64,000 nucleotides of DNA from contig JBAYJO010000002.1 in NCBI GenBank assembly GCA_041665085.1, forward strand, positions 83,413 to 147,412, given 5' to 3'. The notes under the pieces were generated by a model that did no database searches, had not been told where the DNA came from, and saw nothing but the letters and a program-made list of their open reading frames with translations. The position numbers and the translations under genes are program-made. Position 1 is the stretch's first letter. Every line of letters begins with the position of its first letter. Shown piece after piece: positions 1-64,000 of the stretch. Source of the stretch: Patescibacteria group bacterium (GTDB lineage Bacteria; Patescibacteriota; UBA1384; JBAYJO01).

Positions 1-685
1 AATCGAAGATCATTTTGATTATAATTTTGAGCTCGAAATGAGGCTGTCTGAAAGTGGTAAAGACGAGGAGTTAAAACAGATTCGCGCCATATCTGATATG
101 TGCAAATTTGTCTATGTTCGTCAAAAAGAACAAAAAGGGACAGGACACGCGATACTTTGCGCTAAAGATGTGGTCGGAAATGAACCTTTTGTAGTTCTTT
201 GGGGAGATGATTTTTTCTACACAAAAGGAAAAGTGCATTGTCAGCAACTGATTGATGTATACAATAAAAATGGCGGATCTGTCCTGTCGGTTGTAGAACG
301 AGCAGAAAAAGAAGATAGTTATAAATACGGCTTTATTAAACACGGCGAACAAAAAGATGATATAATAAAAGTCGAGGCATTAGTGGAAAAACCCGGTCCG
401 GAAGCTCAACCATCAAAACTCGCGACCATGTCCGGATTTCTGCTTTCTCCTCAAATTTTTGATATTTTGGAAAAACAAGAACCGGGAAAAGGGGGCGAAA
501 TCTGGCTTTCGGATGCTATAAATCGTCTCTGTCAAATTGATGATGTTTTTGCAAAAAAAATTGACGGTAAGCATTATGATTGCGGCAATAAGCTAAGCTA
601 TGTAATTGCAAATATCGAAATGGCTTTAGAAAGAGAAGAATTTAACGGAAAATTGGTGAATTATTTAAAATCATTGCAAAATTAA
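1..685 (+). CDS. galU: UTP--glucose-1-phosphate uridylyltransferase, 5' end outside window (partial)
   Basis: ORF 38..685 stays open in the same frame back to position 2. Motifs KGTGHAILCA, VVLWGDD and C-terminal EIWLSDAI...YDCGNKLSY are typical of GalU. The N-terminal GxGTRxLP region is missing, so the gene is truncated by the window edge. Confidence 0.7.
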   Translation, partial: IEDHFDYNFELEMRLSESGKDEELKQIRAISDMCKFVYVRQKEQKGTGHAILCAKDVVGNEPFVVLWGDDFFYTKGKVHCQQLIDVYNKNGGSVLSVVERAEKEDSYKYGFIKHGEQKDDIIKVEALVEKPGPEAQPSKLATMSGFLLSPQIFDILEKQEPGKGGEIWLSDAINRLCQIDDVFAKKIDGKHYDCGNKLSYVIANIEMALEREEFNGKLVNYLKSLQN

Positions 686-694
686 CAAATTAAT

Positions 695-778
695 TGAAGC
701 GTCCGCCTTCGCTTCGCCTTCGGCGAGCTACGGCGAGACTTCCTGTTCTCCGCTTCGCGGAAACAGGAGCGGAGGGAT
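695..778. repeat. GC-rich hairpin-containing repeat upstream of the lipoprotein gene
   Basis: About 60% GC in an AT-rich background. Stem TCCTGTT..AACAGGA, and the string 'gaagcgtccgc' is shared with the repeat array at 3919-3930. It ends in 'aggagcggaggg' just before the ATG. Confidence 0.4.
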
Positions 779-2134
779 ATGAAAAAATTAATTTATTCAG
801 GTTTAGCACTAGTAGCGATTATAGGATCGGGTTTACTACTTAGCGGATGCGGATCGACAACTACAACCACGACTCAAACTCCGACTATTTCAATGACAAG
901 ACCAACTGGAGATGAAGATTTTTTTAAAGGAGTTATCGCTGGTTTTAAAGAAAGTAATAGTAGTGCCACTATAAATTACAAAGAAGTTCCATTTGAAGAC
1001 TACGAACTTAACACTCTTAACACGCTGGCTGCTCAAACCGGTCCTGATATTTGGACAATTAGAAATGACTGGGTAAGCAAGCATTACGATAAATTATTGC
1101 CAATACCTGATTCTTTTTTCAAGGTTGATAAAAATGACAAATCAACAGCGGTAGATTATTTTAAGGCAAATTTCGGTGAAAATGTTGCGAATGATGTAAT
1201 TGTAAATAATAAAGTTTATGGCATCCCGCTGGCAATGGACACAATGGTAATTTATTACAACTCAAAGTTAATCAATGAAGCGATTGATGCTTACAATACG
1301 GTTGCCGATGAAAATAAAACTGAAGGAATTGATGGTATTCCTCAAACTTGGGATAGTTTTTTAAATTTTGTACCATACGCAACAAAAAGAGACGGCAGTA
1401 ATATTACCCAAGCCGGTATTGCAATGGGAACGGCAAATAATGTCAATCGAGCAACTGATATTTTATATCTTTTAATGCTTCAAAATGGCGCTCAAATGGT
1501 TTCGCCGGACAATCTAACAGCAACATTTAATTTAGACACAAAAACATCAGCTGGCGGATCAGCCAACCCCGGTCTTTCGGCGCTTGATTTTTATACCAGC
1601 TTTAGCAATAGTTCAAAACCAAATTATTCATGGAATAGCTCAATGCCGGATTCAATCCAGGCATTTGTTGACGGTAAGGTAGCGATGATTTTTGGATATG
1701 GTTATATGGCAAACACAATCAAACAGCTAGCTCCGGATCTTAACTACAAAACTGCAAAAGTACCGCAAATTTCAAAAACAGCAGAGCCGGTTAATTTTGC
1801 CAGCTACTGGGTAGAAACAGTTACCAAAAGCAGCAAAGGAAGTTCTCTGGTTTTTCAATTTTTAAAAAGCTATGCTAATAAAAATACAAGTGCTGATTAC
1901 GCAACCCTAAAAAACTCTTCTAATGCATACATGCAAAATTATGACAAAACAGACGAAAATCCAAAAAATTCTCAACCTGCCAATGTAAAAACATTTAACA
2001 AAGGCAAACAACCGGAAAAATTTGACTCATTAATTGTTGATATGATTTCAAATGCAACAAGTGGAACAAGCCACCAAAAAACACTTGATGAAACAGCAAC
2101 AAAAATTACAAATCTTTTAAGAGAAAAAGAATGA
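779..2134 (+). CDS. lipoprotein, extracellular solute-binding protein family (sugar ABC-type SBP-like)
   Basis: Signal peptide with lipobox LLLSGC, followed by a Thr-rich linker. The overall pattern is SBP_bac_1-like. No permease genes are adjacent. Confidence 0.5.
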   Translation: MKKLIYSGLALVAIIGSGLLLSGCGSTTTTTTQTPTISMTRPTGDEDFFKGVIAGFKESNSSATINYKEVPFEDYELNTLNTLAAQTGPDIWTIRNDWVSKHYDKLLPIPDSFFKVDKNDKSTAVDYFKANFGENVANDVIVNNKVYGIPLAMDTMVIYYNSKLINEAIDAYNTVADENKTEGIDGIPQTWDSFLNFVPYATKRDGSNITQAGIAMGTANNVNRATDILYLLMLQNGAQMVSPDNLTATFNLDTKTSAGGSANPGLSALDFYTSFSNSSKPNYSWNSSMPDSIQAFVDGKVAMIFGYGYMANTIKQLAPDLNYKTAKVPQISKTAEPVNFASYWVETVTKSSKGSSLVFQFLKSYANKNTSADYATLKNSSNAYMQNYDKTDENPKNSQPANVKTFNKGKQPEKFDSLIVDMISNATSGTSHQKTLDETATKITNLLREKE

Positions 2135-2409
2135 TTGGAAAAGTTTTTGCCGCCAATACAATTAATACCCAGTTCGGCAATGTTACAACTGTTCCGGAAT
2201 ACATTGCAGCTATTTACAGCTGGATACTTGGTTTTGGAGTAAGCATTGCAGTTGTCTGGATTATTGTTTCGGGATATATTTTAATGACCAGCCAAGGCAG
2301 TCCGGATGCAGTCAGCAATGCCAAAAAAAATATTATCGAGTCTTTGTCTGGTATTGCCCTTTTATTTTTAGCAAAATTAGTAATCGATAGCATATGGAAA
2401 CCATTTTAA
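2131..2409 (+). CDS. TrbC/VirB2-like T4SS pilin family protein (paralog 1 of 6)
   Basis: ATGA overlap with the upstream stop. Two hydrophobic helices are separated by a conserved loop G-S-P-D...AKK. The second helix starts with I..SLSGI, like its paralogs. Confidence 0.5.
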   Translation: MIGKVFAANTINTQFGNVTTVPEYIAAIYSWILGFGVSIAVVWIIVSGYILMTSQGSPDAVSNAKKNIIESLSGIALLFLAKLVIDSIWKPF

Positions 2410-2729
2410 ATTTTATAAAACTTAGTATTCCCCGAGCAATGGCCAGCGCTGCAACTGAAATTAACATTTCTTCTCCCGGCAAATGGACCACGGCTGAAGC
2501 ACTTATAAATGATATTTTTAGATATTTCACTCTGATCGCGGCATCAACATGTTTTATAATATTTGCAATCGGCGGGCTGCATTACATCTACAGCACAGGG
2601 AGTCCAGATCAAGTAAATAAAGCAAAAGATACAATGATCTGGTCAGCAATCGGATTTTTCGTTTTTGTTGCCGGATACGCAATTGTAAGATTAGTAGGAG
2701 GGTGGTTCGGATATGACAAAATTTTTTAA
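2394..2729 (+). CDS. TrbC/VirB2-like T4SS pilin family protein (paralog 2)
   Basis: Motif TGSPDQVNKAKDTMIWSAIGF lies between two TM helices. It overlaps its neighbours by 16-17 nt. Confidence 0.55.
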   Translation: METILNFIKLSIPRAMASAATEINISSPGKWTTAEALINDIFRYFTLIAASTCFIIFAIGGLHYIYSTGSPDQVNKAKDTMIWSAIGFFVFVAGYAIVRLVGGWFGYDKIF

Positions 2730-3048
2730 AAAAATAGTAAATAAAATTAATCCTAGAAATGTTTTGTATGCCTTGATTATTCCGGAAAGCTGGAAAACCA
2801 GTGCACCGATTAATCTTAGCGATTTAAATGATTTTGTTTCCGGCACAATTGTCGGCCTGGCTTTAAATTTAGCTGGCTTTGTAGCATTATTTTTTGTTTT
2901 TTTAGGTGGGTATATGTGGATAACTTCAAGCGGAGACACCGGAAAAATCGAACAGGGCAAAAAAACTTTAATTTACGCGCTAGCCGGTTTTGTTTTGGTT
3001 CTTGTTTCAGGTTCGCTTGTTAAAATTGTGGTTAATTTATTAACATAA
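2713..3048 (+). CDS. TrbC/VirB2-like T4SS pilin family protein (paralog 3)
   Basis: Motif SSGDTGKIEQGKKTLIYALAGF lies between two TM helices. Confidence 0.55.
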   Translation: MTKFFKKIVNKINPRNVLYALIIPESWKTSAPINLSDLNDFVSGTIVGLALNLAGFVALFFVFLGGYMWITSSGDTGKIEQGKKTLIYALAGFVLVLVSGSLVKIVVNLLT

Positions 3049-3122
3049 CTTTAAAAAAACTGTAAAATAATAATATAGATTGAAAAAAATAAAGGGTCGA
3101 TGAAAATTAAGAAAGGAGAGAT

Positions 3123-3518
3123 ATGAAATTAAGCAAACCGATAAAAATATTATTGACTGTATTGCCACTAATGATTGCTGCTTTAGTAATGTTCACACCT
3201 GTTGGATCATTGGCAGCTATAAGCGAACCTTATAAAGATACGACAAAATTAAATAACGTTGAAAACATTATCAGTTTTATATTAAAAGTTGTGATCACTA
3301 TTGCTGCGGTTGTGGTTTTTGTATTATTTGCTGTTGCCGGCATCACATATGTAACTGGTGCTGGTAATGAAGAACAAACCGGAAAAGCCAAGAAGATGAT
3401 GATTGATGCAGCAATTGGACTTGCAATTACGGTAGCCGCTTATGCACTAGGTAAATACGTTATTGTTCTTATTGTTGGAAAAGACGCAACAAGTAGCATT
3501 TCTAGTGTGACTTTCTAA
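3123..3518 (+). CDS. TrbC/VirB2-like T4SS pilin family protein (paralog 4)
   Basis: SD aaaggagag precedes the ATG. Signal peptide (..GSLAA), then a TM helix, loop GAGNEEQTGKAKKMMIDAAIGL, and a second TM helix. Confidence 0.6.
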   Translation: MKLSKPIKILLTVLPLMIAALVMFTPVGSLAAISEPYKDTTKLNNVENIISFILKVVITIAAVVVFVLFAVAGITYVTGAGNEEQTGKAKKMMIDAAIGLAITVAAYALGKYVIVLIVGKDATSSISSVTF

Positions 3519-3534
3519 AAACAGAGAAAAATAA

Positions 3535-3906
3535 ATGGAAGCCATTTTAAAGATTATTTTGAAATTCAGTGATATTTCTAAAGCTTTTGCTTATGATTTG
3601 AGCAATAACCCGGTTTTAAACACGGTGAATGGTTATGCCACAAATACTCCGAGCTCAATTACAGAATATATAAACAAAGCTTTAGAGATTATCATGATTA
3701 TTGGAACAACAGGTGTCTTTATTATGGCTTCCGTTGGCGCTTTTATCTTTTTAAATAGTGCGGGAGATCCTGAAGTTGCTAAAAAAGGTCAAAACACGAT
3801 GATAAATGCCGGCATAGGATTTGCTTTGCTTGTTGCAACATATGCAATCGTAGTTTGGTATCTGAAAATCACAACCGGCGCCAGTACAATTAATATTAAT
3901 ATTTAG
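3535..3906 (+). CDS. TrbC/VirB2-like T4SS pilin family protein (paralog 5)
   Basis: N-terminus MEAIL.. resembles paralog 2 (METIL..). Motif SAGDPEVAKKGQNTMINAGIGF lies between two TM helices. Confidence 0.55.
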   Translation: MEAILKIILKFSDISKAFAYDLSNNPVLNTVNGYATNTPSSITEYINKALEIIMIIGTTGVFIMASVGAFIFLNSAGDPEVAKKGQNTMINAGIGFALLVATYAIVVWYLKITTGASTININI

Positions 3907-4250
3907 TTGCTGTCATCGCGAAGCGTCCGCGCTGTGGCGATCTACATCCTGTCATCGCGAGGTCATCCGCGGCGATCTATGAAAAGATTGCGGAGCCTGT
4001 CCCGAAGTATTGAGGGATCTCGACTTCTCGTAATGACAAAGTAGAATACATTCGCAATGACAGATGGATCTGACTCCTCGAACGACAGTATTTTATCATT
4101 CCAGACTCGATCCAATATATTCCACCTTGTCATTCCAGACTGAAAGCGAAGCGCTTCAGATCTGGAATCCAGTACTATTTGATTATTATTTACTCTGGAT
4201 CCCAGCCTGCGCTGGGATGACAAAATGAAAAAGCTGGAATGACGGAGAAA
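3907..4250. repeat. Composite array of GC-rich hairpin repeats (GTCATYCCAG..CTGGRATGAC family and the 'tcatcgcgaggtcatccgcggcgatcta' subfamily)
   Basis: Multiple hairpins: 3912-3945, 3951-3980, 4128-4173 (ATTCCAGA..TCTGGAAT with a nested stem) and 4193-4221 (ATCCCAGC-ctgc-GCTGGGAT). The same units recur at 5611, 37217, 41237, 47614, 51217, 57198, 59836 and 62841. Confidence 0.7.
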
Positions 4251-4252
4251 AA

Positions 4253-4621
4253 ATGATGAAAATTTTAAAAAAAATTATTTTGCCAATTTACTCAATTATT
4301 TTTTTGTTTGCATTATTTATTCCAAATACTTCTCATGCATTAATCAAACTTCAAGATCCGATTAAAAATGCTTTCGGCTCATCAAAAGTACATACAACAG
4401 ATGATGCCATAAACATGGTTCTTTCGATTCTATTTTATTTGGGGGCAATTTCTGTTTTTATATATGGAGCGATCGGTGGTATAATGTATTTTTTTGCAGT
4501 TGGAAACCAAGATCAAGCCAAAAAAGCGCAGGCAATGATTTATTACGCAGCAATCGGTTTTGTAATGTTGGTATCTGCTTATGCTCTTGCCGAATGGGCA
4601 ATTAATTATGTGCTAAGTTAA
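4253..4621 (+). CDS. TrbC/VirB2-like T4SS pilin family protein (paralog 6)
   Basis: Signal peptide, then a TM helix, loop VGNQDQAKKAQAMIYYAAIGF, and a second TM helix. Confidence 0.55.
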   Translation: MMKILKKIILPIYSIIFLFALFIPNTSHALIKLQDPIKNAFGSSKVHTTDDAINMVLSILFYLGAISVFIYGAIGGIMYFFAVGNQDQAKKAQAMIYYAAIGFVMLVSAYALAEWAINYVLS

Positions 4622-4644
4622 AATATTATTTGATAGAAATGTTA

Positions 4645-4678
4645 AAGGGCAGCTCGCAAGCGAGCCGCCCTTTGGTAT
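4645..4678. terminator. Bidirectional rho-independent terminator between convergent genes
   Basis: GC stem aagggcagctcg-caag-cgagccgccctt followed by TTT on the plus strand. On the minus strand the same hairpin is followed by T-rich sequence. Confidence 0.5.
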
Positions 4679-4688
4679 GTCATGCCAC

Positions 4689-6482
4689 CTATTCAGCGAC
4701 ATCTTTGATGGGGATAAAGATCATCCCCGCCGCCACATCTGTGGCGGTGCCCGACCAGTAAGCGTACTTACCGATCGGGTAGTTCTGCCCGCCAATCTCG
4801 GGGCTTACCCCATATTGACTGGCGACAGTTGCGTTCTGGTTGAATGCAACCACCTTAACCCGACCGATCAAGCGGCCTAAACTGCCACTCTCAAGGGACG
4901 AGTCTCTATTTGAGTAGACAGCCAGAACCTGCCCGATCTGGGCATTTCGTACTCCACGAAGGAGGACGAAACTGTCGGTTTTGGCCGCTACCGGCACCTG
5001 TTTGGGCAGTCTGCTGTAGGCCTTCTTCAGGCCATCGGCAGCACTGGCCGCCCAGAATCGCCAAGCCTTATCTGTGGTGACCTGTTCGAAGTCACCGCCA
5101 GTGCCAATCGACACCTCGACACCGGGGATGCGCACATTGGTCTCCGATCCGGAGACAACCTCTTCACTGTACCCAGTAGCGCTTACTGGCTCAACCGCCA
5201 GTTCGCGATAACTGGTTGCGGAAACTGTACCCGTCACGCGGGCATAGAATTTCCGCACTCTGCGCGAGCCAGCGGTTTCGATCCTCTCAATACCACCAGC
5301 TATGCCGGATTCGGAATAGCCATCAACACACGATGCATTGACGGTTATTTCGCCGGTGGCGCCGAAGTACTTATCGTATTCCGGACGAGTGGCAGGATCA
5401 ACACCTTCGAGCTCTTGCTCGGCTCTGGCACGATCATATCGCTCATCGCGAGCAACGATCGTTATGCCCGAGCCTTTGAGCCCGTCATTGATCCAACCAG
5501 CCAGCTCGGCTGCTCCGCCGGTGAACTCTCTTCCTTCCATCTGATTGATGACAAGCACCAACCTGACTTCGGGAATTGCGGGTTTCTGTAGGGCAGTTGC
5601 AGAATTGCTCTGGATCCCAGCCTGCGCTGGGATGACAGAAGGGTCGATTGAGACTGTCGGAGGTGCCGGAAGATTAATCTCCGGCGGATTCTCCGTCAGC
5701 CTTTTGTCAAGATGGCCAATCCGATCCACGAAACGTGGGTGATCGGCGGCGATTTCTCCAAGCTTAGAAATCTCGCCCTCGCTCTCACTCAACAGTTTTA
5801 ACGAGCGTGCCATCGCCTTCGGATCACGGCCAGTGACAGCAAGAGATTCAAGACCGAATTGATCGGCCTGAAGCTCCTGCGTTCGGCTATACTTTGCACT
5901 TCTTACCATACTAAGCACGCCGGCCGCAACCTGAATAGTCTGGTTGGCCTCGGTTCCTCCGAGGATAGTGGACAGAAGAACATTGGAAGCCAATGCATCT
6001 GACCACGCTTTCTTAGAGTCGCCGTTTTGGATGTGGCCACATTCGTGGCCAACAACACCGGCAACATCATCCTGCCACCCAAGCGGGTCTTTCGACTTAA
6101 AGAACTCAATCAACCCTTCGGTCACAAAGATGTGTCCGCCTTGCGTGCCTGGCACGCAAAAAGCGTTCAGCACAGCCTTGCTGGCCTCGTCCCTCTGGTC
6201 TACAACCAGAATTTTGGGAACATCGGCCATTTTCTTTGCTTGAGCAATCGACGAAACGACCGCGTCTAGCATCGGATCGGAATTGGTGCGGTATTCACTC
6301 CGCACCTTAAGTGCCATGTCATCGCCGGCTAGGGCGACATTCTTGGCAGTAGGGCGATTTACGATCGCAGTCAGAGCCCCATTTAGGATGGCTCTTTTCC
6401 ACGAGTCGCTGTCTGCGTTTGCCACAGAAGCAAAAACAGACATCACAACTACCAGAGCTACTAGCGAAACAAAGCGTTTCAT
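4689..6482 (-). CDS. Secreted M48-family zinc metallopeptidase (HExxH = HECGH) fused to a C-terminal CsgG/LpoB-like domain; GC-rich foreign gene
   Basis: Signal peptide MKRFVSLVALVVVMSVFASVANA. VVGHECGHIQNGD is an M48 signature. The C-terminal half (LVLVINQMEGREFTGGAAELAGWINDGL...IVARDERYDRARAEQELEG) resembles CsgG-like lipoprotein domains. GC is about 57% against about 33% in surrounding DNA. A strong SD (aggagagg) lies upstream. Hairpin repeat 5611-5637 sits in-frame at the domain junction. Confidence 0.6.
   Translation of the reverse strand: MKRFVSLVALVVVMSVFASVANADSDSWKRAILNGALTAIVNRPTAKNVALAGDDMALKVRSEYRTNSDPMLDAVVSSIAQAKKMADVPKILVVDQRDEASKAVLNAFCVPGTQGGHIFVTEGLIEFFKSKDPLGWQDDVAGVVGHECGHIQNGDSKKAWSDALASNVLLSTILGGTEANQTIQVAAGVLSMVRSAKYSRTQELQADQFGLESLAVTGRDPKAMARSLKLLSESEGEISKLGEIAADHPRFVDRIGHLDKRLTENPPEINLPAPPTVSIDPSVIPAQAGIQSNSATALQKPAIPEVRLVLVINQMEGREFTGGAAELAGWINDGLKGSGITIVARDERYDRARAEQELEGVDPATRPEYDKYFGATGEITVNASCVDGYSESGIAGGIERIETAGSRRVRKFYARVTGTVSATSYRELAVEPVSATGYSEEVVSGSETNVRIPGVEVSIGTGGDFEQVTTDKAWRFWAASAADGLKKAYSRLPKQVPVAAKTDSFVLLRGVRNAQIGQVLAVYSNRDSSLESGSLGRLIGRVKVVAFNQNATVASQYGVSPEIGGQNYPIGKYAYWSGTATDVAAGMIFIPIKDVAE
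5611..5637. repeat. Hairpin repeat copy (ATCCCAGC-ctgc-GCTGGGAT) embedded in-frame within the CDS
   Basis: Identical to the units at 4193-4221 and 37217-37245. It encodes VIPAQAGIQ in the linker between the M48 and CsgG-like domains. Confidence 0.7.
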
Positions 6483-6631
6483 GATGTCCTCTCCTTTGAT
6501 ATTGAAATGTTAAGCCGCTAAGTTCGCGGCTTTCCGCTTTACTTATTACCCGTTACTATAGCATAAAAAGCCGCTTTTGTCAAGTTTGGTTAGGTAAAAA
6601 AAGTAGAATAACTAAAATATAGTAAAGGACT

Positions 6632-6650
6632 GTCCTTTACAATATTTTAG
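6632..6650 (-). terminator. Putative terminator hairpin for gene 6662..8113
   Basis: Perfect 9-bp stem GTAAAGGAC-tg-GTCCTTTAC. It is followed by a T-run on the minus strand, just after the stop at 6662. Confidence 0.4.
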
Positions 6651-6661
6651 TATATTTTAGT

Positions 6662-8113
6662 TTATTTTTTTATTTTATAGATCACGGCCAAGTCATCGCT
6701 GTAGATTTCTTGCCAATTGGAATTATTTTTAAGATATTCAACCAATTTATCATCTCTATCTTTATTTAATAGAAATAAATTAATATTATACTTTTTAATT
6801 AAATCTTCTCTTTTGTCAGCTTTTTTAACAATCGCACCATACCCGTCTCTGGCAAAATAATTATTTTTTTCAAACCAAGCTGACATCCGTCCATCAATAA
6901 ACACTTTTTCTTCCGGTAAATAATAAATTAAATATCCGCCCCAACCATAATTGTTAAATATTCTGTCATCTTGCATGCGATTTTGCCTGATAAAATCTAC
7001 CGCCTTATTTGGAAAGACAAAATTCATAGATGAAGCAAAAGATACCAACAGGAGAAAAATTATAATTTGAGCGAAAACCACCCATATAATTATTCTTTTT
7101 TTAAAGTTTTCAACAATACTAAATCCGGGCGATTCACTAAATTTATCCCATGCCAGCATTAAAATATATGGCGATAAAACTAAAAAAATCGGGGCAAATT
7201 TTTGCACTATAAGAGATAAGAAGGAGATGTAGACAACTGACGCCCATTCAAAAGGCAGTTTTTTAAAAACAACGATTGATAAAGACAAAACAATGACATA
7301 AGGAAAAACAAAGATAAATTCAGACTGGGGAAGCCATTCGCCAATTCCAGCAAGCGGGGACATAAAAGTATAAAAAACTTCGCGGAAAAGGTGGATTCCG
7401 TAAGGATTTATCAAAGTTGCAAGAAAAGAAAGTAGAAAAAATAAGCTAAATATAAATTTTTCTTTATTATTAAAAACCGAGTAATAGATATATTTTTTAA
7501 GAAAAAATTTTCCTTGGAATATTTTAATAAAAACCAGATAGAAAAAAATTGCCAAACCTACAAAAAACCCACCGTGTAAATTTGCCCAGAGAACGAAAAT
7601 AAATGGAATTGGAATTAAATAACGAATTTTCTTGAATTTGATATATCTGATTAGCAGGCTAAAAACAAGGGCTGTATTAAAAAAAGTAAAAGTTTGAGGT
7701 CTAAATCCCCAGAGATAAAGATTCAGATAAAGCGCCATAAAAATTATGAAACGCCAATATTTTTTAATATGTTTTTTCTCAAGAGGGATTAAAACGGCAG
7801 AAGTAGCTAAAATTGAGCTTAAAAGAACTAAAAACCAATGACCAATATGATTTTGTACCTCATACATAAAAACACCTGAAAGCCACTCATGAAAAACCCA
7901 AGGATATGACGACATGGTATATGACCAAATATCCGCGTGAGGTATAGTGTGATTTTGAACAATCCACTCCCCTCCTTTGACGATCCAAAAAAAATCTGTT
8001 TCTACCCTGTTAAAATTCGTGATAAATAAAGTAAGAGTTAGAACAAAAAATAACCCGATCACAAATAGGTTATTTTTTAATTTACTCTGTTTATTCACTA
8101 ATAACCCTTTCAA
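6662..8113 (-). CDS. Polytopic integral membrane protein, putative ArnT/PMT-like (GT39/GT83-type) glycosyltransferase
   Basis: About 12 predicted TM segments and a very hydrophobic composition. Its start overlaps the pilB stop by 23 nt. Confidence 0.35.
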   Translation of the reverse strand: MKGLLVNKQSKLKNNLFVIGLFFVLTLTLFITNFNRVETDFFWIVKGGEWIVQNHTIPHADIWSYTMSSYPWVFHEWLSGVFMYEVQNHIGHWFLVLLSSILATSAVLIPLEKKHIKKYWRFIIFMALYLNLYLWGFRPQTFTFFNTALVFSLLIRYIKFKKIRYLIPIPFIFVLWANLHGGFFVGLAIFFYLVFIKIFQGKFFLKKYIYYSVFNNKEKFIFSLFFLLSFLATLINPYGIHLFREVFYTFMSPLAGIGEWLPQSEFIFVFPYVIVLSLSIVVFKKLPFEWASVVYISFLSLIVQKFAPIFLVLSPYILMLAWDKFSESPGFSIVENFKKRIIIWVVFAQIIIFLLLVSFASSMNFVFPNKAVDFIRQNRMQDDRIFNNYGWGGYLIYYLPEEKVFIDGRMSAWFEKNNYFARDGYGAIVKKADKREDLIKKYNINLFLLNKDRDDKLVEYLKNNSNWQEIYSDDLAVIYKIKK

Positions 8114-9623
8114 CCTCCTCTTTGGTAGTTAACCCGAGTTTGACCTTTTCCATACCATCTTCGGTCATGGTTTGCATACCATCAGCTTTTGCTTTTTCAA
8201 TGACATCAGCAAGTGGCGCTTTATTGTAAATTAATTTTTCTAAATCAGGAGTTGGCTTTAAAGTTTCTGAAATTACAATTCTGCCTTTGTAACCTGTAAA
8301 ATTACACGCGTCGCATCCTTTGCCGCCGCATTCTTGGTGGACTTTTCTTACAAGTCTTTGAGCAATAATAAGATTAATTGATCCTTGAAGTAAGAATGGT
8401 TCAAGCCCCATATCAACCAAACGAAGATAAGCAGCAGGAGCATTATTGGTGTGAAGAGTCGAGAGAACAAGATGACCGGTCATGGCCGAACGAATCGCAA
8501 TATCAGCAGTATCAAGATCTCGAATTTCACCAACCATAATAATATCCGGATCTTGTCTTAAAATAGATCGTAACCCTGAAGAAAATGTCATCCCTCCCTT
8601 AACTTCTTCTCCACTGACCTGAACCTGTTCTATTCCTGATAAACGATATTCAATTGGATTTTCAAGAGTAATAATTTTTACTCCTGGTTTGTTTAATAAA
8701 CTTAAAAGAGCATAAAGAGTGGTAGTTTTACCTGAACCTGTTGGACCGGTGTTCAGAATCATACCATTTGGCTTTTTGATGGCATCTAAAATATTTTTTT
8801 TAGACATTTCGGAAAAACCCAGATCATCCAAATTTAAAAAATTCCCATTTTGAGAAAGAAGTCTCATAACAATAGCTTCGCCATAATTAGTTGGAAGAGT
8901 CGATACTCTGACATCAACCTGCTCTCCACCAATGTTGTAGGAAAAGCGACCATCTTGCGGTTCTTTTTTTTGGTCCATCTTTAAACCTGATAGGAATTTA
9001 ATTCGGGAATTTAGTGCTTGATAAGCTGAATTGGGCAAATTAACAATATCCTGAAGTACTCCGTCAATTCTATATCTAATGCGGCAATCTGTTTCAGTTG
9101 GCTCGACATGAATATCTGATGCTTGAGTTTTTTTGGCTCCGGTAAACACAACATCAACTATTTGAGTAGTGGAGACATTTTTTATTTTCTCCCTTAAATC
9201 CATTAAATTTTGAATTTCTTGCTCAAAATTAGTAGTTGAGGAGCTGGTATTTAGAGCTAATTTTGCCTTTTCTTCATCAAGTGTAATCTTTTCGTACAAA
9301 GATAAAGCATAATTAAAACTAGTTTCTGAAACAGCGGATATGCTTGCTTCAATATTTTTTTCTTTAGCAATTTGCGAAAGATAATTAAAAAGTTCGGGAT
9401 TTTCAGGACGCGAGGTTGCAAATCTTACTCGCCTACCAAGCCTGATATAGGGAATAATAAAATTTAATTTTACTTGATCAAGCGGCAAAATTTTCATAAC
9501 ATCAGGAGCAATTGGGTAATTTACTAAATTGATATATGGAATATTAAAAATAGATGCAGACTCCCGCGCCTGTTGTTCCTCTTGGGTGCGTTTAATATTT
9601 TCTAGAGTTTTATCGATATCCAT
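8091..9623 (-). CDS. pilB: Type IV pilus / type II secretion assembly ATPase (PilB/GspE family)
   Basis: Walker A GPTGSGKTTT, GspE-type N-terminal domain, and a C-terminal Cys cluster (CGGKGCDACNFTGYKGR). Confidence 0.8.
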   Translation of the reverse strand: MDIDKTLENIKRTQEEQQARESASIFNIPYINLVNYPIAPDVMKILPLDQVKLNFIIPYIRLGRRVRFATSRPENPELFNYLSQIAKEKNIEASISAVSETSFNYALSLYEKITLDEEKAKLALNTSSSTTNFEQEIQNLMDLREKIKNVSTTQIVDVVFTGAKKTQASDIHVEPTETDCRIRYRIDGVLQDIVNLPNSAYQALNSRIKFLSGLKMDQKKEPQDGRFSYNIGGEQVDVRVSTLPTNYGEAIVMRLLSQNGNFLNLDDLGFSEMSKKNILDAIKKPNGMILNTGPTGSGKTTTLYALLSLLNKPGVKIITLENPIEYRLSGIEQVQVSGEEVKGGMTFSSGLRSILRQDPDIIMVGEIRDLDTADIAIRSAMTGHLVLSTLHTNNAPAAYLRLVDMGLEPFLLQGSINLIIAQRLVRKVHQECGGKGCDACNFTGYKGRIVISETLKPTPDLEKLIYNKAPLADVIEKAKADGMQTMTEDGMEKVKLGLTTKEEVERVISE

Positions 9624-9688
9624 AATTATTTTAAATTAAAAAAGAGTTTCTAATTTAATTATAGCATAAAATTACAAGGAAGTGAGTC

Positions 9689-9717
9689 ATTATAGCCCTT
9701 CGATAAACTCTCTTCAA
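9689..9717 (-). promoter_or_regulatory. Sigma70-like promoter for pilB (TTGAAG-N17-TATAAT on the minus strand)
   Basis: On the minus strand: TTGAAGagagtttatcgaagggcTATAAT, about 65 nt upstream of the pilB ATG. Confidence 0.45.
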
Positions 9718-9827
9718 GTCGAGCCTGAGGGCTCTTCCTTCAGAGTCGTTGACAGGGCATTCGACTTCTAGCTTCATGGTCGGAGACCATGAGCGCTCCG
9801 TCCACTTTGAGTGGACAGGAAGTCGTA

Positions 9828-9916
9828 TGGCGGAGAGGGTGGGATTCGGACCCACGATCCCTTGCGGGATACCGGTTTTCGAGACCAGCGCACTAGACCA
9901 ACTATGCGACCTCTCC
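9828..9916 (-). tRNA. tRNA-Ser (anticodon CGA) with long variable arm and encoded CCA
   Basis: Reverse complement is GGAGAGGTCGCATAGTTGGTCTAGTGCGCTGGTCTCGAAAACCGGTATCCCGCAAGGGATCGTGGGTCCGAATCCCACCCTCTCCGCCA. It has a 7-bp acceptor stem, anticodon loop CTCGAAA and a 16-nt variable arm. The T-loop reads TCCGAAT, so position 55 is C. Confidence 0.75.
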
Positions 9917-9963
9917 CTGTTGGATAGCTTGATTATAAAATATAGACTAGAGATAAACAATAA

Positions 9964-10416
9964 TTAACTTTGAACCTTAATAATAATTTTGCGATCTTGA
10001 CCCTCGCCGGTCGATTCACTTGTAATACCATCAATTGGCTGGCAAAGAGTGTGAACTATTTTTCTTTCCGAGGGATTTAAAGATTCAAATTCAACATTTT
10101 TTTGATCTTTTTTAATTTGAGTTACTGCTTTTTTAACCATATCTTCAAGCATACTTTTTCGTTTGTTTTTATAATCTGCAACATCAAGATTGATATAAAC
10201 AAAGTCCTCTTGGTTTTTATTGGCAAGTAGACGAACAACATGCTCTAAAGCATATAGATTTTGACCATTATAGCCGATCATTAAAGATGGGTCACTGCTT
10301 ATGATATTTATTTTAACTCCATCTCCTTCTTCAAGCACCATTACTTCAGCATTGTATTTAAGAAGATCTATAATATCTTTGGTAATTTGTTTGATGTCTT
10401 TAATTTTATTTTGCAT
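9964..10416 (-). CDS. jag: KH/R3H-domain RNA-binding protein Jag (KhpB)
   Basis: Conserved position after yidC. A KH-like region followed by an R3H-like C-terminus. The internal ATG (MQNKIK..) was chosen because the longer ORF overlaps yidC by 53 nt. Confidence 0.6.
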   Translation of the reverse strand: MQNKIKDIKQITKDIIDLLKYNAEVMVLEEGDGVKINIISSDPSLMIGYNGQNLYALEHVVRLLANKNQEDFVYINLDVADYKNKRKSMLEDMVKKAVTQIKKDQKNVEFESLNPSERKIVHTLCQPIDGITSESTGEGQDRKIIIKVQS

Positions 10417-10423
10417 TTTTCCT

Positions 10424-11167
10424 TTAATTATTTTTTTGTCTGATTTTAACAGAAACACTCGATTTATCAGAACCATTATTATTCATGATTAATTTTTGCT
10501 GAACAATGGTGAATATTGTGGTAATAACCCAGTAAAGGGCGAGGGACGAAGGAAGCCTTAAGGCAATAATTATAGTCATAAGCGGCATAATATACATAGT
10601 TTGATTCTGCATTACATCTTGGAAATCCGATTGTTTTGTTTTGTGTTTTGGAGGCATAATCTGTCTGGCTTGGATAAACTGCAAAAGTCCGGCAATAACC
10701 GGTAAAATATAAAATTTATCAGGTAGACTTAAATCGAGCCACAAAAATCCGGTTGTAAAAGTGGAAAGATGAGGGGTAAAAGAGTAAAGCAGCTCGTCGT
10801 ATCTTGCTGTTGTAAGACCGGTTCTGAAAACATAATATAAAACAAAAAAAACAGGAATTTGAATCAAAAGAGGAAGACAACCGCTTAATGGATTAATTTT
10901 ATTGATCTTATAAAACTCCATGATTTGCTTGGATTGTTCTTGTTTGTCAGGATATTTTTTCTTAATTGCCTCAAGTTCCGGGTTTAAATCTCTAATTCTT
11001 TTTTGAGCCTGAATCGCGTGTTTTGAAGAAGGAATTAGGGCCAATCTGATCAACATGGTAAGAATAATAATTGCCACTCCGATGCTGTGACCGGGAATTA
11101 TAAATATTAAAAAAGCCAAGATATTAAACAATGGCTGATATAAAATTACTTTGAGAAAATTTTTCAT
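10424..11167 (-). CDS. yidC: Membrane protein insertase YidC (short Gram-positive/CPR-type)
   Basis: Five TM segments in a YidC/Oxa1-like pattern. It sits between yidD and jag. Confidence 0.75.
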   Translation of the reverse strand: MKNFLKVILYQPLFNILAFLIFIIPGHSIGVAIIILTMLIRLALIPSSKHAIQAQKRIRDLNPELEAIKKKYPDKQEQSKQIMEFYKINKINPLSGCLPLLIQIPVFFVLYYVFRTGLTTARYDELLYSFTPHLSTFTTGFLWLDLSLPDKFYILPVIAGLLQFIQARQIMPPKHKTKQSDFQDVMQNQTMYIMPLMTIIIALRLPSSLALYWVITTIFTIVQQKLIMNNNGSDKSSVSVKIRQKNN

Positions 11168-11171
11168 ATAA

Positions 11172-11408
11172 TTATTTTAAAGGGTCGTTTCCACCACTTT
11201 GGAAAGGATTGCAACGACTGATTCTCTTGACTCCTAAATATGATCCCTTAATTACTCCGTATTTATTAATTGCTTGGTAAGTATATTCTGAACAGGTCGG
11301 GTGGAAACGGCATACTCCATGTTTGTAAAGATGTCTTAATGGGCCGTGATCCAACGATAAGGTGTGTTGATATAAACGAATTAGAAATAAAGCGATTTTT
11401 TTAAACAT
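11172..11408 (-). CDS. yidD: Membrane protein insertion efficiency factor YidD
   Basis: Motif [22 protein letters not shown]. Confidence 0.8.
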
Positions 11409-11751
11409 TCTTCTTTAATATTTTGGCATGAATCATTAATTCTTCCAAATCTTGGTGAATTTCTGAAAATGGTATCTCTTTTTTAAAATGCTTCAAACTG
11501 ATTACAATATTTACCTTCCCAATCATTCTATCATAAAGAGACGAGATAATACTCTTTATTCTTCTTTTGGCGAGATTTCTAACTGTCGCGCGATTTGAGA
11601 TCTTCTTGCTTACAATAATAGCAAATCGAGAGATATCATTGACATTGGGAGCAATGCGCAAAATCATAAATCTGCCTCGGTAAACTCGGCCATTTTTAAA
11701 GATATAATCAAAATCTTTTTGTTTGGAAATGCGAGTTTTTTTTGCCAACAT
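11401..11751 (-). CDS. rnpA: Ribonuclease P protein component
   Basis: Basic 116-aa protein located between rpmH and yidD, with an RnpA-like sequence. Confidence 0.8.
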
Positions 11752-11755
11752 AAAG

Positions 11756-11890
11756 TTACACCGTTAATTTATGGCGACCTTTTAACCTTCTAAGTTTAAC
11801 AACTCTACGACCGCCTTCTGAAGACATTCTGGCAAAAAAACCATGAATCTTCACTCGATGATTCTTTTTTGGCTGATAAGTTCTTTTCAT
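11756..11890 (-). CDS. rpmH: 50S ribosomal protein L34
   Basis: Not in the ORF track because it is below the size cut-off. Reverse-strand translation is [44 protein letters not shown]. Confidence 0.85.
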
Positions 11891-11989
11891 TTCAAACTTT
11901 CATTTAGTTAATACATACTATAATGTTGATACAGAATAATTATACCCCTAAAAATACCGTTTGGTCAACCCTATTGTGCATTTTCTTGC

Positions 11990-12003
11990 TTGCTGTGGAT
12001 AAC
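11990..12003. promoter_or_regulatory. DnaA box (TGTGGATAA) upstream of dnaA
   Basis: 'ctgtggataac' matches the consensus TTATCCACA on the complementary strand. Confidence 0.5.
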
Positions 12004-12056
12004 TTTGTTATATTTAACTCGGACCTGATTAATACTTAGATTAAGGTAGGAGGAAG

Positions 12057-13421
12057 ATGGATTTGGAAAAAATTTGGAATACAGCACTGGGAGAACTTGA
12101 AGTTGTCCTGTCAAAGGCAAACTATATCACTTGGTTTAAAGACACTTTTATTGTCTCAAGTGAAGACGGAAAAATAGTGATTGGAGTTCCTAATGGATTT
12201 GCCGAAGAATGGCTAAGTAAAAAATTCCACCCTCAAATTTTTGATACTTTAAAAAAAACTATTTCCGATTTGAAAGAAATAGAATATAAAATTATCCCTA
12301 ATAAAAATCAATTCGAAGCCAAAACATCTGTTAGTATTGATCGAGATGAAATTGAAAATAAACGAACAAGCGTTTCAAATACTAAATCAACTGACAATAA
12401 TCTAAATCCAAAATATGTTTTTGAAAATTTTATCGTAAGCAACACCAACCGCCTTGCTCAAGCCAGTTCAATTGCAGTGGCCAATAACCCCGGCATGGTT
12501 TACAATCCACTCTTTATTTACGGAGGGGTAGGACTAGGGAAAACCCATCTTTTGCATGGGATCGGACACGAAATATTAAGAAAGTGGCCGGAAAAGAAAG
12601 TTGTTTATCTTTCCTGTGAAAAATTTACAAATGAATTTATCCACTCGATTTCCACAGGTAAAATTAATGAGTTTAAAAAGACTTATCGAAATGTTGATGT
12701 CCTGCTTGTTGATGATATTCAATTCCTTTCTAATAAAGAAGGTTTTCAAGAAGAATTTTTTCATACATTTAATTCCCTGCACCAGACTAATCGCCAGATA
12801 GTAATGACTGCTGATAGAATGCCAAAAGCCATTCCTGCTCTTGAGGAAAGATTATCTTCAAGATTTGGTTGGGGTTTAATTGCCGATATCCAATCTCCTA
12901 ATTTTGAAACTCGAATGGCCATCCTGCAAGCTAAGTGTAAAGAAAAAGGACACATTCTTGATGAAGAAGTTTTGAAATATATTGCACAAAATGTAAACTC
13001 AAATATCAGAGAACTTGAGGGTTGTTTGAACCGATTGATTACTTCTTCTGAACTGACTAATGTGGAAATTAATCTAAAAAACGCTGAAAGTATTTTAGCG
13101 GATTTTGTAAACAGCCCTTTAAATGCCAATATTTCAATTAATAAGGTATTTAAAATTATCAGTGATTATTATGAAATAAAAATCGAAGAAATTATGAGCG
13201 AAAAGAGAAATAAAGAATTAGTCAGGCCAAGACAAGTAATTATGTATATATTAAGAAATGAATTAAACTTATCTTATCCAAAAATTGCAAAAGAGTTGAA
13301 CGGTAAAGATCACACAACCATTATGTATGGAGTTTCAAAAATTAAAAAAGAATTAGCAAGAGACGAAACTTTGAAAAAAGACTTAGTTAATATAAAAGAA
13401 AAGCTTTACTCTATTGCCTAG
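12057..13421 (+). CDS. dnaA: Chromosomal replication initiator protein DnaA
   Basis: SD aggaggaag upstream. AAA+ Walker A GGVGLGKTHL and a C-terminal DNA-binding domain. Confidence 0.9.
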   Translation: MDLEKIWNTALGELEVVLSKANYITWFKDTFIVSSEDGKIVIGVPNGFAEEWLSKKFHPQIFDTLKKTISDLKEIEYKIIPNKNQFEAKTSVSIDRDEIENKRTSVSNTKSTDNNLNPKYVFENFIVSNTNRLAQASSIAVANNPGMVYNPLFIYGGVGLGKTHLLHGIGHEILRKWPEKKVVYLSCEKFTNEFIHSISTGKINEFKKTYRNVDVLLVDDIQFLSNKEGFQEEFFHTFNSLHQTNRQIVMTADRMPKAIPALEERLSSRFGWGLIADIQSPNFETRMAILQAKCKEKGHILDEEVLKYIAQNVNSNIRELEGCLNRLITSSELTNVEINLKNAESILADFVNSPLNANISINKVFKIISDYYEIKIEEIMSEKRNKELVRPRQVIMYILRNELNLSYPKIAKELNGKDHTTIMYGVSKIKKELARDETLKKDLVNIKEKLYSIA

Positions 13422-13664
13422 TTGTGGATAAAATGTGGATAAAATAAGCTTTATAAACATCATTGACAATTAAAACATACACCGCTTAATAATTATCCCA
13501 TACTAATCCACAGAAAAAGTTGATTTATACCTGTTATTATCCCCCATTAATCCACCACCCAATGAGGTTAAATCCACAATATTCACACCCCTTATTATTA
13601 CAGTTATTATTTATATATATGTATATATTATTAAAACAAATGTGGAAAACAATTAAAGAAAAGG
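13422..13664. promoter_or_regulatory. oriC-like region: DnaA-box cluster plus AT-rich unwinding element between dnaA and dnaN
   Basis: Two perfect TGTGGATAA boxes at 13424-13447. Near-consensus boxes follow: TAATCCACA (about 13506), TTAATCCAC, TAAATCCACA and TGTGGAAAA. An AT tract tatttatatatatgtatatattattaaaa lies at 13603-13635. Confidence 0.7.
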
Positions 13665-14777
13665 ATGGTAAGAATGAATTTTTCTTGTAAGCAACAAAAT
13701 ATATCTAAAGCATTAAATATTGTATCTAGATTTTCAGGAACAAAAACAACAACACTTCCAATACTTAATAATATTTTAATATCTACTGATAAAGGAAGAT
13801 TAAAGTTTTCAGCAACAAATTTAGAAATTGGGATTAACACTTGGATAGGGGCAAAAGTTGAAGAAGAAGGATCTTATACAATTCCTTCAAAATTATTTAT
13901 TGATTTTATAAATACTAATAATGATGAAACAATTAATTTTAAATTAAAAGATGATTCATTAATTTTAAAAAGTGATAAATATAACGGTAAAATTAAAGGA
14001 ATTGTTGCATCTGAATTTCCATTAATTCCTTCGATTAAAAATAAAGAAGTTTTTTATATTTCTGCTGAAGAATTTAAAACAGCTATAATTGAAACTGCTT
14101 TTGCTTGTGCAATTGATGAAACAAGACCGATTTTAGCCGGTGTTTATATGAAAGTTGAAAAAGATATGGCAACCTTTGTTTCAACTGATAGTTATAGATT
14201 GGCTGAAAAACAGGTTAAATTAAATAAATCAATTGAAGGTGAAATTAATATTATCATCCCCTCTCGAGTGTTAAGTGAACTTGCTCGAATTATTACAAAT
14301 GAAAAAGAAATTGGAATATTATGCGATGATAACCAAATTCAATTCAATTTTGGTGAAATTGAAGTTATTTCAAGATTGATTGAAGGAAAATTTCCTGATT
14401 ATAAACAATTGATTGCAAATAATTTTTCAACAGAAGTTGTGATTAAAAATAATGATTTAAAAAATGCTATTAAAATGGCATCGTATTTTGTTAGAGATGG
14501 AGCTAATAATATCAGAGTAAAAGTTGACGCTAAAGGAATGATAATTTCATCTTATTCTGCCGAAGTTGGTGATAGTGAAAGTAAATTGAATTGTGAAGTT
14601 AAAGGCGTAGGAATAGAAATTACATTTAATGCTAAATATATTCTTGATGCTCTAAATGTAATTGGATCAGATATGATCGAGTTTAAATTTAATGATAAAT
14701 TAAACCCCGGTTTTATTTCAACATCAGAAGATAAAAATTATAAATATATAATAATGCCCTTAAGGATTGAAGAGTGA
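13665..14777 (+). CDS. dnaN: DNA polymerase III beta subunit (sliding clamp)
   Basis: Conserved position after dnaA. Three-domain beta-clamp pattern, about 370 aa. Confidence 0.85.
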   Translation: MVRMNFSCKQQNISKALNIVSRFSGTKTTTLPILNNILISTDKGRLKFSATNLEIGINTWIGAKVEEEGSYTIPSKLFIDFINTNNDETINFKLKDDSLILKSDKYNGKIKGIVASEFPLIPSIKNKEVFYISAEEFKTAIIETAFACAIDETRPILAGVYMKVEKDMATFVSTDSYRLAEKQVKLNKSIEGEINIIIPSRVLSELARIITNEKEIGILCDDNQIQFNFGEIEVISRLIEGKFPDYKQLIANNFSTEVVIKNNDLKNAIKMASYFVRDGANNIRVKVDAKGMIISSYSAEVGDSESKLNCEVKGVGIEITFNAKYILDALNVIGSDMIEFKFNDKLNPGFISTSEDKNYKYIIMPLRIEE

Positions 14778-15826
14778 TATTAAAACTAAAGTTATTTAAC
14801 TTTAGAAATTACAGGGAAGTAGAATATAAATTTGGAAAACAAACTGTTATCTGTGGTAAAAATGGAGCTGGTAAAACTAATCTTCTGGAAGCAATTGGCA
14901 TATGTTCTACTACCAAATCATTTAGAGGATCAGGTGATAATGATTTAGTTAATTGGGACGAGAATTATTATAGGCTTGAAGCAACAATTAAAAACAAAAA
15001 TAAAGGAACAGATTTTCTTGAGTTGATTTTTCAGAAAGAAGCTCAAGGACCTAAAAAAATTGCCAAGATTAATAAAGTAAAGACAGGTTTGTCTAATTTT
15101 ATTGGAAAATTAAAAGTTGTTGAATACTCTTTTGAAAGCAATGATCTGATTCTGGATGGTCCGGCCAAGAGAAGAAGATTTTTAGATAGTTCGCTTTGTC
15201 AGCTTTTTCCGGAATATACTTTAAATCTGATAAAGTTTATGCGAATAATTAAAAATAGAAATCATTTGTTATACAAAATCAGAGAACGGATGGCAGGTGT
15301 TGATGAGCTTGATTTTTGGGATGAGGGGCTTATTTCATTAGGACTTGAAATTGTTAAATATCGTAAAGAATTTATTGTTTTTATTAATAAAAATATAAAT
15401 AGTTTCTACTCTTATTTATCGGATGATGATAAAAAAATTGAATTAAAATATCATTTAAGTGGGTTTGATAGTTTAAATGATTTAAGAAGTAAAAGAGAGC
15501 AAGAAATTAGAGCGGGATTAAGTTTGTATGGACCGCATCGAGATGATTTGTTATTTTTTTCAGATCATCATAAAGTGGAAGATTCTCTTTCAAGAGGAGA
15601 GATAAAATCACTTCTTTTTGTCTTAAAAAAATGTGAGGCTGAATATATTTTTGATAAGTCGAGTGAACGGCCGGTGATACTTTTTGATGATATTTTAGCT
15701 GAGCTTGATGAGAATAGGAGAAAAAAATTGGAACAGTTTATTGAAGATAATCAGATAATTATTTCTTCAACTGAAAAGACAGAGTTAGAGGGTTTGTTTG
15801 GAAATAGTGAGTTTATTAATTTATGA
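14774..15826 (+). CDS. recF: DNA replication and repair protein RecF
   Basis: ATGA overlap with dnaN. Walker A GKNGAGKTNLLEAI and an SMC-like signature near the C-terminus. Confidence 0.85.
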   Translation: MILKLKLFNFRNYREVEYKFGKQTVICGKNGAGKTNLLEAIGICSTTKSFRGSGDNDLVNWDENYYRLEATIKNKNKGTDFLELIFQKEAQGPKKIAKINKVKTGLSNFIGKLKVVEYSFESNDLILDGPAKRRRFLDSSLCQLFPEYTLNLIKFMRIIKNRNHLLYKIRERMAGVDELDFWDEGLISLGLEIVKYRKEFIVFINKNINSFYSYLSDDDKKIELKYHLSGFDSLNDLRSKREQEIRAGLSLYGPHRDDLLFFSDHHKVEDSLSRGEIKSLLFVLKKCEAEYIFDKSSERPVILFDDILAELDENRRKKLEQFIEDNQIIISSTEKTELEGLFGNSEFINL

Positions 15827-15830
15827 AAAC

Positions 15831-15898
15831 TGCGAAGCATTGTCAAAATTACTTAGCACCGGCGGACCTTTATGCGTAATTTTAACAATGCTTCGCAT
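15831..15898. promoter_or_regulatory. Long inverted repeat / stem-loop between recF and the DUF721 gene
   Basis: 21-bp arms tgcgaagcattgtcaaaatta / taattttaacaatgcttcgca with 1 mismatch, and a 26-nt loop. Confidence 0.55.
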
Positions 15899-15933
15899 TA
15901 ACGAATTTATAAAGTTCATAAGATTTATTTTAA

Positions 15934-16221
15934 TTGGAAGGTGTGATGGAAAAGATTGATAAGATTATAAATAAAAGATTAAAACAAGGTGATTTTAAAA
16001 AACCAATGAAGGCGGCAATGGTATGTATGATAGTGCAAAAAATCATACCAGAGTGCCGTGTGGTGTCGTTTGATGGGGGTTTACTTAGACTTTGGGCGCT
16101 TGATTATCCTACTGCAAACACAATTATTATGAATCAAATAAATCTTATAAAAGAAATCAATAAAGAACTCAAATTTGAAAGAGTAAAAGGAATTAGAGTA
16201 AGAGTTAAGAACTATTCTTAA
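15934..16221 (+). CDS. DUF721/DciA-like small protein (conserved partner of the dnaA-dnaN-recF cluster)
   Basis: 95 aa. Position and pattern (..VVSFDGGLLRLWALDYPTANTIIMNQ..) are typical of DUF721 proteins. An alternative ATG lies at 15946. Confidence 0.45.
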   Translation: MEGVMEKIDKIINKRLKQGDFKKPMKAAMVCMIVQKIIPECRVVSFDGGLLRLWALDYPTANTIIMNQINLIKEINKELKFERVKGIRVRVKNYS

Positions 16222-19200
16222 TAACCAACATGGACATGATCAACTAAAAGATCATTTGCCCATACGCCGCTATATCCTCTTTCAGAGATTGAACCATAAA
16301 GATCTGTGATTCTTTCCGCTTCTTCTTCAACAGAAGTAAAATTATACATAATTACTTGAGTTGGCCTTAGATACTCGTCGCCGGTAATATCCTGAATACC
16401 TAAAGCATCTTGCATTATTTGTTTTGATTTATAGGTTGCAGCTGCTTTTAATCCGTCTTGATAAGATACATCATTGGTTGGATCAAAGTCAGGCAAAGTG
16501 CAGCTTTCGTCAGCATTATCGAGCATCGGTTTTTTACCGATTTTATTACTATTAAATTTCTTTCGGAAAAAATTAGCTGCGTCTTTGGTAATGCCTGCCG
16601 CGATAGTATAGTCCTTACCCATATTTGGATAATAGCCGCAAGCTGAACACCTGTAGTCGACACTTTTTATTCTCATGCCGAATAAATTAATAACCAGTAC
16701 TATGGCAAGTCCTATTAATGGGTTTGTTCCAAATGCCCACCCAATTAATGATCCGGCAATACCTGAAGTTGAGCCTGGCATCAATCCCCATTTTTCATCT
16801 AGCTCGGCAAATTGTTTTTTGAAAATTGTTTGAACAACAAAAGACACTACAGCTCCTTCTACTTGTTTCATGTCTGATGAGGCATCGGCTTGAGCTTTTG
16901 TGTCATTGGCTGCTTTTGCGGCGATATAGGCTTTATGAGCTGCGTCGTATGCCTTGTACATCGTGTAAACTTGATAAGCTGTGCCTATATCCAGCTTCAA
17001 CCATTCGTCAACTTTGCTCATAAGCGAACTCCAAACATAATCTTTCATTACATCTTGGAATGATTGGCCGATATCGGTTCCATTTACATCACGAGTGTCT
17101 GTATTCCAGTGATTTTGACTAGCTGCAAAAAGAGATAGAGTAAATCCTGGTGGAGGAAAACCTTTGTTTCCAAAAACTTCAACATTTAGATAATTATCAA
17201 TAGTATCGCAAATTGCTGAATTTTTTATTGCATTAAAATCTCTTTTGTCAGGCGATGTTGAAAAATAATTAATCAATGTAGGAAGCGTGCCGCCGGTTGC
17301 AAGAGCTTGAATTAGTTTGTTGTCCGGGTTATTTTCTTTAAGCGTTAATTCAATAACTCCTCCCATTGCCATCATTCGATCAACAGTGTTTCCTTCAATC
17401 ATTGATCTTGTAAAACCATGAGGGATGTTTGGATTATTTTTCCATAACATACTGTCTGATAATTTATAAAATGGTTCGGTTTTCCAGTATTTTTTTTGTT
17501 TTAAGACTGCTTCGTCTCCTATTTCTGTTGCATATTCAAGTTGGTTTGTTGCGTATGTTGCTCTGTCTGCAGTGATGGCATCAACATCGCTTGCCGGAAT
17601 ACCTCCAAGTAAGGCTTGTTGTCTTAAATTTTCTTCTGCAATTACACTGCTATTAATATCTAATGTGTCAGGTGGTAATGTTTGATAATAAGATATATCG
17701 GAATTTAAATCAGCCCCGTCACCCTTTAATGCTGAAAGTGTGAGAGTAGCATCGTTTGGCGGAGGAAAATAAGCTTGTCCATCACCCGTGCCAACACTTT
17801 GACTATAACCATAGATTTTGCTGGCAGTTGCTTCAGGATCGTTGATAATTATTCTGTCACTTAAAGAACTAGTGGTTCCAGGTGGTAGTATTGTAGTTGG
17901 CGGATATAGCTTTTCGTATTCTTTAGCTCCAAGCGCTTGGGCTCTTTTTCTTATTTCGCTTTCAGTTTCAGCGTTTCCTTCTATTGCATATTTAAAATCA
18001 TTGTAAGTAAATTTGTAATCGTCAGGCAAATTAGGAATACCGGCAGACAGTTGGTTCCCGGCATATTCAGCAAATTTTACATAAGCAAATATTTTATAAT
18101 CTCCTCTGATTAATCTGTGAGCGTCTTCTTGAGGAATCAGTATTCCACTTGATGATCCGATTTTTTCAATTACTTTTAATTCAACGCCGCTTTCAATTAT
18201 TCCCATGGCCGCTCTACCGGTAGCAGTCGTTGCTTGCTTACGGCATGACGAAGGATCTACCGGATTTTCACATGTTATATCATATTGTGTTTGATAAGCA
18301 TTAAATAATTTTTGCGTAAATCCGTTGAATCCATATTTACTTAAATCAGAACAAGAATCATCCTTTTCGCAGTCCGGTCCCAGCCCAAGCAAAGAGTCGA
18401 TTTTTATAAAACCTTGATTTAACATTATATTTTTTGCTTCGGCCGGATTTAAAATTATGCTTTTGATTGTTCCTGGTGTAAAACTGGCGGTTTGGTCTAA
18501 ATCTATTGAAAAAGCAGCACTGAAATTATCATATAATTGAGCTGTTCCGATTCTTTGTTTTGCCGGATCACTGCTTGTTAAGTTATTGTAGGTTGCAACA
18601 AGACCATGGTCCGGGTCAGCTAGGGAAATATTATATTTATTCTCGAGGTTTAAAAGTTGATCTAATTTGGTTGCCGCAAGATTTGTAAATACTTGTTTTG
18701 AAGTTTTACTTCGATATTCTTTAGGAGTAATTTCTCCTTTTAACATTTTTGCGGTTGTTCCGGTAACAAGAGAAAGATTGCGATCTATTTCTGCAAGTCG
18801 GTACTGAAAATTTCTTGCTTCATTCATCAGTTTTTCTGAATAATGTTGAGCTCTCAATTTATCAAGCGGTAAATATAAATAATTATCTGTATAATATGTG
18901 TCCGGATCTGTTATTTTTGTCATCGGTGCAATAGCTTCTTTAACCCAAGTGACAATTTGCGTTTTATCATTTATAGCTTGTTGAAATTTTTTGTAAGTCG
19001 GACTGTTTAGATTCTGATCAACAATATCTATTCTTAGTTGATCCCAATCAATGTCGATTTTATTTTTTAAAATATTTGGTAAACCAAAACCGGTAATAAA
19101 AGCATAAGTATTTTTTGAAATTGTTTCATCTAAATTATCGGAAAATGAGTCAGAGATTAACCCGATCGTGCCTTCAAGGTGAGCATTTCCAACGCTATTT

Positions 19201-22200
19201 ACTAGATCAGATGGATTTAAGCTAGATAAATTGATTGGACGATCAACACCTAGTAAATTTGACAGTTTAATTCCGCCGATTTCAGCAAGCAAGTACTTTC
19301 TTTCATCATTACTTTTTGCTGTTACTAATTTATATCCATAATCTTCCGGAAGGCCAAATTTATCTTCGATTCTTTTTCCACCGATTTTTGCAAATGGATC
19401 AAGCGAGCGGCCAATTAATATATTGTAAAGATCTTCTGTGGTCAGTTTTTGTCCCATGAAGTTTACATTGCTATCGTACAAGGAATCAGAGATTTTAAAT
19501 CCAAGTTGATATGCTCCAACTTTTTGGCAATATTCTGTAACTGTTATTTTTCCCGAAAGCATTTTTTGAGTTGTTCCATGTTCGATGGAAAGTTTGTCAT
19601 CGATTTCATTAAGGTTTGACGCATAGTCCTCCCAGAAGAGATCTTCGCTTAGTTGAATTAAATTCCACAGGAGAGGTGGCTTTCCAGCAGTAAGTTCATA
19701 AGGCATATTGAAGATTTCTGATACTCGTTTTTCAGTTTCTTGATCTGTTTCGCCGGTTGGTCTTGTTGCAACAAAAGCTGATTCAAGTTTCATCAAAAGC
19801 CCCATTGATTTATCTTGGTAGCTAGCAGTAGATACAAAACTTCCTGCCGGGAGATCCAGTTTTTCTTCGATAGCTGCTTGTCCAACAGATTGTTTTAGTG
19901 TGTCTTGGCTTTTAGTTGTTGCGGCCATGAAATATTGCAGAGAATTGGTAGGCATTTTTAAGGATTGTTCAGTTTTTCTGGCGGCAATAGTTTTGGCAAA
20001 ATTTTTAATTTCTTTTGGGTTTTTTGCTAAATATATTAAATCTTTTTTAGTGATAAGAGTTGTCGAATTATCCGGGGTTGATTGTGTACTCGGGTCAGAA
20101 TCAATAGCGTCATAGTTTTCTTCAATCTCTTCTCCTTTAACTATTTCTTTGATGTCTTTATTGATTACTTTTACATCTTCTTTTGTTTGATTTTTTATAC
20201 TTTCATTTTCCGGTTTATCAAGTTCTGCCTGAAATTTTTGCCAATTTTCTGTGATTCTTCCAACAGTTGGGCTAACTTGATTTATTGCCATATGTTTTGA
20301 AAGCAGATCAAATTCTTGTCTGATGTTTTTTACATAATCTTTCAAAACTGTTTTAGAGGAGTCGATTGAATTTATGTTTTTTTCTATATTTTCAGTACGC
20401 GACCGGATATCATTAACTCTTGTAGTATAGAAATTAATATCATTGTTAATTTTTATAAGTTTTTGAACCGAAGAACTGTCATTTAATTTTGTTTGTAATT
20501 TTTGACCAACTGTACTGTTCTTCAGTCCTTCGAATAAATAATGTTGACCTTCTTGTTTGAAGACATCGGATGTATTTCCAAATAAAAATATTTTATTTAT
20601 ATCTCCTGATTCTACGGTATAAAATTTCGATGTAAATTCATTTTCGTCTATGCTTGTCTTCTTGAATGCTTCGCTTAGTTTAAAATCAGGATTTGTTTTG
20701 ATATCAAATTGAGGTAGATGAAATGGATCATTGCTATACATAGATATTGATTCTATCGGTTCAATTTTGTTTATAAATACAAGATCTTTAGTCATTGTAT
20801 CTTTATATTGAAGGAGCCAGTGATAAAGTATTTCCCTTTGATCATCAGCGGTTGAAAGTACTTTAGATATTTCGTAAGCACCAATTGTTTCTAATTTTGA
20901 TCTATCTCCAGCTAAAAGCGGATCTATGCTTCCTTCAGGAATATCCAATGCTTCATCTCTTTTATTTCCTTGCGGCACTCCGCCTTCTTCTGTTGTGGCA
21001 GAATCACTAGGGTTTTTCGTACCAGCTGCAACATTCCAAGGATAATTTTTATATTGTTCAATTGTGCTTGCTTTTAACTCGTTTGTTATTTGTTCTTTAA
21101 GCCAAGCTACATTATGGTTGTTCAAAAAATTTGCTGTTGTATCTGTTTTGACTCCAAATCTTTCATCAGCAAGATATGGATTTGCTCTGATCCAATCTGC
21201 TCTTTCTTTTCCCATTGCAGTCATAAATTTATCAAAATCATTTGTTGCAAGGCTGTTTTCTTCAAGATATAGATTACCTTCAAGCAGTCTTTGTGCAATT
21301 CTTTCATTTAAACTAGCTGCCGATGTAATTTTGTCATAATCAAAAGTTCTAATTGGAAGATTTAATTCTTTTTCAATTTTTCGGGCACCTGCATTTCTTA
21401 AAATTTCAAGATTATTTTTTCCACTCAAACTTCCTGTTGGAAGTCCGAGCGATTGTTCGATGTAATACTGACCAATTGATGTTTCAAGTTCGTTAGTGTC
21501 ATTTCCCTGGATTGTTTGTCTTGGAACGCCAAGTTGATCGGCAATAATGGCGCGTCCGAGATTATCCATTATGTCGTCAAAATTTGTTCCTTGCCAACTA
21601 TGAGATGGGCTTTGAATGACTTGTTCAAATATTCCCCGTCCGATAAAGGTGGCGACATTAGATAGATTAATGGTGCTACTAAATTCATCTGAAGAATATT
21701 CATCTTGACTAATTCCAAGCTGATCAAGCAATTCTAAAAAGCTTACATTTGTAAGAGAATTTGCAAGCGCGTTGATTGATATTCCCAATGTTTCTTCGGA
21801 GCTGCCAAATTTGCCGCCTTGCCAGGAAATTTTGATTGCGCTTGGATTCATAGCTGTTGTTTCTGTTTTGGTAGTTCCAACCCAGTTTTTTTTAACTACT
21901 TTTACAGAACATCTCAAGTAGTCTACTGTTGCGACGTCAACTGCTTGGGAAAAACCCGAATCAGGATAAGCGTGCGAAAGAATTGAAGGTTCGGTCGATT
22001 TATTTACATCACTGTCTGATGCTACAATTTGTGATATTTGTATAAGCTCATGTCCGGCACCTCCCCTGTCTTTTGGTGTGACAAGATAAATTATAAAAGC
22101 CTTGACTCTTCGATCAACTTTATTTTGACGAATTGCTTCTAAGTCTTTTTGAGTAATAATCAATTTTTGCGTTTTATTGGCATAGTTCCAATAGGAATCA

Positions 22201-22541
22201 AAATATGATGTTGCAGCTCCATTAAAATCAGCATCAGCAAACACTCCTTGCCATTCTGGCGGGAATTCAATTACTCCGGAAATAGAGGTTTTGGTTAGTA
22301 TTGCTTGCATCTGGGAAAGTCGTTCACCGGTAAATGTAACCATTGCTGATTTATTTTTTTCACCGGGTTCGGCAATTCCGCCGGAAAGAGCAAGTTTGTC
22401 TTTTTCATTTAATAATTCTTCGCCAACATTTTCCGCTTGAGCCTTTTTTGCATTGTAAAAGTCACTAAAACCGGCAAAACTTGGTGTTAGAAGCGCGATG
22501 ATCATGTATGTAATTGTAATTTTTTGCCAATGCCTAAGCAT
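16218..22541 (-). CDS. Giant (2107 aa) secreted/surface protein with C-terminal TM anchor; last gene of the T4SS-like operon
   Basis: Signal peptide MLRHWQKITITYMIIALLTPSFAGFS. A single TM helix near the C-terminus (LIGLAIVLVINLF), followed by a Cys-containing tail. No recognisable catalytic motifs. Confidence 0.6.
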   Translation of the reverse strand: MLRHWQKITITYMIIALLTPSFAGFSDFYNAKKAQAENVGEELLNEKDKLALSGGIAEPGEKNKSAMVTFTGERLSQMQAILTKTSISGVIEFPPEWQGVFADADFNGAATSYFDSYWNYANKTQKLIITQKDLEAIRQNKVDRRVKAFIIYLVTPKDRGGAGHELIQISQIVASDSDVNKSTEPSILSHAYPDSGFSQAVDVATVDYLRCSVKVVKKNWVGTTKTETTAMNPSAIKISWQGGKFGSSEETLGISINALANSLTNVSFLELLDQLGISQDEYSSDEFSSTINLSNVATFIGRGIFEQVIQSPSHSWQGTNFDDIMDNLGRAIIADQLGVPRQTIQGNDTNELETSIGQYYIEQSLGLPTGSLSGKNNLEILRNAGARKIEKELNLPIRTFDYDKITSAASLNERIAQRLLEGNLYLEENSLATNDFDKFMTAMGKERADWIRANPYLADERFGVKTDTTANFLNNHNVAWLKEQITNELKASTIEQYKNYPWNVAAGTKNPSDSATTEEGGVPQGNKRDEALDIPEGSIDPLLAGDRSKLETIGAYEISKVLSTADDQREILYHWLLQYKDTMTKDLVFINKIEPIESISMYSNDPFHLPQFDIKTNPDFKLSEAFKKTSIDENEFTSKFYTVESGDINKIFLFGNTSDVFKQEGQHYLFEGLKNSTVGQKLQTKLNDSSSVQKLIKINNDINFYTTRVNDIRSRTENIEKNINSIDSSKTVLKDYVKNIRQEFDLLSKHMAINQVSPTVGRITENWQKFQAELDKPENESIKNQTKEDVKVINKDIKEIVKGEEIEENYDAIDSDPSTQSTPDNSTTLITKKDLIYLAKNPKEIKNFAKTIAARKTEQSLKMPTNSLQYFMAATTKSQDTLKQSVGQAAIEEKLDLPAGSFVSTASYQDKSMGLLMKLESAFVATRPTGETDQETEKRVSEIFNMPYELTAGKPPLLWNLIQLSEDLFWEDYASNLNEIDDKLSIEHGTTQKMLSGKITVTEYCQKVGAYQLGFKISDSLYDSNVNFMGQKLTTEDLYNILIGRSLDPFAKIGGKRIEDKFGLPEDYGYKLVTAKSNDERKYLLAEIGGIKLSNLLGVDRPINLSSLNPSDLVNSVGNAHLEGTIGLISDSFSDNLDETISKNTYAFITGFGLPNILKNKIDIDWDQLRIDIVDQNLNSPTYKKFQQAINDKTQIVTWVKEAIAPMTKITDPDTYYTDNYLYLPLDKLRAQHYSEKLMNEARNFQYRLAEIDRNLSLVTGTTAKMLKGEITPKEYRSKTSKQVFTNLAATKLDQLLNLENKYNISLADPDHGLVATYNNLTSSDPAKQRIGTAQLYDNFSAAFSIDLDQTASFTPGTIKSIILNPAEAKNIMLNQGFIKIDSLLGLGPDCEKDDSCSDLSKYGFNGFTQKLFNAYQTQYDITCENPVDPSSCRKQATTATGRAAMGIIESGVELKVIEKIGSSSGILIPQEDAHRLIRGDYKIFAYVKFAEYAGNQLSAGIPNLPDDYKFTYNDFKYAIEGNAETESEIRKRAQALGAKEYEKLYPPTTILPPGTTSSLSDRIIINDPEATASKIYGYSQSVGTGDGQAYFPPPNDATLTLSALKGDGADLNSDISYYQTLPPDTLDINSSVIAEENLRQQALLGGIPASDVDAITADRATYATNQLEYATEIGDEAVLKQKKYWKTEPFYKLSDSMLWKNNPNIPHGFTRSMIEGNTVDRMMAMGGVIELTLKENNPDNKLIQALATGGTLPTLINYFSTSPDKRDFNAIKNSAICDTIDNYLNVEVFGNKGFPPPGFTLSLFAASQNHWNTDTRDVNGTDIGQSFQDVMKDYVWSSLMSKVDEWLKLDIGTAYQVYTMYKAYDAAHKAYIAAKAANDTKAQADASSDMKQVEGAVVSFVVQTIFKKQFAELDEKWGLMPGSTSGIAGSLIGWAFGTNPLIGLAIVLVINLFGMRIKSVDYRCSACGYYPNMGKDYTIAAGITKDAANFFRKKFNSNKIGKKPMLDNADESCTLPDFDPTNDVSYQDGLKAAATYKSKQIMQDALGIQDITGDEYLRPTQVIMYNFTSVEEEAERITDLYGSISERGYSGVWANDLLVDHVHVGY

Positions 22542-22553
22542 ATCCCTCTTTAT

Positions 22554-23828
22554 TTAAAATGTTGAAATTTCCCCTTGAACTTGTTGAGTCGAACTATCGC
22601 TGCTTTTTCCAAGCAAAAATAATTGCATCTCAAGCCAAAAACTTAAGTCGGATTCGAGTTGATATGACCTGCTAAATCTTTCACCCCCGGTGCTTAATTG
22701 AAAGTGTAATTGTCCTTCTGAAGGTATATCAGAAATGGTGCCGATTTGATCTCCTGCATTTACATTGAAACGATCCTCTGGTTTACTGGTTTTAATACCG
22801 GCAAGTATGACTGAAGCATTTGTTGTTGTGTCTCCGCTCTCTGCACTAGTTTCATCAGCATTGTTATTTGAAATAATTTCAATTCTTTCTTGGTCTGTCC
22901 CTCTGCCGTAAACATAGGCAATACCGGAAAGAGGCGCCCAAACAGGGCTGCCTTTTGCAATAGCTATATCAACGGCATCATTATATCTACCCAGATCACC
23001 AAAGTCGGGATTGAAAATTGATTTGTATACATTGTGATCTGCAACAGCACCGTTGTTGAATGCTGAAAATCCGTGTAAAGTTTTTCCATAACCAGTAATT
23101 AAAGTTGGATTGATCGGAAGAGTTGTTGTGGTGGAAAATGCCGATGTTTCAGAATCGGTTTTTGTTAATACTTTTCCATTAAAATTGTAAATTAATTGAA
23201 CCAAATATACAGATAAACTATCCGAGAGGTTGGATATTACGGTGTTGTTAGTGGCACTTGATCCTTGAGCAAGCACTATTTGATCAATTGTTGGAAGAAT
23301 TTTATTATTAATTAAATCATCACCATTTCGTAATTGTTGTTTTTTTCCTTCATCTGTTTCGGTTTCAAGTTTATTTTGAATTTCTTTACTAACTTTCTGA
23401 ACAGCTGTGCTGATTGAGCTTCCTTTGTTGGCAATTAATTCGGCATTCTTTTTTGGATCAGCTAAAGCCTCAATTTCTAAGGTATTTTTTTTATCTTCTA
23501 TTGTTCCGGTTGGGGTATCCGGACTGCATCTACCGCCATTACAACTTAATGCTGCAGCAAAAAAAGCAATTGCAATTGCTATTATGGCTATTATTATTAC
23601 AATTGGAATCCAATAAGGAGAAAGTGCAGCCCACGCAGCAGTTGCTGCTGCTTTTATTCCCGATTTCCAGATAGTTTCTACTATAAATTTCTTAAATCTA
23701 TCTTTGAGAATAGCTTTAGCTTTTTCTGCAGCTTGCTCTTTGAGATTATTAACAACACCCGGCCCTGTTCCTTTGTTGTTGTTTTCTATCTCTTGGTTGT
23801 CCTCTTGTGGTTGTCCTAAGTCTGCCAT
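22554..23828 (-). CDS. Membrane-anchored protein with degenerate LytM/M23 peptidase-like domain
   Basis: Has GSPVWAPLSGIAYV and AGDQIGTIS...GQLHFQL. The expected HxxxD motif reads YNDAVD and HLHFE reads QLHFQ. The catalytic histidines therefore appear substituted. Confidence 0.45.
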   Translation of the reverse strand: MADLGQPQEDNQEIENNNKGTGPGVVNNLKEQAAEKAKAILKDRFKKFIVETIWKSGIKAAATAAWAALSPYWIPIVIIIAIIAIAIAFFAAALSCNGGRCSPDTPTGTIEDKKNTLEIEALADPKKNAELIANKGSSISTAVQKVSKEIQNKLETETDEGKKQQLRNGDDLINNKILPTIDQIVLAQGSSATNNTVISNLSDSLSVYLVQLIYNFNGKVLTKTDSETSAFSTTTTLPINPTLITGYGKTLHGFSAFNNGAVADHNVYKSIFNPDFGDLGRYNDAVDIAIAKGSPVWAPLSGIAYVYGRGTDQERIEIISNNNADETSAESGDTTTNASVILAGIKTSKPEDRFNVNAGDQIGTISDIPSEGQLHFQLSTGGERFSRSYQLESDLSFWLEMQLFLLGKSSDSSTQQVQGEISTF

Positions 23829-23829
23829 T

Positions 23830-24981
23830 TTAATTCCACCCTGTTAATAAATCGATTTCATAAAAATTATTATTAGCTATGTAGTAAGCTTTGTTGCTAT
23901 CTATTACGATAATTTGTGAAATAGCACCTAATACGGTTGTTTGAAACGGAATCATTTTTGATTGGGTTAAATCTATTAAATATAATGTATTATTATCAAA
24001 AGCTACCAATTTATTGCTTTCTTTAATCCAACTTATTTGTTTGACATTTGATTTTGCAGATAAATTATAAACCAATTCACCATTAAATTTTATAATTTTT
24101 AAATTATTGTCAGTATTATTAACTATTATGTATTCATTTTCAGGCGAAGGAAGAAAGTCAGAGACTTGTTCGGCAATTTTTTTGGTTTCAAGCGTGGTTA
24201 AATCAAGTAAATATAAATCATTTTCAGCGATTAGGACTTTTAAACCATCAGGTGTGAACATAAGTTTTGGGTTATTTAAATTTAGACTTTTCAGGTTCAA
24301 AATTATTTTTGAATTTTGCCCATTGTTATCAGAGAGAATTAATAATTTTTCTCCGCTGTCAGGATATGAAGTATAGGCTATTTTGTCTTGATCCGGGGAA
24401 AGAGCAAAATCATTTATTTTAGTTGCAATGGATTTTTGAGTCTGATTGACAAGATCATATCGTCTAAATTCATAGAAAAATAATTCATTTCCTCTTTGGA
24501 CCAAACAATTTTGTTCATCCGGAAAAAAAACAATTTTTGAAGCGTTGCCAAAGTTTTCGGATGTTATTTTTTGATCTTGGTTATTTATGTGTTTGTAAAG
24601 AGCGCCATTTGAAAGATAGTAAATATTGTCTTTGTATTTTGTTACATATGCGGCATTTTTTGCAATTTCTATAGGTTTTGGCAATTCCGCAAGAATTGGC
24701 GAAATGGTTGTTGTAATTCCCGGGTTTATTTTAATATTTCTAAAAAAAGAAACAAAACCATCTTTTGCAACTTTAATTATATAATTACCGGTTTTAAGTT
24801 TTGCGTTTAAAGTAATAGGTTTTTCATTAGCATAAACAGTTACCTCTTTAGGGGTTGATTCGATATTTAAAGTTCCTTTGGAAAAGAAATAGATATACCC
24901 GAGAGTTACAAAAATTAGCAAACCTAAAACTAAAGGGATTGCTTTGATTTTTGCAGATAATCTAAACTTGGAGAACGCCAA
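23830..24981 (-). CDS. N-terminally anchored PEGA-domain / TolB-like beta-propeller protein
   Basis: TM helix, then a PEGA-like segment (VTVYANEKPITLNAKLKTGNYIIKVAKDGF), then a repetitive beta-strand-rich region. Confidence 0.4.
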   Translation of the reverse strand: MAFSKFRLSAKIKAIPLVLGLLIFVTLGYIYFFSKGTLNIESTPKEVTVYANEKPITLNAKLKTGNYIIKVAKDGFVSFFRNIKINPGITTTISPILAELPKPIEIAKNAAYVTKYKDNIYYLSNGALYKHINNQDQKITSENFGNASKIVFFPDEQNCLVQRGNELFFYEFRRYDLVNQTQKSIATKINDFALSPDQDKIAYTSYPDSGEKLLILSDNNGQNSKIILNLKSLNLNNPKLMFTPDGLKVLIAENDLYLLDLTTLETKKIAEQVSDFLPSPENEYIIVNNTDNNLKIIKFNGELVYNLSAKSNVKQISWIKESNKLVAFDNNTLYLIDLTQSKMIPFQTTVLGAISQIIVIDSNKAYYIANNNFYEIDLLTGWN

Positions 24982-25137
24982 TTTGTCCCCTCCTCACCAT
25001 TAATCTTCTTCTTGATTATATATTTTAATAACTCTTTTGTAAAAGTGTGGAAATCATTTTTAGTTTGTTGATACGTCTCTTGATTTTTTAACCAAATCGG
25101 TATAAAATATAGCCATCTGATTTCTGGAGGAGATAGG

Positions 25138-25914
25138 ATGAAAACAGTTACTCTGGTATTGTTGGTTTGTTTGTCATTGGTGTCGGTGGCTCATGCGGAC
25201 AAAGTCTTGATGAAAGCCGATCTGAACAAGGACGGCAAACAGGAGAGTGTCATCAAGACAGATTACTCATATGGAAGTGGCGGGAGCTTCTATTTCATTT
25301 ATGTCAAAGCAGGATCTAAGGATCTGTTTTACCAAGGGTTCTGCTTGGGCAACGGCGATTTCCTTGTCCGCGATGTCAATCCTCGTTATCCGGGCAAGGA
25401 GATTGTGGTGTGGTATAAGTCTGATGAGAAGCCCTACCGCTTCGAAATCACTTGGTGGGGTTGGGATAAGACAATTGGGCACTACTCAATGTATAGTGCG
25501 GTGCTTTCGAAGAAGACTACTTGGCAAGCGGCGCTGAAGGAGTATGAAGGAAAAGAAGAGAAGATCCCGTTTTGCCAGATGATTGCTCGAGCTAGAATCT
25601 TGCTCTCATCGTTGAAGAATAAGGATATTTCGGCTGTTGATCGTGCGCTGGGTCCTGGTATGGAAGGAACTTACGAGAAGTATAACGATCAGATGTGGCC
25701 GGAACCGGGCTCGACTGCCTTTCAAAACCAGTTTTTCTGTAAGTTGATAGATTGGCCTCAAGGTAAAGGCAACGACTGGTTTTGTAGTGTTGTTTTCGAG
25801 GGGATAGAACCTAGAAAAGGATGGGATAGCGGCTATTCTATACAGATAAACTACATATCCGAGTCCCACCATCAATATCCTCGCGACTGGGAACCTTGGA
25901 CACCGGGAGGATAA
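25138..25914 (+). CDS. Secreted hypothetical protein, GC-rich (about 47%) foreign-composition gene on the opposite strand within the operon
   Basis: Signal peptide MKTVTLVLLVCLSLVSVAHA. Own promoter-like TTGATT-N17-TATAAA and SD ggaggag. No recognisable domains. Confidence 0.55.
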   Translation: MKTVTLVLLVCLSLVSVAHADKVLMKADLNKDGKQESVIKTDYSYGSGGSFYFIYVKAGSKDLFYQGFCLGNGDFLVRDVNPRYPGKEIVVWYKSDEKPYRFEITWWGWDKTIGHYSMYSAVLSKKTTWQAALKEYEGKEEKIPFCQMIARARILLSSLKNKDISAVDRALGPGMEGTYEKYNDQMWPEPGSTAFQNQFFCKLIDWPQGKGNDWFCSVVFEGIEPRKGWDSGYSIQINYISESHHQYPRDWEPWTPGG

Positions 25915-25956
25915 TAGAAAACTGGTGTACGGGCGAATAGTTCATGCACATACACT

Positions 25957-25979
25957 TCGGGCCCCGCTTCGCGGGGCCC
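25957..25979. other. GC-rich perfect hairpin (cgggccccgc-ttc-gcggggcccg) downstream of the GC-rich gene
   Basis: 10-bp perfect stem with no U-tract on either strand. Confidence 0.4.
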
Positions 25980-25995
25980 GAACTATTATATATAT

Positions 25996-27042
25996 TTAAT
26001 TGAATTTATAAAGATAATTATTTGAAAGAAAATAAATCAAATTATTGCTGTCCAGCAGGATAGTGGTTGGATCTAAATTTTCTCCTATAAATTGTTTTTG
26101 TTCAATTGTGTTGGTCTTGGTGTCGGCGATAAATATATTATCCTCTGAAGTGACCTTATTATTTAAGCTATAATAAAGTTTATCGCTAATTAGATTAAAT
26201 TTATCTAGATTTTGGTTGTTTGTAATATTGTTGATTTTAAAGATTGATCCGTCGGTTGTATTGATTATTTCAAAAATATTATTATCTTCTTTTTTATACT
26301 GAATCAATATTTTTTGTTCTGACGGGTATATTTTTTCAGTTATAAAAACATTTTCATAAAGAATATCCTTTTTTTTACTTTTCAGGTTTAATCTTACAAA
26401 GTCAACTAACATATCTTCTTTGACGTTTTCACAATAAATATCTTGAGTATCGGGGTTGTAATATTTGAATTCATCACAATTTTCCGGGTCGCTGATTTTT
26501 TGAAAGTTAGTTCCGTCCCAATCAGATTGGTTAATAGATACTTTACTAACATCTAAATATTCATAAATTAATTTATCGTCTGACCAGTAAGGATCGAAAA
26601 TATTTTCATTTAATTTACTAAGCTTTTCCTGTTCTAAATTGTAAGTATAAAAAATTTCAAGATTATTTATCTGATCAGTAGTGTTCATTAAAATGAGTTT
26701 TTTGTCATTTGACCAACTAACATAATTAATATAAGGAACATCTATAGGATAATTCTTAATGGTTGTTTTGTCTTTTAAAGAATATTTAATAATTGCTTGT
26801 TCCTTTCCAGCGATATATAATAGTTCCGAATTTTCATTTATAGTGGGAAAAAATATAGTATCATTTAAAATTTGTTTAGCATTTGTAGTTTTTGTTGAAT
26901 TAGTATTATTGTTATTTTTGTTTTTATTTAGAAGTAAAAACATAATTAAAAGTCCAAAAAATAAGATTATGATTGTGATAATTAATATTATTTTTTTTCG
27001 ATTATTTAACATGTTTTCCTTTCTATTAAGGGCAGACAGCAC
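25996..27042 (-). CDS. N-terminally anchored beta-propeller-like protein (hypothetical)
   Basis: TM helix, an Asn/Thr-rich linker, and a repetitive beta-rich region. Overlaps the upstream gene by 17 nt. Confidence 0.45.
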   Translation of the reverse strand: MLSALNRKENMLNNRKKIILIITIIILFFGLLIMFLLLNKNKNNNNTNSTKTTNAKQILNDTIFFPTINENSELLYIAGKEQAIIKYSLKDKTTIKNYPIDVPYINYVSWSNDKKLILMNTTDQINNLEIFYTYNLEQEKLSKLNENIFDPYWSDDKLIYEYLDVSKVSINQSDWDGTNFQKISDPENCDEFKYYNPDTQDIYCENVKEDMLVDFVRLNLKSKKKDILYENVFITEKIYPSEQKILIQYKKEDNNIFEIINTTDGSIFKINNITNNQNLDKFNLISDKLYYSLNNKVTSEDNIFIADTKTNTIEQKQFIGENLDPTTILLDSNNLIYFLSNNYLYKFN

Positions 27043-28207
27043 CTTTGCTTTTTAAATAATAAATATGACTACCAAGAAAAGCAGAAGGATTTAATAAAGA
27101 TGCAATTGGGTAGATTGGATTGCGATTCATGGGATCAGCTAAAATAAAATTTGTATTATCCGGACTAACTCCTATTATTAGCACTCTATGCGCGCTACTT
27201 GTAAACGATTTTCTTCCTGGAATGTTGGCTGTTGTGTTTGCTCCAATGACTACTGGGATTTGTTGGTTTAAATAACATTTTATTTTTTCTAGTGTCGGCG
27301 GGCGTTTAGCAGAACCAAGTGGTACATATTTTATTTTTCCAGACAATTCTGTTGGTGTTGAGGTTGGAAGTCCCCATGACATATTATTGCCTCCCGGTGT
27401 GTATAAATCCCAAACTGTATCAGGAATAATGATTTGTTTCTGCATGGCATAATTTACTGCCATGCAAACCGAAGTGACAGCGCATCCAACTCTTCGAACC
27501 AAAGGATTGCTTGCCTCTGTTTGATATAGTCTGTAAGGATTAAAATTAGCAAGGCTTCCAGCAATAATATTTTCGATTTCATAGAAATATTGGTATGCTT
27601 CTATTACTCTCCCAACATAAGGCCTTGTTTCTTTGAATGTTTGGCCAACAGACCATGGTTTGCCCGAATTGTATCTTGAGGCTGCATCGCGTAATTTATC
27701 TAAATCAGTTGTATTTCCACCCGCACCATTCATAGCGCATAGATGTGCGGCAGCGAAGGCCGAATCCCAGATATTTTGTATTTCCATTCGTCCATCACCG
27801 TTACCATCTTGTTTGTGACCTTCCCATGTTATTGGCATAAATTGAAATGGTCCGCTTGCTCCGACTGTAGATGATGCCCAAGGTCCTGTAATGTCCGGCC
27901 AAGGAATACTTGGATTAAAATGAAAATCTGAATGGCCTCCTCCATGTTCCCCACCCATGAACATCGCGGCAATAAAAGCAGGTTGTACTTTCCATTTTTC
28001 TCCTGCTGCTGAAAACACTTTCGCATATTCTTCAGGAATATTTTTGAGTCCACCCTCGGCAAACATCTCAGCGGTTTTGCCGGGATTGTCGCTTTGGTTT
28101 CCGGCAAATAGGCCAAGAGCAAACATTGCTCCGATTGCAACAAAAACTACAACAATAATTATAATTACAATTTGAATAAATCCTTGATTTTTCTTTTCGC
28201 TTTTCAT
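27026..28207 (-). CDS. Bifunctional cell-wall hydrolase: lytic transglycosylase (SLT) domain plus C-terminal CHAP/C39-like cysteine peptidase domain (VirB1/PrgK/TcpG-like)
   Basis: N-terminal TM helix. SLT motif GASGPFQFMPITW. C-terminal RVGCAVTSVCMAVNY ... HRVLIIGV suggests a Cys/His peptidase. Located immediately downstream of VirB4. Confidence 0.55.
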   Translation of the reverse strand: MKSEKKNQGFIQIVIIIIVVVFVAIGAMFALGLFAGNQSDNPGKTAEMFAEGGLKNIPEEYAKVFSAAGEKWKVQPAFIAAMFMGGEHGGGHSDFHFNPSIPWPDITGPWASSTVGASGPFQFMPITWEGHKQDGNGDGRMEIQNIWDSAFAAAHLCAMNGAGGNTTDLDKLRDAASRYNSGKPWSVGQTFKETRPYVGRVIEAYQYFYEIENIIAGSLANFNPYRLYQTEASNPLVRRVGCAVTSVCMAVNYAMQKQIIIPDTVWDLYTPGGNNMSWGLPTSTPTELSGKIKYVPLGSAKRPPTLEKIKCYLNQQIPVVIGANTTANIPGRKSFTSSAHRVLIIGVSPDNTNFILADPMNRNPIYPIASLLNPSAFLGSHIYYLKSKGAVCP

Positions 28208-30066
28208 GAGCTTGATGATGTTGTTGACTGCGAGGCGAGTTCTCTTGCCGCTAGGATTTCTTTTGGATCGGTGGTAATAAGTTGATCTTCAGTGTATGAC
28301 GCGATCATTTTAATGGCAACATGATTCATGCCGGCAAAGAAAATACCCTCTCCTACTCCTGATTCAAGGAGAAGCATTTTTTCACCCTCGGTTAGATTGA
28401 ATACTTCAACGACTTTATCAATTGCTGAAGTGGATTGCTTAAGAAGGATCTGCATTGCCGCATTAGAGATAACACTTCTACCGTATTTTGAATCCAAAAA
28501 ATCTTCAACATCTTGACTGATAATACTGACTCCAAGATAATATTTTCTTGCTCTTTTAACGAGCGAGTAAAGGAATTTTGCCGAGTCTTCATATTGCATC
28601 ATCCACCATGCCTCATCAATAATTAGCAGTCTTCTTTTTAATTTAAATCTGATTTGACTCCAAATGTAAGTTAAAATCATATACATTCCAATTGGACGAA
28701 GTTCATCTTCAAGATCTCGAACCGAGAAACAAACGAATTTATTGCTTAAATCAAAATTGGTTGGTTTGGTAAATAGTCCGGCAAAACTTCCTTCGGTGTA
28801 TTTTTGCAATTTCTTAACCATATTTTCTGCGCCGTTCATATTGGTTAAAATGCTTTGAAGATCTGTTATTAATGGTGCGGGGTTTTTTTGACTTTCCGGG
28901 TCGATGGTAATATCTTTTAAGGCATAAGTTTCATATAAAGCCTTATCCATAATGCCGTCTTCTTCAGGTGTTAATCCTTGCAACATCAAACCAAGAAGGC
29001 CATGTAAGGTTGCGATAGTTGTTCTTAAGTTGTCTTCACCTGATTCACCATCCATAACTGCCGGAAGATCAAACGGGTTAATTCTGGTATCAGAGTTAAG
29101 TGAAAGGTTTAGATAACTTCCACCAACTGCTTCGCAAAGTTGTTTGTATTCATTTTCAGGGTCGATAATAATTACATCAGTATCAAGCATCAGATATCTG
29201 ACAGCTTCGAGCTTGATTGTGTAAGATTTACCGGCACCGGTAGTAGCGAAAATTACAGAGTTAGCGTTTTCTAAATTAAATCTATCAAATAAGACCAGTG
29301 AATTATTATGTCTGTTTAGTCCGTATAATATTCCTTCATTTGAGGTTAAAGTGGCGGAAGTGAATGGGAATGTGGTTGAAAGCGATCCCGTATCAAGATT
29401 TCTAGCTACATTTAATTGATCATGGAAAAGTGGAAGAGTAGCGGTAAAGCCTTGTTCCATCTGAAGAAGAGCCTGTTTTGTATAAATCAGCATTCCGCCA
29501 AGGGTTGATTCAAGCTGTTTTGAAACAGTATCAAGATCTTTGACCGAATCGGCATAAATTGTAAAATAAAGGGCAAATTGGAAAAGTCTGACCTCTCCTC
29601 TTTGCAGGACATCTCGCAATTCTTCAATATCTGAAATTGCGGTTTGGAGTTCAGGGTCTCGGATAATTCCTTTTTCCCGTTGGATTGATTCAGTTGATTC
29701 CAGCTGTGTAGCTTTTCTTCTTAAATTATTCATAACTTCATTAGATTTCAAAGGCATAATATTCATAGCGATATCTAAAGTTACATCGAAATCAATAATT
29801 GGTGAGATCCAATTAGTTTGAATGTAGCGCGGATAAGTGAAAACAAATAATGTGCGAGCAAATTTGTTGCCTATTTGAACATAATTTGGCTTGACCATAA
29901 AAGCAGCTGGAGCAATAAGATCAAGTACATTACTTAAACCTTGTTTGAATGTCATTTCCAGATTGCTGTTTGCTATTCCCGCGGCTTTATTTTCTTGTTT
30001 GGTGGGAGCAGGACTTTGCGGGGCAGTATTATTTTTATTTTCTATAGGATTATTTTGTGGTGGCAT
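28204..30066 (-). CDS. virB4: VirB4/TrbE/CagE-family T4SS ATPase, ATPase portion (C-terminal 620 aa of a split VirB4)
   Basis: Walker A ATTGAGKSYT, Walker B LLIIDEAW, and an FVFTYPRY region. Own SD GGAAGGAGAAA directly before the ATG. Confidence 0.75.
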   Translation of the reverse strand: MPPQNNPIENKNNTAPQSPAPTKQENKAAGIANSNLEMTFKQGLSNVLDLIAPAAFMVKPNYVQIGNKFARTLFVFTYPRYIQTNWISPIIDFDVTLDIAMNIMPLKSNEVMNNLRRKATQLESTESIQREKGIIRDPELQTAISDIEELRDVLQRGEVRLFQFALYFTIYADSVKDLDTVSKQLESTLGGMLIYTKQALLQMEQGFTATLPLFHDQLNVARNLDTGSLSTTFPFTSATLTSNEGILYGLNRHNNSLVLFDRFNLENANSVIFATTGAGKSYTIKLEAVRYLMLDTDVIIIDPENEYKQLCEAVGGSYLNLSLNSDTRINPFDLPAVMDGESGEDNLRTTIATLHGLLGLMLQGLTPEEDGIMDKALYETYALKDITIDPESQKNPAPLITDLQSILTNMNGAENMVKKLQKYTEGSFAGLFTKPTNFDLSNKFVCFSVRDLEDELRPIGMYMILTYIWSQIRFKLKRRLLIIDEAWWMMQYEDSAKFLYSLVKRARKYYLGVSIISQDVEDFLDSKYGRSVISNAAMQILLKQSTSAIDKVVEVFNLTEGEKMLLLESGVGEGIFFAGMNHVAIKMIASYTEDQLITTDPKEILAARELASQSTTSSSS

Positions 30067-30748
30067 TTTCTCCTTCCTTGGTTGAGATTAATGCACTTTC
30101 TAAAACATTAACATCAGCTAATTTTTCTTCTGATGATTCTTCAGGGTTATAAATTTCATAAAATAATTCAACTAATTCTTGGGTTGATAACATTGCAGCC
30201 CGAAGTCCAAGACTGGCAAGTCCGGAGACGATCACACCTGTTCTTTCTGTTATTAGGGATTTGTATTGCAACAGTTGTTTTTCATCAATATTAATAGTTT
30301 GCTGCGATTTGTTTCCAAAAAGACCTGAAAATAAACCTCCGCCCGGTTTATTTAAGACCGGTGGCGAGTAAGGGACAACGACGAAAAATTGTTTATCCAT
30401 AATGTTTGCGATATTGATCAGTCTTTGAACATATTCAATATAATCAGCGATCTGGATACTCATAAGTTCATTTTCTTCAGCTTCTAACTTTTTCTTTAAT
30501 TGATTGATATAAGGTGTCAAATCGAGTTTTTTTGACCTGACAATAATTTGGATAGGAAATTCAAGAGAGTTTAAAAAACCTTGATAGGAAAAGATTAAGG
30601 CATTTTGTTCTCGCTCTGATTTTAATGCAAAGTTGACCGAGCTTACCAAAAGAACAGCACGAAAATCACCTGTTTTTAAAATGACTAATTCGTCGCGAAT
30701 CTCGGCGATGTCAAGATGTTGTTGTGTGCTGGACTGTTTCTGTGCCAA
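30050..30748 (-). CDS. VirB4 N-terminal domain protein (CagE_TrbE_VirB-like), separate ORF
   Basis: DIAEIRDELVILKTGDFRAVLLVSSVNFALKSEREQNALIFSYQGFLNSLEFPIQIIV matches the VirB4/TraC N-terminal consensus. Its TAA stop lies 14 nt after the ATG of the ATPase ORF. Confidence 0.6.
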   Translation of the reverse strand: MAQKQSSTQQHLDIAEIRDELVILKTGDFRAVLLVSSVNFALKSEREQNALIFSYQGFLNSLEFPIQIIVRSKKLDLTPYINQLKKKLEAEENELMSIQIADYIEYVQRLINIANIMDKQFFVVVPYSPPVLNKPGGGLFSGLFGNKSQQTINIDEKQLLQYKSLITERTGVIVSGLASLGLRAAMLSTQELVELFYEIYNPEESSEEKLADVNVLESALISTKEGENATTK

Positions 30749-31436
30749 GATTTCCTCCAGTTAAATTATTTGGCGCAATTGGTTGGTTATTTATTGGTGT
30801 TTGCCCGGTAGGCGGGGCTTGATTTGGTAGAGGAGTAGAAGCTGTTGGTTTGGCTGATTTCATATTGGATATATCTGTTATTGGTGCAGGGGCTGACATT
30901 GTTTGTAATTCTTTTGCCTGTTTCATTTGTTCGACTTGCATTGATTCAGTTGTGTGAGGGGTTTCAACTTTTTCGAGTGATTTCCATCCCCCGCTGTCTA
31001 ATGTCTGTGCTAATTTCTGCAATTCGGATTTGCTAATTTTCTTTTTAGGTAAAGTTGGTTCAACGCGTTTTTCCTTGTGAGGAAGAATTATAGCTTCTTG
31101 CATTGAACCTTTTTGCCATACTCTTTCGCGCGGCTTGGTAATAAATGAAATTAAAGCAAGAATAAAATGTGAAAATGGTTGATCTTGAGGTTTGTAGAAA
31201 GTAAAAGCCAAGATAAGAATTGCTGTTGGTAATCCGGTCGCAATAAAAAGAGGCATTGGTAAAGTCGTTAGGAGAATATAGATAATAGAGCCTCCGATTG
31301 CAACAAAAATAAATTGCTTCAGCGTAAGAGGTCCGACAATTTTATCCTCCATATCTATGTTTTGCGGTACTCGGTATTGCACTTCCCTCCTTAGAGAATG
31401 TTTGGCTCTGCGTCTTGTCAGCAGACCTATTGTCAT
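30711..31436 (-). CDS. VirB3/PrgI-like small membrane protein with Pro/Gln-rich C-terminal tail (start uncertain)
   Basis: Two TM helices (FIFVAIGGSIIYILLTTLPMPLFIATGLPTAILILAFTF) directly upstream of VirB4. Alternative starts: GTG after SD AAGGAGG (about 31382) or ATG at 31352. Confidence 0.4.
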   Translation of the reverse strand: MTIGLLTRRRAKHSLRREVQYRVPQNIDMEDKIVGPLTLKQFIFVAIGGSIIYILLTTLPMPLFIATGLPTAILILAFTFYKPQDQPFSHFILALISFITKPRERVWQKGSMQEAIILPHKEKRVEPTLPKKKISKSELQKLAQTLDSGGWKSLEKVETPHTTESMQVEQMKQAKELQTMSAPAPITDISNMKSAKPTASTPLPNQAPPTGQTPINNQPIAPNNLTGGNLGTETVQHTTTS

Positions 31437-31503
31437 TATTAAGTATATAGCGTGAAAAATAAAAAATCAAAATTTTGAATTTTTCATATTATAAAATATT
31501 TGA

Positions 31504-31836
31504 TTAAACAGATGCGGTATTATCTTGAATCAGCTTTTGAGCTGCTTCCTTTAATTCTTGGTAAAGCTCAACTATAGCGTTTGAAAGCTTTCCTTTAAAA
31601 TCAGGAATTGTGGTTGAAATTTCTTGAATAATTTCTTCTTCGGTTTTATTTTCCATCATTTTTTCTAAATCATCGGGATTAGAGTCTGGGAGGTTAGCTA
31701 AAATAACTTCCATGGTTTTTTGAGCTACTCGTTCTCTAATAAGTTCTATTAATTCTGATTTGGTTGGATCGGCTAGATTTTCAAGTCCCAAATCTTTTAA
31801 GATTTGATCTGCTAATTCAGTTGGTTCGCTATTCAT
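31504..31836 (-). CDS. Small acidic hypothetical protein
   Basis: 110-aa Glu/Asp-rich ORF in the operon with no recognisable motifs. Confidence 0.4.
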   Translation of the reverse strand: MNSEPTELADQILKDLGLENLADPTKSELIELIRERVAQKTMEVILANLPDSNPDDLEKMMENKTEEEIIQEISTTIPDFKGKLSNAIVELYQELKEAAQKLIQDNTASV

Positions 31837-31875
31837 GGTTCCTCCGATTTATTATTTTTTTAAATATAATTAAAC

Positions 31876-33186
31876 CTATAATTTTGGAGTTTGACCTTCA
31901 AATAAGAATGTCCAAACCTGTTCAAAGGCAGTTTTTCCTCCTCCGCCGCCATATCCTTCGCCACCAGAACTATTTGTTCCAAAACCAAATTCTGATTCAT
32001 AATATGGCATACCCTGGTCAATTTGATTTTCATCACCTAATAAAGAATCGAATTGCTCTTTATTAATTCCGGCCAGTTTTTTAAATTTATAAAAACAGGC
32101 TTCGTGTGAGTCTAAATAACTGTTAATCTTTCCGGTCTGATCTAGTGAGGCACTTGCTTTAAAAGATTGGTATTTTTGTTCATTGGTAATTTCTTGGTTT
32201 GCTAAAAGTTCTTGAAGTTGGGGTATAAGTTCAGGAGCAACATTTCCTGCTTCAAATTGTGTAATAATTGCATCACTTTCTTTGCAATTTATTTTAGAGA
32301 GAAATTTTGACCAATAATCGGATTTTGTGCCGTCGCTAGCTAAATAGCAAGCTAATCTATCTGTAATAAGTTCTTCGGCTATTTGTTTAAGCTGATGATT
32401 TTGAAATTGTTCATAACTGTCCGGTTTGGTTATTCCTTTGGCTAAATATTTCTCATATAATAATTCCATTTGAGTTTTACCCTCGTCGTTTTTTTCACCC
32501 GAAAATCGACTGATTAGACCTTGAATATGATAAGTTTCACCTGATGCGGCTTTGGGGTCTTGAAGTCCGGCTCGAATTGTTTCAAGAGAGTAAGCGAATT
32601 CTGGAGGTAAACTTGAGGAATCAATTGTTTCACCTGAATTTAGATTTGCTGCATGATCTAGATATTGTGTTAACTCATTTGATTCATAAATCATTCCACT
32701 ATGAATAAGACCATGAGATATTTCGTGTTGGAGAGTGTATTCTGTATCTATATTTTCAATTGTACTTGTGCCATTGAAAAATTCCGGTGAGATATAAAGT
32801 GTTTCTTGATCAAAACACATTATCGGATCATTTGGATCTCCTTCGTAAAGATCTGTTGATAGTATCACTTTAGAAATAACTGTTTCTGTGATTTCTTGAG
32901 CTAGTTCAGGATTTACAATATGTCTTTCGGCAAGTCCTTTTGTAATTTGATTATATAATTCTTGAAACTTTTTTTTATAAGATTCTCTTTTAGTTCTTTC
33001 TTCATCCGTTAATTTTTCATCAGTTTCCCCAAACAATAATTCTTGATTTGTTGTTGTTGGGGCTTGTTCGTCTTGCTCGGTTTGCTGACCTGATGGATTT
33101 GGAGGCGCAAAAACTGAACCCGCTGTTTGAGTTGGCTCGGTTTGAGATTGAGGTGTTTCTGTTTCTGTTTCAGGAAGATCAAACAT
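31876..33186 (-). CDS. Hypothetical protein with HExxH zinc-metallopeptidase-like motif and low-complexity termini
   Basis: HEISH within TLQHEISHGLIHSGM. The N-terminus is Q/T/E-rich and the C-terminus is Gly-rich (GGEGYGGGGGK). Confidence 0.4.
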   Translation of the reverse strand: MFDLPETETETPQSQTEPTQTAGSVFAPPNPSGQQTEQDEQAPTTTNQELLFGETDEKLTDEERTKRESYKKKFQELYNQITKGLAERHIVNPELAQEITETVISKVILSTDLYEGDPNDPIMCFDQETLYISPEFFNGTSTIENIDTEYTLQHEISHGLIHSGMIYESNELTQYLDHAANLNSGETIDSSSLPPEFAYSLETIRAGLQDPKAASGETYHIQGLISRFSGEKNDEGKTQMELLYEKYLAKGITKPDSYEQFQNHQLKQIAEELITDRLACYLASDGTKSDYWSKFLSKINCKESDAIITQFEAGNVAPELIPQLQELLANQEITNEQKYQSFKASASLDQTGKINSYLDSHEACFYKFKKLAGINKEQFDSLLGDENQIDQGMPYYESEFGFGTNSSGGEGYGGGGGKTAFEQVWTFLFEGQTPKL

Positions 33187-33188
33187 AG

Positions 33189-36161
33189 CTATATAGTTCC
33201 ATTAGTTGGAGGAGGAGTTGGTTCTGATGGTGGAGGTGTCTGTTGTTCTTGGACTGGTGGAGTCGGTGCTTGTTCGGCTGGTGGTGCGGATTCTGTGTGT
33301 GGTGCCCCTGTTGGGGTTTGACCGGTGTTTTCTGCAGCAGCTTCCGTATTTATTGTAACGGCTGGGGCAGTATTTGGTGAATTTTTTGGCGTACTCTGAT
33401 TAACTCCTTGCTTAACAGCTTGACTGAAAACTCTTTTAAATTTACGGCTGGTTAGAACTGAACCTAGTTCGGCAGCAGAGCTAATAGGTTTTATGCTTGT
33501 TTGAGATGCAGCGGTTTTAAAGGCTGATTGAAGCATAGGTTTTAGGTTGTTTATGTTTTTTAAATTTTCTCCCATACCTTCAATACTTGAAGCGATTTTT
33601 TCGAGTGGTCCGGTTAGTTTTTCTTCAAGTCCTTCAAAACTGCCGTTTGATGTAGCTAAGTGTTGTTGAGTAATTGATTCGGCTTGTTTGGCGGCGTAAC
33701 CTTGTCTGTAAATTGACCGGTGATTTGCTTTTTGAAGGCTTTCTATGACCGGTAAACTTGTTTCACTAAATTCCGGTTTTTGAAATTCTTTATAAATATC
33801 CTCGCTTTTTAAGGTTTCCATTCCTTTGATAACATGCTGAATATTTCTTTTCATGGTTTCTTCATCAGGCGAGGCTTCTGCTATTGCAGGAGAAATATTC
33901 TTTAGCTCTGCGTGACGAATTTCAAAAGAACGGTTGCTTGATCCGATCTCTTCCATCTGATCCTGCACCTTGCTTAGTGTTTCTTCATTAATTTCTGTAC
34001 CGTTTAATTTAAGTTGCCTTGCAACTCCCAGCGCTTCGATACCGGCTGTTTTTTCGGTTGATTCATAAATATGGTCGGCAAATTTTTCCAGATATTTATT
34101 TTCTCTAGCCCTTTGTCCTTTGGCCGATCCTTCAAGTTCAGTCCATTGGGTGGTTGTGATATTGCGGTTTCCTCCGTATTTCGATGAGATATCTTGATAA
34201 GTGGCGCCAGAGTTTATTTCATCTAAAACCGCACTCGCGTCAACTGATTCACCTAAAATACCTTTAACTTTATCTTGATCAGCGCCCATTGAAACATCGT
34301 CATTAGTTTTTTCAGTCATGCGGTCTGTTCTTGATTGGTCGATTTCTTGTAATTTAGAAATTTCATCGGCTGTAAGATTTTGTCCGTCTTGTTTAACAAT
34401 AATTGCTCCTGCTTTTAAACCTGCCAAAGCTTTATCTGTGTCGACATCGTTGCCTAGAATTTTTTTTATTGCCGATTCTTCTTTTTGGCTTATAGCATTT
34501 TCGAGTTCATTTGCCATATCGTCAAAAGTTCGTCCGCTACCTGTTCCAGCAGCAAAAGCCGGGATAGGGCGTCCACCTCCGCCGCCAGCGCCTGCTGCAG
34601 CTTTAGCAGCAGCTGTTCTAGCCTCTTTTAATAAGTCGGCGGCTCCTTTCTTTCCTCCTGATGATCTAGTAAGTTGTATCCATCTGTTAAATTGTTGAAC
34701 TAAATCTGCTCTTTCTTCAAGTCCAAGTGCATCGAGCCCTTCTATACCGGTTTTTTTTGATGAAATTTTTGCAGGGCTTAAGGTTAGCATTTCTGTTAAC
34801 TGTTTATCTTCCAAGGTAATTCCTTTTGCGGCTAAATCAGCTTGAGTTTTATTGAATTTATCCCATACAATTTTAGGATCGTTTACAAAGCCGTTGATCT
34901 CGCCTTTTTCTTTGAGATATGCCATATAGCTTGGTTTTGATCCGGCCAGTCCACCAAAAATTCGGCCTTTTTTAGCATCTGATATTCTGGCTTTTTCTGC
35001 ATCTTCAGTTCTCATTTTCCAAGCATCTTTTGCGCCATAGAAATTTGTATTTTTAAAACCTTTTCCTACCGTGTTTTTAATCCATGCTTTTGCTCCTCTG
35101 TCAGTATCTTTGGCTTTAATGCCTGATCCTTTACTCCAAACTGATCCATAGGCTTTGCTTGCTAGTCCTCCGCCTTGTTTAAGAAGCCCGGACCAAGCTC
35201 CCATAACTCCGCCTCCCATGCTCAAAGGTATTTTTGCCGAGTAATATAAAGCGCCAATTAAGATTAAATATCTCATTAAAGCCATTCCTTGGCTTGGAGT
35301 GGCTCCTCCGCCTAAAGCATCAGCAATTGTAACGCCTATCCATATGACGAAGAAAGTTATGCAAGGCATAAATGTCCATTTAAAATACAAGTCCCACCAT
35401 TGCTTGAAATATTTCTCTGTAATTGGAAATCCAACCGAGAAGAATGCAATTGGTGAAGCGATAGTTAAAGCTATAACAACAAAATATCTGATATAGAAAA
35501 GTAAAATCAAAGCCCAGAAAAATAAAATTGGGGCAAAAAGCAAGAGTACTAGAAGAATAAATGCTCCGCATCCACCAATAAATATCCACGAAACAACAAT
35601 GCCGATTATGCCCAAACTAGCTACTCCGGAATTTGTCCATAAGCTCATACTTTCAATAGTTCCGATTCCAAGTTGTTCATAGACTTTCTCAAGCAAACCT
35701 CCTGATCCTGAACCCACGGCGGTTGCCGAACCCATTGTTAATAACCAATTTGAAAAAACAGCAGATGCTTCAAGAAGAAGTCGGCAGACTAAAAGTGAAA
35801 AGTTGGCTAAAATTGCGCCCAAAATAAGTGATGGCAGAATCTTTTTAATAGAATATGTGTCAATATTGAATCTTAAGACATTGGCTGTACCGGTAAAAAG
35901 TATAAAAATTACAAACAGTGAGTTTGACATGGCAAGTAATACTTTCCATGCACTCATAACTCCGCTTTCTACAATAGTGTCGGAAAGTTGTTTAAAATCA
36001 GGGTCAGCAGCATAGACATTTTTTATGATTGGCAGATTGTGTAATGGATTTAAAAGAGTATCAAAATCGATTTGATACAAATTTTTAAATACTATAATAC
36101 CGACAAAAATAGAAATAATTGCTGACAAGCCGATTTTTAAATAATTAAGCTTTTTTTCCAT
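33189..36161 (-). CDS. VirB6/TrbL-like polytopic membrane protein with about 650-aa hydrophilic C-terminal extension and Pro-rich tail
   Basis: At least 7 TM helices in the first 330 aa. A long K/A/G/E-rich C-terminal region ends in PTPPVQEQQTPPPSEPTPPPT. Confidence 0.5.
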   Translation of the reverse strand: MEKKLNYLKIGLSAIISIFVGIIVFKNLYQIDFDTLLNPLHNLPIIKNVYAADPDFKQLSDTIVESGVMSAWKVLLAMSNSLFVIFILFTGTANVLRFNIDTYSIKKILPSLILGAILANFSLLVCRLLLEASAVFSNWLLTMGSATAVGSGSGGLLEKVYEQLGIGTIESMSLWTNSGVASLGIIGIVVSWIFIGGCGAFILLVLLLFAPILFFWALILLFYIRYFVVIALTIASPIAFFSVGFPITEKYFKQWWDLYFKWTFMPCITFFVIWIGVTIADALGGGATPSQGMALMRYLILIGALYYSAKIPLSMGGGVMGAWSGLLKQGGGLASKAYGSVWSKGSGIKAKDTDRGAKAWIKNTVGKGFKNTNFYGAKDAWKMRTEDAEKARISDAKKGRIFGGLAGSKPSYMAYLKEKGEINGFVNDPKIVWDKFNKTQADLAAKGITLEDKQLTEMLTLSPAKISSKKTGIEGLDALGLEERADLVQQFNRWIQLTRSSGGKKGAADLLKEARTAAAKAAAGAGGGGGRPIPAFAAGTGSGRTFDDMANELENAISQKEESAIKKILGNDVDTDKALAGLKAGAIIVKQDGQNLTADEISKLQEIDQSRTDRMTEKTNDDVSMGADQDKVKGILGESVDASAVLDEINSGATYQDISSKYGGNRNITTTQWTELEGSAKGQRARENKYLEKFADHIYESTEKTAGIEALGVARQLKLNGTEINEETLSKVQDQMEEIGSSNRSFEIRHAELKNISPAIAEASPDEETMKRNIQHVIKGMETLKSEDIYKEFQKPEFSETSLPVIESLQKANHRSIYRQGYAAKQAESITQQHLATSNGSFEGLEEKLTGPLEKIASSIEGMGENLKNINNLKPMLQSAFKTAASQTSIKPISSAAELGSVLTSRKFKRVFSQAVKQGVNQSTPKNSPNTAPAVTINTEAAAENTGQTPTGAPHTESAPPAEQAPTPPVQEQQTPPPSEPTPPPTNGTI

Positions 36162-36163
36162 AT

Positions 36164-37141
36164 TTATACCACTAAATTTCTTAATCTATCGTTTGTGCCT
36201 TTGGCAAATCCGGCGATAATACTCCAAACAGCTTTGGCTACATCGCACATAACTCGTCCGATTAGAATGCCGGGAAAACCGCAATCGTTTCCGCCGATTT
36301 GCTCGATGATACTAATGTCTGCTAGTTTATGTTGAGTGTCGGAAGGAATTAGTTTTGTTTTGTCAAGAGTCATTGTTTGTTTGTAAACATTATGTTCACC
36401 AATTTTAGGCATATGGGTGTAGTCAGTTTGATTGAAATCTTTTTGAAAGAAATAGTATTGTTCTTTACCCCCATCTATAGAGATTTTTTCTGGTGTATAA
36501 ACAAATAATTGTGTTTTACCGGTATATACATCAGTATGAATTCGGGCTTGTGTATCTGTGCCTAGGCTATCATGAATTAATTTTAAATTCATTTCACCTG
36601 ATTTTAATGTTCCTTCAGCTAAAATTGGTCCATTGTTTGGCATTCGAATTTGAGCTTTAAATCCATCTGCTGGTAGGGCTATTTCAAATTCGTAATAAGT
36701 GTCATCGTTTTTGGAATGATCGGAAAAATCTGTTCCATCTTTGATTGATTGTGCAGAGGCAAGAGCAGCCCAGTTGCCACCTTTGCTAGCTGAATTATAA
36801 GTTTGGTTAATTATCAAATTATCTTCATCGGTTGTAGCATAACAAGTAGTAATCTGATCGCTTTTCCAAACATTTACCATGTATCCTGTAAAAGCGGTTG
36901 ATCTGGCTCCTGTCCATGTATAGGTGTCGGTTTCCGACAAACAAGCCGGCTCCTCAACCCCGTCAAGTCGAGTAAGTTTAAAGTCATTTGTGGATTTTTT
37001 TTCAAATTTCCAATAGTCGGCAGCATAAGCTTTTGGTGGATTTGTAAATATAAATGCAAAATTTGCCAATAATAATATTAGCATCATCAGGGCTCGGTAT
37101 TTTAATTTATTTTTAAACATTGTCCCCTCATAAGTATGCAT
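36164..37141 (-). CDS. Secreted protein with conserved pilin-like C-terminal tail (paralog A)
   Basis: Signal peptide. The C-terminus CDVAKAVWSIIAGFAKGTNDRLRNLVV is near-identical to the C-terminus of 37269..38348. Confidence 0.5.
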   Translation of the reverse strand: MHTYEGTMFKNKLKYRALMMLILLLANFAFIFTNPPKAYAADYWKFEKKSTNDFKLTRLDGVEEPACLSETDTYTWTGARSTAFTGYMVNVWKSDQITTCYATTDEDNLIINQTYNSASKGGNWAALASAQSIKDGTDFSDHSKNDDTYYEFEIALPADGFKAQIRMPNNGPILAEGTLKSGEMNLKLIHDSLGTDTQARIHTDVYTGKTQLFVYTPEKISIDGGKEQYYFFQKDFNQTDYTHMPKIGEHNVYKQTMTLDKTKLIPSDTQHKLADISIIEQIGGNDCGFPGILIGRVMCDVAKAVWSIIAGFAKGTNDRLRNLVV

Positions 37142-37216
37142 CTTAAATTATTATAACAGCTGACTTGGAATTTTGAAATTATTAAAGTTTAATCGCTAGA
37201 TGTATTTAAACCAATT

Positions 37217-37266
37217 CTCTGGATCCCAGCCTGCGCTGGGATGACAAAAGAAGTTGGGATGACAAC
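37217..37266. repeat. Hairpin repeat copy (ATCCCAGC-ctgc-GCTGGGAT plus partial second unit) between the two paralogous secreted-protein genes
   Basis: ctctggatcccagcctgcgctgggatgac is identical to 4193-4221 and 5609-5637. Confidence 0.7.
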
Positions 37267-37268
37267 TG

Positions 37269-38348
37269 TTAAACAACCAAATCCCTTAGTCGGTCGTTGG
37301 TACCTTTGGCAAAACCTGCAACTATTGACCACACTAAATTTGCAATATCACATACTATTTTATTTAAAAAGCGCCCAAGTTTGAAATTGCAGGGGTCAGG
37401 ATTGTCTGTTGGAGGGCTTGTAACGGTGTGTCCTACAACAGTGGTAATTTTCACATCAGTATCAGCCGGTTTAGAGTAATCAAATTTTGTAAAATCAATT
37501 AAAACAATATCCGAGGTTGTGCTACCGTCTTTATCATATGTTGCTGAGATTCTGTATGCAACAACATCTGTTCCGGAGACATTATGAGTAAATTTTGTTA
37601 CTGCTTTATCAACTGTGCCGACTTCTCCTAATCTGTCGTTAATATTTGTTCCCGATGCGTCGGGTGCTGTGCCTGATTCGATTTCAAATGATTTGAGATC
37701 AGTTGTGTTGGTTGGTTTGTCCCAGCTTAATTCAACTTTTGCAGCTTTATTGCTATAAGTAGAAACTTTTACTTTAAGATTAAGCGGTCTTCTTGTATCT
37801 AAAGTATCGGTTTGCCCGGATAATCCGCCTTCGGTTGTTTTTATCACGCTTCCACTTGGGGTTGTGGTTCCTTTTGTTGTCATTGTAAGTGTGCCTAGTG
37901 AAACTGTGTATCTATCAACTCCGCAAGCAACTACATTATTTGGATCATTATTTTCATCACGATCATTGTCCGGATTATATGGGTTGTCTTGCCAAGTTTT
38001 TTTACAGATTTTTGAATCACTTACTGAAAAAGACTTAGTAAAATTTTCATAACCAGTTTTTGATAGTTGCAGTTTATAGTTGCCTACAACAGGTGTGTAA
38101 ATTACAAAGCAGTTCGAATCTGTTCCCGGCTCTGAAGTAAAAGAATTGCCGGTAAAGGTGTTTTTGATCTCTTTTGTAGTGCCATCCGGATGAGTTAATT
38201 TTACATCGACTTGTCCCGGTTTTGAATCAAACTTTAAAAAAACCACATTACCTGTCATTGCAGATGCTTTTTCAATATTAATGTTTGAAAATGAAAAAAT
38301 CTGCAAGATGCAGCCTAGACAAATCATTGTACCGATAACTTTTTTCAT
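37269..38348 (-). CDS. Secreted PEGA-like / Ig-like domain protein with conserved pilin-like C-terminal tail (paralog B); first gene of the operon
   Basis: Signal peptide and a PEGA-like segment (VGNYKLQLSKTGYENF). The C-terminus CDIANLVWSIVAGFAKGTNDRLRDLVV matches the neighbouring paralog. Confidence 0.5.
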   Translation of the reverse strand: MKKVIGTMICLGCILQIFSFSNINIEKASAMTGNVVFLKFDSKPGQVDVKLTHPDGTTKEIKNTFTGNSFTSEPGTDSNCFVIYTPVVGNYKLQLSKTGYENFTKSFSVSDSKICKKTWQDNPYNPDNDRDENNDPNNVVACGVDRYTVSLGTLTMTTKGTTTPSGSVIKTTEGGLSGQTDTLDTRRPLNLKVKVSTYSNKAAKVELSWDKPTNTTDLKSFEIESGTAPDASGTNINDRLGEVGTVDKAVTKFTHNVSGTDVVAYRISATYDKDGSTTSDIVLIDFTKFDYSKPADTDVKITTVVGHTVTSPPTDNPDPCNFKLGRFLNKIVCDIANLVWSIVAGFAKGTNDRLRDLVV

Positions 38349-38372
38349 TCCCCTCCGAGTTATTTTCTTAAA

Positions 38373-38861
38373 CTATTTCTTAGAAAATCCGATAAATTTA
38401 TTATAACATTCTTCAGTTTTTTCAGCATTGCCCTGGTTTTTATAAGCGAGTGAGAGATATTTATAGGTTTCAGGATAAATTGGGTCAATTTTTTTTGCGT
38501 TTTCAAGTGCTTTGATGGCAGAGTCGGCATCATCTGTTTTAAGATAAGCAATTCCTAAGTATAACCATCCATCTCGATAGTTTTCGTCATCTGAAACGGT
38601 TTTTTCAAGAGTAATAAGTGCAAGTTCTGTTTCACCTGTGTTTAATTGTTTAATGCCTTGAATTAAGAATTCATAAGGAGTTTTGTTTTTAGATTCGATA
38701 TTGGTTTTATAGAGATTAATCGTTTCAAGTCTTGTCTGATCGTTTGAAATGATTTTTTGATTTGTGATTTTACTGGAAATAAAAAAATTAATTATAAATA
38801 AAATAAGCCCAAGAGCGATTATTTTTAATAAATTAGGGTGTTTTTGGAAAGTTGTCTTCAT
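38373..38861 (-). CDS. TPR-repeat protein with N-terminal TM anchor
   Basis: N-terminal TM helix, then TPR-like repeats (WLYLGIAYLKTDDADSAIKALENAKKIDP..YKYLSLAYKNQGN). Confidence 0.55.
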   Translation of the reverse strand: MKTTFQKHPNLLKIIALGLILFIINFFISSKITNQKIISNDQTRLETINLYKTNIESKNKTPYEFLIQGIKQLNTGETELALITLEKTVSDDENYRDGWLYLGIAYLKTDDADSAIKALENAKKIDPIYPETYKYLSLAYKNQGNAEKTEECYNKFIGFSKK

Positions 38862-38891
38862 GTTGTTAACAATTTAGTTTTATGTTGAAGA

Positions 38892-38919
38892 ATTAGAAAT
38901 TAGAAATTAGAAATTAGAA
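38892..38919. repeat. Perfect tandem heptamer repeat (attagaa x4)
   Basis: aattagaaattagaaattagaaattagaaattt lies between femAB-like and the TPR gene. A related array occurs at 51362-51404. Confidence 0.8.
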
Positions 38920-38927
38920 ATTTATGT

Positions 38928-39857
38928 TTATTTTCTTCTCATTTTTTCCACTAGTTTAAAGGCATTATAAGTGAAAGATGATAAGACCATGTCCCATCCT
39001 CCGATTAATTCTATTGTTTTCCCGCCAAATTGTCTTTTAAACTGACTTAATTTTGCGTGCTTGTGATTTTCGTTTTCAACTGGCGCAACTGCGAGCAAAT
39101 CGTAAATTTCAATTCCTTTTGCTTTTGCGTCTTGCATAATGGTCCAATGCATTAGATACGGCGCCATTGCTTGACGCATTTCATTTCCGGAAACACCATA
39201 TAAATAAGATGCGATTTTATTATAAAAAGAAACAATTTCACCGCAAATTGGTTTGTTTTGGTGATATCCAATATATAATGTTCCTATATCGTAGTCGTAA
39301 AGTGTTTTTGTGAGTTTCAAAAAATAACTAAATGGTCTGATGCTAAATTGATCTCTTTTGGCTGTGCTTTTCATTAATTCGTGAAAAGTTTTTAGATTAC
39401 TTTCAAGGTCTTCTTTTTCTATTTTATTTATTTGTATTTCATGTTTTTGGGCAACTTTAATATTGTAACGACCCTTTGGCTTCATATTCATTAAAATTTC
39501 TTCAGTTGATGGTTTTAAATCAATCCATTGCCTGTAGGATGGTTGAATATCTTCAAAGGCTCGAACCCAGTTATTTTTTTCAAATGTGGTTTTTAGCTCT
39601 TCGCTGTATAATTCCAAAGGTTCTATTCTAACAAAAATAGGTTTATATTTTTTGATAAATGGTTTGAGATTTTCGTTTAATTCTTCAAGTGATCCTTGCC
39701 AATTATGCGAAAAAGGTTCTGGAATATAAAAAAAATAGCGATTAAAATATGGTAATTTTTTAGCTAATACTAAAAATGTGCCAGCTTTGAAATAAAACCA
39801 GTCACCGGTTGACGCTTTAAAATCACCCCACTCGGAGGTTTGCAAAATGCTGTGCAT
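38928..39857 (-). CDS. FemAB-family peptidoglycan interpeptide-bridge aminoacyltransferase-like protein
   Basis: N-terminal SEWGDFK motif and a FemAB-type GNAT fold pattern, 309 aa. Confidence 0.6.
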   Translation of the reverse strand: MHSILQTSEWGDFKASTGDWFYFKAGTFLVLAKKLPYFNRYFFYIPEPFSHNWQGSLEELNENLKPFIKKYKPIFVRIEPLELYSEELKTTFEKNNWVRAFEDIQPSYRQWIDLKPSTEEILMNMKPKGRYNIKVAQKHEIQINKIEKEDLESNLKTFHELMKSTAKRDQFSIRPFSYFLKLTKTLYDYDIGTLYIGYHQNKPICGEIVSFYNKIASYLYGVSGNEMRQAMAPYLMHWTIMQDAKAKGIEIYDLLAVAPVENENHKHAKLSQFKRQFGGKTIELIGGWDMVLSSFTYNAFKLVEKMRRK

Positions 39858-39930
39858 ATATTTATTATAAAGTAGTTTGTTATTTTTCTAAAGTTAATTT
39901 TTTTTTAATTATTTTTAAATCAGTTTATGT

Positions 39931-40020
39931 AAGGGGCTAGGGGCTTCGAGTCTTGAAGCGCGCCCCTTTGCCCCTTACAAACCCCCACCCCCGCACGCCT
40001 GCCTGCCGGCGAGGCAGGCT
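39931..40020. repeat. GC-rich hairpin repeat cluster (AAGGGGC..GCCCCTT; GCCTGCC-tgccggcga-GGCAGGC)
   Basis: The core 'cctgcctgccggcgaggcaggc' is related to 'cctgcctggcggcaaggcaggc' at 41243 and 59852. Confidence 0.6.
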
Positions 40021-40048
40021 TTTCAAGGAGCGTCAATAATAATTTACT

Positions 40049-40098
40049 TTCTTGAAAAATCAAAACTCGCTAGGCTCAAACATTGATTTTTCAAGAAG
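40049..40098. promoter_or_regulatory. Perfect 15-bp inverted repeat (TTCTTGAAAAATCAA-N20-TTGATTTTTCAAGAA), candidate operator between divergent femAB-like and tsaD
   Basis: Perfect arms. A degenerate third half-site 'ccttgaaaaaatgaa' lies at 40117-40131. Confidence 0.45.
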
Positions 40099-40179
40099 CA
40101 TAAATTATTTTTTCCTTCCTTGAAAAAATGAATATTGGTTGAAATTTATGTCAAAAACAGGTATAATCTAATTACATTT

Positions 40180-41217
40180 ATGAAAATTTTAGCAATTGAA
40201 TCTAGTTGTGATGAAACTGCGGCCGCAGTTGTTGAAGAGAAAAATGGCAAAATTAATGTTTTGTCTAATTTGGTTTATTCACAAATTGAGATTCATCAAA
40301 AAACTCAAGGTGTTGTACCGGAAGTGGCTGCCAGAGCTCATATTGAAAAAATTTTACCTATAATTGATCAGGCTTTAATTAAAGCAAGTGAAACAAAAAA
40401 TAGTATAGATGCAATTGCAGTTACGTCCGGTCCGGGTCTTGTAGGCTCACTACTTGTTGGGGTTAGCACAGCAAAAGCACTTGCTTCTGTCTGGAAAAAA
40501 CCAATTTTTGGAGTAAATCATTTGGCCGGTCATTTGTACGCCTGTTTTATTGAGAATGATATAAAGTTGCCAGCCGTAGTTTTAACTGCTTCAGGTGGGC
40601 ATACTATGCTTATTTTGGTTGAAAAGATTGGCAAAATTAAAATTCTTGGTGAGACAATTGATGATGCAGCTGGCGAAGCTTTTGATAAGGTGGCGAAGCT
40701 TTTGGGTCTTGGTTATCCGGGTGGACCGGCAATTTCTAAATATGCCGATAAATTTTTGGGTAAAGAACAAAAAATTCATTTTCCGCGTCCACTTATGAAT
40801 TCCGGGGATTATAATTTTTCTTTTTCCGGTCTTAAAACTGCGGTTTTATATGCAATTAAAAAAGATTATCCCGAGATGAATAATTTAACAGATGAATATA
40901 AAGAAGAAGTTGCATATGCGTTTCAAGAAGCGGCTGTTGATGTACTTACTGAAAAAGCATTAAGAGCTGCCGGAGAATACAATGTGAAAACGATTTGTCT
41001 TTCCGGCGGAGTATCAGCCAACACAAGACTTAGAGAAAGAATGGGAGAAAAAGCAAAAGAATTTTCAAGCGATATTGAGGTAATTGTCCCGTCATTTAAA
41101 TATTGCACTGATAATGCGGCTATGATTGGTGCTGCAGCATTGCTTCAAAGAAATATAATCAAGCCAACCACGCATGAACATGTAAAAGCTGATCCAAATT
41201 TTGAGCTTGCAGAGTAG
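40180..41217 (+). CDS. tsaD: tRNA N6-adenosine threonylcarbamoyltransferase TsaD
   Basis: MKILAIESSCDETAAAVV plus conserved TsaD/Kae1 motifs. The start was moved to an internal ATG preceded by tataat (40163-40168). Confidence 0.85.
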   Translation: MKILAIESSCDETAAAVVEEKNGKINVLSNLVYSQIEIHQKTQGVVPEVAARAHIEKILPIIDQALIKASETKNSIDAIAVTSGPGLVGSLLVGVSTAKALASVWKKPIFGVNHLAGHLYACFIENDIKLPAVVLTASGGHTMLILVEKIGKIKILGETIDDAAGEAFDKVAKLLGLGYPGGPAISKYADKFLGKEQKIHFPRPLMNSGDYNFSFSGLKTAVLYAIKKDYPEMNNLTDEYKEEVAYAFQEAAVDVLTEKALRAAGEYNVKTICLSGGVSANTRLRERMGEKAKEFSSDIEVIVPSFKYCTDNAAMIGAAALLQRNIIKPTTHEHVKADPNFELAE

Positions 41218-41236
41218 TCGTAGAAATTAATTTTTA

Positions 41237-41363
41237 CGTCATCCCAGACCTGCCTGGCGGCAAGGCAGGCTTGATCTGGGATCCATCTATCTAAATTTGT
41301 ATTATAAACTCTGGATTCCAGCTTTCCGCCTAGGCTCGGCGAGACTGGTCGCTGGAATGACAA
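41237..41363. repeat. Composite hairpin repeat (GTCATCCCAGAC..GATCTGGGAT and CTGGATTCCAGC..GCTGGAATGACA)
   Basis: The first unit is identical to 59836-59880. The loop of the second unit (tttccgcctaggctcggcgagactggtcgct) occurs reverse-complemented at 51251-51290. Confidence 0.75.
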
Positions 41364-41400
41364 GATTGAATTATTAATCTAAAAGATATAAAATTTACTT

Positions 41401-43560
41401 ATGGAACTTGAAAAAGCTTACGATCCAAAAATCGTTGAAGATAAAATTTACAAAAAATGGCAAGATGGCGGATATTTTAAGCCAGAGATTAATCCGGATG
41501 GCGATCCTTTTTGTATTATTATGCCACCTCCAAATGCTAATGGCGCCCTTCATATTGGTCATGCGGTTTTTGTGACCCTTGAAGATATTATGACTCGGTA
41601 TGCAAGGATGCAAGGAAAAGCTGCGCTGTGGCTTCCGGGTGCTGATCATGCTGGTTTTGAAACTCAAGTTGTGTTTGAAAAAAAGCTTGAAAAAGAAGGA
41701 AAAAGCCGTTTTGGAATCGAGAGAGATGAACTATACAAAATGATGTATGATTTTACCCAAGAAAATAAAATTGGAATGGAAAACCAACTTCGCAAACTTG
41801 GTGCCAGTTGCGACTGGGATAGGACAAAATTTACTCTGGATGAAGATATTAAAAAAATTGTTTATAAGACATTTAAAAATTTATATGATGACGGCTTGGT
41901 TTATAGAGCCAAGAAATCAATTAATTGGTGTGTTAAACATCAAACTACGCTTTCTGATTTGGAAATAAAATATGCTCTGAAAAAAGATCCTTTATATTAC
42001 ATAAAATATGGGCCATTAACACTTGCGACTGTAAGACCAGAGACAAAATTTGGTGATACGGCTGTTGCTGTAAATCCAAATGATGCTAGATATAAAGAAT
42101 ACATTGGCAAGGAAATTGAGATTGAAACTGTTTTGGGCAAGGCAAAAATCAAGGTAATTGCAGATGATTATGTTGATCCTAAATTTGGCACAGGCGTTGT
42201 AAAAATTACACCCGCACATGATCCCAACGACTTTGAGATGGCCTTAAGACACGGTTTAGAGGTTCGGGAAGTAATTGATCAATATGGAAAAATGAACGAA
42301 AAGGCCGGTCCTTACGCTGGAATGAAAATTGACGAAGCAAGAGCAATAGTAGTTCTTGATATGCAAAAGAAGGGTCTGATCGAGAAAATTGATCAGGATT
42401 ATACTCACTCGGTTGCTACTTGTTATAAATGCGGTAGAACTATTGAGCCAAGAGTGCTTGAACAATGGTTTGTGGCAGTAAATAAAAAAGGTCAAAAAAC
42501 AGGCAAGAATCTCGCTAAAGATGCAATTCAGGCTGTTAAAGATAAAAAAGTTCAATTTGTTACTAAAAAGTTTGAGAAAATTTATAATCATTGGATGAGT
42601 AATATCAGAGATTGGTGTATCTCAAGACAGATTGTTTGGGGAATCCAAATTCCTGCCTATTACTGTGATTCATGCGGTAAGGACAATCCGATTGTTTCAG
42701 AAATAAAACCTTCAAAATGTCCAAAATGTGGATCTTCAAACCTGACTCAAGACAGTGATGTTTTTGATACCTGGTTTTCTTCTGGTCAGTGGCCATTCGC
42801 TGCTCTTAAAACAACTGGAGATTTTGATAAATTTTATCCAACACAAATTATGGAAACTGCTTGGGATATTTTATTTTTCTGGGTAGCGAGAATGATAATG
42901 ATTGGTTTGTATGAAACTGATAAAGTTCCATTTGAAAAAGTTTATATTCATGGTTTGGTCAGGGATCAGGATAGACAAAAAATGAGTAAATCTAAAGGCA
43001 ATGTAATTGATCCGCTTGGAATTGCAGAGCAGTACGGAACTGATGCGGTTAGAATGGCACTTGTTTTTGGTTCATCAGCTGGAAATGATACTTCTATTTC
43101 TGAAGATAAAATTCGAGGAATGAGAAATTTCGCCAATAAATTGTGGAACATTAGCCGTTTTGTGCTAATTGCACAAAACGAAAACTCAAAACTCAAAACT
43201 CAAAACTCAAAATCACAACTTATAATTCAAAACCTTACAGATAAGGATGCGTGGATTTTAAAGGAGTTAGATCATACGGTAAAAAAAGTAACCAAATATT
43301 TTGATAATTTTAAATATTCTCAAGCAGGTGAAGAAATTTATGAGTTTGTTTGGCACAAATTTGCTGACATCTATCTTGAGAAAGCTAAAGATCAACTGGC
43401 CAATGAGAAGTTAAAAGAAAATACCCAGGCAATATTATTATCAGTTTTGAAAGATACATTAAAAATACTCCACCCTATCATGCCGTTTGTAACTGAAGAA
43501 ATTTGGTCTAAATTACCGGGAAACAAAGAAATGTTAATTGTCGAAAGTTGGAAAAAATGA
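41401..43560 (+). CDS. valS: Valine--tRNA ligase (compact form)
   Basis: PPPNANGALHIGHA (the ValRS-type HIGH region) and KMSKSKGN. 719 aa. Contains an in-frame 7-bp tandem repeat at 43181-43215. Confidence 0.8.
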   Translation: MELEKAYDPKIVEDKIYKKWQDGGYFKPEINPDGDPFCIIMPPPNANGALHIGHAVFVTLEDIMTRYARMQGKAALWLPGADHAGFETQVVFEKKLEKEGKSRFGIERDELYKMMYDFTQENKIGMENQLRKLGASCDWDRTKFTLDEDIKKIVYKTFKNLYDDGLVYRAKKSINWCVKHQTTLSDLEIKYALKKDPLYYIKYGPLTLATVRPETKFGDTAVAVNPNDARYKEYIGKEIEIETVLGKAKIKVIADDYVDPKFGTGVVKITPAHDPNDFEMALRHGLEVREVIDQYGKMNEKAGPYAGMKIDEARAIVVLDMQKKGLIEKIDQDYTHSVATCYKCGRTIEPRVLEQWFVAVNKKGQKTGKNLAKDAIQAVKDKKVQFVTKKFEKIYNHWMSNIRDWCISRQIVWGIQIPAYYCDSCGKDNPIVSEIKPSKCPKCGSSNLTQDSDVFDTWFSSGQWPFAALKTTGDFDKFYPTQIMETAWDILFFWVARMIMIGLYETDKVPFEKVYIHGLVRDQDRQKMSKSKGNVIDPLGIAEQYGTDAVRMALVFGSSAGNDTSISEDKIRGMRNFANKLWNISRFVLIAQNENSKLKTQNSKSQLIIQNLTDKDAWILKELDHTVKKVTKYFDNFKYSQAGEEIYEFVWHKFADIYLEKAKDQLANEKLKENTQAILLSVLKDTLKILHPIMPFVTEEIWSKLPGNKEMLIVESWKK
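43181..43215 (+). repeat. Tandem heptamer repeat (aaaactc x4 plus one degenerate copy) inside the valS coding sequence
   Basis: gaaaactcaaaactcaaaactcaaaactcaaaatca encodes NENSKLKTQNSKSQ. Confidence 0.8.
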
Positions 43561-44858
43561 AAACAATAAAACGTTTTTTTAAAAAATTTATTTCAAGAGA
43601 TTTTTTAATCTGGACACATAAGTTGAGAGGTGCTGTTGCGGCTGCAATGTATAATTTTCCAGCCAAATCAATGATTGTAATCGGAGTTACCGGAACTGCA
43701 GGAAAAACTACCACATGTAATTTAATTGCTGATATTTTGTCAAAATCAGGTAAATCTGTAGCCATGGCTACAACAGTGAACTTTCGAATTGGCGATAAGA
43801 TTTGGCCAAACAATACCAAAATGACAACTGTGTCTCCAATGGCTTTGCAATCATTTATAGCTAAAGCCGTATCTCAAAAATGTGAGTATTTAGTGCTTGA
43901 AACAAGTTCTCATGCTATCGATCAGTATCGTAACTGGGGCATATCTTATCACACTGTATTATTTACTAATTTATCTCATGAGCATTTGGATTATCATCAC
44001 AGCATGCAGGAATATAAAGAAGTTAAAGGGCGACTTTTTGCAAACAATCCTGAAACGATAATTGTAAATGCCGATGATAAGGTTTCAGATTATTTTTTAG
44101 ATTTTAAAGCAAAACATAAAATTACATATGGTTTGAATAAAGCGGATGTAAGTGCTAAAAAAATACTCTCTGATGCTAAGAGCAGTTTATTTACTCTGGT
44201 TGCTTCAGATTCGCAAATTGCGATTGAGCTGCCGCTTACTGGTAAGTTTAATATTTACAACGCAATTGCTGCTGCTTCAGTTGGATTGTCGTTTAATATT
44301 AGTTTAAATGATATTAAGTCTGCACTTGAAGCAACTGGTGGCGTGTCCGGTAGGATGGAGCGGGTTGATATGGGTCAAAACTTTGAGGTTATAGTTGATT
44401 TTGCTCATACGCCTGATGAACTTCAAAATGTTTATGAAACATTAAAGAGTGTTTGTAGATCAGAAATGATTGCTGTTCTTGGATCAATGGGTGAAAGAGA
44501 TAGGACTAAAAGACCGGTGATGGGAGCTTTGGCAGGAAGATTTGCCAATACTGTAATTATTACAAATGAAGATCCAGTTAATGAAGATCCAATTCAAATT
44601 ATTGAAGAAGTGGCAAAAGGAGTGCCAAGGGGTGCGAGCAAGGATCATCCTATGGTGGAGAATAAAAATTTCTTTAAAATCGTTGATAGAAGAGAAGCGA
44701 TTGCAAAAGCATTTTCACTTGCAAAGGCAAGAGATATTGTTATTTTAACAGGTAAGGGCGGTGAACATGTGATGGCAATTGGTGATGAAAAAATCCCATG
44801 GGATGAGGTTGAGATTGTTCGAGAGGAACTTAAAAAACTGTTAGGCAAAACGAGATGA
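43557..44858 (+). CDS. murE: Mur ligase family protein, MurE-like UDP-MurNAc-tripeptide synthetase (short N-terminus)
   Basis: GVTGTAGKTTT P-loop and LETSSHAIDQYR...FTNLSHEHLDYHHSMQEYKEVKGRLF. ATGA overlap with the valS stop. The ORF track start at 43548 is a TTG. Confidence 0.6.
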   Translation: MKTIKRFFKKFISRDFLIWTHKLRGAVAAAMYNFPAKSMIVIGVTGTAGKTTTCNLIADILSKSGKSVAMATTVNFRIGDKIWPNNTKMTTVSPMALQSFIAKAVSQKCEYLVLETSSHAIDQYRNWGISYHTVLFTNLSHEHLDYHHSMQEYKEVKGRLFANNPETIIVNADDKVSDYFLDFKAKHKITYGLNKADVSAKKILSDAKSSLFTLVASDSQIAIELPLTGKFNIYNAIAAASVGLSFNISLNDIKSALEATGGVSGRMERVDMGQNFEVIVDFAHTPDELQNVYETLKSVCRSEMIAVLGSMGERDRTKRPVMGALAGRFANTVIITNEDPVNEDPIQIIEEVAKGVPRGASKDHPMVENKNFFKIVDRREAIAKAFSLAKARDIVILTGKGGEHVMAIGDEKIPWDEVEIVREELKKLLGKTR

Positions 44859-47596
44859 AGAAAAATAAACTATTAATTATTGACGGCAATGCCCTGCTTC
44901 ATCGCACTTTCCATGCTATACCGCCAATGATTACTCGAAGTGGTGAACATACCAATGCGGTTTATGGTTTTATAACTATATTTTTTAAGGCATTGTCAGA
45001 AATAAAGCCTGATCTTTGCGTAATTTGTTGGGATGAGGGAAAGAAAACTTTTAGACACAAAGAATATAAAGAATATAAAGCCACGCGAGTTAAACAAGCT
45101 GATGAACTCTATTCGCAGCTTAGTAGAACTCGCGAAATTATGGATTTAATGGATATTCCAAATTATTCCTCTCCTGATTTTGAAGCTGATGATCTTATTG
45201 CAACATTAACCGAGCAAGCTAAATTGAAAAATATTGAAACCATAATTTTAACCGGAGATTTGGATTCTCTGCAGCTGGTTGAAGATGATAAGGTTAAAAT
45301 TTACACAATGCGAAAAGGTATTTCAGATATTGTAATTTACAATGAGGCAGCGGTTAAGGAAAGATATGGTGGACTTGGACCGGAAAAGATGATTGAGTAT
45401 AAAGCTATGAGGGGCGATCCGTCTGATAATATTAAAGGACTTGCGGGAATTGGCGAAAAAACTGCTATTACTCTTTTGGCTGAATATGGCGATATTGAAA
45501 ATATTTATGAAAATCTTGATAAATTAGCTCCAAAAACCAGAGAAATATTTGCTCAAAATAAAGAAACCTTAGAGGAAAATAAATATCTTGTAACAATGGT
45601 TAAAGATGCACCGGTAACATTTGACGAAAAAAAATCTGAACTTCGTAAATTTGATCGAGAAAAAGTGGCAAAATTGTTTCAAGAACTTGAGTTTAAAACT
45701 TTGCTTTCTCGCCTGCCCTATTTTGAAACTAAAAATGCTGATCAAATCGGACTTTTTTCTGAAAAAAAAGAAAGCAGTGAGAATAAAGTTATTAATAAAA
45801 ATTATGAGTTAGTTGCAAATATTGATGATTTAGTTACAAAATTAGAAGCGCAAGATCTTATTTGTTTTGATACGGAAACCAATGATCTCTATGGTGAGCT
45901 TGTTGGGATATCCTTTGCTTTTAAAGAAGATTCAGCATTTTATGTCCCAACTCTTGAGCATAAACAGGAAATTTTAGATAAATTGAGACCGATTTTCAGC
46001 AGCAGCAAAATCAAAAAAGTGGGCCATAATTTGAAGTATGATTATAAGGTAATGAAGCAAGAAGGAGTTGAGGTTGAGTCTCTCTATTTTGATTCAATGA
46101 TTGCGTCTTATGTTTTGCATCCGCATTATAATTCTCATTCAATGGATAACCTTGCTTTTACTGAACTGGGATATGAAACTATGCCTCTTTCTGCTCTTTT
46201 TGATATGGGTGATGGCAAAAAGGCAAAAATTGGAGATATGAGAAAAGTTGATTTGGACTTAATTTCTCAATATTCTTGTGAGGACGCTGATATTACTTTA
46301 AGGTTGGTTAATAGATTTAATAAAGAATTAGATGAGCATCCAAAGCTAAAGAAGTTGTTTTTTGAGGTTGAAATGCCTCTTGTTAAAATACTTTCTGATA
46401 TTGAGCTTCAAGGAATTAAAATTGATGTTGATTTACTAAAGAAAATGAGCAAAGAAATGCACTTCGAGCTTGGAAAAATCGAATTGGATATTTATGATAT
46501 AGCCGGTCGAAAGTTCAATATTAATTCAACCCAGCAGCTTAAAGATGTGCTTTTTAATACTTTGTGTATCAATTCCAACCAGATGAAAAAAACAAAAACC
46601 GGTATTTCAACAGCTGCATCTGAACTTGAGAAATTACGAGGTCAGCATCCAATTATTGAGCAGATTTTTCGTTATCGCGAACTTTCAAAATTAACCAATA
46701 CTTATATTGATGCTTTACCGGAACTGGTTGATAAAAACGACAGAGTTCATACAAGTTTTAATCAGACTCTGACATCAACCGGAAGGTTTTCATCAAGCGA
46801 ACCAAATCTGCAAAATATTCCGATTAGAACTGATGAGGGAAAGAAAATTAGGTCGGCTTTTATTGCCGATAATGGTTATAAATTGATTTCTGCTGATTAT
46901 TCTCAAATTGAACTTCGGGTTGCTGCTGCCATGTCAGGAGATAAAGAAATGATTAAAGCGTTCAAATCAGGTAAAGATTTTCATGCCATTACAGCTTCAG
47001 AAGTACTGGATGTGCCCCTTGAAATGGTTGATCAAGAGATGCGTCGTAGGGCAAAAGCAATAAATTTTGGTATGATTTACGGTCAGTCCCCGCATGGATT
47101 ATCTGAAGCAACAGAGATGACGCATGAAGAAGCAAGAGATTATATTGATAAATATTTTGTTCATTTTCATGAACTTAAGAAATTTTTAGATAATTGCGTT
47201 GAAGAGGCGCATAAGAAGGGTTATACAGAAACTTTTTTAGGTAGAAGACGATATGTGCCGGAGATAAATTCAAGTATTTTTCCTATCAGAAGTGCAGCTG
47301 AAAGAGTGGCGCTTAATACTCCGCTTCAGGGAACAGCGGCTGATATTATTAAGATCGCAATGGTTAAATCTTATGACTTTATTTCAAATAATTCGGATTT
47401 TAAGGATGTGAAGTTATTGCTTACGGTTCATGATGAACTTGTTTTTGAATGTCCTGAATCTCGAGTAAAAAATTTTGTTCCTGAAATTAAGAGAATTATG
47501 GAAAATGCACTTGATCTGGGTGTTTCACTTGATGCAGAGGTGAAGGTTGGGCGTGATTGGGGGACGTTAGAGTCCATAAAGTTAGAAAGTTTATAA
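44855..47596 (+). CDS. polA: DNA polymerase I
   Basis: ATGA overlap with murE. 5'-3' exonuclease N-terminus, 3'-5' exonuclease domain, and polymerase motifs (DYSQIELR, TVHDELVFE). Confidence 0.9.
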   Translation: MKKNKLLIIDGNALLHRTFHAIPPMITRSGEHTNAVYGFITIFFKALSEIKPDLCVICWDEGKKTFRHKEYKEYKATRVKQADELYSQLSRTREIMDLMDIPNYSSPDFEADDLIATLTEQAKLKNIETIILTGDLDSLQLVEDDKVKIYTMRKGISDIVIYNEAAVKERYGGLGPEKMIEYKAMRGDPSDNIKGLAGIGEKTAITLLAEYGDIENIYENLDKLAPKTREIFAQNKETLEENKYLVTMVKDAPVTFDEKKSELRKFDREKVAKLFQELEFKTLLSRLPYFETKNADQIGLFSEKKESSENKVINKNYELVANIDDLVTKLEAQDLICFDTETNDLYGELVGISFAFKEDSAFYVPTLEHKQEILDKLRPIFSSSKIKKVGHNLKYDYKVMKQEGVEVESLYFDSMIASYVLHPHYNSHSMDNLAFTELGYETMPLSALFDMGDGKKAKIGDMRKVDLDLISQYSCEDADITLRLVNRFNKELDEHPKLKKLFFEVEMPLVKILSDIELQGIKIDVDLLKKMSKEMHFELGKIELDIYDIAGRKFNINSTQQLKDVLFNTLCINSNQMKKTKTGISTAASELEKLRGQHPIIEQIFRYRELSKLTNTYIDALPELVDKNDRVHTSFNQTLTSTGRFSSSEPNLQNIPIRTDEGKKIRSAFIADNGYKLISADYSQIELRVAAAMSGDKEMIKAFKSGKDFHAITASEVLDVPLEMVDQEMRRRAKAINFGMIYGQSPHGLSEATEMTHEEARDYIDKYFVHFHELKKFLDNCVEEAHKKGYTETFLGRRRYVPEINSSIFPIRSAAERVALNTPLQGTAADIIKIAMVKSYDFISNNSDFKDVKLLLTVHDELVFECPESRVKNFVPEIKRIMENALDLGVSLDAEVKVGRDWGTLESIKLESL

Positions 47597-47662
47597 AGTT
47601 TGTAAAGTTGATGACCAGATTTGTCATTCCAGACAGGAAGTGGAACGCTCCTGATCTGGAAT
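47574..47662. repeat. 9-mer 'ATAAAGT' periodic repeat array followed by a GTCATTCCAGAC..CTGGAATC hairpin
   Basis: ccATAAAGTtaGAAAGTttATAAAGTttGTAAAGTtgatgacc starts inside the last codons of polA. It is followed by the hairpin ATTCCAG-N22-CTGGAAT. Confidence 0.65.
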
Positions 47663-47740
47663 CTATATTATAATTTTATAATTTTTTTTATTTTCTGAAA
47701 AAGGTCAAAATAAATAATGTTTTAAATATGGAAAGGGCGG

Positions 47741-47773
47741 GAAGATTAGATCTTCCCGCCCTTTGTCGTGCGG
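47741..47773. terminator. Bidirectional terminator hairpin (aagggcgggaag-attagat-cttcccgccctt)
   Basis: Perfect 12-bp GC-rich stem followed by TTT. Lies between the convergent polA and PEP-CTERM genes. Confidence 0.55.
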
Positions 47774-47776
47774 TTG

Positions 47777-48343
47777 TTACCGCTTGCGACGCCACGTGGC
47801 GCCTGCGAGTCCGATGAAGCCGGTTAGGAGTGTTACGATGTTCCCCGGCTCCGGAACAGGATTGGCGAAGATGTCGAGGGTATATGGCTTGTCTGATGGA
47901 ATACTGATGCTCCCTGCTTTCGTCAGATCAAGCCATATAGTCGTTGATCCTTGATCTATCTCGCCATAAACACTGAATTGCGGCCATAGGTCGCCTTCTT
48001 GGTAGAAGTAGACTGGTTGCCAATTGTATGTCTTCCAAGACAGGATGAACTGTGACGGAGCGCTTGGAATTGGCGTGATTGACATTGTCTCTGTGAATGG
48101 CGCCGTCGATCCGTAATGGATCTGTGCGCCGAATCCACCTTCGAGTGAAGCGTTCACGCTTCCCGTGATAGGAAGTATGTGAAATCCGTAGGCGTAGTCG
48201 TTACCACCAACGGTAACTTTGCCGGATGAACAGTTGATCGTGAAATCGACTGCCCAGCCCTTGTAGGAAGGTTCGCCAGCGAAAGCCGGCATGGAAATGA
48301 GACTGATGAGAAGAACGACGAGAACTGTGAATCTGGTTTTCAA
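47777..48343 (-). CDS. Secreted PEP-CTERM-anchored protein, GC-rich (about 52%) foreign-composition gene
   Basis: Signal peptide MKTRFTVLVVLLISLISMPAFA. The C-terminus VPEPGNIVTLLTGFIGLAGATWRRKR is a PEP motif, a TM helix and an Arg/Lys cluster, the canonical PEP-CTERM/exosortase sorting signal. Confidence 0.6.
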   Translation of the reverse strand: MKTRFTVLVVLLISLISMPAFAGEPSYKGWAVDFTINCSSGKVTVGGNDYAYGFHILPITGSVNASLEGGFGAQIHYGSTAPFTETMSITPIPSAPSQFILSWKTYNWQPVYFYQEGDLWPQFSVYGEIDQGSTTIWLDLTKAGSISIPSDKPYTLDIFANPVPEPGNIVTLLTGFIGLAGATWRRKR

Positions 48344-48528
48344 TGTATCCTCCTTGAGCCTCGGGCTTTAAGCCCCGCAGGCGCGCTCCCAAACTTCAGA
48401 GCTAAACTGCCGGCAATTAGAGCTTTCACTCTTAGAGTTCGTTGTCGGCAAATTAGCTCCTTGTTTAAGTAACGGTTTAATATACCATATCTTTATGCTT
48501 TTGTCAAGACAGTGTAAGATAAAATAGT

Positions 48529-48610
48529 CCATAAAGTTTGTAAAGCGCCTCGTTGGCGCTCGCCGTAGAGGCGAGTTCATAAAGTGGAAAGTTTTTAGTT
48601 TAAGTTATGG
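48529..48610. repeat. 'ATAAAGT' 9-mer repeats flanking two small GC hairpins
   Basis: ccATAAAGTttGTAAAG-gcgcctcgttggcgc-tcgccgtagaggcgag-ttcATAAAGTggAAAGTtttTAGTTTAAGTTATGG. The ends are roughly inverted (ccataa...ttatgg). Confidence 0.5.
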
Positions 48611-48646
48611 TTTTAAGATTAAAGTTTTAATTTTTGAGTTATATTT

Positions 48647-49630
48647 ATGGTTTATTTGATTTACGGTGAAGACAATTACAGGAGCGGAAAAAAACTCGAA
48701 GCAATAAAAGAAAAATATCGCTCTACTTGCGGCGATATGAATTTGGTTGAGATCGACGCAACCGAAGCAAATTATGATTTTCTGATTAATCAGATATCGG
48801 CCTCTCCTTTTTTAGCAAATAAGAGGTTGGTTATTATTAAATATTTATCTAGATCAGATCCAAAACTCAAGGAGAGGCTATTGGCTCATCTGAAAAAGAT
48901 ACCAGATTCAACAGTTCTGTTTTTTTATGAAGAATCAATTGATCGGCGCACGAATTTTTTAGATATTTTCATTAAGGCAAAGATTCCAATAGAAGAATTT
49001 ACTGCTTTAAGTCAAATTAAATTAAAAAATTGGATTAAATCAGAGTTTGAACCATCGGGTGTAAATATTACTTCTAGCGCGCTTGAGAAATTAATTTCAT
49101 CTTCAGGCAGCAATCTTTGGAATATGGGGGAAGATATTAAAAAAATAATTAATTATAAGGTGGGACAAAAACATTTTAAGACTGCAGAAAGTTTAGATGT
49201 GACAGAAAAAGATGTTTCTTTGCTGGTAAAGGAAACGATCGAAGTTAATGTATTTCATTATGTTGATTTTTTAATTTCAGGAGATTTGAAAAAATCACTC
49301 GATTATTTGCAGGTATTGCTTTCAAGCAAAGAGGAGCCGATTAGACTTCTCGGTTTAATTGTAAGTCAATTTAGAAGTTTGATTATGATTAAAGATTTAT
49401 TAGATAATAATTCGGGAATAACTTCCGGTATGGTTGCGAAACAAACCGGAATAAATCCTTATGTGGTTTCAAAATTTGTTGGGCGTGCAAAAATGGTTCA
49501 GATGAAATCATTAAAGGAAAAATATAACAGATTATATGAGTGTGATAAGGCAATGAAGACTGGTAAAATCGAGCCGAATTTGGCATTATATTTGCTCACA
49601 GTGCGTCTCTGTGATAATTTTAATAAGTAA
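48647..49630 (+). CDS. holA: DNA polymerase III delta subunit
   Basis: YLIYGEDNYRSGKKLEAIKE N-terminus and a HolA-like domain pattern, 327 aa. Confidence 0.7.
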   Translation: MVYLIYGEDNYRSGKKLEAIKEKYRSTCGDMNLVEIDATEANYDFLINQISASPFLANKRLVIIKYLSRSDPKLKERLLAHLKKIPDSTVLFFYEESIDRRTNFLDIFIKAKIPIEEFTALSQIKLKNWIKSEFEPSGVNITSSALEKLISSSGSNLWNMGEDIKKIINYKVGQKHFKTAESLDVTEKDVSLLVKETIEVNVFHYVDFLISGDLKKSLDYLQVLLSSKEEPIRLLGLIVSQFRSLIMIKDLLDNNSGITSGMVAKQTGINPYVVSKFVGRAKMVQMKSLKEKYNRLYECDKAMKTGKIEPNLALYLLTVRLCDNFNK

Positions 49631-49665
49631 GAAAGATTTTAAATCGCGAGCTATCAAGGAGCGGG

Positions 49666-51186
49666 ATGGATTTTTGGCAAGCACTAAAAATTGTAATTAA
49701 GCAGTCGGGCTTTTATAAAAAGCAGATGATTTTTACTTCATTTGTTTTTTTGTTTGTTTTTGGCGGAATTATTTTTTTCAGAAGCCAATCATTTAATGCG
49801 GCTGAACTTATGAATGATAATAAAACTGATTCTATGTATGGTGAAAGTAATTTTCATTTAACTGTTGAAAAAAATGGCAATGTTTTAGCTGAAGGAAAAA
49901 AATTTAAGAAAATTAATGTTCAGGAAGATTCAGATGTTTTTCATTGGGAGGTTTTAACCGGTAGTAATGAATATATTAGTCGAATGAATATTTATATGGC
50001 ATTACCGGACAATATTTTAGCAAGTGAAGTGAAGCCAAGAATAATTGATCTAAATTATACCAGTAATTCAGGGACGAAAAACTTGGATGATCATACGGTA
50101 TTGTATTATTTTGATGGGATTGGGATGAATAGTAACTTAACTATAGAAATGGAAATTCCAAAAGGAAAGATTAATTATCCATTTACTCAAGTGGCATATA
50201 ATTATCTTTTTGTTCAGAATGTTAACTGGTGGCTTTACGCTAGTGCTATATTGGCAATAATATCTTTCATCCTTATTACTATTTTGTTGCAAAGAAGAGT
50301 TTTGCTAAATAGATCGGATGCTCCGCGTTACGCATTGGATCATTTGCCTTCAGATCTTCCTCCAGCAGTAGTTTCAGTGCTTAAGAATGGTAGGGTGGGT
50401 TCACGAGATATTGCCGCAACTCTGGTTGATTTGGCGCAAAGAGGGTTTATCAATATTTATTCAAGAGGTGCTGATACTTTTACTTTTGGAAAAAGCAGCA
50501 AGCTCGGTTCGGCTAACCCGGTTGGACTTAGAAATTATGAACAAGTGCTTTTAAGTAAAATATTTAGCGAAAGTTACAAAAGTACCAAAGAAGATATTCA
50601 GATGAGGATTGGAAGACATATTTTTTCGCGTAAAATTGCGGAGGTTTATTTTTTGATTTACGAATCAGCAATGAGTTATGGTTTTTTTGAGGAAAATCCC
50701 CAACTGATACATAGAAAATACAAATTGGGTGGGATTTTGATTTTCTTTTTCTCAATGTTTGGGTTTATTGCGACTTTGTTTTTAGATATGGCGCCGGAGT
50801 ATAGCATGTTTGCATGGTTTGCGATTATGGTTTGCGCAATGTACATTGTTAAACTGTCCAGTAAGGTTATGCCTCGAAGAACCAGTCTCGGCAATACTGT
50901 CAGAAAAGAGTGGTTGGCTTATGAAAATTATATCTGTGAGAAGAAACCAATCCCGTTTAATCAGGATTTGACAGCGCTGTTTTCCAAGAATTTACCTTAT
51001 GCGATTATCTTGGGAAAAGAAGTTGAATGGACAGAAAGATTTCTTTCTTATCCTTTCTGTTTGCCTTCGTGGCTTGATTCAACCGAGCAGATAATAAGTT
51101 TAGATCAATTTGTAAATCATCTATTTCCATTGGTTGGATATGTCGGTATCTCTTTAGATGAGGTTCACGAACCAACAGTTGATTAA
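49666..51186 (+). CDS. Predicted membrane protein (DUF2207-like topology)
   Basis: N-terminal TM helix, then an extracytoplasmic domain of about 180 aa, then TM helices around residues 200, 370 and 395. Confidence 0.35.
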   Translation: MDFWQALKIVIKQSGFYKKQMIFTSFVFLFVFGGIIFFRSQSFNAAELMNDNKTDSMYGESNFHLTVEKNGNVLAEGKKFKKINVQEDSDVFHWEVLTGSNEYISRMNIYMALPDNILASEVKPRIIDLNYTSNSGTKNLDDHTVLYYFDGIGMNSNLTIEMEIPKGKINYPFTQVAYNYLFVQNVNWWLYASAILAIISFILITILLQRRVLLNRSDAPRYALDHLPSDLPPAVVSVLKNGRVGSRDIAATLVDLAQRGFINIYSRGADTFTFGKSSKLGSANPVGLRNYEQVLLSKIFSESYKSTKEDIQMRIGRHIFSRKIAEVYFLIYESAMSYGFFEENPQLIHRKYKLGGILIFFFSMFGFIATLFLDMAPEYSMFAWFAIMVCAMYIVKLSSKVMPRRTSLGNTVRKEWLAYENYICEKKPIPFNQDLTALFSKNLPYAIILGKEVEWTERFLSYPFCLPSWLDSTEQIISLDQFVNHLFPLVGYVGISLDEVHEPTVD

Positions 51187-51216
51187 ATCTAGAGTTTGTA
51201 TATTTTAATAATTTTT

Positions 51217-51344
51217 TTTGTCATTCCAGACTCCTATTTCGTCATCCTAGCGACCAGTCTCGCCGAGCCTAGGCGGAAAGCTGGGATCCAGAGAGTTTGT
51301 TTGTTTTTTATACTTCTAGATTCCAGCCTGCGCTGGAATGACAC
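51217..51344. repeat. Composite hairpin repeat (reverse-orientation copy of the 41237-41363 element, plus ATTCCAGC-ctgc-GCTGGAAT)
   Basis: tttgtcattccagac..., then agcgaccagtctcgccgagcctaggcggaaagct (reverse complement of 41321-41354), then ttccagcctgcgctggaatgacacc. Confidence 0.75.
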
Positions 51345-51361
51345 CAATTCTATAATGACTT

Positions 51362-51404
51362 TTAGAAATTAGTTAGAAATTAGGGCAATTAGAAATTAGA
51401 AATT
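51362..51404. repeat. Degenerate tandem repeat of ttagaaatt units
   Basis: ttagaaattagttagaaattagggcaattagaaattagaaattc is related to the heptamer array at 38892-38919. It lies just 3' of lepB. Confidence 0.6.
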
Positions 51405-51407
51405 CAT

Positions 51408-51965
51408 CTAGTACTCTGATTTAAAATGTTCAACAAGACCTATTTTTTCAATTGGCCAAATTCGTAGATATGCGCGGCCAACAATATTTTTTCTTGGAAC
51501 AGTACCCCATTTTCTAGAGTCGGACGATACACCTCTATTGTCTCCCATCACAAAATACTGATCTTGCGCAATTGTAACATCAACATAATCATTTTGTTCT
51601 AAGTATAAAGGTAGATAATCTTCAGTGTATTTTTTTCCATCAATAAATACATTTTTTCCAGTAATTTTGATATGTTCACCGGGTAGGCCGACAATTCTTT
51701 TGATAAATTTCTTCTTTGTTGGTTGCCCGGGGAATTTTAAACCTATAACATCGCCTCTTTGAGGAATTCCAAAAGTGTAACGAGTTCGGTCCACAATTAC
51801 CAATTCACCATCTTTGTAGTTCGGTTCCATGCTCGTTCCCCTGACGATTAAAAATGTGGCAAAAAAATAATTAATAATAATTAATATTGCAGCAAAAAAA
51901 ATAACACCTTTGATTAATTCATAAAGGCATCCGCTGTATAGAAATAGTTTTTTAACAGATTCTAT
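51408..51965 (-). CDS. lepB: Signal peptidase I (S26), 5'-extended relative to the ORF track; no canonical start codon in frame
   Basis: The tracked ORF (51408..51830) starts after the catalytic Ser box. The frame stays open upstream, encoding a TM anchor (VIFFAAILIIINYFFATFLIV) plus RGTSMEP. This corresponds to the conserved SPase I Ser motif (SGSMxPT). An upstream in-frame TAA lies at 51975-51977. No ATG, GTG or TTG lies between that stop and the motif. SD aggagg is followed by ATA at 51965. Confidence 0.55.
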   Translation of the reverse strand: MESVKKLFLYSGCLYELIKGVIFFAAILIIINYFFATFLIVRGTSMEPNYKDGELVIVDRTRYTFGIPQRGDVIGLKFPGQPTKKKFIKRIVGLPGEHIKITGKNVFIDGKKYTEDYLPLYLEQNDYVDVTIAQDQYFVMGDNRGVSSDSRKWGTVPRKNIVGRAYLRIWPIEKIGLVEHFKSEY

Positions 51966-51983
51966 TTCCCCTCCTTATTTTTT

Positions 51984-52286
51984 TTATTTCTTTTTAGAAG
52001 CAGTTTTCTTAGCACCGGTTTTTTTAGTCGATTTTTTAACTAATTTTTTTGTAACCGCTGTTCCCTCTTTTAAAGATTTTGCAATTCTGGATTTAATTCT
52101 TGCCGCTTTGTTTTTTGAAATAATGTTATTTTTTACAGCTTTATCAATTTCTTTTTGGGTATTAGGCATTGTTTCTGTAGTTGATTCTTTTATCGCTTTT
52201 TTGTAAGCAACTTTAAGAGAAGTATTTCTTTTATTGCGAACAATTGATTGTTTTAATGCTTTTTTGGCTGATTTGATAATTGGCAA
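51984..52286 (-). CDS. rpsT: 30S ribosomal protein S20 with Lys-rich C-terminal extension
   Basis: PIIKSAKKALKQSIVRNKRN..ISKNKAARIKSRIAKSL matches S20. The start was re-assigned to a TTG at 52286, 5 nt after SD GGAG. The tracked ORF begins upstream. Confidence 0.65.
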   Translation of the reverse strand: MPIIKSAKKALKQSIVRNKRNTSLKVAYKKAIKESTTETMPNTQKEIDKAVKNNIISKNKAARIKSRIAKSLKEGTAVTKKLVKKSTKKTGAKKTASKKK

Positions 52287-52496
52287 TTTAGCTCCTACAT
52301 AGATTAAAAATGTTTTTGATGTTTTAAATATACCAGATAAAATGTTTTTGGTCAATATTAGCAAGACTCGATGGCTATGTTGGGTTAAGATATGAAAAAA
52401 TGGAGCACACTATTGACTTTTTAACCGAATCGTACTAATATTGTTTAGATGTTGTAAGATATACAGTTCTGAACTCTGGACAGGAGGATTTCAGTT

Positions 52497-52949
52497 ATGT
52501 CAAAGCTAGAAGCACTTACCACCCTTCCGACAATGGTTTTACTGAAGTTTATTGAGAACTTTCGGTTTGACAAGCGAAAGGATGGTTGGGGACTCGAAGA
52601 GGATGTTGTCACCCTTGCGACTCTGAGACTGGACTCTCTCCTTCGGGAGGGTGAGTCCAGTTTGGCCGGGTACACGATAAGAGAACGAGACAAAGAGGAC
52701 GCCGAGGAAAAAGGCGTTTGTGCTGGGCAGCTCCAGGCCGAATGGATGCTTGAGCATCAGGACAAGATACCTGTTGAATGGCGGAGCTTTTATCTGGTGT
52801 TTACTGGCACCGTATGGTGTAGTCCGGGCGGTAATCCCTATGTCTCATATATGTTTTGGGGTAGCGGCGAGTGGCATCTACGCTGGGTCTCTTTCGGTCG
52901 TCGCGACCGGTATGACGACAACTTTTGTCTGGTGCGCCTCGGCAAGTAA
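52497..52949 (+). CDS. Hypothetical cytoplasmic protein, GC-rich (about 50%) foreign-composition gene
   Basis: 150 aa with no signal peptide. SD ggagg upstream. Trp- and Arg-rich C-terminus with no recognisable motif. Confidence 0.45.
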   Translation: MSKLEALTTLPTMVLLKFIENFRFDKRKDGWGLEEDVVTLATLRLDSLLREGESSLAGYTIRERDKEDAEEKGVCAGQLQAEWMLEHQDKIPVEWRSFYLVFTGTVWCSPGGNPYVSYMFWGSGEWHLRWVSFGRRDRYDDNFCLVRLGK

Positions 52950-53294
52950 CGTTTTGGCGCTTGGGAATTTGGGTTTTTTAGATCCTTTGACCCTTGTGTT
53001 CTTATTCTGACCCTCGCTTGGTATAAATACTAGGCGGGGGCGCTTTTTAATTTTTTTCTTTTTTCGTCTCTTGGTATAAATTTTCGAGCTTCGATTTTAA
53101 TTTTAGTATTGTCCCATGTTTTATGAGTTTCAAATAAGACTGTCTGGTTGTTTTATTCGGAGACATAACAATTCTCTTAAATATTATCCTTTTTGTCACT
53201 GTTCGCAAAATTCGCCAAAGCCTTGAACATGGGTGTATTGATCTGCCACCTGTTTTTATAGTGCCGCATTTATTAAATTTTGATTAGTTAATTC

Positions 53295-53322
53295 TTGACT
53301 GAACCGGTTTTTTTGTTATACT
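53295..53322 (+). promoter_or_regulatory. Near-consensus sigma70 promoter (TTGACT-N16-TATACT) for nrnA
   Basis: ttcTTGACTgaaccggtttttttgtTATACTgaat. The 5' UTR contains the hairpin GGACTgtaaatAGTCC. Confidence 0.5.
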
Positions 53323-53393
53323 GAATATGTCATGAGGGGCAATTAAGGACTGTAAATAGTCCGGATAGCCTCTTTTTTTAACTAAATTTATAT

Positions 53394-54587
53394 ATGGAAA
53401 CAACTCTAAATACAAAACAACAGGTTTCAGAGCTGATAAAGCACAGCCAAAAGATTTTGATTCTCACCCATACTGATCCGGATGGCGACGCGATTGGATC
53501 TCTTTTAGCGTTGACTTTAATTCTTAAACAAATGGGAAAAGATGTTACTGCTGCTTACGGAGGGCTTTTATCTCCAGCTTATTCTTATTTGCCTCTTACA
53601 CATGTGACCAATAACTTTGTTGTAAATAAAGATTTTATTATTAAAATTGATACTGAAAATACAAAAATTGATCGGATATCTTATCGAGAGTCAGAAGAAA
53701 AAAAAGATCAACTAAATTTGGTAATTACTCCGACTCAAGGTAGATTTGAAGCTAAAAATATTAGTTTTGAAGAAGGTAAGGCTAAATATGATTTGATTTG
53801 TTTGCTTGATTGCTCTGAAGAAAGTCGTACTGGAGCTATTTATCGGGAAAATCCGGAATTATTTGAAGAAACCCCAATTGTAAATATTGATCATCATCTT
53901 ACTAATACTCATTTTGGCAAAGCAAATTTACACGATCTAAATGCAACTTCAACCTGTGAAATTTTAGTGTCTTTGGCTGAATCATTAAGCAGGGAGAAAA
54001 ATTTGGTTAACGCCGAGATCGCAACATGTCTTCTTACCGGTTTGATTACCGATACGGATAGTTTTCAAAATGATAATACAACACCAAAATCATTTACTGT
54101 GGCAGCTCAATTGGTTGCGGCCGGGGCAGATCAGCAGAAAATTATTCAAAAAGTTTATATGTCCAAATCTTTCCCTGTTCTTAAGGTGTGGGGTAAAATT
54201 CTTTCCAGTTTGACTGAAGAAGAAGAGAACTTTGTATGGGCAAAAATTAATCAAATAGAACTAAAAGAATGCGGTGCAGATAGTACCGCAGTAGAAGGGG
54301 TAAACAATGAGCTTTTAAGAACTGTTCCAGAATCAGATTTTTCCCTTTTACTTACTGAAAGAGAAGATCAAAAAGTTTATGGCAGTTTAAGGTCAATTAA
54401 TAAAAGTTTTAATGTGTCAGAAGTAGCAAAAATTTTCAATGGAGGCGGACATGCTGTTGCTTCGGGATTTCATATAGATAAGCCTTTTAATCAGGCATGC
54501 GAAGAAGCTATCTCGTCAATTAAAGAATATCTTGTAAAATTGAAAAAAGATACTCGAGTCGGAGAAAATAATATTAATGAAATCTAG
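53394..54587 (+). CDS. nrnA: DHH-family phosphoesterase (NrnA-like bifunctional oligoribonuclease/pAp phosphatase)
   Basis: LILTHTDPDGDAIGS and DHH (IDHH) motifs. DHHA1 C-terminal GGGHAVASGF. Confidence 0.7.
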   Translation: METTLNTKQQVSELIKHSQKILILTHTDPDGDAIGSLLALTLILKQMGKDVTAAYGGLLSPAYSYLPLTHVTNNFVVNKDFIIKIDTENTKIDRISYRESEEKKDQLNLVITPTQGRFEAKNISFEEGKAKYDLICLLDCSEESRTGAIYRENPELFEETPIVNIDHHLTNTHFGKANLHDLNATSTCEILVSLAESLSREKNLVNAEIATCLLTGLITDTDSFQNDNTTPKSFTVAAQLVAAGADQQKIIQKVYMSKSFPVLKVWGKILSSLTEEEENFVWAKINQIELKECGADSTAVEGVNNELLRTVPESDFSLLLTEREDQKVYGSLRSINKSFNVSEVAKIFNGGGHAVASGFHIDKPFNQACEEAISSIKEYLVKLKKDTRVGENNINEI

Positions 54588-54588
54588 T

Positions 54589-54618
54589 TTGGTAGAACTT
54601 ATTTGGTAGAACTATTGC
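54589..54618 (+). promoter_or_regulatory. Tandem 13-bp direct repeat (atttggtagaact x2) upstream of rpsO
   Basis: gtttggtagaacttatttggtagaactatt, followed by promoter-like TTGCAA-N17-TACAAT. Confidence 0.35.
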
Positions 54619-54673
54619 AAAATATTTTAATCTATGATACAATTCTAATTGTTAAACATTAAGTACTAAAAAA

Positions 54674-54955
54674 GTGAAAAAAACAGAAGAAAAACAAGAA
54701 AATCAGAAAAAAAATTTAGTAGAGCAAGTTCGCTCTCATAAAAATGATACCGGTTCTACAACGGTTCAAATTGCTTTAATCAGCGATCGAATTACAGAAC
54801 TCGCTAAACATTTACAAAAACACGCAAAGGATTTTGATTCTAAACGCGGTCTTTTAATGATGATTGGTAAGAGAAGAAGACTGCTTAATTACCTACAAAG
54901 AACTAGTGTTAAAGATTACGCTAAGTTGATTAGCGAATTAAAATTAAAAAAATAA
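54674..54955 (+). CDS. rpsO: 30S ribosomal protein S15
   Basis: GTG start. HKNDTGSTTVQIALISDRITELAKHLQKHAKDFDSKRGLLMMIGKRRRLLNYL is typical of S15. Confidence 0.85.
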   Translation: MKKTEEKQENQKKNLVEQVRSHKNDTGSTTVQIALISDRITELAKHLQKHAKDFDSKRGLLMMIGKRRRLLNYLQRTSVKDYAKLISELKLKK

Positions 54956-55022
54956 TAAACAATATTTAATTGGACTCATTCGTTTTTAAAACGGTTCTCA
55001 AAGTTCAGAAAGGGTTTTAAGT

Positions 55023-57134
55023 ATGACCGAGAAAGATACTAAAGGATTAAAGCAGTACGAAATTGGCTTTAACGGAGAAAAGGTTTTTATTGAATCTGGA
55101 AAAATGGCAAAACTAGCCAATGGCAGTGTGACTGTAAGATATGGTGATACTGTTATTTTGGCAACTGCTGTTGTTTCTAAGACTCCAAGAGAAGAAATAG
55201 ATTTCTTTCCTCTTTTGGTTGATTATGAAGAAAGACTTTATGCAGCAGGTAAAATTTCCGGTTCAAGATTTATTAAAAGAGAAACAAGACCATCGGATCA
55301 GGCAATTTTAACCTGTCGTTTAATTGATAGGCCGCTTAGACCGCTTTTTCCAAAAAATTATTATAATGATGTCCAAATTATTATTACAGTTCTATCATTC
55401 GACGGAGTCCATGATCCTGACATTTTATCTATTATCGGTGCTTCAGCTGCTTTGTGCCAAACAGAAGCTCCGTTTGAAGGACCAATTGCAGCTGCCAGAG
55501 TTGGAATGATTGATGGTAAATTAGTTGTAAATCCTGATTTGTCAGTTGCAACAAATTTAACCTTAGATTTGGTTATTGCCGGAACAAAGGATAAAGTATT
55601 AATGATTGAAACTTCATCTAATCAGGTTGACGAGAAAACAATAGTTGATGCTATTAAATTAGCACAAGAAACATATGCTCCTTTAATTGATATCCAAAAT
55701 CAAATCAGAGAAGATTCTGTTTCTGCTATCGTAGTTCCTTCAGAAGAAGCAAAACCAATTGAAATTGAACTTAAGAAATATATTGGTGATAGAGTTGCCG
55801 AAGTTGTTCTGCTTGAAGAAAATACTAGAAAAGAAAAAATTGATGAATTTGAAAAAGAGATTTTATCTAATTTCGAAGGTAATTATAAACAAGTTGATCT
55901 AAAATCAACCTTTGGAAAAATGATTGAAAAAGAAGTTAGAAAAACAATTTTAGAAAAAGGTCAAAGGCCAGACGGAAGAAATGAAGATGAGATCAGGCCA
56001 ATCAGTTGCGAGGTGGGACTACTTCCTCGAACTCATGGTTCAGCTTTATTTACTCGTGGTCAAACGCAGGCATTAACTATTGCAACGCTTGGTTCTCCCG
56101 GTTCAGAGCAGATTATTGATACCATGGAATTTGATGGAACTAAGAAATTTATGCATCATTATAATTTTCCGCCATTTTCAACAGGTGAAGTAAAACCGCT
56201 GCGAGGTGCTTCAAGAAGAGAAATTGGACATGGTGCACTTGCTGAAAAAGCTATTGTCAAAATCGTTCCCGATGAGGATAAATTTCCATATACTATTCGC
56301 TTGGTTTCTGAAATATTATCTTCAAATGGTTCCAGCTCAATGGCTGCAACTTGCGGTTCAACCTTAGCATTAATGGATGCCGGAGTACCAATTAAATCTC
56401 CTGTTTCCGGTATTGCTATGGGTATGGTTTCAGGTGGAGATAATTTCGAAAAATATCGAATATTAACAGATATTGCCGGTATTGAAGATTTTGGTGGAGA
56501 TATGGATTTCAAAGTTACCGGTACAAGAGATGGCATTACTGCTATTCAGCTTGATACTAAAACAAAAGGTTTGCCAATGCATATTATTGAGGAAACCTTG
56601 GAAAAAGCAAAAATTGCTAGAAATAAAATTTTGGATATTATGCTTCAGGCAATTTCTGCCCCAAGAGAAGAGATGTCAAAATATGCTCCAAGAATTATTT
56701 CCTATAAGATTAATCCGGAAAAAATTAGAGATATAATCGGTTCCGGTGGTAAAACTATTAATAAATTAATTAATGATGCCGGTGGTTCAGAGGCGGTTAG
56801 TATTGATATTGAAGATGACGGTCTTGTTATGGTTACTTCAAGTGATACCAATGTTGCAAATGGTGTTTTAGAAAAGATTAAAGCGATGACCAAAGAAGCA
56901 CAAGTTGGCGAAATTTATGAAGGAGAGGTTGTAAGAATTCTTGATTTTGGTGCTTTTGTTGAGCTTTGGCCAGGACAAGATGGTATGGTTCATATTTCTG
57001 AACTTGCTCCTGAAAGAGTAAATAAGGTTACAGATGTTCTTAAAGTTGGCGATAAAATTAAAGTAAAAGTTATTCAAATTGATGATCAGGGTAGAATTAA
57101 TTTAAGCAAGAAGAGGGTTGAAGATAATAGTTAA
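55023..57134 (+). CDS. pnp: Polyribonucleotide nucleotidyltransferase (PNPase)
   Basis: Two RNase PH domains, a KH domain and a C-terminal S1 domain (GEIYEGEVVRILDFGAFVEL). Located after rpsO. Confidence 0.9.
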   Translation: MTEKDTKGLKQYEIGFNGEKVFIESGKMAKLANGSVTVRYGDTVILATAVVSKTPREEIDFFPLLVDYEERLYAAGKISGSRFIKRETRPSDQAILTCRLIDRPLRPLFPKNYYNDVQIIITVLSFDGVHDPDILSIIGASAALCQTEAPFEGPIAAARVGMIDGKLVVNPDLSVATNLTLDLVIAGTKDKVLMIETSSNQVDEKTIVDAIKLAQETYAPLIDIQNQIREDSVSAIVVPSEEAKPIEIELKKYIGDRVAEVVLLEENTRKEKIDEFEKEILSNFEGNYKQVDLKSTFGKMIEKEVRKTILEKGQRPDGRNEDEIRPISCEVGLLPRTHGSALFTRGQTQALTIATLGSPGSEQIIDTMEFDGTKKFMHHYNFPPFSTGEVKPLRGASRREIGHGALAEKAIVKIVPDEDKFPYTIRLVSEILSSNGSSSMAATCGSTLALMDAGVPIKSPVSGIAMGMVSGGDNFEKYRILTDIAGIEDFGGDMDFKVTGTRDGITAIQLDTKTKGLPMHIIEETLEKAKIARNKILDIMLQAISAPREEMSKYAPRIISYKINPEKIRDIIGSGGKTINKLINDAGGSEAVSIDIEDDGLVMVTSSDTNVANGVLEKIKAMTKEAQVGEIYEGEVVRILDFGAFVELWPGQDGMVHISELAPERVNKVTDVLKVGDKIKVKVIQIDDQGRINLSKKRVEDNS

Positions 57135-57375
57135 AAGTTCATAAAGTCCGTAAAGTTTGTAAAGTCGAGAAAGACTATGTCTGCTAAATAATTTATATTA
57201 TCGCGAGGTCATCCGTGACGATCTATATGATAGATTGCTTTGTGAATACACTCGCAATGACCAAGAGATATTGTAGTTGTAAAGACAATCTATAAGTATC
57301 CCATTAATACTGGAAAATTTCTATATGTTCTTACTTTATAAACTTTTAACTTTATAAACTTTATAAACTCTTCTA
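57131..57375. mobile_element. MITE-like element: inverted arrays of 9-bp 'NTAAAGTNN' repeats flanking an about 150-bp core with a family hairpin
   Basis: Left array 57131-57176 (ttaAAAGTTcATAAAGTccGTAAAGTttGTAAAGTcgaGAAAGac). Right array 57332-57370 is the reverse complement (ACTTTATAA x4). Internal hairpin 57198-57225 (tcgcgaggtcatccgtgacgatcta) belongs to the 3951-3980 subfamily. Confidence 0.45.
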
Positions 57376-57929
57376 TGTCTCCAGATGAACTCGCTCAAAA
57401 AATAACTAATTGTAACAATTGTTCACTTGCAAAATCCAGAAGAAACGCAGTTGTTGGTGAAGGCGATATAAATTCCGATATCTTGTTTATCGGTGAGGCA
57501 CCGGGAGAAAATGAGGATAAGTTAGGTCGTCCGTTTGTTGGTCCTGCAGGCGAGCTTTTGACAAAAATGTTGCATAAGAACAATTTAGATCGTTCATTAA
57601 TTTACATTACAAATGTTGTGAAATGTCGTCCGCAGTTTAATAGGGATCCATTGCCAGACGAGGTGCAAGCATGTGCTTTTTGGCTTAATGAACAACTAAA
57701 GTTAATTCAGCCCAAAATAATCGTTACGCTTGGCCGCCACGCTCTAGAGAAATTTTTACCGGGGATTGGAAGAATTTCTCAAGTGCATGGCCGGTTGTTT
57801 AAAAAAGGTAACTATTATGTATTGCCTTTCTATCATCCTGCAGCTTGTTTGCACCAAATAAGTCTATTGTCTGAATTTGAAGAAGACTTTGAAAAACTAA
57901 ATGATATATTGAATTCTATTAATAATTAA
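57375..57929 (+). CDS. udg: Uracil-DNA glycosylase, family 4
   Basis: GEAPGENED and PFVGPAGELL motifs with an N-terminal Cys cluster (CNNCSLAKSRRNAV). Confidence 0.8.
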   Translation: MSPDELAQKITNCNNCSLAKSRRNAVVGEGDINSDILFIGEAPGENEDKLGRPFVGPAGELLTKMLHKNNLDRSLIYITNVVKCRPQFNRDPLPDEVQACAFWLNEQLKLIQPKIIVTLGRHALEKFLPGIGRISQVHGRLFKKGNYYVLPFYHPAACLHQISLLSEFEEDFEKLNDILNSINN

Positions 57930-57972
57930 TCGCAGATCGTGAACTAATTGACGATTTGCAAAGAAAGGAAAA

Positions 57973-59793
57973 ATGGAAACAGTTAGACTTGCTCCAAGAC
58001 TTAATTCTCCAGCTATTACAACAACGGCAAAGGTGAAAATTATACCTTTGGGTGGTTTGGGAGAAATAGGTAAAAATTTAATGGTATATGAATACAAAGA
58101 CGAAATTATGATCGTTGATATTGGAATTGCATTTCCAGGTAAGGATTTACTTGGCATTGATTCTGTTATTCCAGATATCAAATATTTAGAGGATAACAAA
58201 CAAAAAATAAGAGGAATAGTATTAACACATGGCCACGAAGATCATATTGGCTCACTGCCTCTTCTGTGGCCTAAACTTGGTTGTCCTATCTTTGCAACTA
58301 CTTTAACAGCAGGACTTTTGCAAAACAAATTTGAAGAACACGGTATCCATCCTAAAGTAACAATTATTAAAGCCGGAGATATTTTACCAATTGGTCCGTT
58401 TAAGGTTGAATTTATTGCTATAACGCATAGTGTGCCTGATGCACTTATTTTGGCTATTAATTCTCCGTCTGGCATGATTATGCATGCAACAGACTGGAAA
58501 ATTGATCATACACCAGTAAATGGTAAGGTTGGCGATTGGGGTAGAATTGCCGAACTTGGCAAAAAAGGTGTAAATTTGCTTCTTTCGGAGTCAACCAATG
58601 TTGAGCGACCAGGTTACACAGTTAGTGAGAGCGTGATTGGAGAATCTTTGGATATGATTTTTAAAAATGCCAAAGGACGAGTAATTGTAACTTCGTTCGG
58701 GTCATTAATTAATCGTATCCAACAGGTTATCGATGCTTCTGCCAATTATCGCAGAAAAATTGCTATTGCAGGTCGTAGCATGGAAAATAATGTTGAGATC
58801 GCGGCTAAACTTGGATTTTTAAGACTACCTCAAAACACATTAGTTGATATTAGAAAACTTGGTAAATTGCCTGATGATGAGGTTACGATTATGTGTACTG
58901 GCAGTCAAGGAGAAGAGTTCTCTGCCTTAACCAGAATGGCTGCTGGTGAACATCGTCATGTTCAAATAAAAAGAGGCGATACAATTATAATTTCCGCATC
59001 CCCTATTCCAGGAAATGAAGCAGCTATTGCTAAAACAATTGATAACTTATTTAGACAAGGCGCGGATGTTATTTACGGAAAAGATTATGACGTGCATGTT
59101 TCAGGTCATGCTAGCCAAGAAGAGCTTAAAATGATGATCGATATAGTTAAGCCTAAATTCTTTATGCCGATCCATGGTGATTATAGATTTTTAGTAAAAC
59201 ATTGCCAGTTAGCACAGAGTTTGGGCATTCCTGAAAAGAATACCTTTGTACTTGAAAATGGAGATGTGCTAGAACTTTCACCTAATGAAGCTAAGAAAGC
59301 AGGATATCGCGTTCCAGCAGGTGAAATCTTAGTAGATGGTTCTGGAATCGGCGATGTTGGTAATATTGTCCTGCGCGATCGTCAGGCCATGAGTAAAGAT
59401 GGATTTTTTGTTGTTATTTTAACAGTTGATCACACAACGAAAAAAACATTGACTTCCCCTGATATTATCTCAAGAGGTTTTGTGTATATGAGAGAAGTAG
59501 AAGAACTTATTAAAGAAGCCAGAAAACTAGTTGTTCCAATGTTTAATAAGCTAAGTATTAAATATAGGGACGATTGGGCTCGAGTTAAACAGGAAATTAG
59601 AGATCAGATGGGAAATTTCTTGTTTGAAAGAACTCAAAGAAAACCAATGGTTATTCCTGTGATAATTGAAGTTGGAAAACCAAAAATTGGCAATGGAAAT
59701 ATTACTCAACAACCAATAGTTAGTCCAAGTCCTAGATCTACCAATCCAACAGTTTATGGACCGGATGTAACTGTAAGAAGTTTTGGGGAATAA
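57973..59793 (+). CDS. rnj: Ribonuclease J (beta-CASP metallo-beta-lactamase)
   Basis: Motif LTHGHEDHIGSLP and beta-CASP motifs. 606 aa including a Pro-rich C-terminal extension. Confidence 0.85.
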   Translation: METVRLAPRLNSPAITTTAKVKIIPLGGLGEIGKNLMVYEYKDEIMIVDIGIAFPGKDLLGIDSVIPDIKYLEDNKQKIRGIVLTHGHEDHIGSLPLLWPKLGCPIFATTLTAGLLQNKFEEHGIHPKVTIIKAGDILPIGPFKVEFIAITHSVPDALILAINSPSGMIMHATDWKIDHTPVNGKVGDWGRIAELGKKGVNLLLSESTNVERPGYTVSESVIGESLDMIFKNAKGRVIVTSFGSLINRIQQVIDASANYRRKIAIAGRSMENNVEIAAKLGFLRLPQNTLVDIRKLGKLPDDEVTIMCTGSQGEEFSALTRMAAGEHRHVQIKRGDTIIISASPIPGNEAAIAKTIDNLFRQGADVIYGKDYDVHVSGHASQEELKMMIDIVKPKFFMPIHGDYRFLVKHCQLAQSLGIPEKNTFVLENGDVLELSPNEAKKAGYRVPAGEILVDGSGIGDVGNIVLRDRQAMSKDGFFVVILTVDHTTKKTLTSPDIISRGFVYMREVEELIKEARKLVVPMFNKLSIKYRDDWARVKQEIRDQMGNFLFERTQRKPMVIPVIIEVGKPKIGNGNITQQPIVSPSPRSTNPTVYGPDVTVRSFGE

Positions 59794-59835
59794 TAAAGTT
59801 TCGACTTATCGTTGTTATTCTATGCTTTTTCTTCT

Positions 59836-59924
59836 TGTCATCCCAGACCTGCCTGGCGGCAAGGCAGGCTTGATCTGGGATCCAGAAACTATCTACCTAG
59901 ATTCCAGTTTTCACTGGAATGACA
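59836..59924. repeat. Composite hairpin repeat (copy of the 41237 unit plus ATTCCAG-ttttca-CTGGAAT)
   Basis: tgtcatcccagacctgcctggcggcaaggcaggcttgatctgggatcc is identical to 41238-41285. Confidence 0.75.
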
Positions 59925-60068
59925 AATGAAATTGGTATAATAAAAATGTGTAGTCTTAATCAATCATTCTACTTTTTGCTCTAGCTATTATGATGTATAA
60001 TAAATATATCAAATCTCAAGCGGTTTATTCGTAGAGGTAAAGTTGTATTTGCCTATTAAGGAGGGTGT

Positions 60069-62108
60069 TTGGCTTTCATGCGCAAGAAAAAAAGAAAATA
60101 TCATAGACGGGCAAAAGAAAACTCGTTTATGTCGAGTTTGGATTGGACATTGGATGCCAAAACAGGCCGCGATATTTTAATTGTTCTATTCTTTATCTTA
60201 GGTGGACTTTCCTTGCTGTCGCTTTTCGGTTTGGCAGGAAAAGTCGGAATCTCGGTTTTTCAGAGCATACAATATGTTTTTGGCGCCATGGCATATATTT
60301 TTCCGTTTATAATAATTGCAATCGGGGTTGAGCTTATTAGAGATGATGAAGGTATTAATCTCACTCCTCTTATTTCAACAATTTTGGGACTTTGTTTTCT
60401 TTCAGCCATTTTTTATCCATTTGGAGGGGTTGTTGGAGATACAATAGCCGGGCTCTTGCGCCAAAATATTGGTTTTTTTGGATCTTATTTAATACTTCTT
60501 GCATTGTTTTTAGTTTCTTTTTCTCTTGCAACAAATATTTCTATCCTTCAAATGATACCGAACATAAAAAACTATTTTACTAAGTTTAATTATAAAATTA
60601 ATCTTCCCAAAGCTCGAGTTTTTACAACAATGGGACAGGGTAAAAATGATAAACCAGCTGAAAATGTTCAATCTATTCATTTAAACGATGGCGACTTTGA
60701 ATATCCTTCGCTTAATTTGCTTGAAATTTCAACAACAAAAGCCTCTGCGGGAAATATTGCTAAAAATATATTAACTATAGAAAAAGCTTTGAAAGACTTT
60801 AATATTAAAGTTGCAATGCAAGAGGTTAATATCGGACCTGCAGTTACGCAGTATACATTTAAGCCGGATGAGGGTGTTAAATTGGCTGCAATTACTGCTA
60901 GAACAAACGACCTTGCTCTTGCATTAGCTGCCCACCCTATTCGCGTAGAGGCTCCAATCCCGGGTAAATCAGCTGTTGGTGTTGAAGTCCCAAATAAGCA
61001 GGCGGCAATTATTACATTAAGAGATGTGATGGAATCAGATGAAATGAAAGGATCGAAGTTCCCTCTTGCAATTCCGCTAGGTAGAGATGTTGCAGGCAAG
61101 GCAACAACTATTGATCTTGAAAAAATGCCTCATTTATTAATTGCCGGTTCAACCGGCAGTGGTAAATCAGTTTGTATCAATGGCATAATCACCTCTTTTA
61201 TAATGAAAAACTCTCCGGCAGATTTAAGACTTTTATTAGTTGATCCGAAAAGAGTTGAATTTACAATGTATAATAACATTCCTCATTTGCTTTGTCCTGT
61301 AATTAATGATGCCGATAAAACGGTTAATGCTTTAAAATGGATGGTTGGTGAAATGGAAAGAAGATATAAAATATTGCAAGAATTTAATAAAAGAAATATA
61401 AATGAATACAACTCATCTAATCCGCCTGACGGAAAAATGCCTTATATTGTGGTTGTTGTAGATGAATTGGCTGATTTAATGAGTCAAGCTGCAAATGAAA
61501 TCGAAGGTGTGATTGTAAGACTTGCTCAAATGGCGCGTGCTGTTGGAATCCACTTAATTGTTGCAACGCAAAGGCCATCAGTTAATGTTATTACAGGTTT
61601 AATTAAAGCCAATATTAATGCCAGAATTGCATTTGCCGTTGCTAGTCAAATTGATTCAAGAACAATTATAGATCAATCCGGCGCGGAAAAACTTCTTGGA
61701 AATGGTGATCTTCTCTTTATCGGAGGAGAGGTTGTTAAACCAAAAAGAGTTCAAGGTGTGCTTGCTTCTTCTTTGGATGTGAAATCTGTTACTGATTTCT
61801 TGAAGCAAAAAGGCGGCGATTTACATTATGATGAATCTATTCTTACCTATAAAACAGGTTCAAAAATGGGTAATGGCGAAGCCGGCTCAATTGGCGGCGA
61901 TGATGATCTTTATGATGAAGCCAAAACTCTTGTTATCCAATCAGGCAAGGCTTCGGCTTCCCTACTCCAGCGAAGACTTCGTGTTGGATATGCCAGAGCC
62001 GCCAGACTGTTAGATTTGCTTGAGCAAAATAATGTTATTGGTCCTCCTGATGGTGCTAAGCCGCGGGATGTATTAGTTGATATGGGTTCGGATTATTCAG
62101 TTGATTGA
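60069..62108 (+). CDS. ftsK: DNA translocase FtsK/SpoIIIE
   Basis: Four N-terminal TM helices, Walker A AGSTGSGKSV and a C-terminal gamma-domain. Confidence 0.85.
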   Translation: MAFMRKKKRKYHRRAKENSFMSSLDWTLDAKTGRDILIVLFFILGGLSLLSLFGLAGKVGISVFQSIQYVFGAMAYIFPFIIIAIGVELIRDDEGINLTPLISTILGLCFLSAIFYPFGGVVGDTIAGLLRQNIGFFGSYLILLALFLVSFSLATNISILQMIPNIKNYFTKFNYKINLPKARVFTTMGQGKNDKPAENVQSIHLNDGDFEYPSLNLLEISTTKASAGNIAKNILTIEKALKDFNIKVAMQEVNIGPAVTQYTFKPDEGVKLAAITARTNDLALALAAHPIRVEAPIPGKSAVGVEVPNKQAAIITLRDVMESDEMKGSKFPLAIPLGRDVAGKATTIDLEKMPHLLIAGSTGSGKSVCINGIITSFIMKNSPADLRLLLVDPKRVEFTMYNNIPHLLCPVINDADKTVNALKWMVGEMERRYKILQEFNKRNINEYNSSNPPDGKMPYIVVVVDELADLMSQAANEIEGVIVRLAQMARAVGIHLIVATQRPSVNVITGLIKANINARIAFAVASQIDSRTIIDQSGAEKLLGNGDLLFIGGEVVKPKRVQGVLASSLDVKSVTDFLKQKGGDLHYDESILTYKTGSKMGNGEAGSIGGDDDLYDEAKTLVIQSGKASASLLQRRLRVGYARAARLLDLLEQNNVIGPPDGAKPRDVLVDMGSDYSVD

Positions 62109-62162
62109 TTGTAAATAATCTGTTTAACTAGGATGGATACTATATATAGTTAGGATTACTAA

Positions 62163-62828
62163 ATGACAGGTTTTAGAACAAAAAATATTGAATCAGGCGG
62201 GTTTGGCTCGATTCTTAAGAAAGCTCGTCAAAAACAAAAGTTTACTCTTGAAGCTATTGAAACAGAAACTACTGTTAGACGTAAATATCTCAAGGCTTTT
62301 GAAGAAGAAAAATTTCAAGATTTGCCTGATAGTGTTTATGCCGCTGGCTATCTTAAAAAATATTGTGATTTTTTAGCTGTTCCATCTGATATGATACTTG
62401 AAGAATTTAAAAATGCTCAAACCTTCAAAAAAAATCAATCAGATATGATTAATCCTAAAAAAATTAATGACATTAAATTCATTTTTACTCCTCGTATTCT
62501 ATTTATTGCCGGTATTAGCATGTCAGCTATGATTTTTTTAGGTTATATATGGTTTCAATTTAAGCTATTTACTTCTGCTCCTCCTCTTACAATAATCACT
62601 CCTTATGATCAGGCATTGGTTACAGAGGAGAGTATTAATATTTCCGGGTTAACAGATGAAGGGGCTAAACTGACTATCAATAATGAACCTATCAGGATAG
62701 ATGAGTCAGGTAAGTTTGAGACAGAAATTAAGCTTCAGGACGGTTTAAATAAGATTGAAGTTGTATCTGAAAATAAGGTTAAAAAGCAATCTAAGAAAAC
62801 ATTGACAGTACTCGCAAGACTTAAGTAG
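62163..62828 (+). CDS. RodZ-like HTH (XRE-family) membrane protein
   Basis: N-terminal HTH (GFGSILKKARQKQKFTLEAIETETTVRRKYLKAFEEEKFQDLPDSVYAAGYLKKY), a single TM helix, and a C-terminal beta-rich domain. Confidence 0.45.
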   Translation: MTGFRTKNIESGGFGSILKKARQKQKFTLEAIETETTVRRKYLKAFEEEKFQDLPDSVYAAGYLKKYCDFLAVPSDMILEEFKNAQTFKKNQSDMINPKKINDIKFIFTPRILFIAGISMSAMIFLGYIWFQFKLFTSAPPLTIITPYDQALVTEESINISGLTDEGAKLTINNEPIRIDESGKFETEIKLQDGLNKIEVVSENKVKKQSKKTLTVLARLK

Positions 62829-62840
62829 TATTCCTACTTC

Positions 62841-62917
62841 GTCATCCCAGTGCAGGTTGGGATCTAGCTTTTTAAAATAATAATGTAATTTATAGATTCC
62901 TGCTTTCGCGGGAATGA
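62841..62917. repeat. Hairpin repeat pair (ATCCCA-gtgcaggt-TGGGAT and ATTCC-tgctttcgcg-GGAATGAC)
   Basis: The family termini GTCATCCCAG.. and ..GGGAATGAC are present. Confidence 0.6.
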
Positions 62918-63015
62918 CTTGATAGTATGCAATTTGGCTATCAAATTGGGATGTTTTTGTGATATAAATAGTATGGTAATCAAATGATTAATAAGTATGG
63001 GGAAAAAGGAGAGAC

Positions 63016-64000
63016 GTGGCAAAAGAAAAAGGGCAAGAAAAAGAATATAGTTCAGGACGGAAAGAGGCCTTAGAAGCTGCAGTACATCAAATTGAAAAAC
63101 AATTTGGTCAAGGCGCGATAATGAAATATGGTCAGCTAGGTGGTTTAGCAGTATCCGTTATACCGTCTGGGTCTTTGTCGCTTGATTTAGCGCTTGGGGT
63201 AGGCGGCGTGCCGAGAGGAAGGATTATTGAAATATACGGACCCGAATCGTCTGGTAAAACAACGCTTGCTATGCACATTATTGCCGAAGCGCAAAAAAAG
63301 GGAGGCCTATGTGCCTTTGTTGATGCTGAACATGCCTTTGACCCTGAATACGCCAAAAATATTGGTTTAAAATTGGAAGATTTACTTATATCTCAACCGG
63401 ATAATGGAGAACAAGCGCTTGAAATTACAGAAACGCTAGTCAGATCTAACGCGGTTGATGTGCTTGTAATAGATTCGGTTGCAGCATTGGTTCCTCGAGC
63501 GGAAATTGAAGGCGAGATGGGAGATGCGCAAATGGGACTTCATGCTAGACTGATGAGCCAAGCCTTAAGAAAGCTAACAGGCATTACATCAAAATCTAAG
63601 ACCTGCGTGATTTTCATTAATCAAATCAGAATGAAAATCGGCGTAATGTTTGGTAATCCGGAAACTACAACCGGCGGCATGGCTTTAAAATTTTATTCTT
63701 CGATTAGAATGGAAATTCGCCGCAGCGAGCAGCTTAAGGATGGAGATAAGATGATCGGAAATCGTGTTAAGGTTAAAATTGTTAAAAATAAGGTTGCTCC
63801 CCCATTTAAGGTTGCTGAATTTGATATTATGTTTGGCAGCGGAATATCTCGCGAGGGTGATATTCTTGATACGGCAGTTTCAAATGACATAATCGATAAA
63901 TCCGGCGCATGGTTTAATTATGGCGATCAAAAATTAGGACAAGGACGCGAAGCTGCTAAGAAATTTTTAAAAGAAAATCCAAAAATCACGGAAGAAGTTG
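63016..64000 (+). CDS. recA: Recombinase RecA, 3' end outside window (partial)
   Basis: Not in the ORF track because no stop lies within the window. GTG start after SD aaaggagag. [11 protein letters not shown] Walker A and core RecA motifs. Confidence 0.9.

Follow-up and report, generated by a model that had tools for sequence, protein, structure and literature searches.

A cysteine-and-helix tail shared by two divergent exoproteins encoded beside a VirB6-like gene is a candidate docking module of a Patescibacteria T4SS

In the T4SSs of diderm bacteria the proteins VirB5, TraC and TrwJ (PF07996) are exported by the Sec pathway, are encoded beside virB6 and end at the pilus tip as adhesins; VirB5 pentamers sit on VirB6, the pilus growing between the two (PMC9259494). 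For monoderm systems VirB2-like pilins have been modelled on the VirB6-like PrgH, and the search for a pilus tip in a Gram-positive T4SS was unsuccessful, with no VirB5-like tip found (bioRxiv 10.64898/2025.12.18.695078). Surveys of the T4SSs of the Patescibacteria clade detected neither an adhesin nor VirB5, and the variable paralogs of their VirB2-like T4SS_pilin arrays are thought to be host-adaptive (PMC12102498). Gram-positive T4SS loci can also encode surface adhesins that are anchored through LPXTG motifs and sortase (e.g., PrgB). In CTERM sorting signals, those with LPXTG included, a short signature motif is followed by a hydrophobic transmembrane segment and finally a basic tail (PMC4617865).

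The T4SS described here, from a Patescibacteria MAG, is of the monoderm type; we refer to the whole stretch of DNA analysed, 64,000 nucleotides, as the window (Table 1). The cluster contains no coupling protein. As the sequence-only reading of this DNA had stated, two adjacent ORFs, here called A and B, encode secreted proteins; they lie on the minus strand at exactly the coordinates it gave, and both have Sec-type signal peptides, that of B with the cleavage motif ASA/MT (read from the sequence). The spacer between them contains one copy of a 25-nt palindromic repeat (37221-37245) and a promoter-like site ahead of A (TTCAAA-16-TGnTATAAT, 37177..37150).

Table 1. Features of the locus, with positions counted from the first letter of the window
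Feature	Position	Strand	Basis or remark
Six VirB2-like T4SS_pilin (PF18895) paralogs, array	2131..4621	+	only the second (2394-2729) has MIWSAIGF
T4SS core other than the VirB6-like gene	27026..33186	-	domain searches and synteny with L001
VirB1-like SLT and C39-like hydrolase	27026-28207	-	T4SS core
VirB4	28204-30066	-	T4SS core
TrsD-like protein	30050-30748	-	T4SS core
PrgI/VirB3-like protein	30711-31436	-	T4SS core
110-aa protein and 436-aa HExxH protein	within 27026..33186	-	T4SS core
VirB6/TrbL_3-like polytopic membrane protein, 990 aa	33189..36161	-	homologues carry PF19590 TrbL_3; candidate docking partner
ORF A, 325 aa (NCBI MFA6423094, called there from M8)	36164..37141	-	predicted Sec-signal exoprotein, beta-rich body, C-terminal tail
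Tail of A, aa 287-325: CGFPGILIGRVMC, then DVAKAVWSIIAGFAKGTNDRLRNLVV	36167..36283	-	BLASTP, tail HMM, codon comparison
Signal peptide of A, ~aa 1-40, cleavage motif AYA/AD	37022..37141	-	read from sequence; N-terminal helix in model
B-A intergenic spacer	37142..37268	-	palindromic repeat copy and promoter-like site
ORF B, 359 aa (NCBI MFA6423095)	37269..38348	-	predicted Sec-signal exoprotein, all-beta body, tail like that of A
Tail of B, aa 320-359: CNFKLGRFLNKIVC, then DIANLVWSIVAGFAKGTNDRLRDLVV	37272..37391	-	BLASTP, codon comparison
Membrane-anchored TPR protein, 162 aa	38373..38861	-	alternative candidate partner; upstream of A-family gene in L001, L002

Protein A resembles VirB5 in its Sec signal, its fast divergence and its gene position, with the start codon of the VirB6-like gene 2 nt past the stop of A, an adjacency also seen in three related VirB6-like loci (L001, L002 and L009). 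Both A and B are unlike VirB5/TraC in sequence: PF07996 was unmatched in Pfam searches, and PDB sequence searches with A, B, a tail profile and a family profile identified nothing significant. Whereas VirB5 is an alpha-helical bundle, the bodies of A and B were modelled as beta-rich, at low confidence (AF2 single-sequence models, pLDDT 37 and 44, respectively). The models, again with low confidence, placed helices at residues 292-315 and 319-324 of A, and gave B beta strands and a helix at 326-357. The element that A and B conserve, unlike that of VirB5, is a C-terminal Cys-loop and helix.

The two proteins are alike at their C-termini only, the tail being the single significant BLASTP HSP between them. 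Homology of the bodies was not significant (shuffle P=0.08), and the mature N-termini (YWKFEKK..DFKLTRLDG in A vs FLKFDSK..DVKLTHPDG in B) showed a marginal likeness (P ~0.04). Pfam and NCBIfam searches with A gave zero matches; the PEGA and Ig-like domains that had been read into these proteins amounted to sub-threshold Pfam matches in B (E ~0.03; PEGA 14.8 bits against a cut-off of 20.8, Ig-like_KY 14.9 against 27). A true PEGA protein is encoded elsewhere in the cluster, at 23830-24981. A database search with full-length B recovered B alone, and B is a lineage-specific protein that L001 and L002, both syntenic with the locus, lack.

The sequence-only reading had described the shared tail as about 27 residues long and its DNA as about 70% identical. 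The C-termini that it quoted were correct and the match is strong (BLASTP E=3e-14), but the module is longer, at about 40 residues: 25/40 residues are identical in A and B (22/27 at the extreme end), two cysteines included, and the final 27 codons are 67% identical as DNA (54/81), slightly below the figure given. The module starts at the first conserved cysteine (C287 in A, C320 in B) and continues with a second cysteine, C299 in A and C333 in B, at C-x11/12-C spacing, an amphipathic helix of ~17-24 aa, a G-T-N turn and a DRLR[ND]LVV end. Of the 22 conserved residues at the end, 16 are encoded by different synonymous codons, and between A and B dS is saturated and dN is 0.16; the conservation thus reflects selection on the peptide, with strong purifying selection in both paralogs. 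Saturated synonymous sites also rule out recent gene conversion as the source of the tail identity, and likewise conservation of the DNA or RNA itself.

Searches with the isolated tails matched no Pfam (E<10) or NCBIfam family and no CTERM model. A tail-only, word-indexed protein search gave no candidates, a weak negative because it missed the source proteins too, and neither GTDB genomes nor JGI metagenomes yielded a confirmed locus when scanned with degenerate patterns of the tail or with an alignment of A and its orthologue. The earlier proposal to look for the tail in other ORFs bore fruit in related VirB6-like loci, but an additional 9.2 kb of the source contig held no further copy; in all, the analysis covered about 73 kb of a contig 150 kb long, so tail-bearing proteins unrelated to the T4SS may exist elsewhere on it. 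The tail module is new and narrowly distributed: in databases of billions of proteins, it is known from three to four lineages.

We defined the A family here by a Sec signal, a slot directly upstream of a VirB6-like gene, and, at the C-terminus, C-x(11-18)-C with an amphipathic helix. All three features were found in A, in L001 9156-10004 and in L002 8897-9994 (=P0026); B, with signal and tail as well, lies one gene further upstream of the VirB6-like gene than A. The protein encoded at L009 1-951, which fits by position and architecture only (tail HMM E=1.5, no BLAST match), is probably a member as well. Each of the three closest VirB6-like homologues with readable contigs (P0008, P0009 and P0010) has a two-Cys-plus-helix gene directly upstream, and the junction with the VirB6-like gene is a 4-nt overlap, a 6-nt spacer and a 4-nt overlap in the relatives. 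P0026 is a full-length orthologue of A (phmmer E=1e-12, BLASTP E=1e-20), and the L001 protein matched A with a BLASTP E-value of 6e-8. The tail of the L001 protein aligned along its whole length with an HMM of the A and B tails (E=1.6e-4, 919 ORFs searched) and matched that of B by BLASTP (E=2e-5), the bodies of the L001 protein and B being unrelated. An exhaustive HMMER search with A returned A itself, P0026 and B only, and the more distant VirB6-like loci examined have no A family. Relative to the L002 orthologue, conservation is no better in the tail of A than in its body. Identities across the locus (window vs L001) rise from 27% for A through 35% for the VirB6-like protein, 52% for the TPR protein and 68% for PrgI to 87% for VirB4; the A family is the fastest-diverging in the cluster and the VirB6-like protein the second. 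The module marks a family tied to one VirB6-like subfamily in Patescibacteria monoderm-type T4SS loci, following the gene just ahead of the VirB6-like one in three, probably four, independent lineages; as this family occurs in only three to four lineages, the synteny may partly come from close relatedness.

The idea that a T4SS-linked module has been grafted onto differing bodies is supported by the genomic context, the match between the tails of B and the L001 protein, and the purifying selection, although the pilin likeness on which it had been founded is not. Going by these sequence features, we tentatively favor the reading that the tail is an extracytoplasmic docking module by which variable exoproteins with beta-rich bodies are tethered to the T4SS platform. 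After Sec export of A and B, a disulfide between the tail cysteines would staple the hydrophobic loop to the helix, and the helix and C-terminal stub would then bind, on the outer side of the membrane, to a component of the T4SS, the likeliest site being the pentameric VirB6-like platform, the presumed base for VirB2-like pilin assembly. Variable heads, beta-rich and evolving fast (that of A and, here, that of B as well), would be held at the machine or the pilus tip, able to touch the host cell, with A and B serving as alternative or co-assembled heads on one common adaptor. Their role would be like that of VirB5 mounted on VirB6, without VirB5 homology. The net charge of the tail ranges from +2 to -2 between lineages, so that a protein partner fits better than a lipid surface.

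A C-terminal amphipathic helix serves as the membrane anchor of E. coli PBP5/6, and the tail is comparable to anchors of this type in that A and B, being Sec-exported, end in such a helix. Lying in, or weakly spanning, the outer leaflet of the cytoplasmic membrane, it could keep A and B on the surface with no T4SS partner required. The high hydrophobic moment of the tail (0.55-0.65 over 18 residues), its borderline hydrophobicity (Kyte-Doolittle 19-residue maxima of 1.4-1.6 in A/B and 1.68 in the L009 protein, compared with 1.9 for pilin helix 2) and the lack of a sortase motif in both A and B are consistent with a generic anchor of this kind. We nevertheless consider it unlikely, if well worth weighing: the 22/27 identity of the tails, kept despite saturated synonymous sites, is tighter than lipid-binding helices usually need, R, D and K break up the hydrophobic stretch in both A and B, and the charge is unconserved, with no basic cluster. 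The tail further differs from PBP5/6-type anchors in its conserved, disulfide-capable Cys pair and in its strict T4SS linkage, the module having so far been found solely beside VirB6-like genes. Hydrophobic residues recurring every 3-4 positions (2, 6, 9 and 13 after the second Cys) could instead let several chains of A, B or both pack their helices into a stalk resembling a coiled coil, as homo- or hetero-oligomers, independently of the T4SS or before docking; one tail on two co-encoded proteins would permit mixed oligomers, and a pentameric tip is compatible with this. The helix is short, however, at about four heptads, and is interrupted by G-T-N, and bundling by itself leaves the link to VirB6-like genes unexplained, which makes it an improbable account. 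TPR domains often bind C-terminal peptides, and the TPR protein of the locus, if extracytoplasmic, might recognize the tail as a chaperone, pilot or retention receptor of A and B. In the window, L001 and L002/L003 its gene directly precedes that of the A family; it keeps its place in L002 while the genes further upstream differ, and is missing from the more distant loci without the A family. The protein is 52% identical between the window and L001 and has weak NCBIfam similarities to PilW and T3SS chaperone TPRs. Against this, the terminus DLV[VI]-COOH is kept in A, B and L001 only, the L002 and L009 proteins ending otherwise, the adjacency is possibly plain synteny of related genomes, FemAB and TsaD being conserved nearby too (in synteny with L001), and the outside topology of the TPR protein was read solely from its N-terminal charge distribution; we would give this explanation little weight.

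Pilin mimicry, the explanation first put forward, started from six pilin paralogs whose array we confirmed and which, like A and B, belong to the same genome and machine; the MIWSAIGF segment, then taken to be conserved among them, is present in one of the six. A tail that mimicked part of a VirB2-like pilin might enter the pilus lattice as a minor pilin, and the [IV]WS.I.GF motif does resemble pilin 2, with a marginal Smith-Waterman match to the end of helix 1 and the loop of pilin 1 (VVWIIVSGY...GSPD, P ~0.05-0.07 vs shuffles) and a pilin HMM E-value of ~0.08 in a search space of one sequence. However, the six-pilin HMM scored the tails negatively (-0.6 and -0.7 bits), the Smith-Waterman scores against pilin 2 (24-25) fell below the shuffle mean (27), the motif is lost in orthologous tails (SMVWGLIKSAA, KMVNSFGVELM and AIATGWSVGLA), and PF18895/PF04956 were unmatched by A and B (E<0.1) or by the isolated tails (E<10). 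VirB2/TrbC pilins are ~50-150 aa long, with two hydrophobic helices and a short charged loop, whereas A and B are 325 and 359 aa long and their tail has one amphipathic helix; the tail differs from VirB2-like pilins by profile, length and hydrophobicity, and is without their two long hydrophobic helices. Homology to, or mimicry of, the second pilin helix thus finds no backing in these comparisons, and pilin-like polymerization, already weakly refuted, is very improbable. Many T4SS substrates have C-terminal signals, and the tail could in principle be such an export or translocation signal, or a sorting signal cleaved by an unknown processing enzyme. The absence of a coupling protein from the cluster would fit, as in the Sec-dependent Ptl system (PMC12857230). 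We regard this as highly unlikely all the same, since A and B have Sec signal peptides, a monoderm has no second membrane to cross, sortase-like and CTERM-type features are absent, and the conserved Cys pair points to an element that folds outside the cytoplasm. A search of the literature for sorting signals particular to Patescibacteria found nothing relevant. Like the LPXTG/sortase-anchored adhesins of Gram-positive T4SSs, A and B would be locus-encoded surface proteins attached through a C-terminal module, and in other Patescibacteria LPXTG CLIPPER-domain proteins do occur beside VirB6-like genes, LPDTG proteins lying two genes upstream in L006 and L015, roughly in the slot of B. In contrast to these, A and B have no LPXTG-like motif, no charge-free membrane-spanning stretch and no basic tail, so that the classical C-terminal sorting signal offered as a fallback by the sequence-only reading does not apply; attachment of A and B would be non-covalent.

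The T4SS of Patescibacteria is essential to epibiotic growth in the single species tested (PMC10633639). Extending the docking reading, we speculate that A and B could be the missing tip/adhesin subunits of the monoderm-type T4SS pilus, i.e., VirB5 analogues docked via the Cys-stapled helix on the VirB6-like pentamer and pushed out by VirB2-like pilins polymerizing beneath, with swappable heads choosing the host cell, though this fuller picture is doubtful. If the docking reading is true, this secreted and very fast-evolving family, coupled to a VirB6-like gene and combining a conserved attachment module with interchangeable heads, would be a concrete candidate for the component through which the Patescibacteria T4SS contacts its host, and the short tail peptide could serve as a handle in multimer modelling and pull-downs.

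The two adjacent secreted ORFs reported for 36164-38348 by the sequence-only reading were both found, and each of the encoded proteins, A and B (NCBI MFA6423094/95, from a Patescibacteria MAG), begins with a Sec-type signal peptide (A ...KAYA/AD..., B ...KASA/MT...). BLASTP of A against B gave a single significant match (E=3e-14), confined to the C-terminal ends, where 25/40 residues are identical; all other E-values were at least 0.05. As this match spans 40 positions, the shared tail exceeds the ~27 residues first described, of which 22 are indeed identical: it opens with a cysteine (C287 in A, C320 in B), a hydrophobic loop then leads to another cysteine, and from there it reads D[VI]A..VWSI[IV]AGFAKGTNDRLR[ND]LVV up to the stop codon. 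Despite those 22 identical residues, the encoding DNA, put at ~70% identity by the same reading, agrees at only 54/81 bases over the final 27 codons; for 16 of these 22 the codon differs between A and B, and Nei-Gojobori dS is saturated with dN at 0.16. These values show conservation acting on the peptide, with the tail under purifying selection, and they rule out both recent gene conversion as the source of the identity and a DNA or RNA element as its cause. The mature N-termini also look alike (A aa 43-62 YWKFEKKSTNDFKLTRLDG; YWKFDLDNN... in the L002 ortholog; B aa 37-57 FLKFDSKPGQVDVKLTHPDG), at a shuffle P of only ~0.04; if this likeness is real, the family would be conserved at both termini around a variable middle.

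The genes for A and B stand at the head of a T4SS cluster of monoderm type on the minus strand. It abuts dnaA-dnaN-recF, as does the cluster of locus L004, in agreement with the origin-proximal placement reported for Patescibacteria (PMC12102498). Systems of this type have been described already, being essential in Southlakia epibionticum, with variable pilin arrays and without relaxase and coupling proteins, and neither an adhesin nor a VirB5 homolog was found in those of the Patescibacteria clade (PMC10633639, PMC12102498, PMC12857230). The HExxH protein of the cluster, conserved directly downstream of the VirB6-like gene in the related loci L001 and L002, lacks a signal peptide and had no Pfam family match; it has a disordered, acidic/Q-rich N-terminus, the motif HEISHG / HELGH, and a Gly-rich linker leading to a short amphipathic C-terminal helix (...GGGGGKTAFEQVWTFLFEGQTPKL).

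Features of the T4SS cluster, from the TPR gene downstream, and of its surroundings and related loci; identities are window versus L001
Feature	Position	Strand	Details	Identity
T4SS cluster	16218-38861
TPR protein	38373-38861	minus	membrane-anchored	52%
B	37269-38348	minus	359 aa
A	36164-37141	minus	325 aa	27% (A family, over half its length)
VirB6/TrbL_3-like	33189-36161	minus	990 aa; start 2 nt past A stop	35%
HExxH protein	31876-33186	minus	436 aa	39%
110-aa protein	31504-31836	minus
PrgI/VirB3-like	30711-31436	minus		68%
TrsD-like	30050-30748	minus		70%
VirB4	28204-30066	minus		87%
VirB1-like SLT + C39-like hydrolase	27026-28207	minus
Further large envelope proteins	16218-27042
Signal-peptide ORF	25138-25914	plus	258 aa; opposite strand; no family
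PEGA + beta-propeller membrane protein	23830-24981	minus	genuine PEGA, E=3e-7
Peptidase_M23 protein	22554-23828	minus	weak match
2107-aa protein	16218-22541	minus	no family
dnaA-dnaN-recF	12057-15826
Peptidase_M48 protein	4689-6482	minus	597 aa, secreted; E=1e-22
Six VirB2-like T4SS_pilin genes	2131-4621
Pilin 1	2131-2409
SBP_bac_1/8 gene	779-2134	plus
Repeat, exact	4197-4221, 5612-5636, 37221-37245
Repeat, 3 mismatches	51318-51342, 62841-62865
HExxH protein, L001	13243-14715
HExxH protein, L002	13388-14497
A ortholog, L002	8897-9994
SBP_bac_1/8 gene, L008	5539-6873
Genes before VirB6-like, L006	7562-8821, 8941-10011
Genes before VirB6-like, L015	1389-2762, 2884-3945
Gene before VirB6-like, L011	2353-3549
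Gene before VirB6-like, L013	569-1513

Looking for the tail in other genomes, as had been proposed, gave nothing by direct search and succeeded through synteny. A protein database word search and pattern scans of GTDB genomes and JGI metagenomes yielded no confirmed further locus, a full-length database search with B returned only B, and an exhaustive HMMER search with A returned itself, B and one ortholog (P0026, in L002). The VirB6-like protein had 18 homologs, and synteny was examined on the contigs of 10; in the three closest examined loci (P0008/L001, P0010/L002-L003 and P0009/L009) the gene directly upstream, with a 4-nt overlap or 6-nt spacer, encodes a protein with the C-terminal architecture of A and B (L001 ...ECGFSFGLLSKPLCWAASMVWGLIKSAACDVVKRLSDLVI, L002 ...KCDGFSWAIQGEAIAAVFCSFQKMVNSFGVELMSKAMDLLKDVLYGSTAH, L009 ...TCVGSFRPSFFGTLVVKPLCAMLAIATGWSVGLAKYSVDFLIEAVGLQ, each ending at the stop codon). 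It carries a Sec signal in L001 and L002/L003, the L009 copy being N-terminally cut by the contig end. When the A and B tails were made into an HMM and run against the 919 ORFs of all loci, the L001 tail aligned end to end (E=1.6e-4); this tail also matched that of B alone (BLASTP E=2e-5), the bodies of the two proteins being unrelated, and the C-terminal half of A is homologous to the L001 protein (E=6e-8). A three-way alignment of the A, B and L001 tails has both cysteines identical in all three, as well as positions with F, G, A, V, W, R and L. The L002 protein is a full-length ortholog of A (E=1e-20, the alignment running through the tail), and that of L009 is assigned by position and architecture only (tail HMM E=1.5, no BLAST match). 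Since L001 and L002 have the order TPR, A-like gene, VirB6-like gene without B, B is a lineage-specific addition in which the tail was kept. These comparisons show the tail to be a modular peptide that ends Sec-signal proteins and is linked to the gene preceding VirB6-like genes of one subfamily. In more distant VirB6-like loci the upstream position is either empty or taken by another protein, anchored at its N-terminus, which has a disordered N-terminal part, a single TM segment and a helical ectodomain whose C-x9-10-C pair lies ~55 residues short of the end. An LPXTG (LPDTG) CLIPPER-domain surface protein is in some cases encoded ahead of it, and such proteins may be analogues of A and B by position.

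We tentatively favor a reading in which the two cysteines would close a disulfide-stapled loop on the tail helix, and this element would dock variable heads onto the T4SS, the likeliest partner being the VirB6-like platform where the VirB2-like pilins assemble. The choice of partner follows the analogy of VirB5 mounted on VirB6 (PMC9259494) and the PrgF-PrgH pilus model (bioRxiv 10.64898/2025.12.18.695078). VirB5-type or adhesin attachment is closest in working to this proposed role; that A and B are themselves a tip or adhesin subunit of a monoderm-type T4SS pilus is doubtful. The tail is amphipathic (hydrophobic moment 0.55-0.65) and might instead be a plain membrane anchor, which we consider unlikely. 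Its hydrophobicity is borderline, with R, D and K interrupting the stretch, and its net charge runs from +2 to -2 across lineages. Low-confidence AF2 models (pLDDT 37 and 44) both show a body rich in beta strands and a tail that is helical (A 292-315 and 319-324; B 326-357). An oligomerisation helix is improbable, as is a ligand of the neighboring TPR protein, itself conserved.

Incorporation in the manner of a pilin has very little probability. The tail had been likened to the pilin second helix through a MIWSAIGF segment thought to be conserved in all six paralogs; this occurs in only one (pilin 2), whose Smith-Waterman score fell under the shuffle mean, and a six-pilin profile gave A -0.6 and B -0.7 bits. 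The best match was to the helix 1 end and loop of pilin 1 (LVWSIVAGF...KGTND versus VVWIIVSGY...QGSPD), marginal and not significant against shuffles (P ~0.05-0.07), and the motif was not retained in orthologous tails. The resemblance is attributed to chance. An export signal or cleaved sorting signal seems highly improbable too, and profile and feature tests placed A and B outside the VirB5, VirB2 and sortase-substrate families.

A 25-nt palindromic repeat, GTCATCCCAGCGCAGGCTGGGATCC, has five copies in the window, none being expected by chance; one lies in the B-A spacer, and another falls within the ORF of the M48 peptidase and is translated there as VIPAQAGIQ. The repeat looks like a REP/MITE-like element. 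The M48 ORF, on the strand opposite to the pilin array and directly after it, lies in a 49% GC segment (~4000-6500; genome ~36%) that may be foreign DNA. The solute-binding protein gene immediately adjoins the array, as one does in L008, an unrelated Patescibacteria locus.

Neither the tail nor the family had a match in Pfam, NCBIfam or PDB sequences, and the tail is a module not described before, with a narrow distribution. In the comparison of the window with L001, the A family diverges fastest in the locus, followed by the neighboring VirB6-like protein. From genome to genome the tail drifts in sequence, keeping its Cys-loop-Cys-helix plan; within the window genome it is near-identical in two paralogs with unrecognisably different bodies. 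Such drift between genomes and constancy within one is the pattern expected of a module that has to fit a genome-specific partner.
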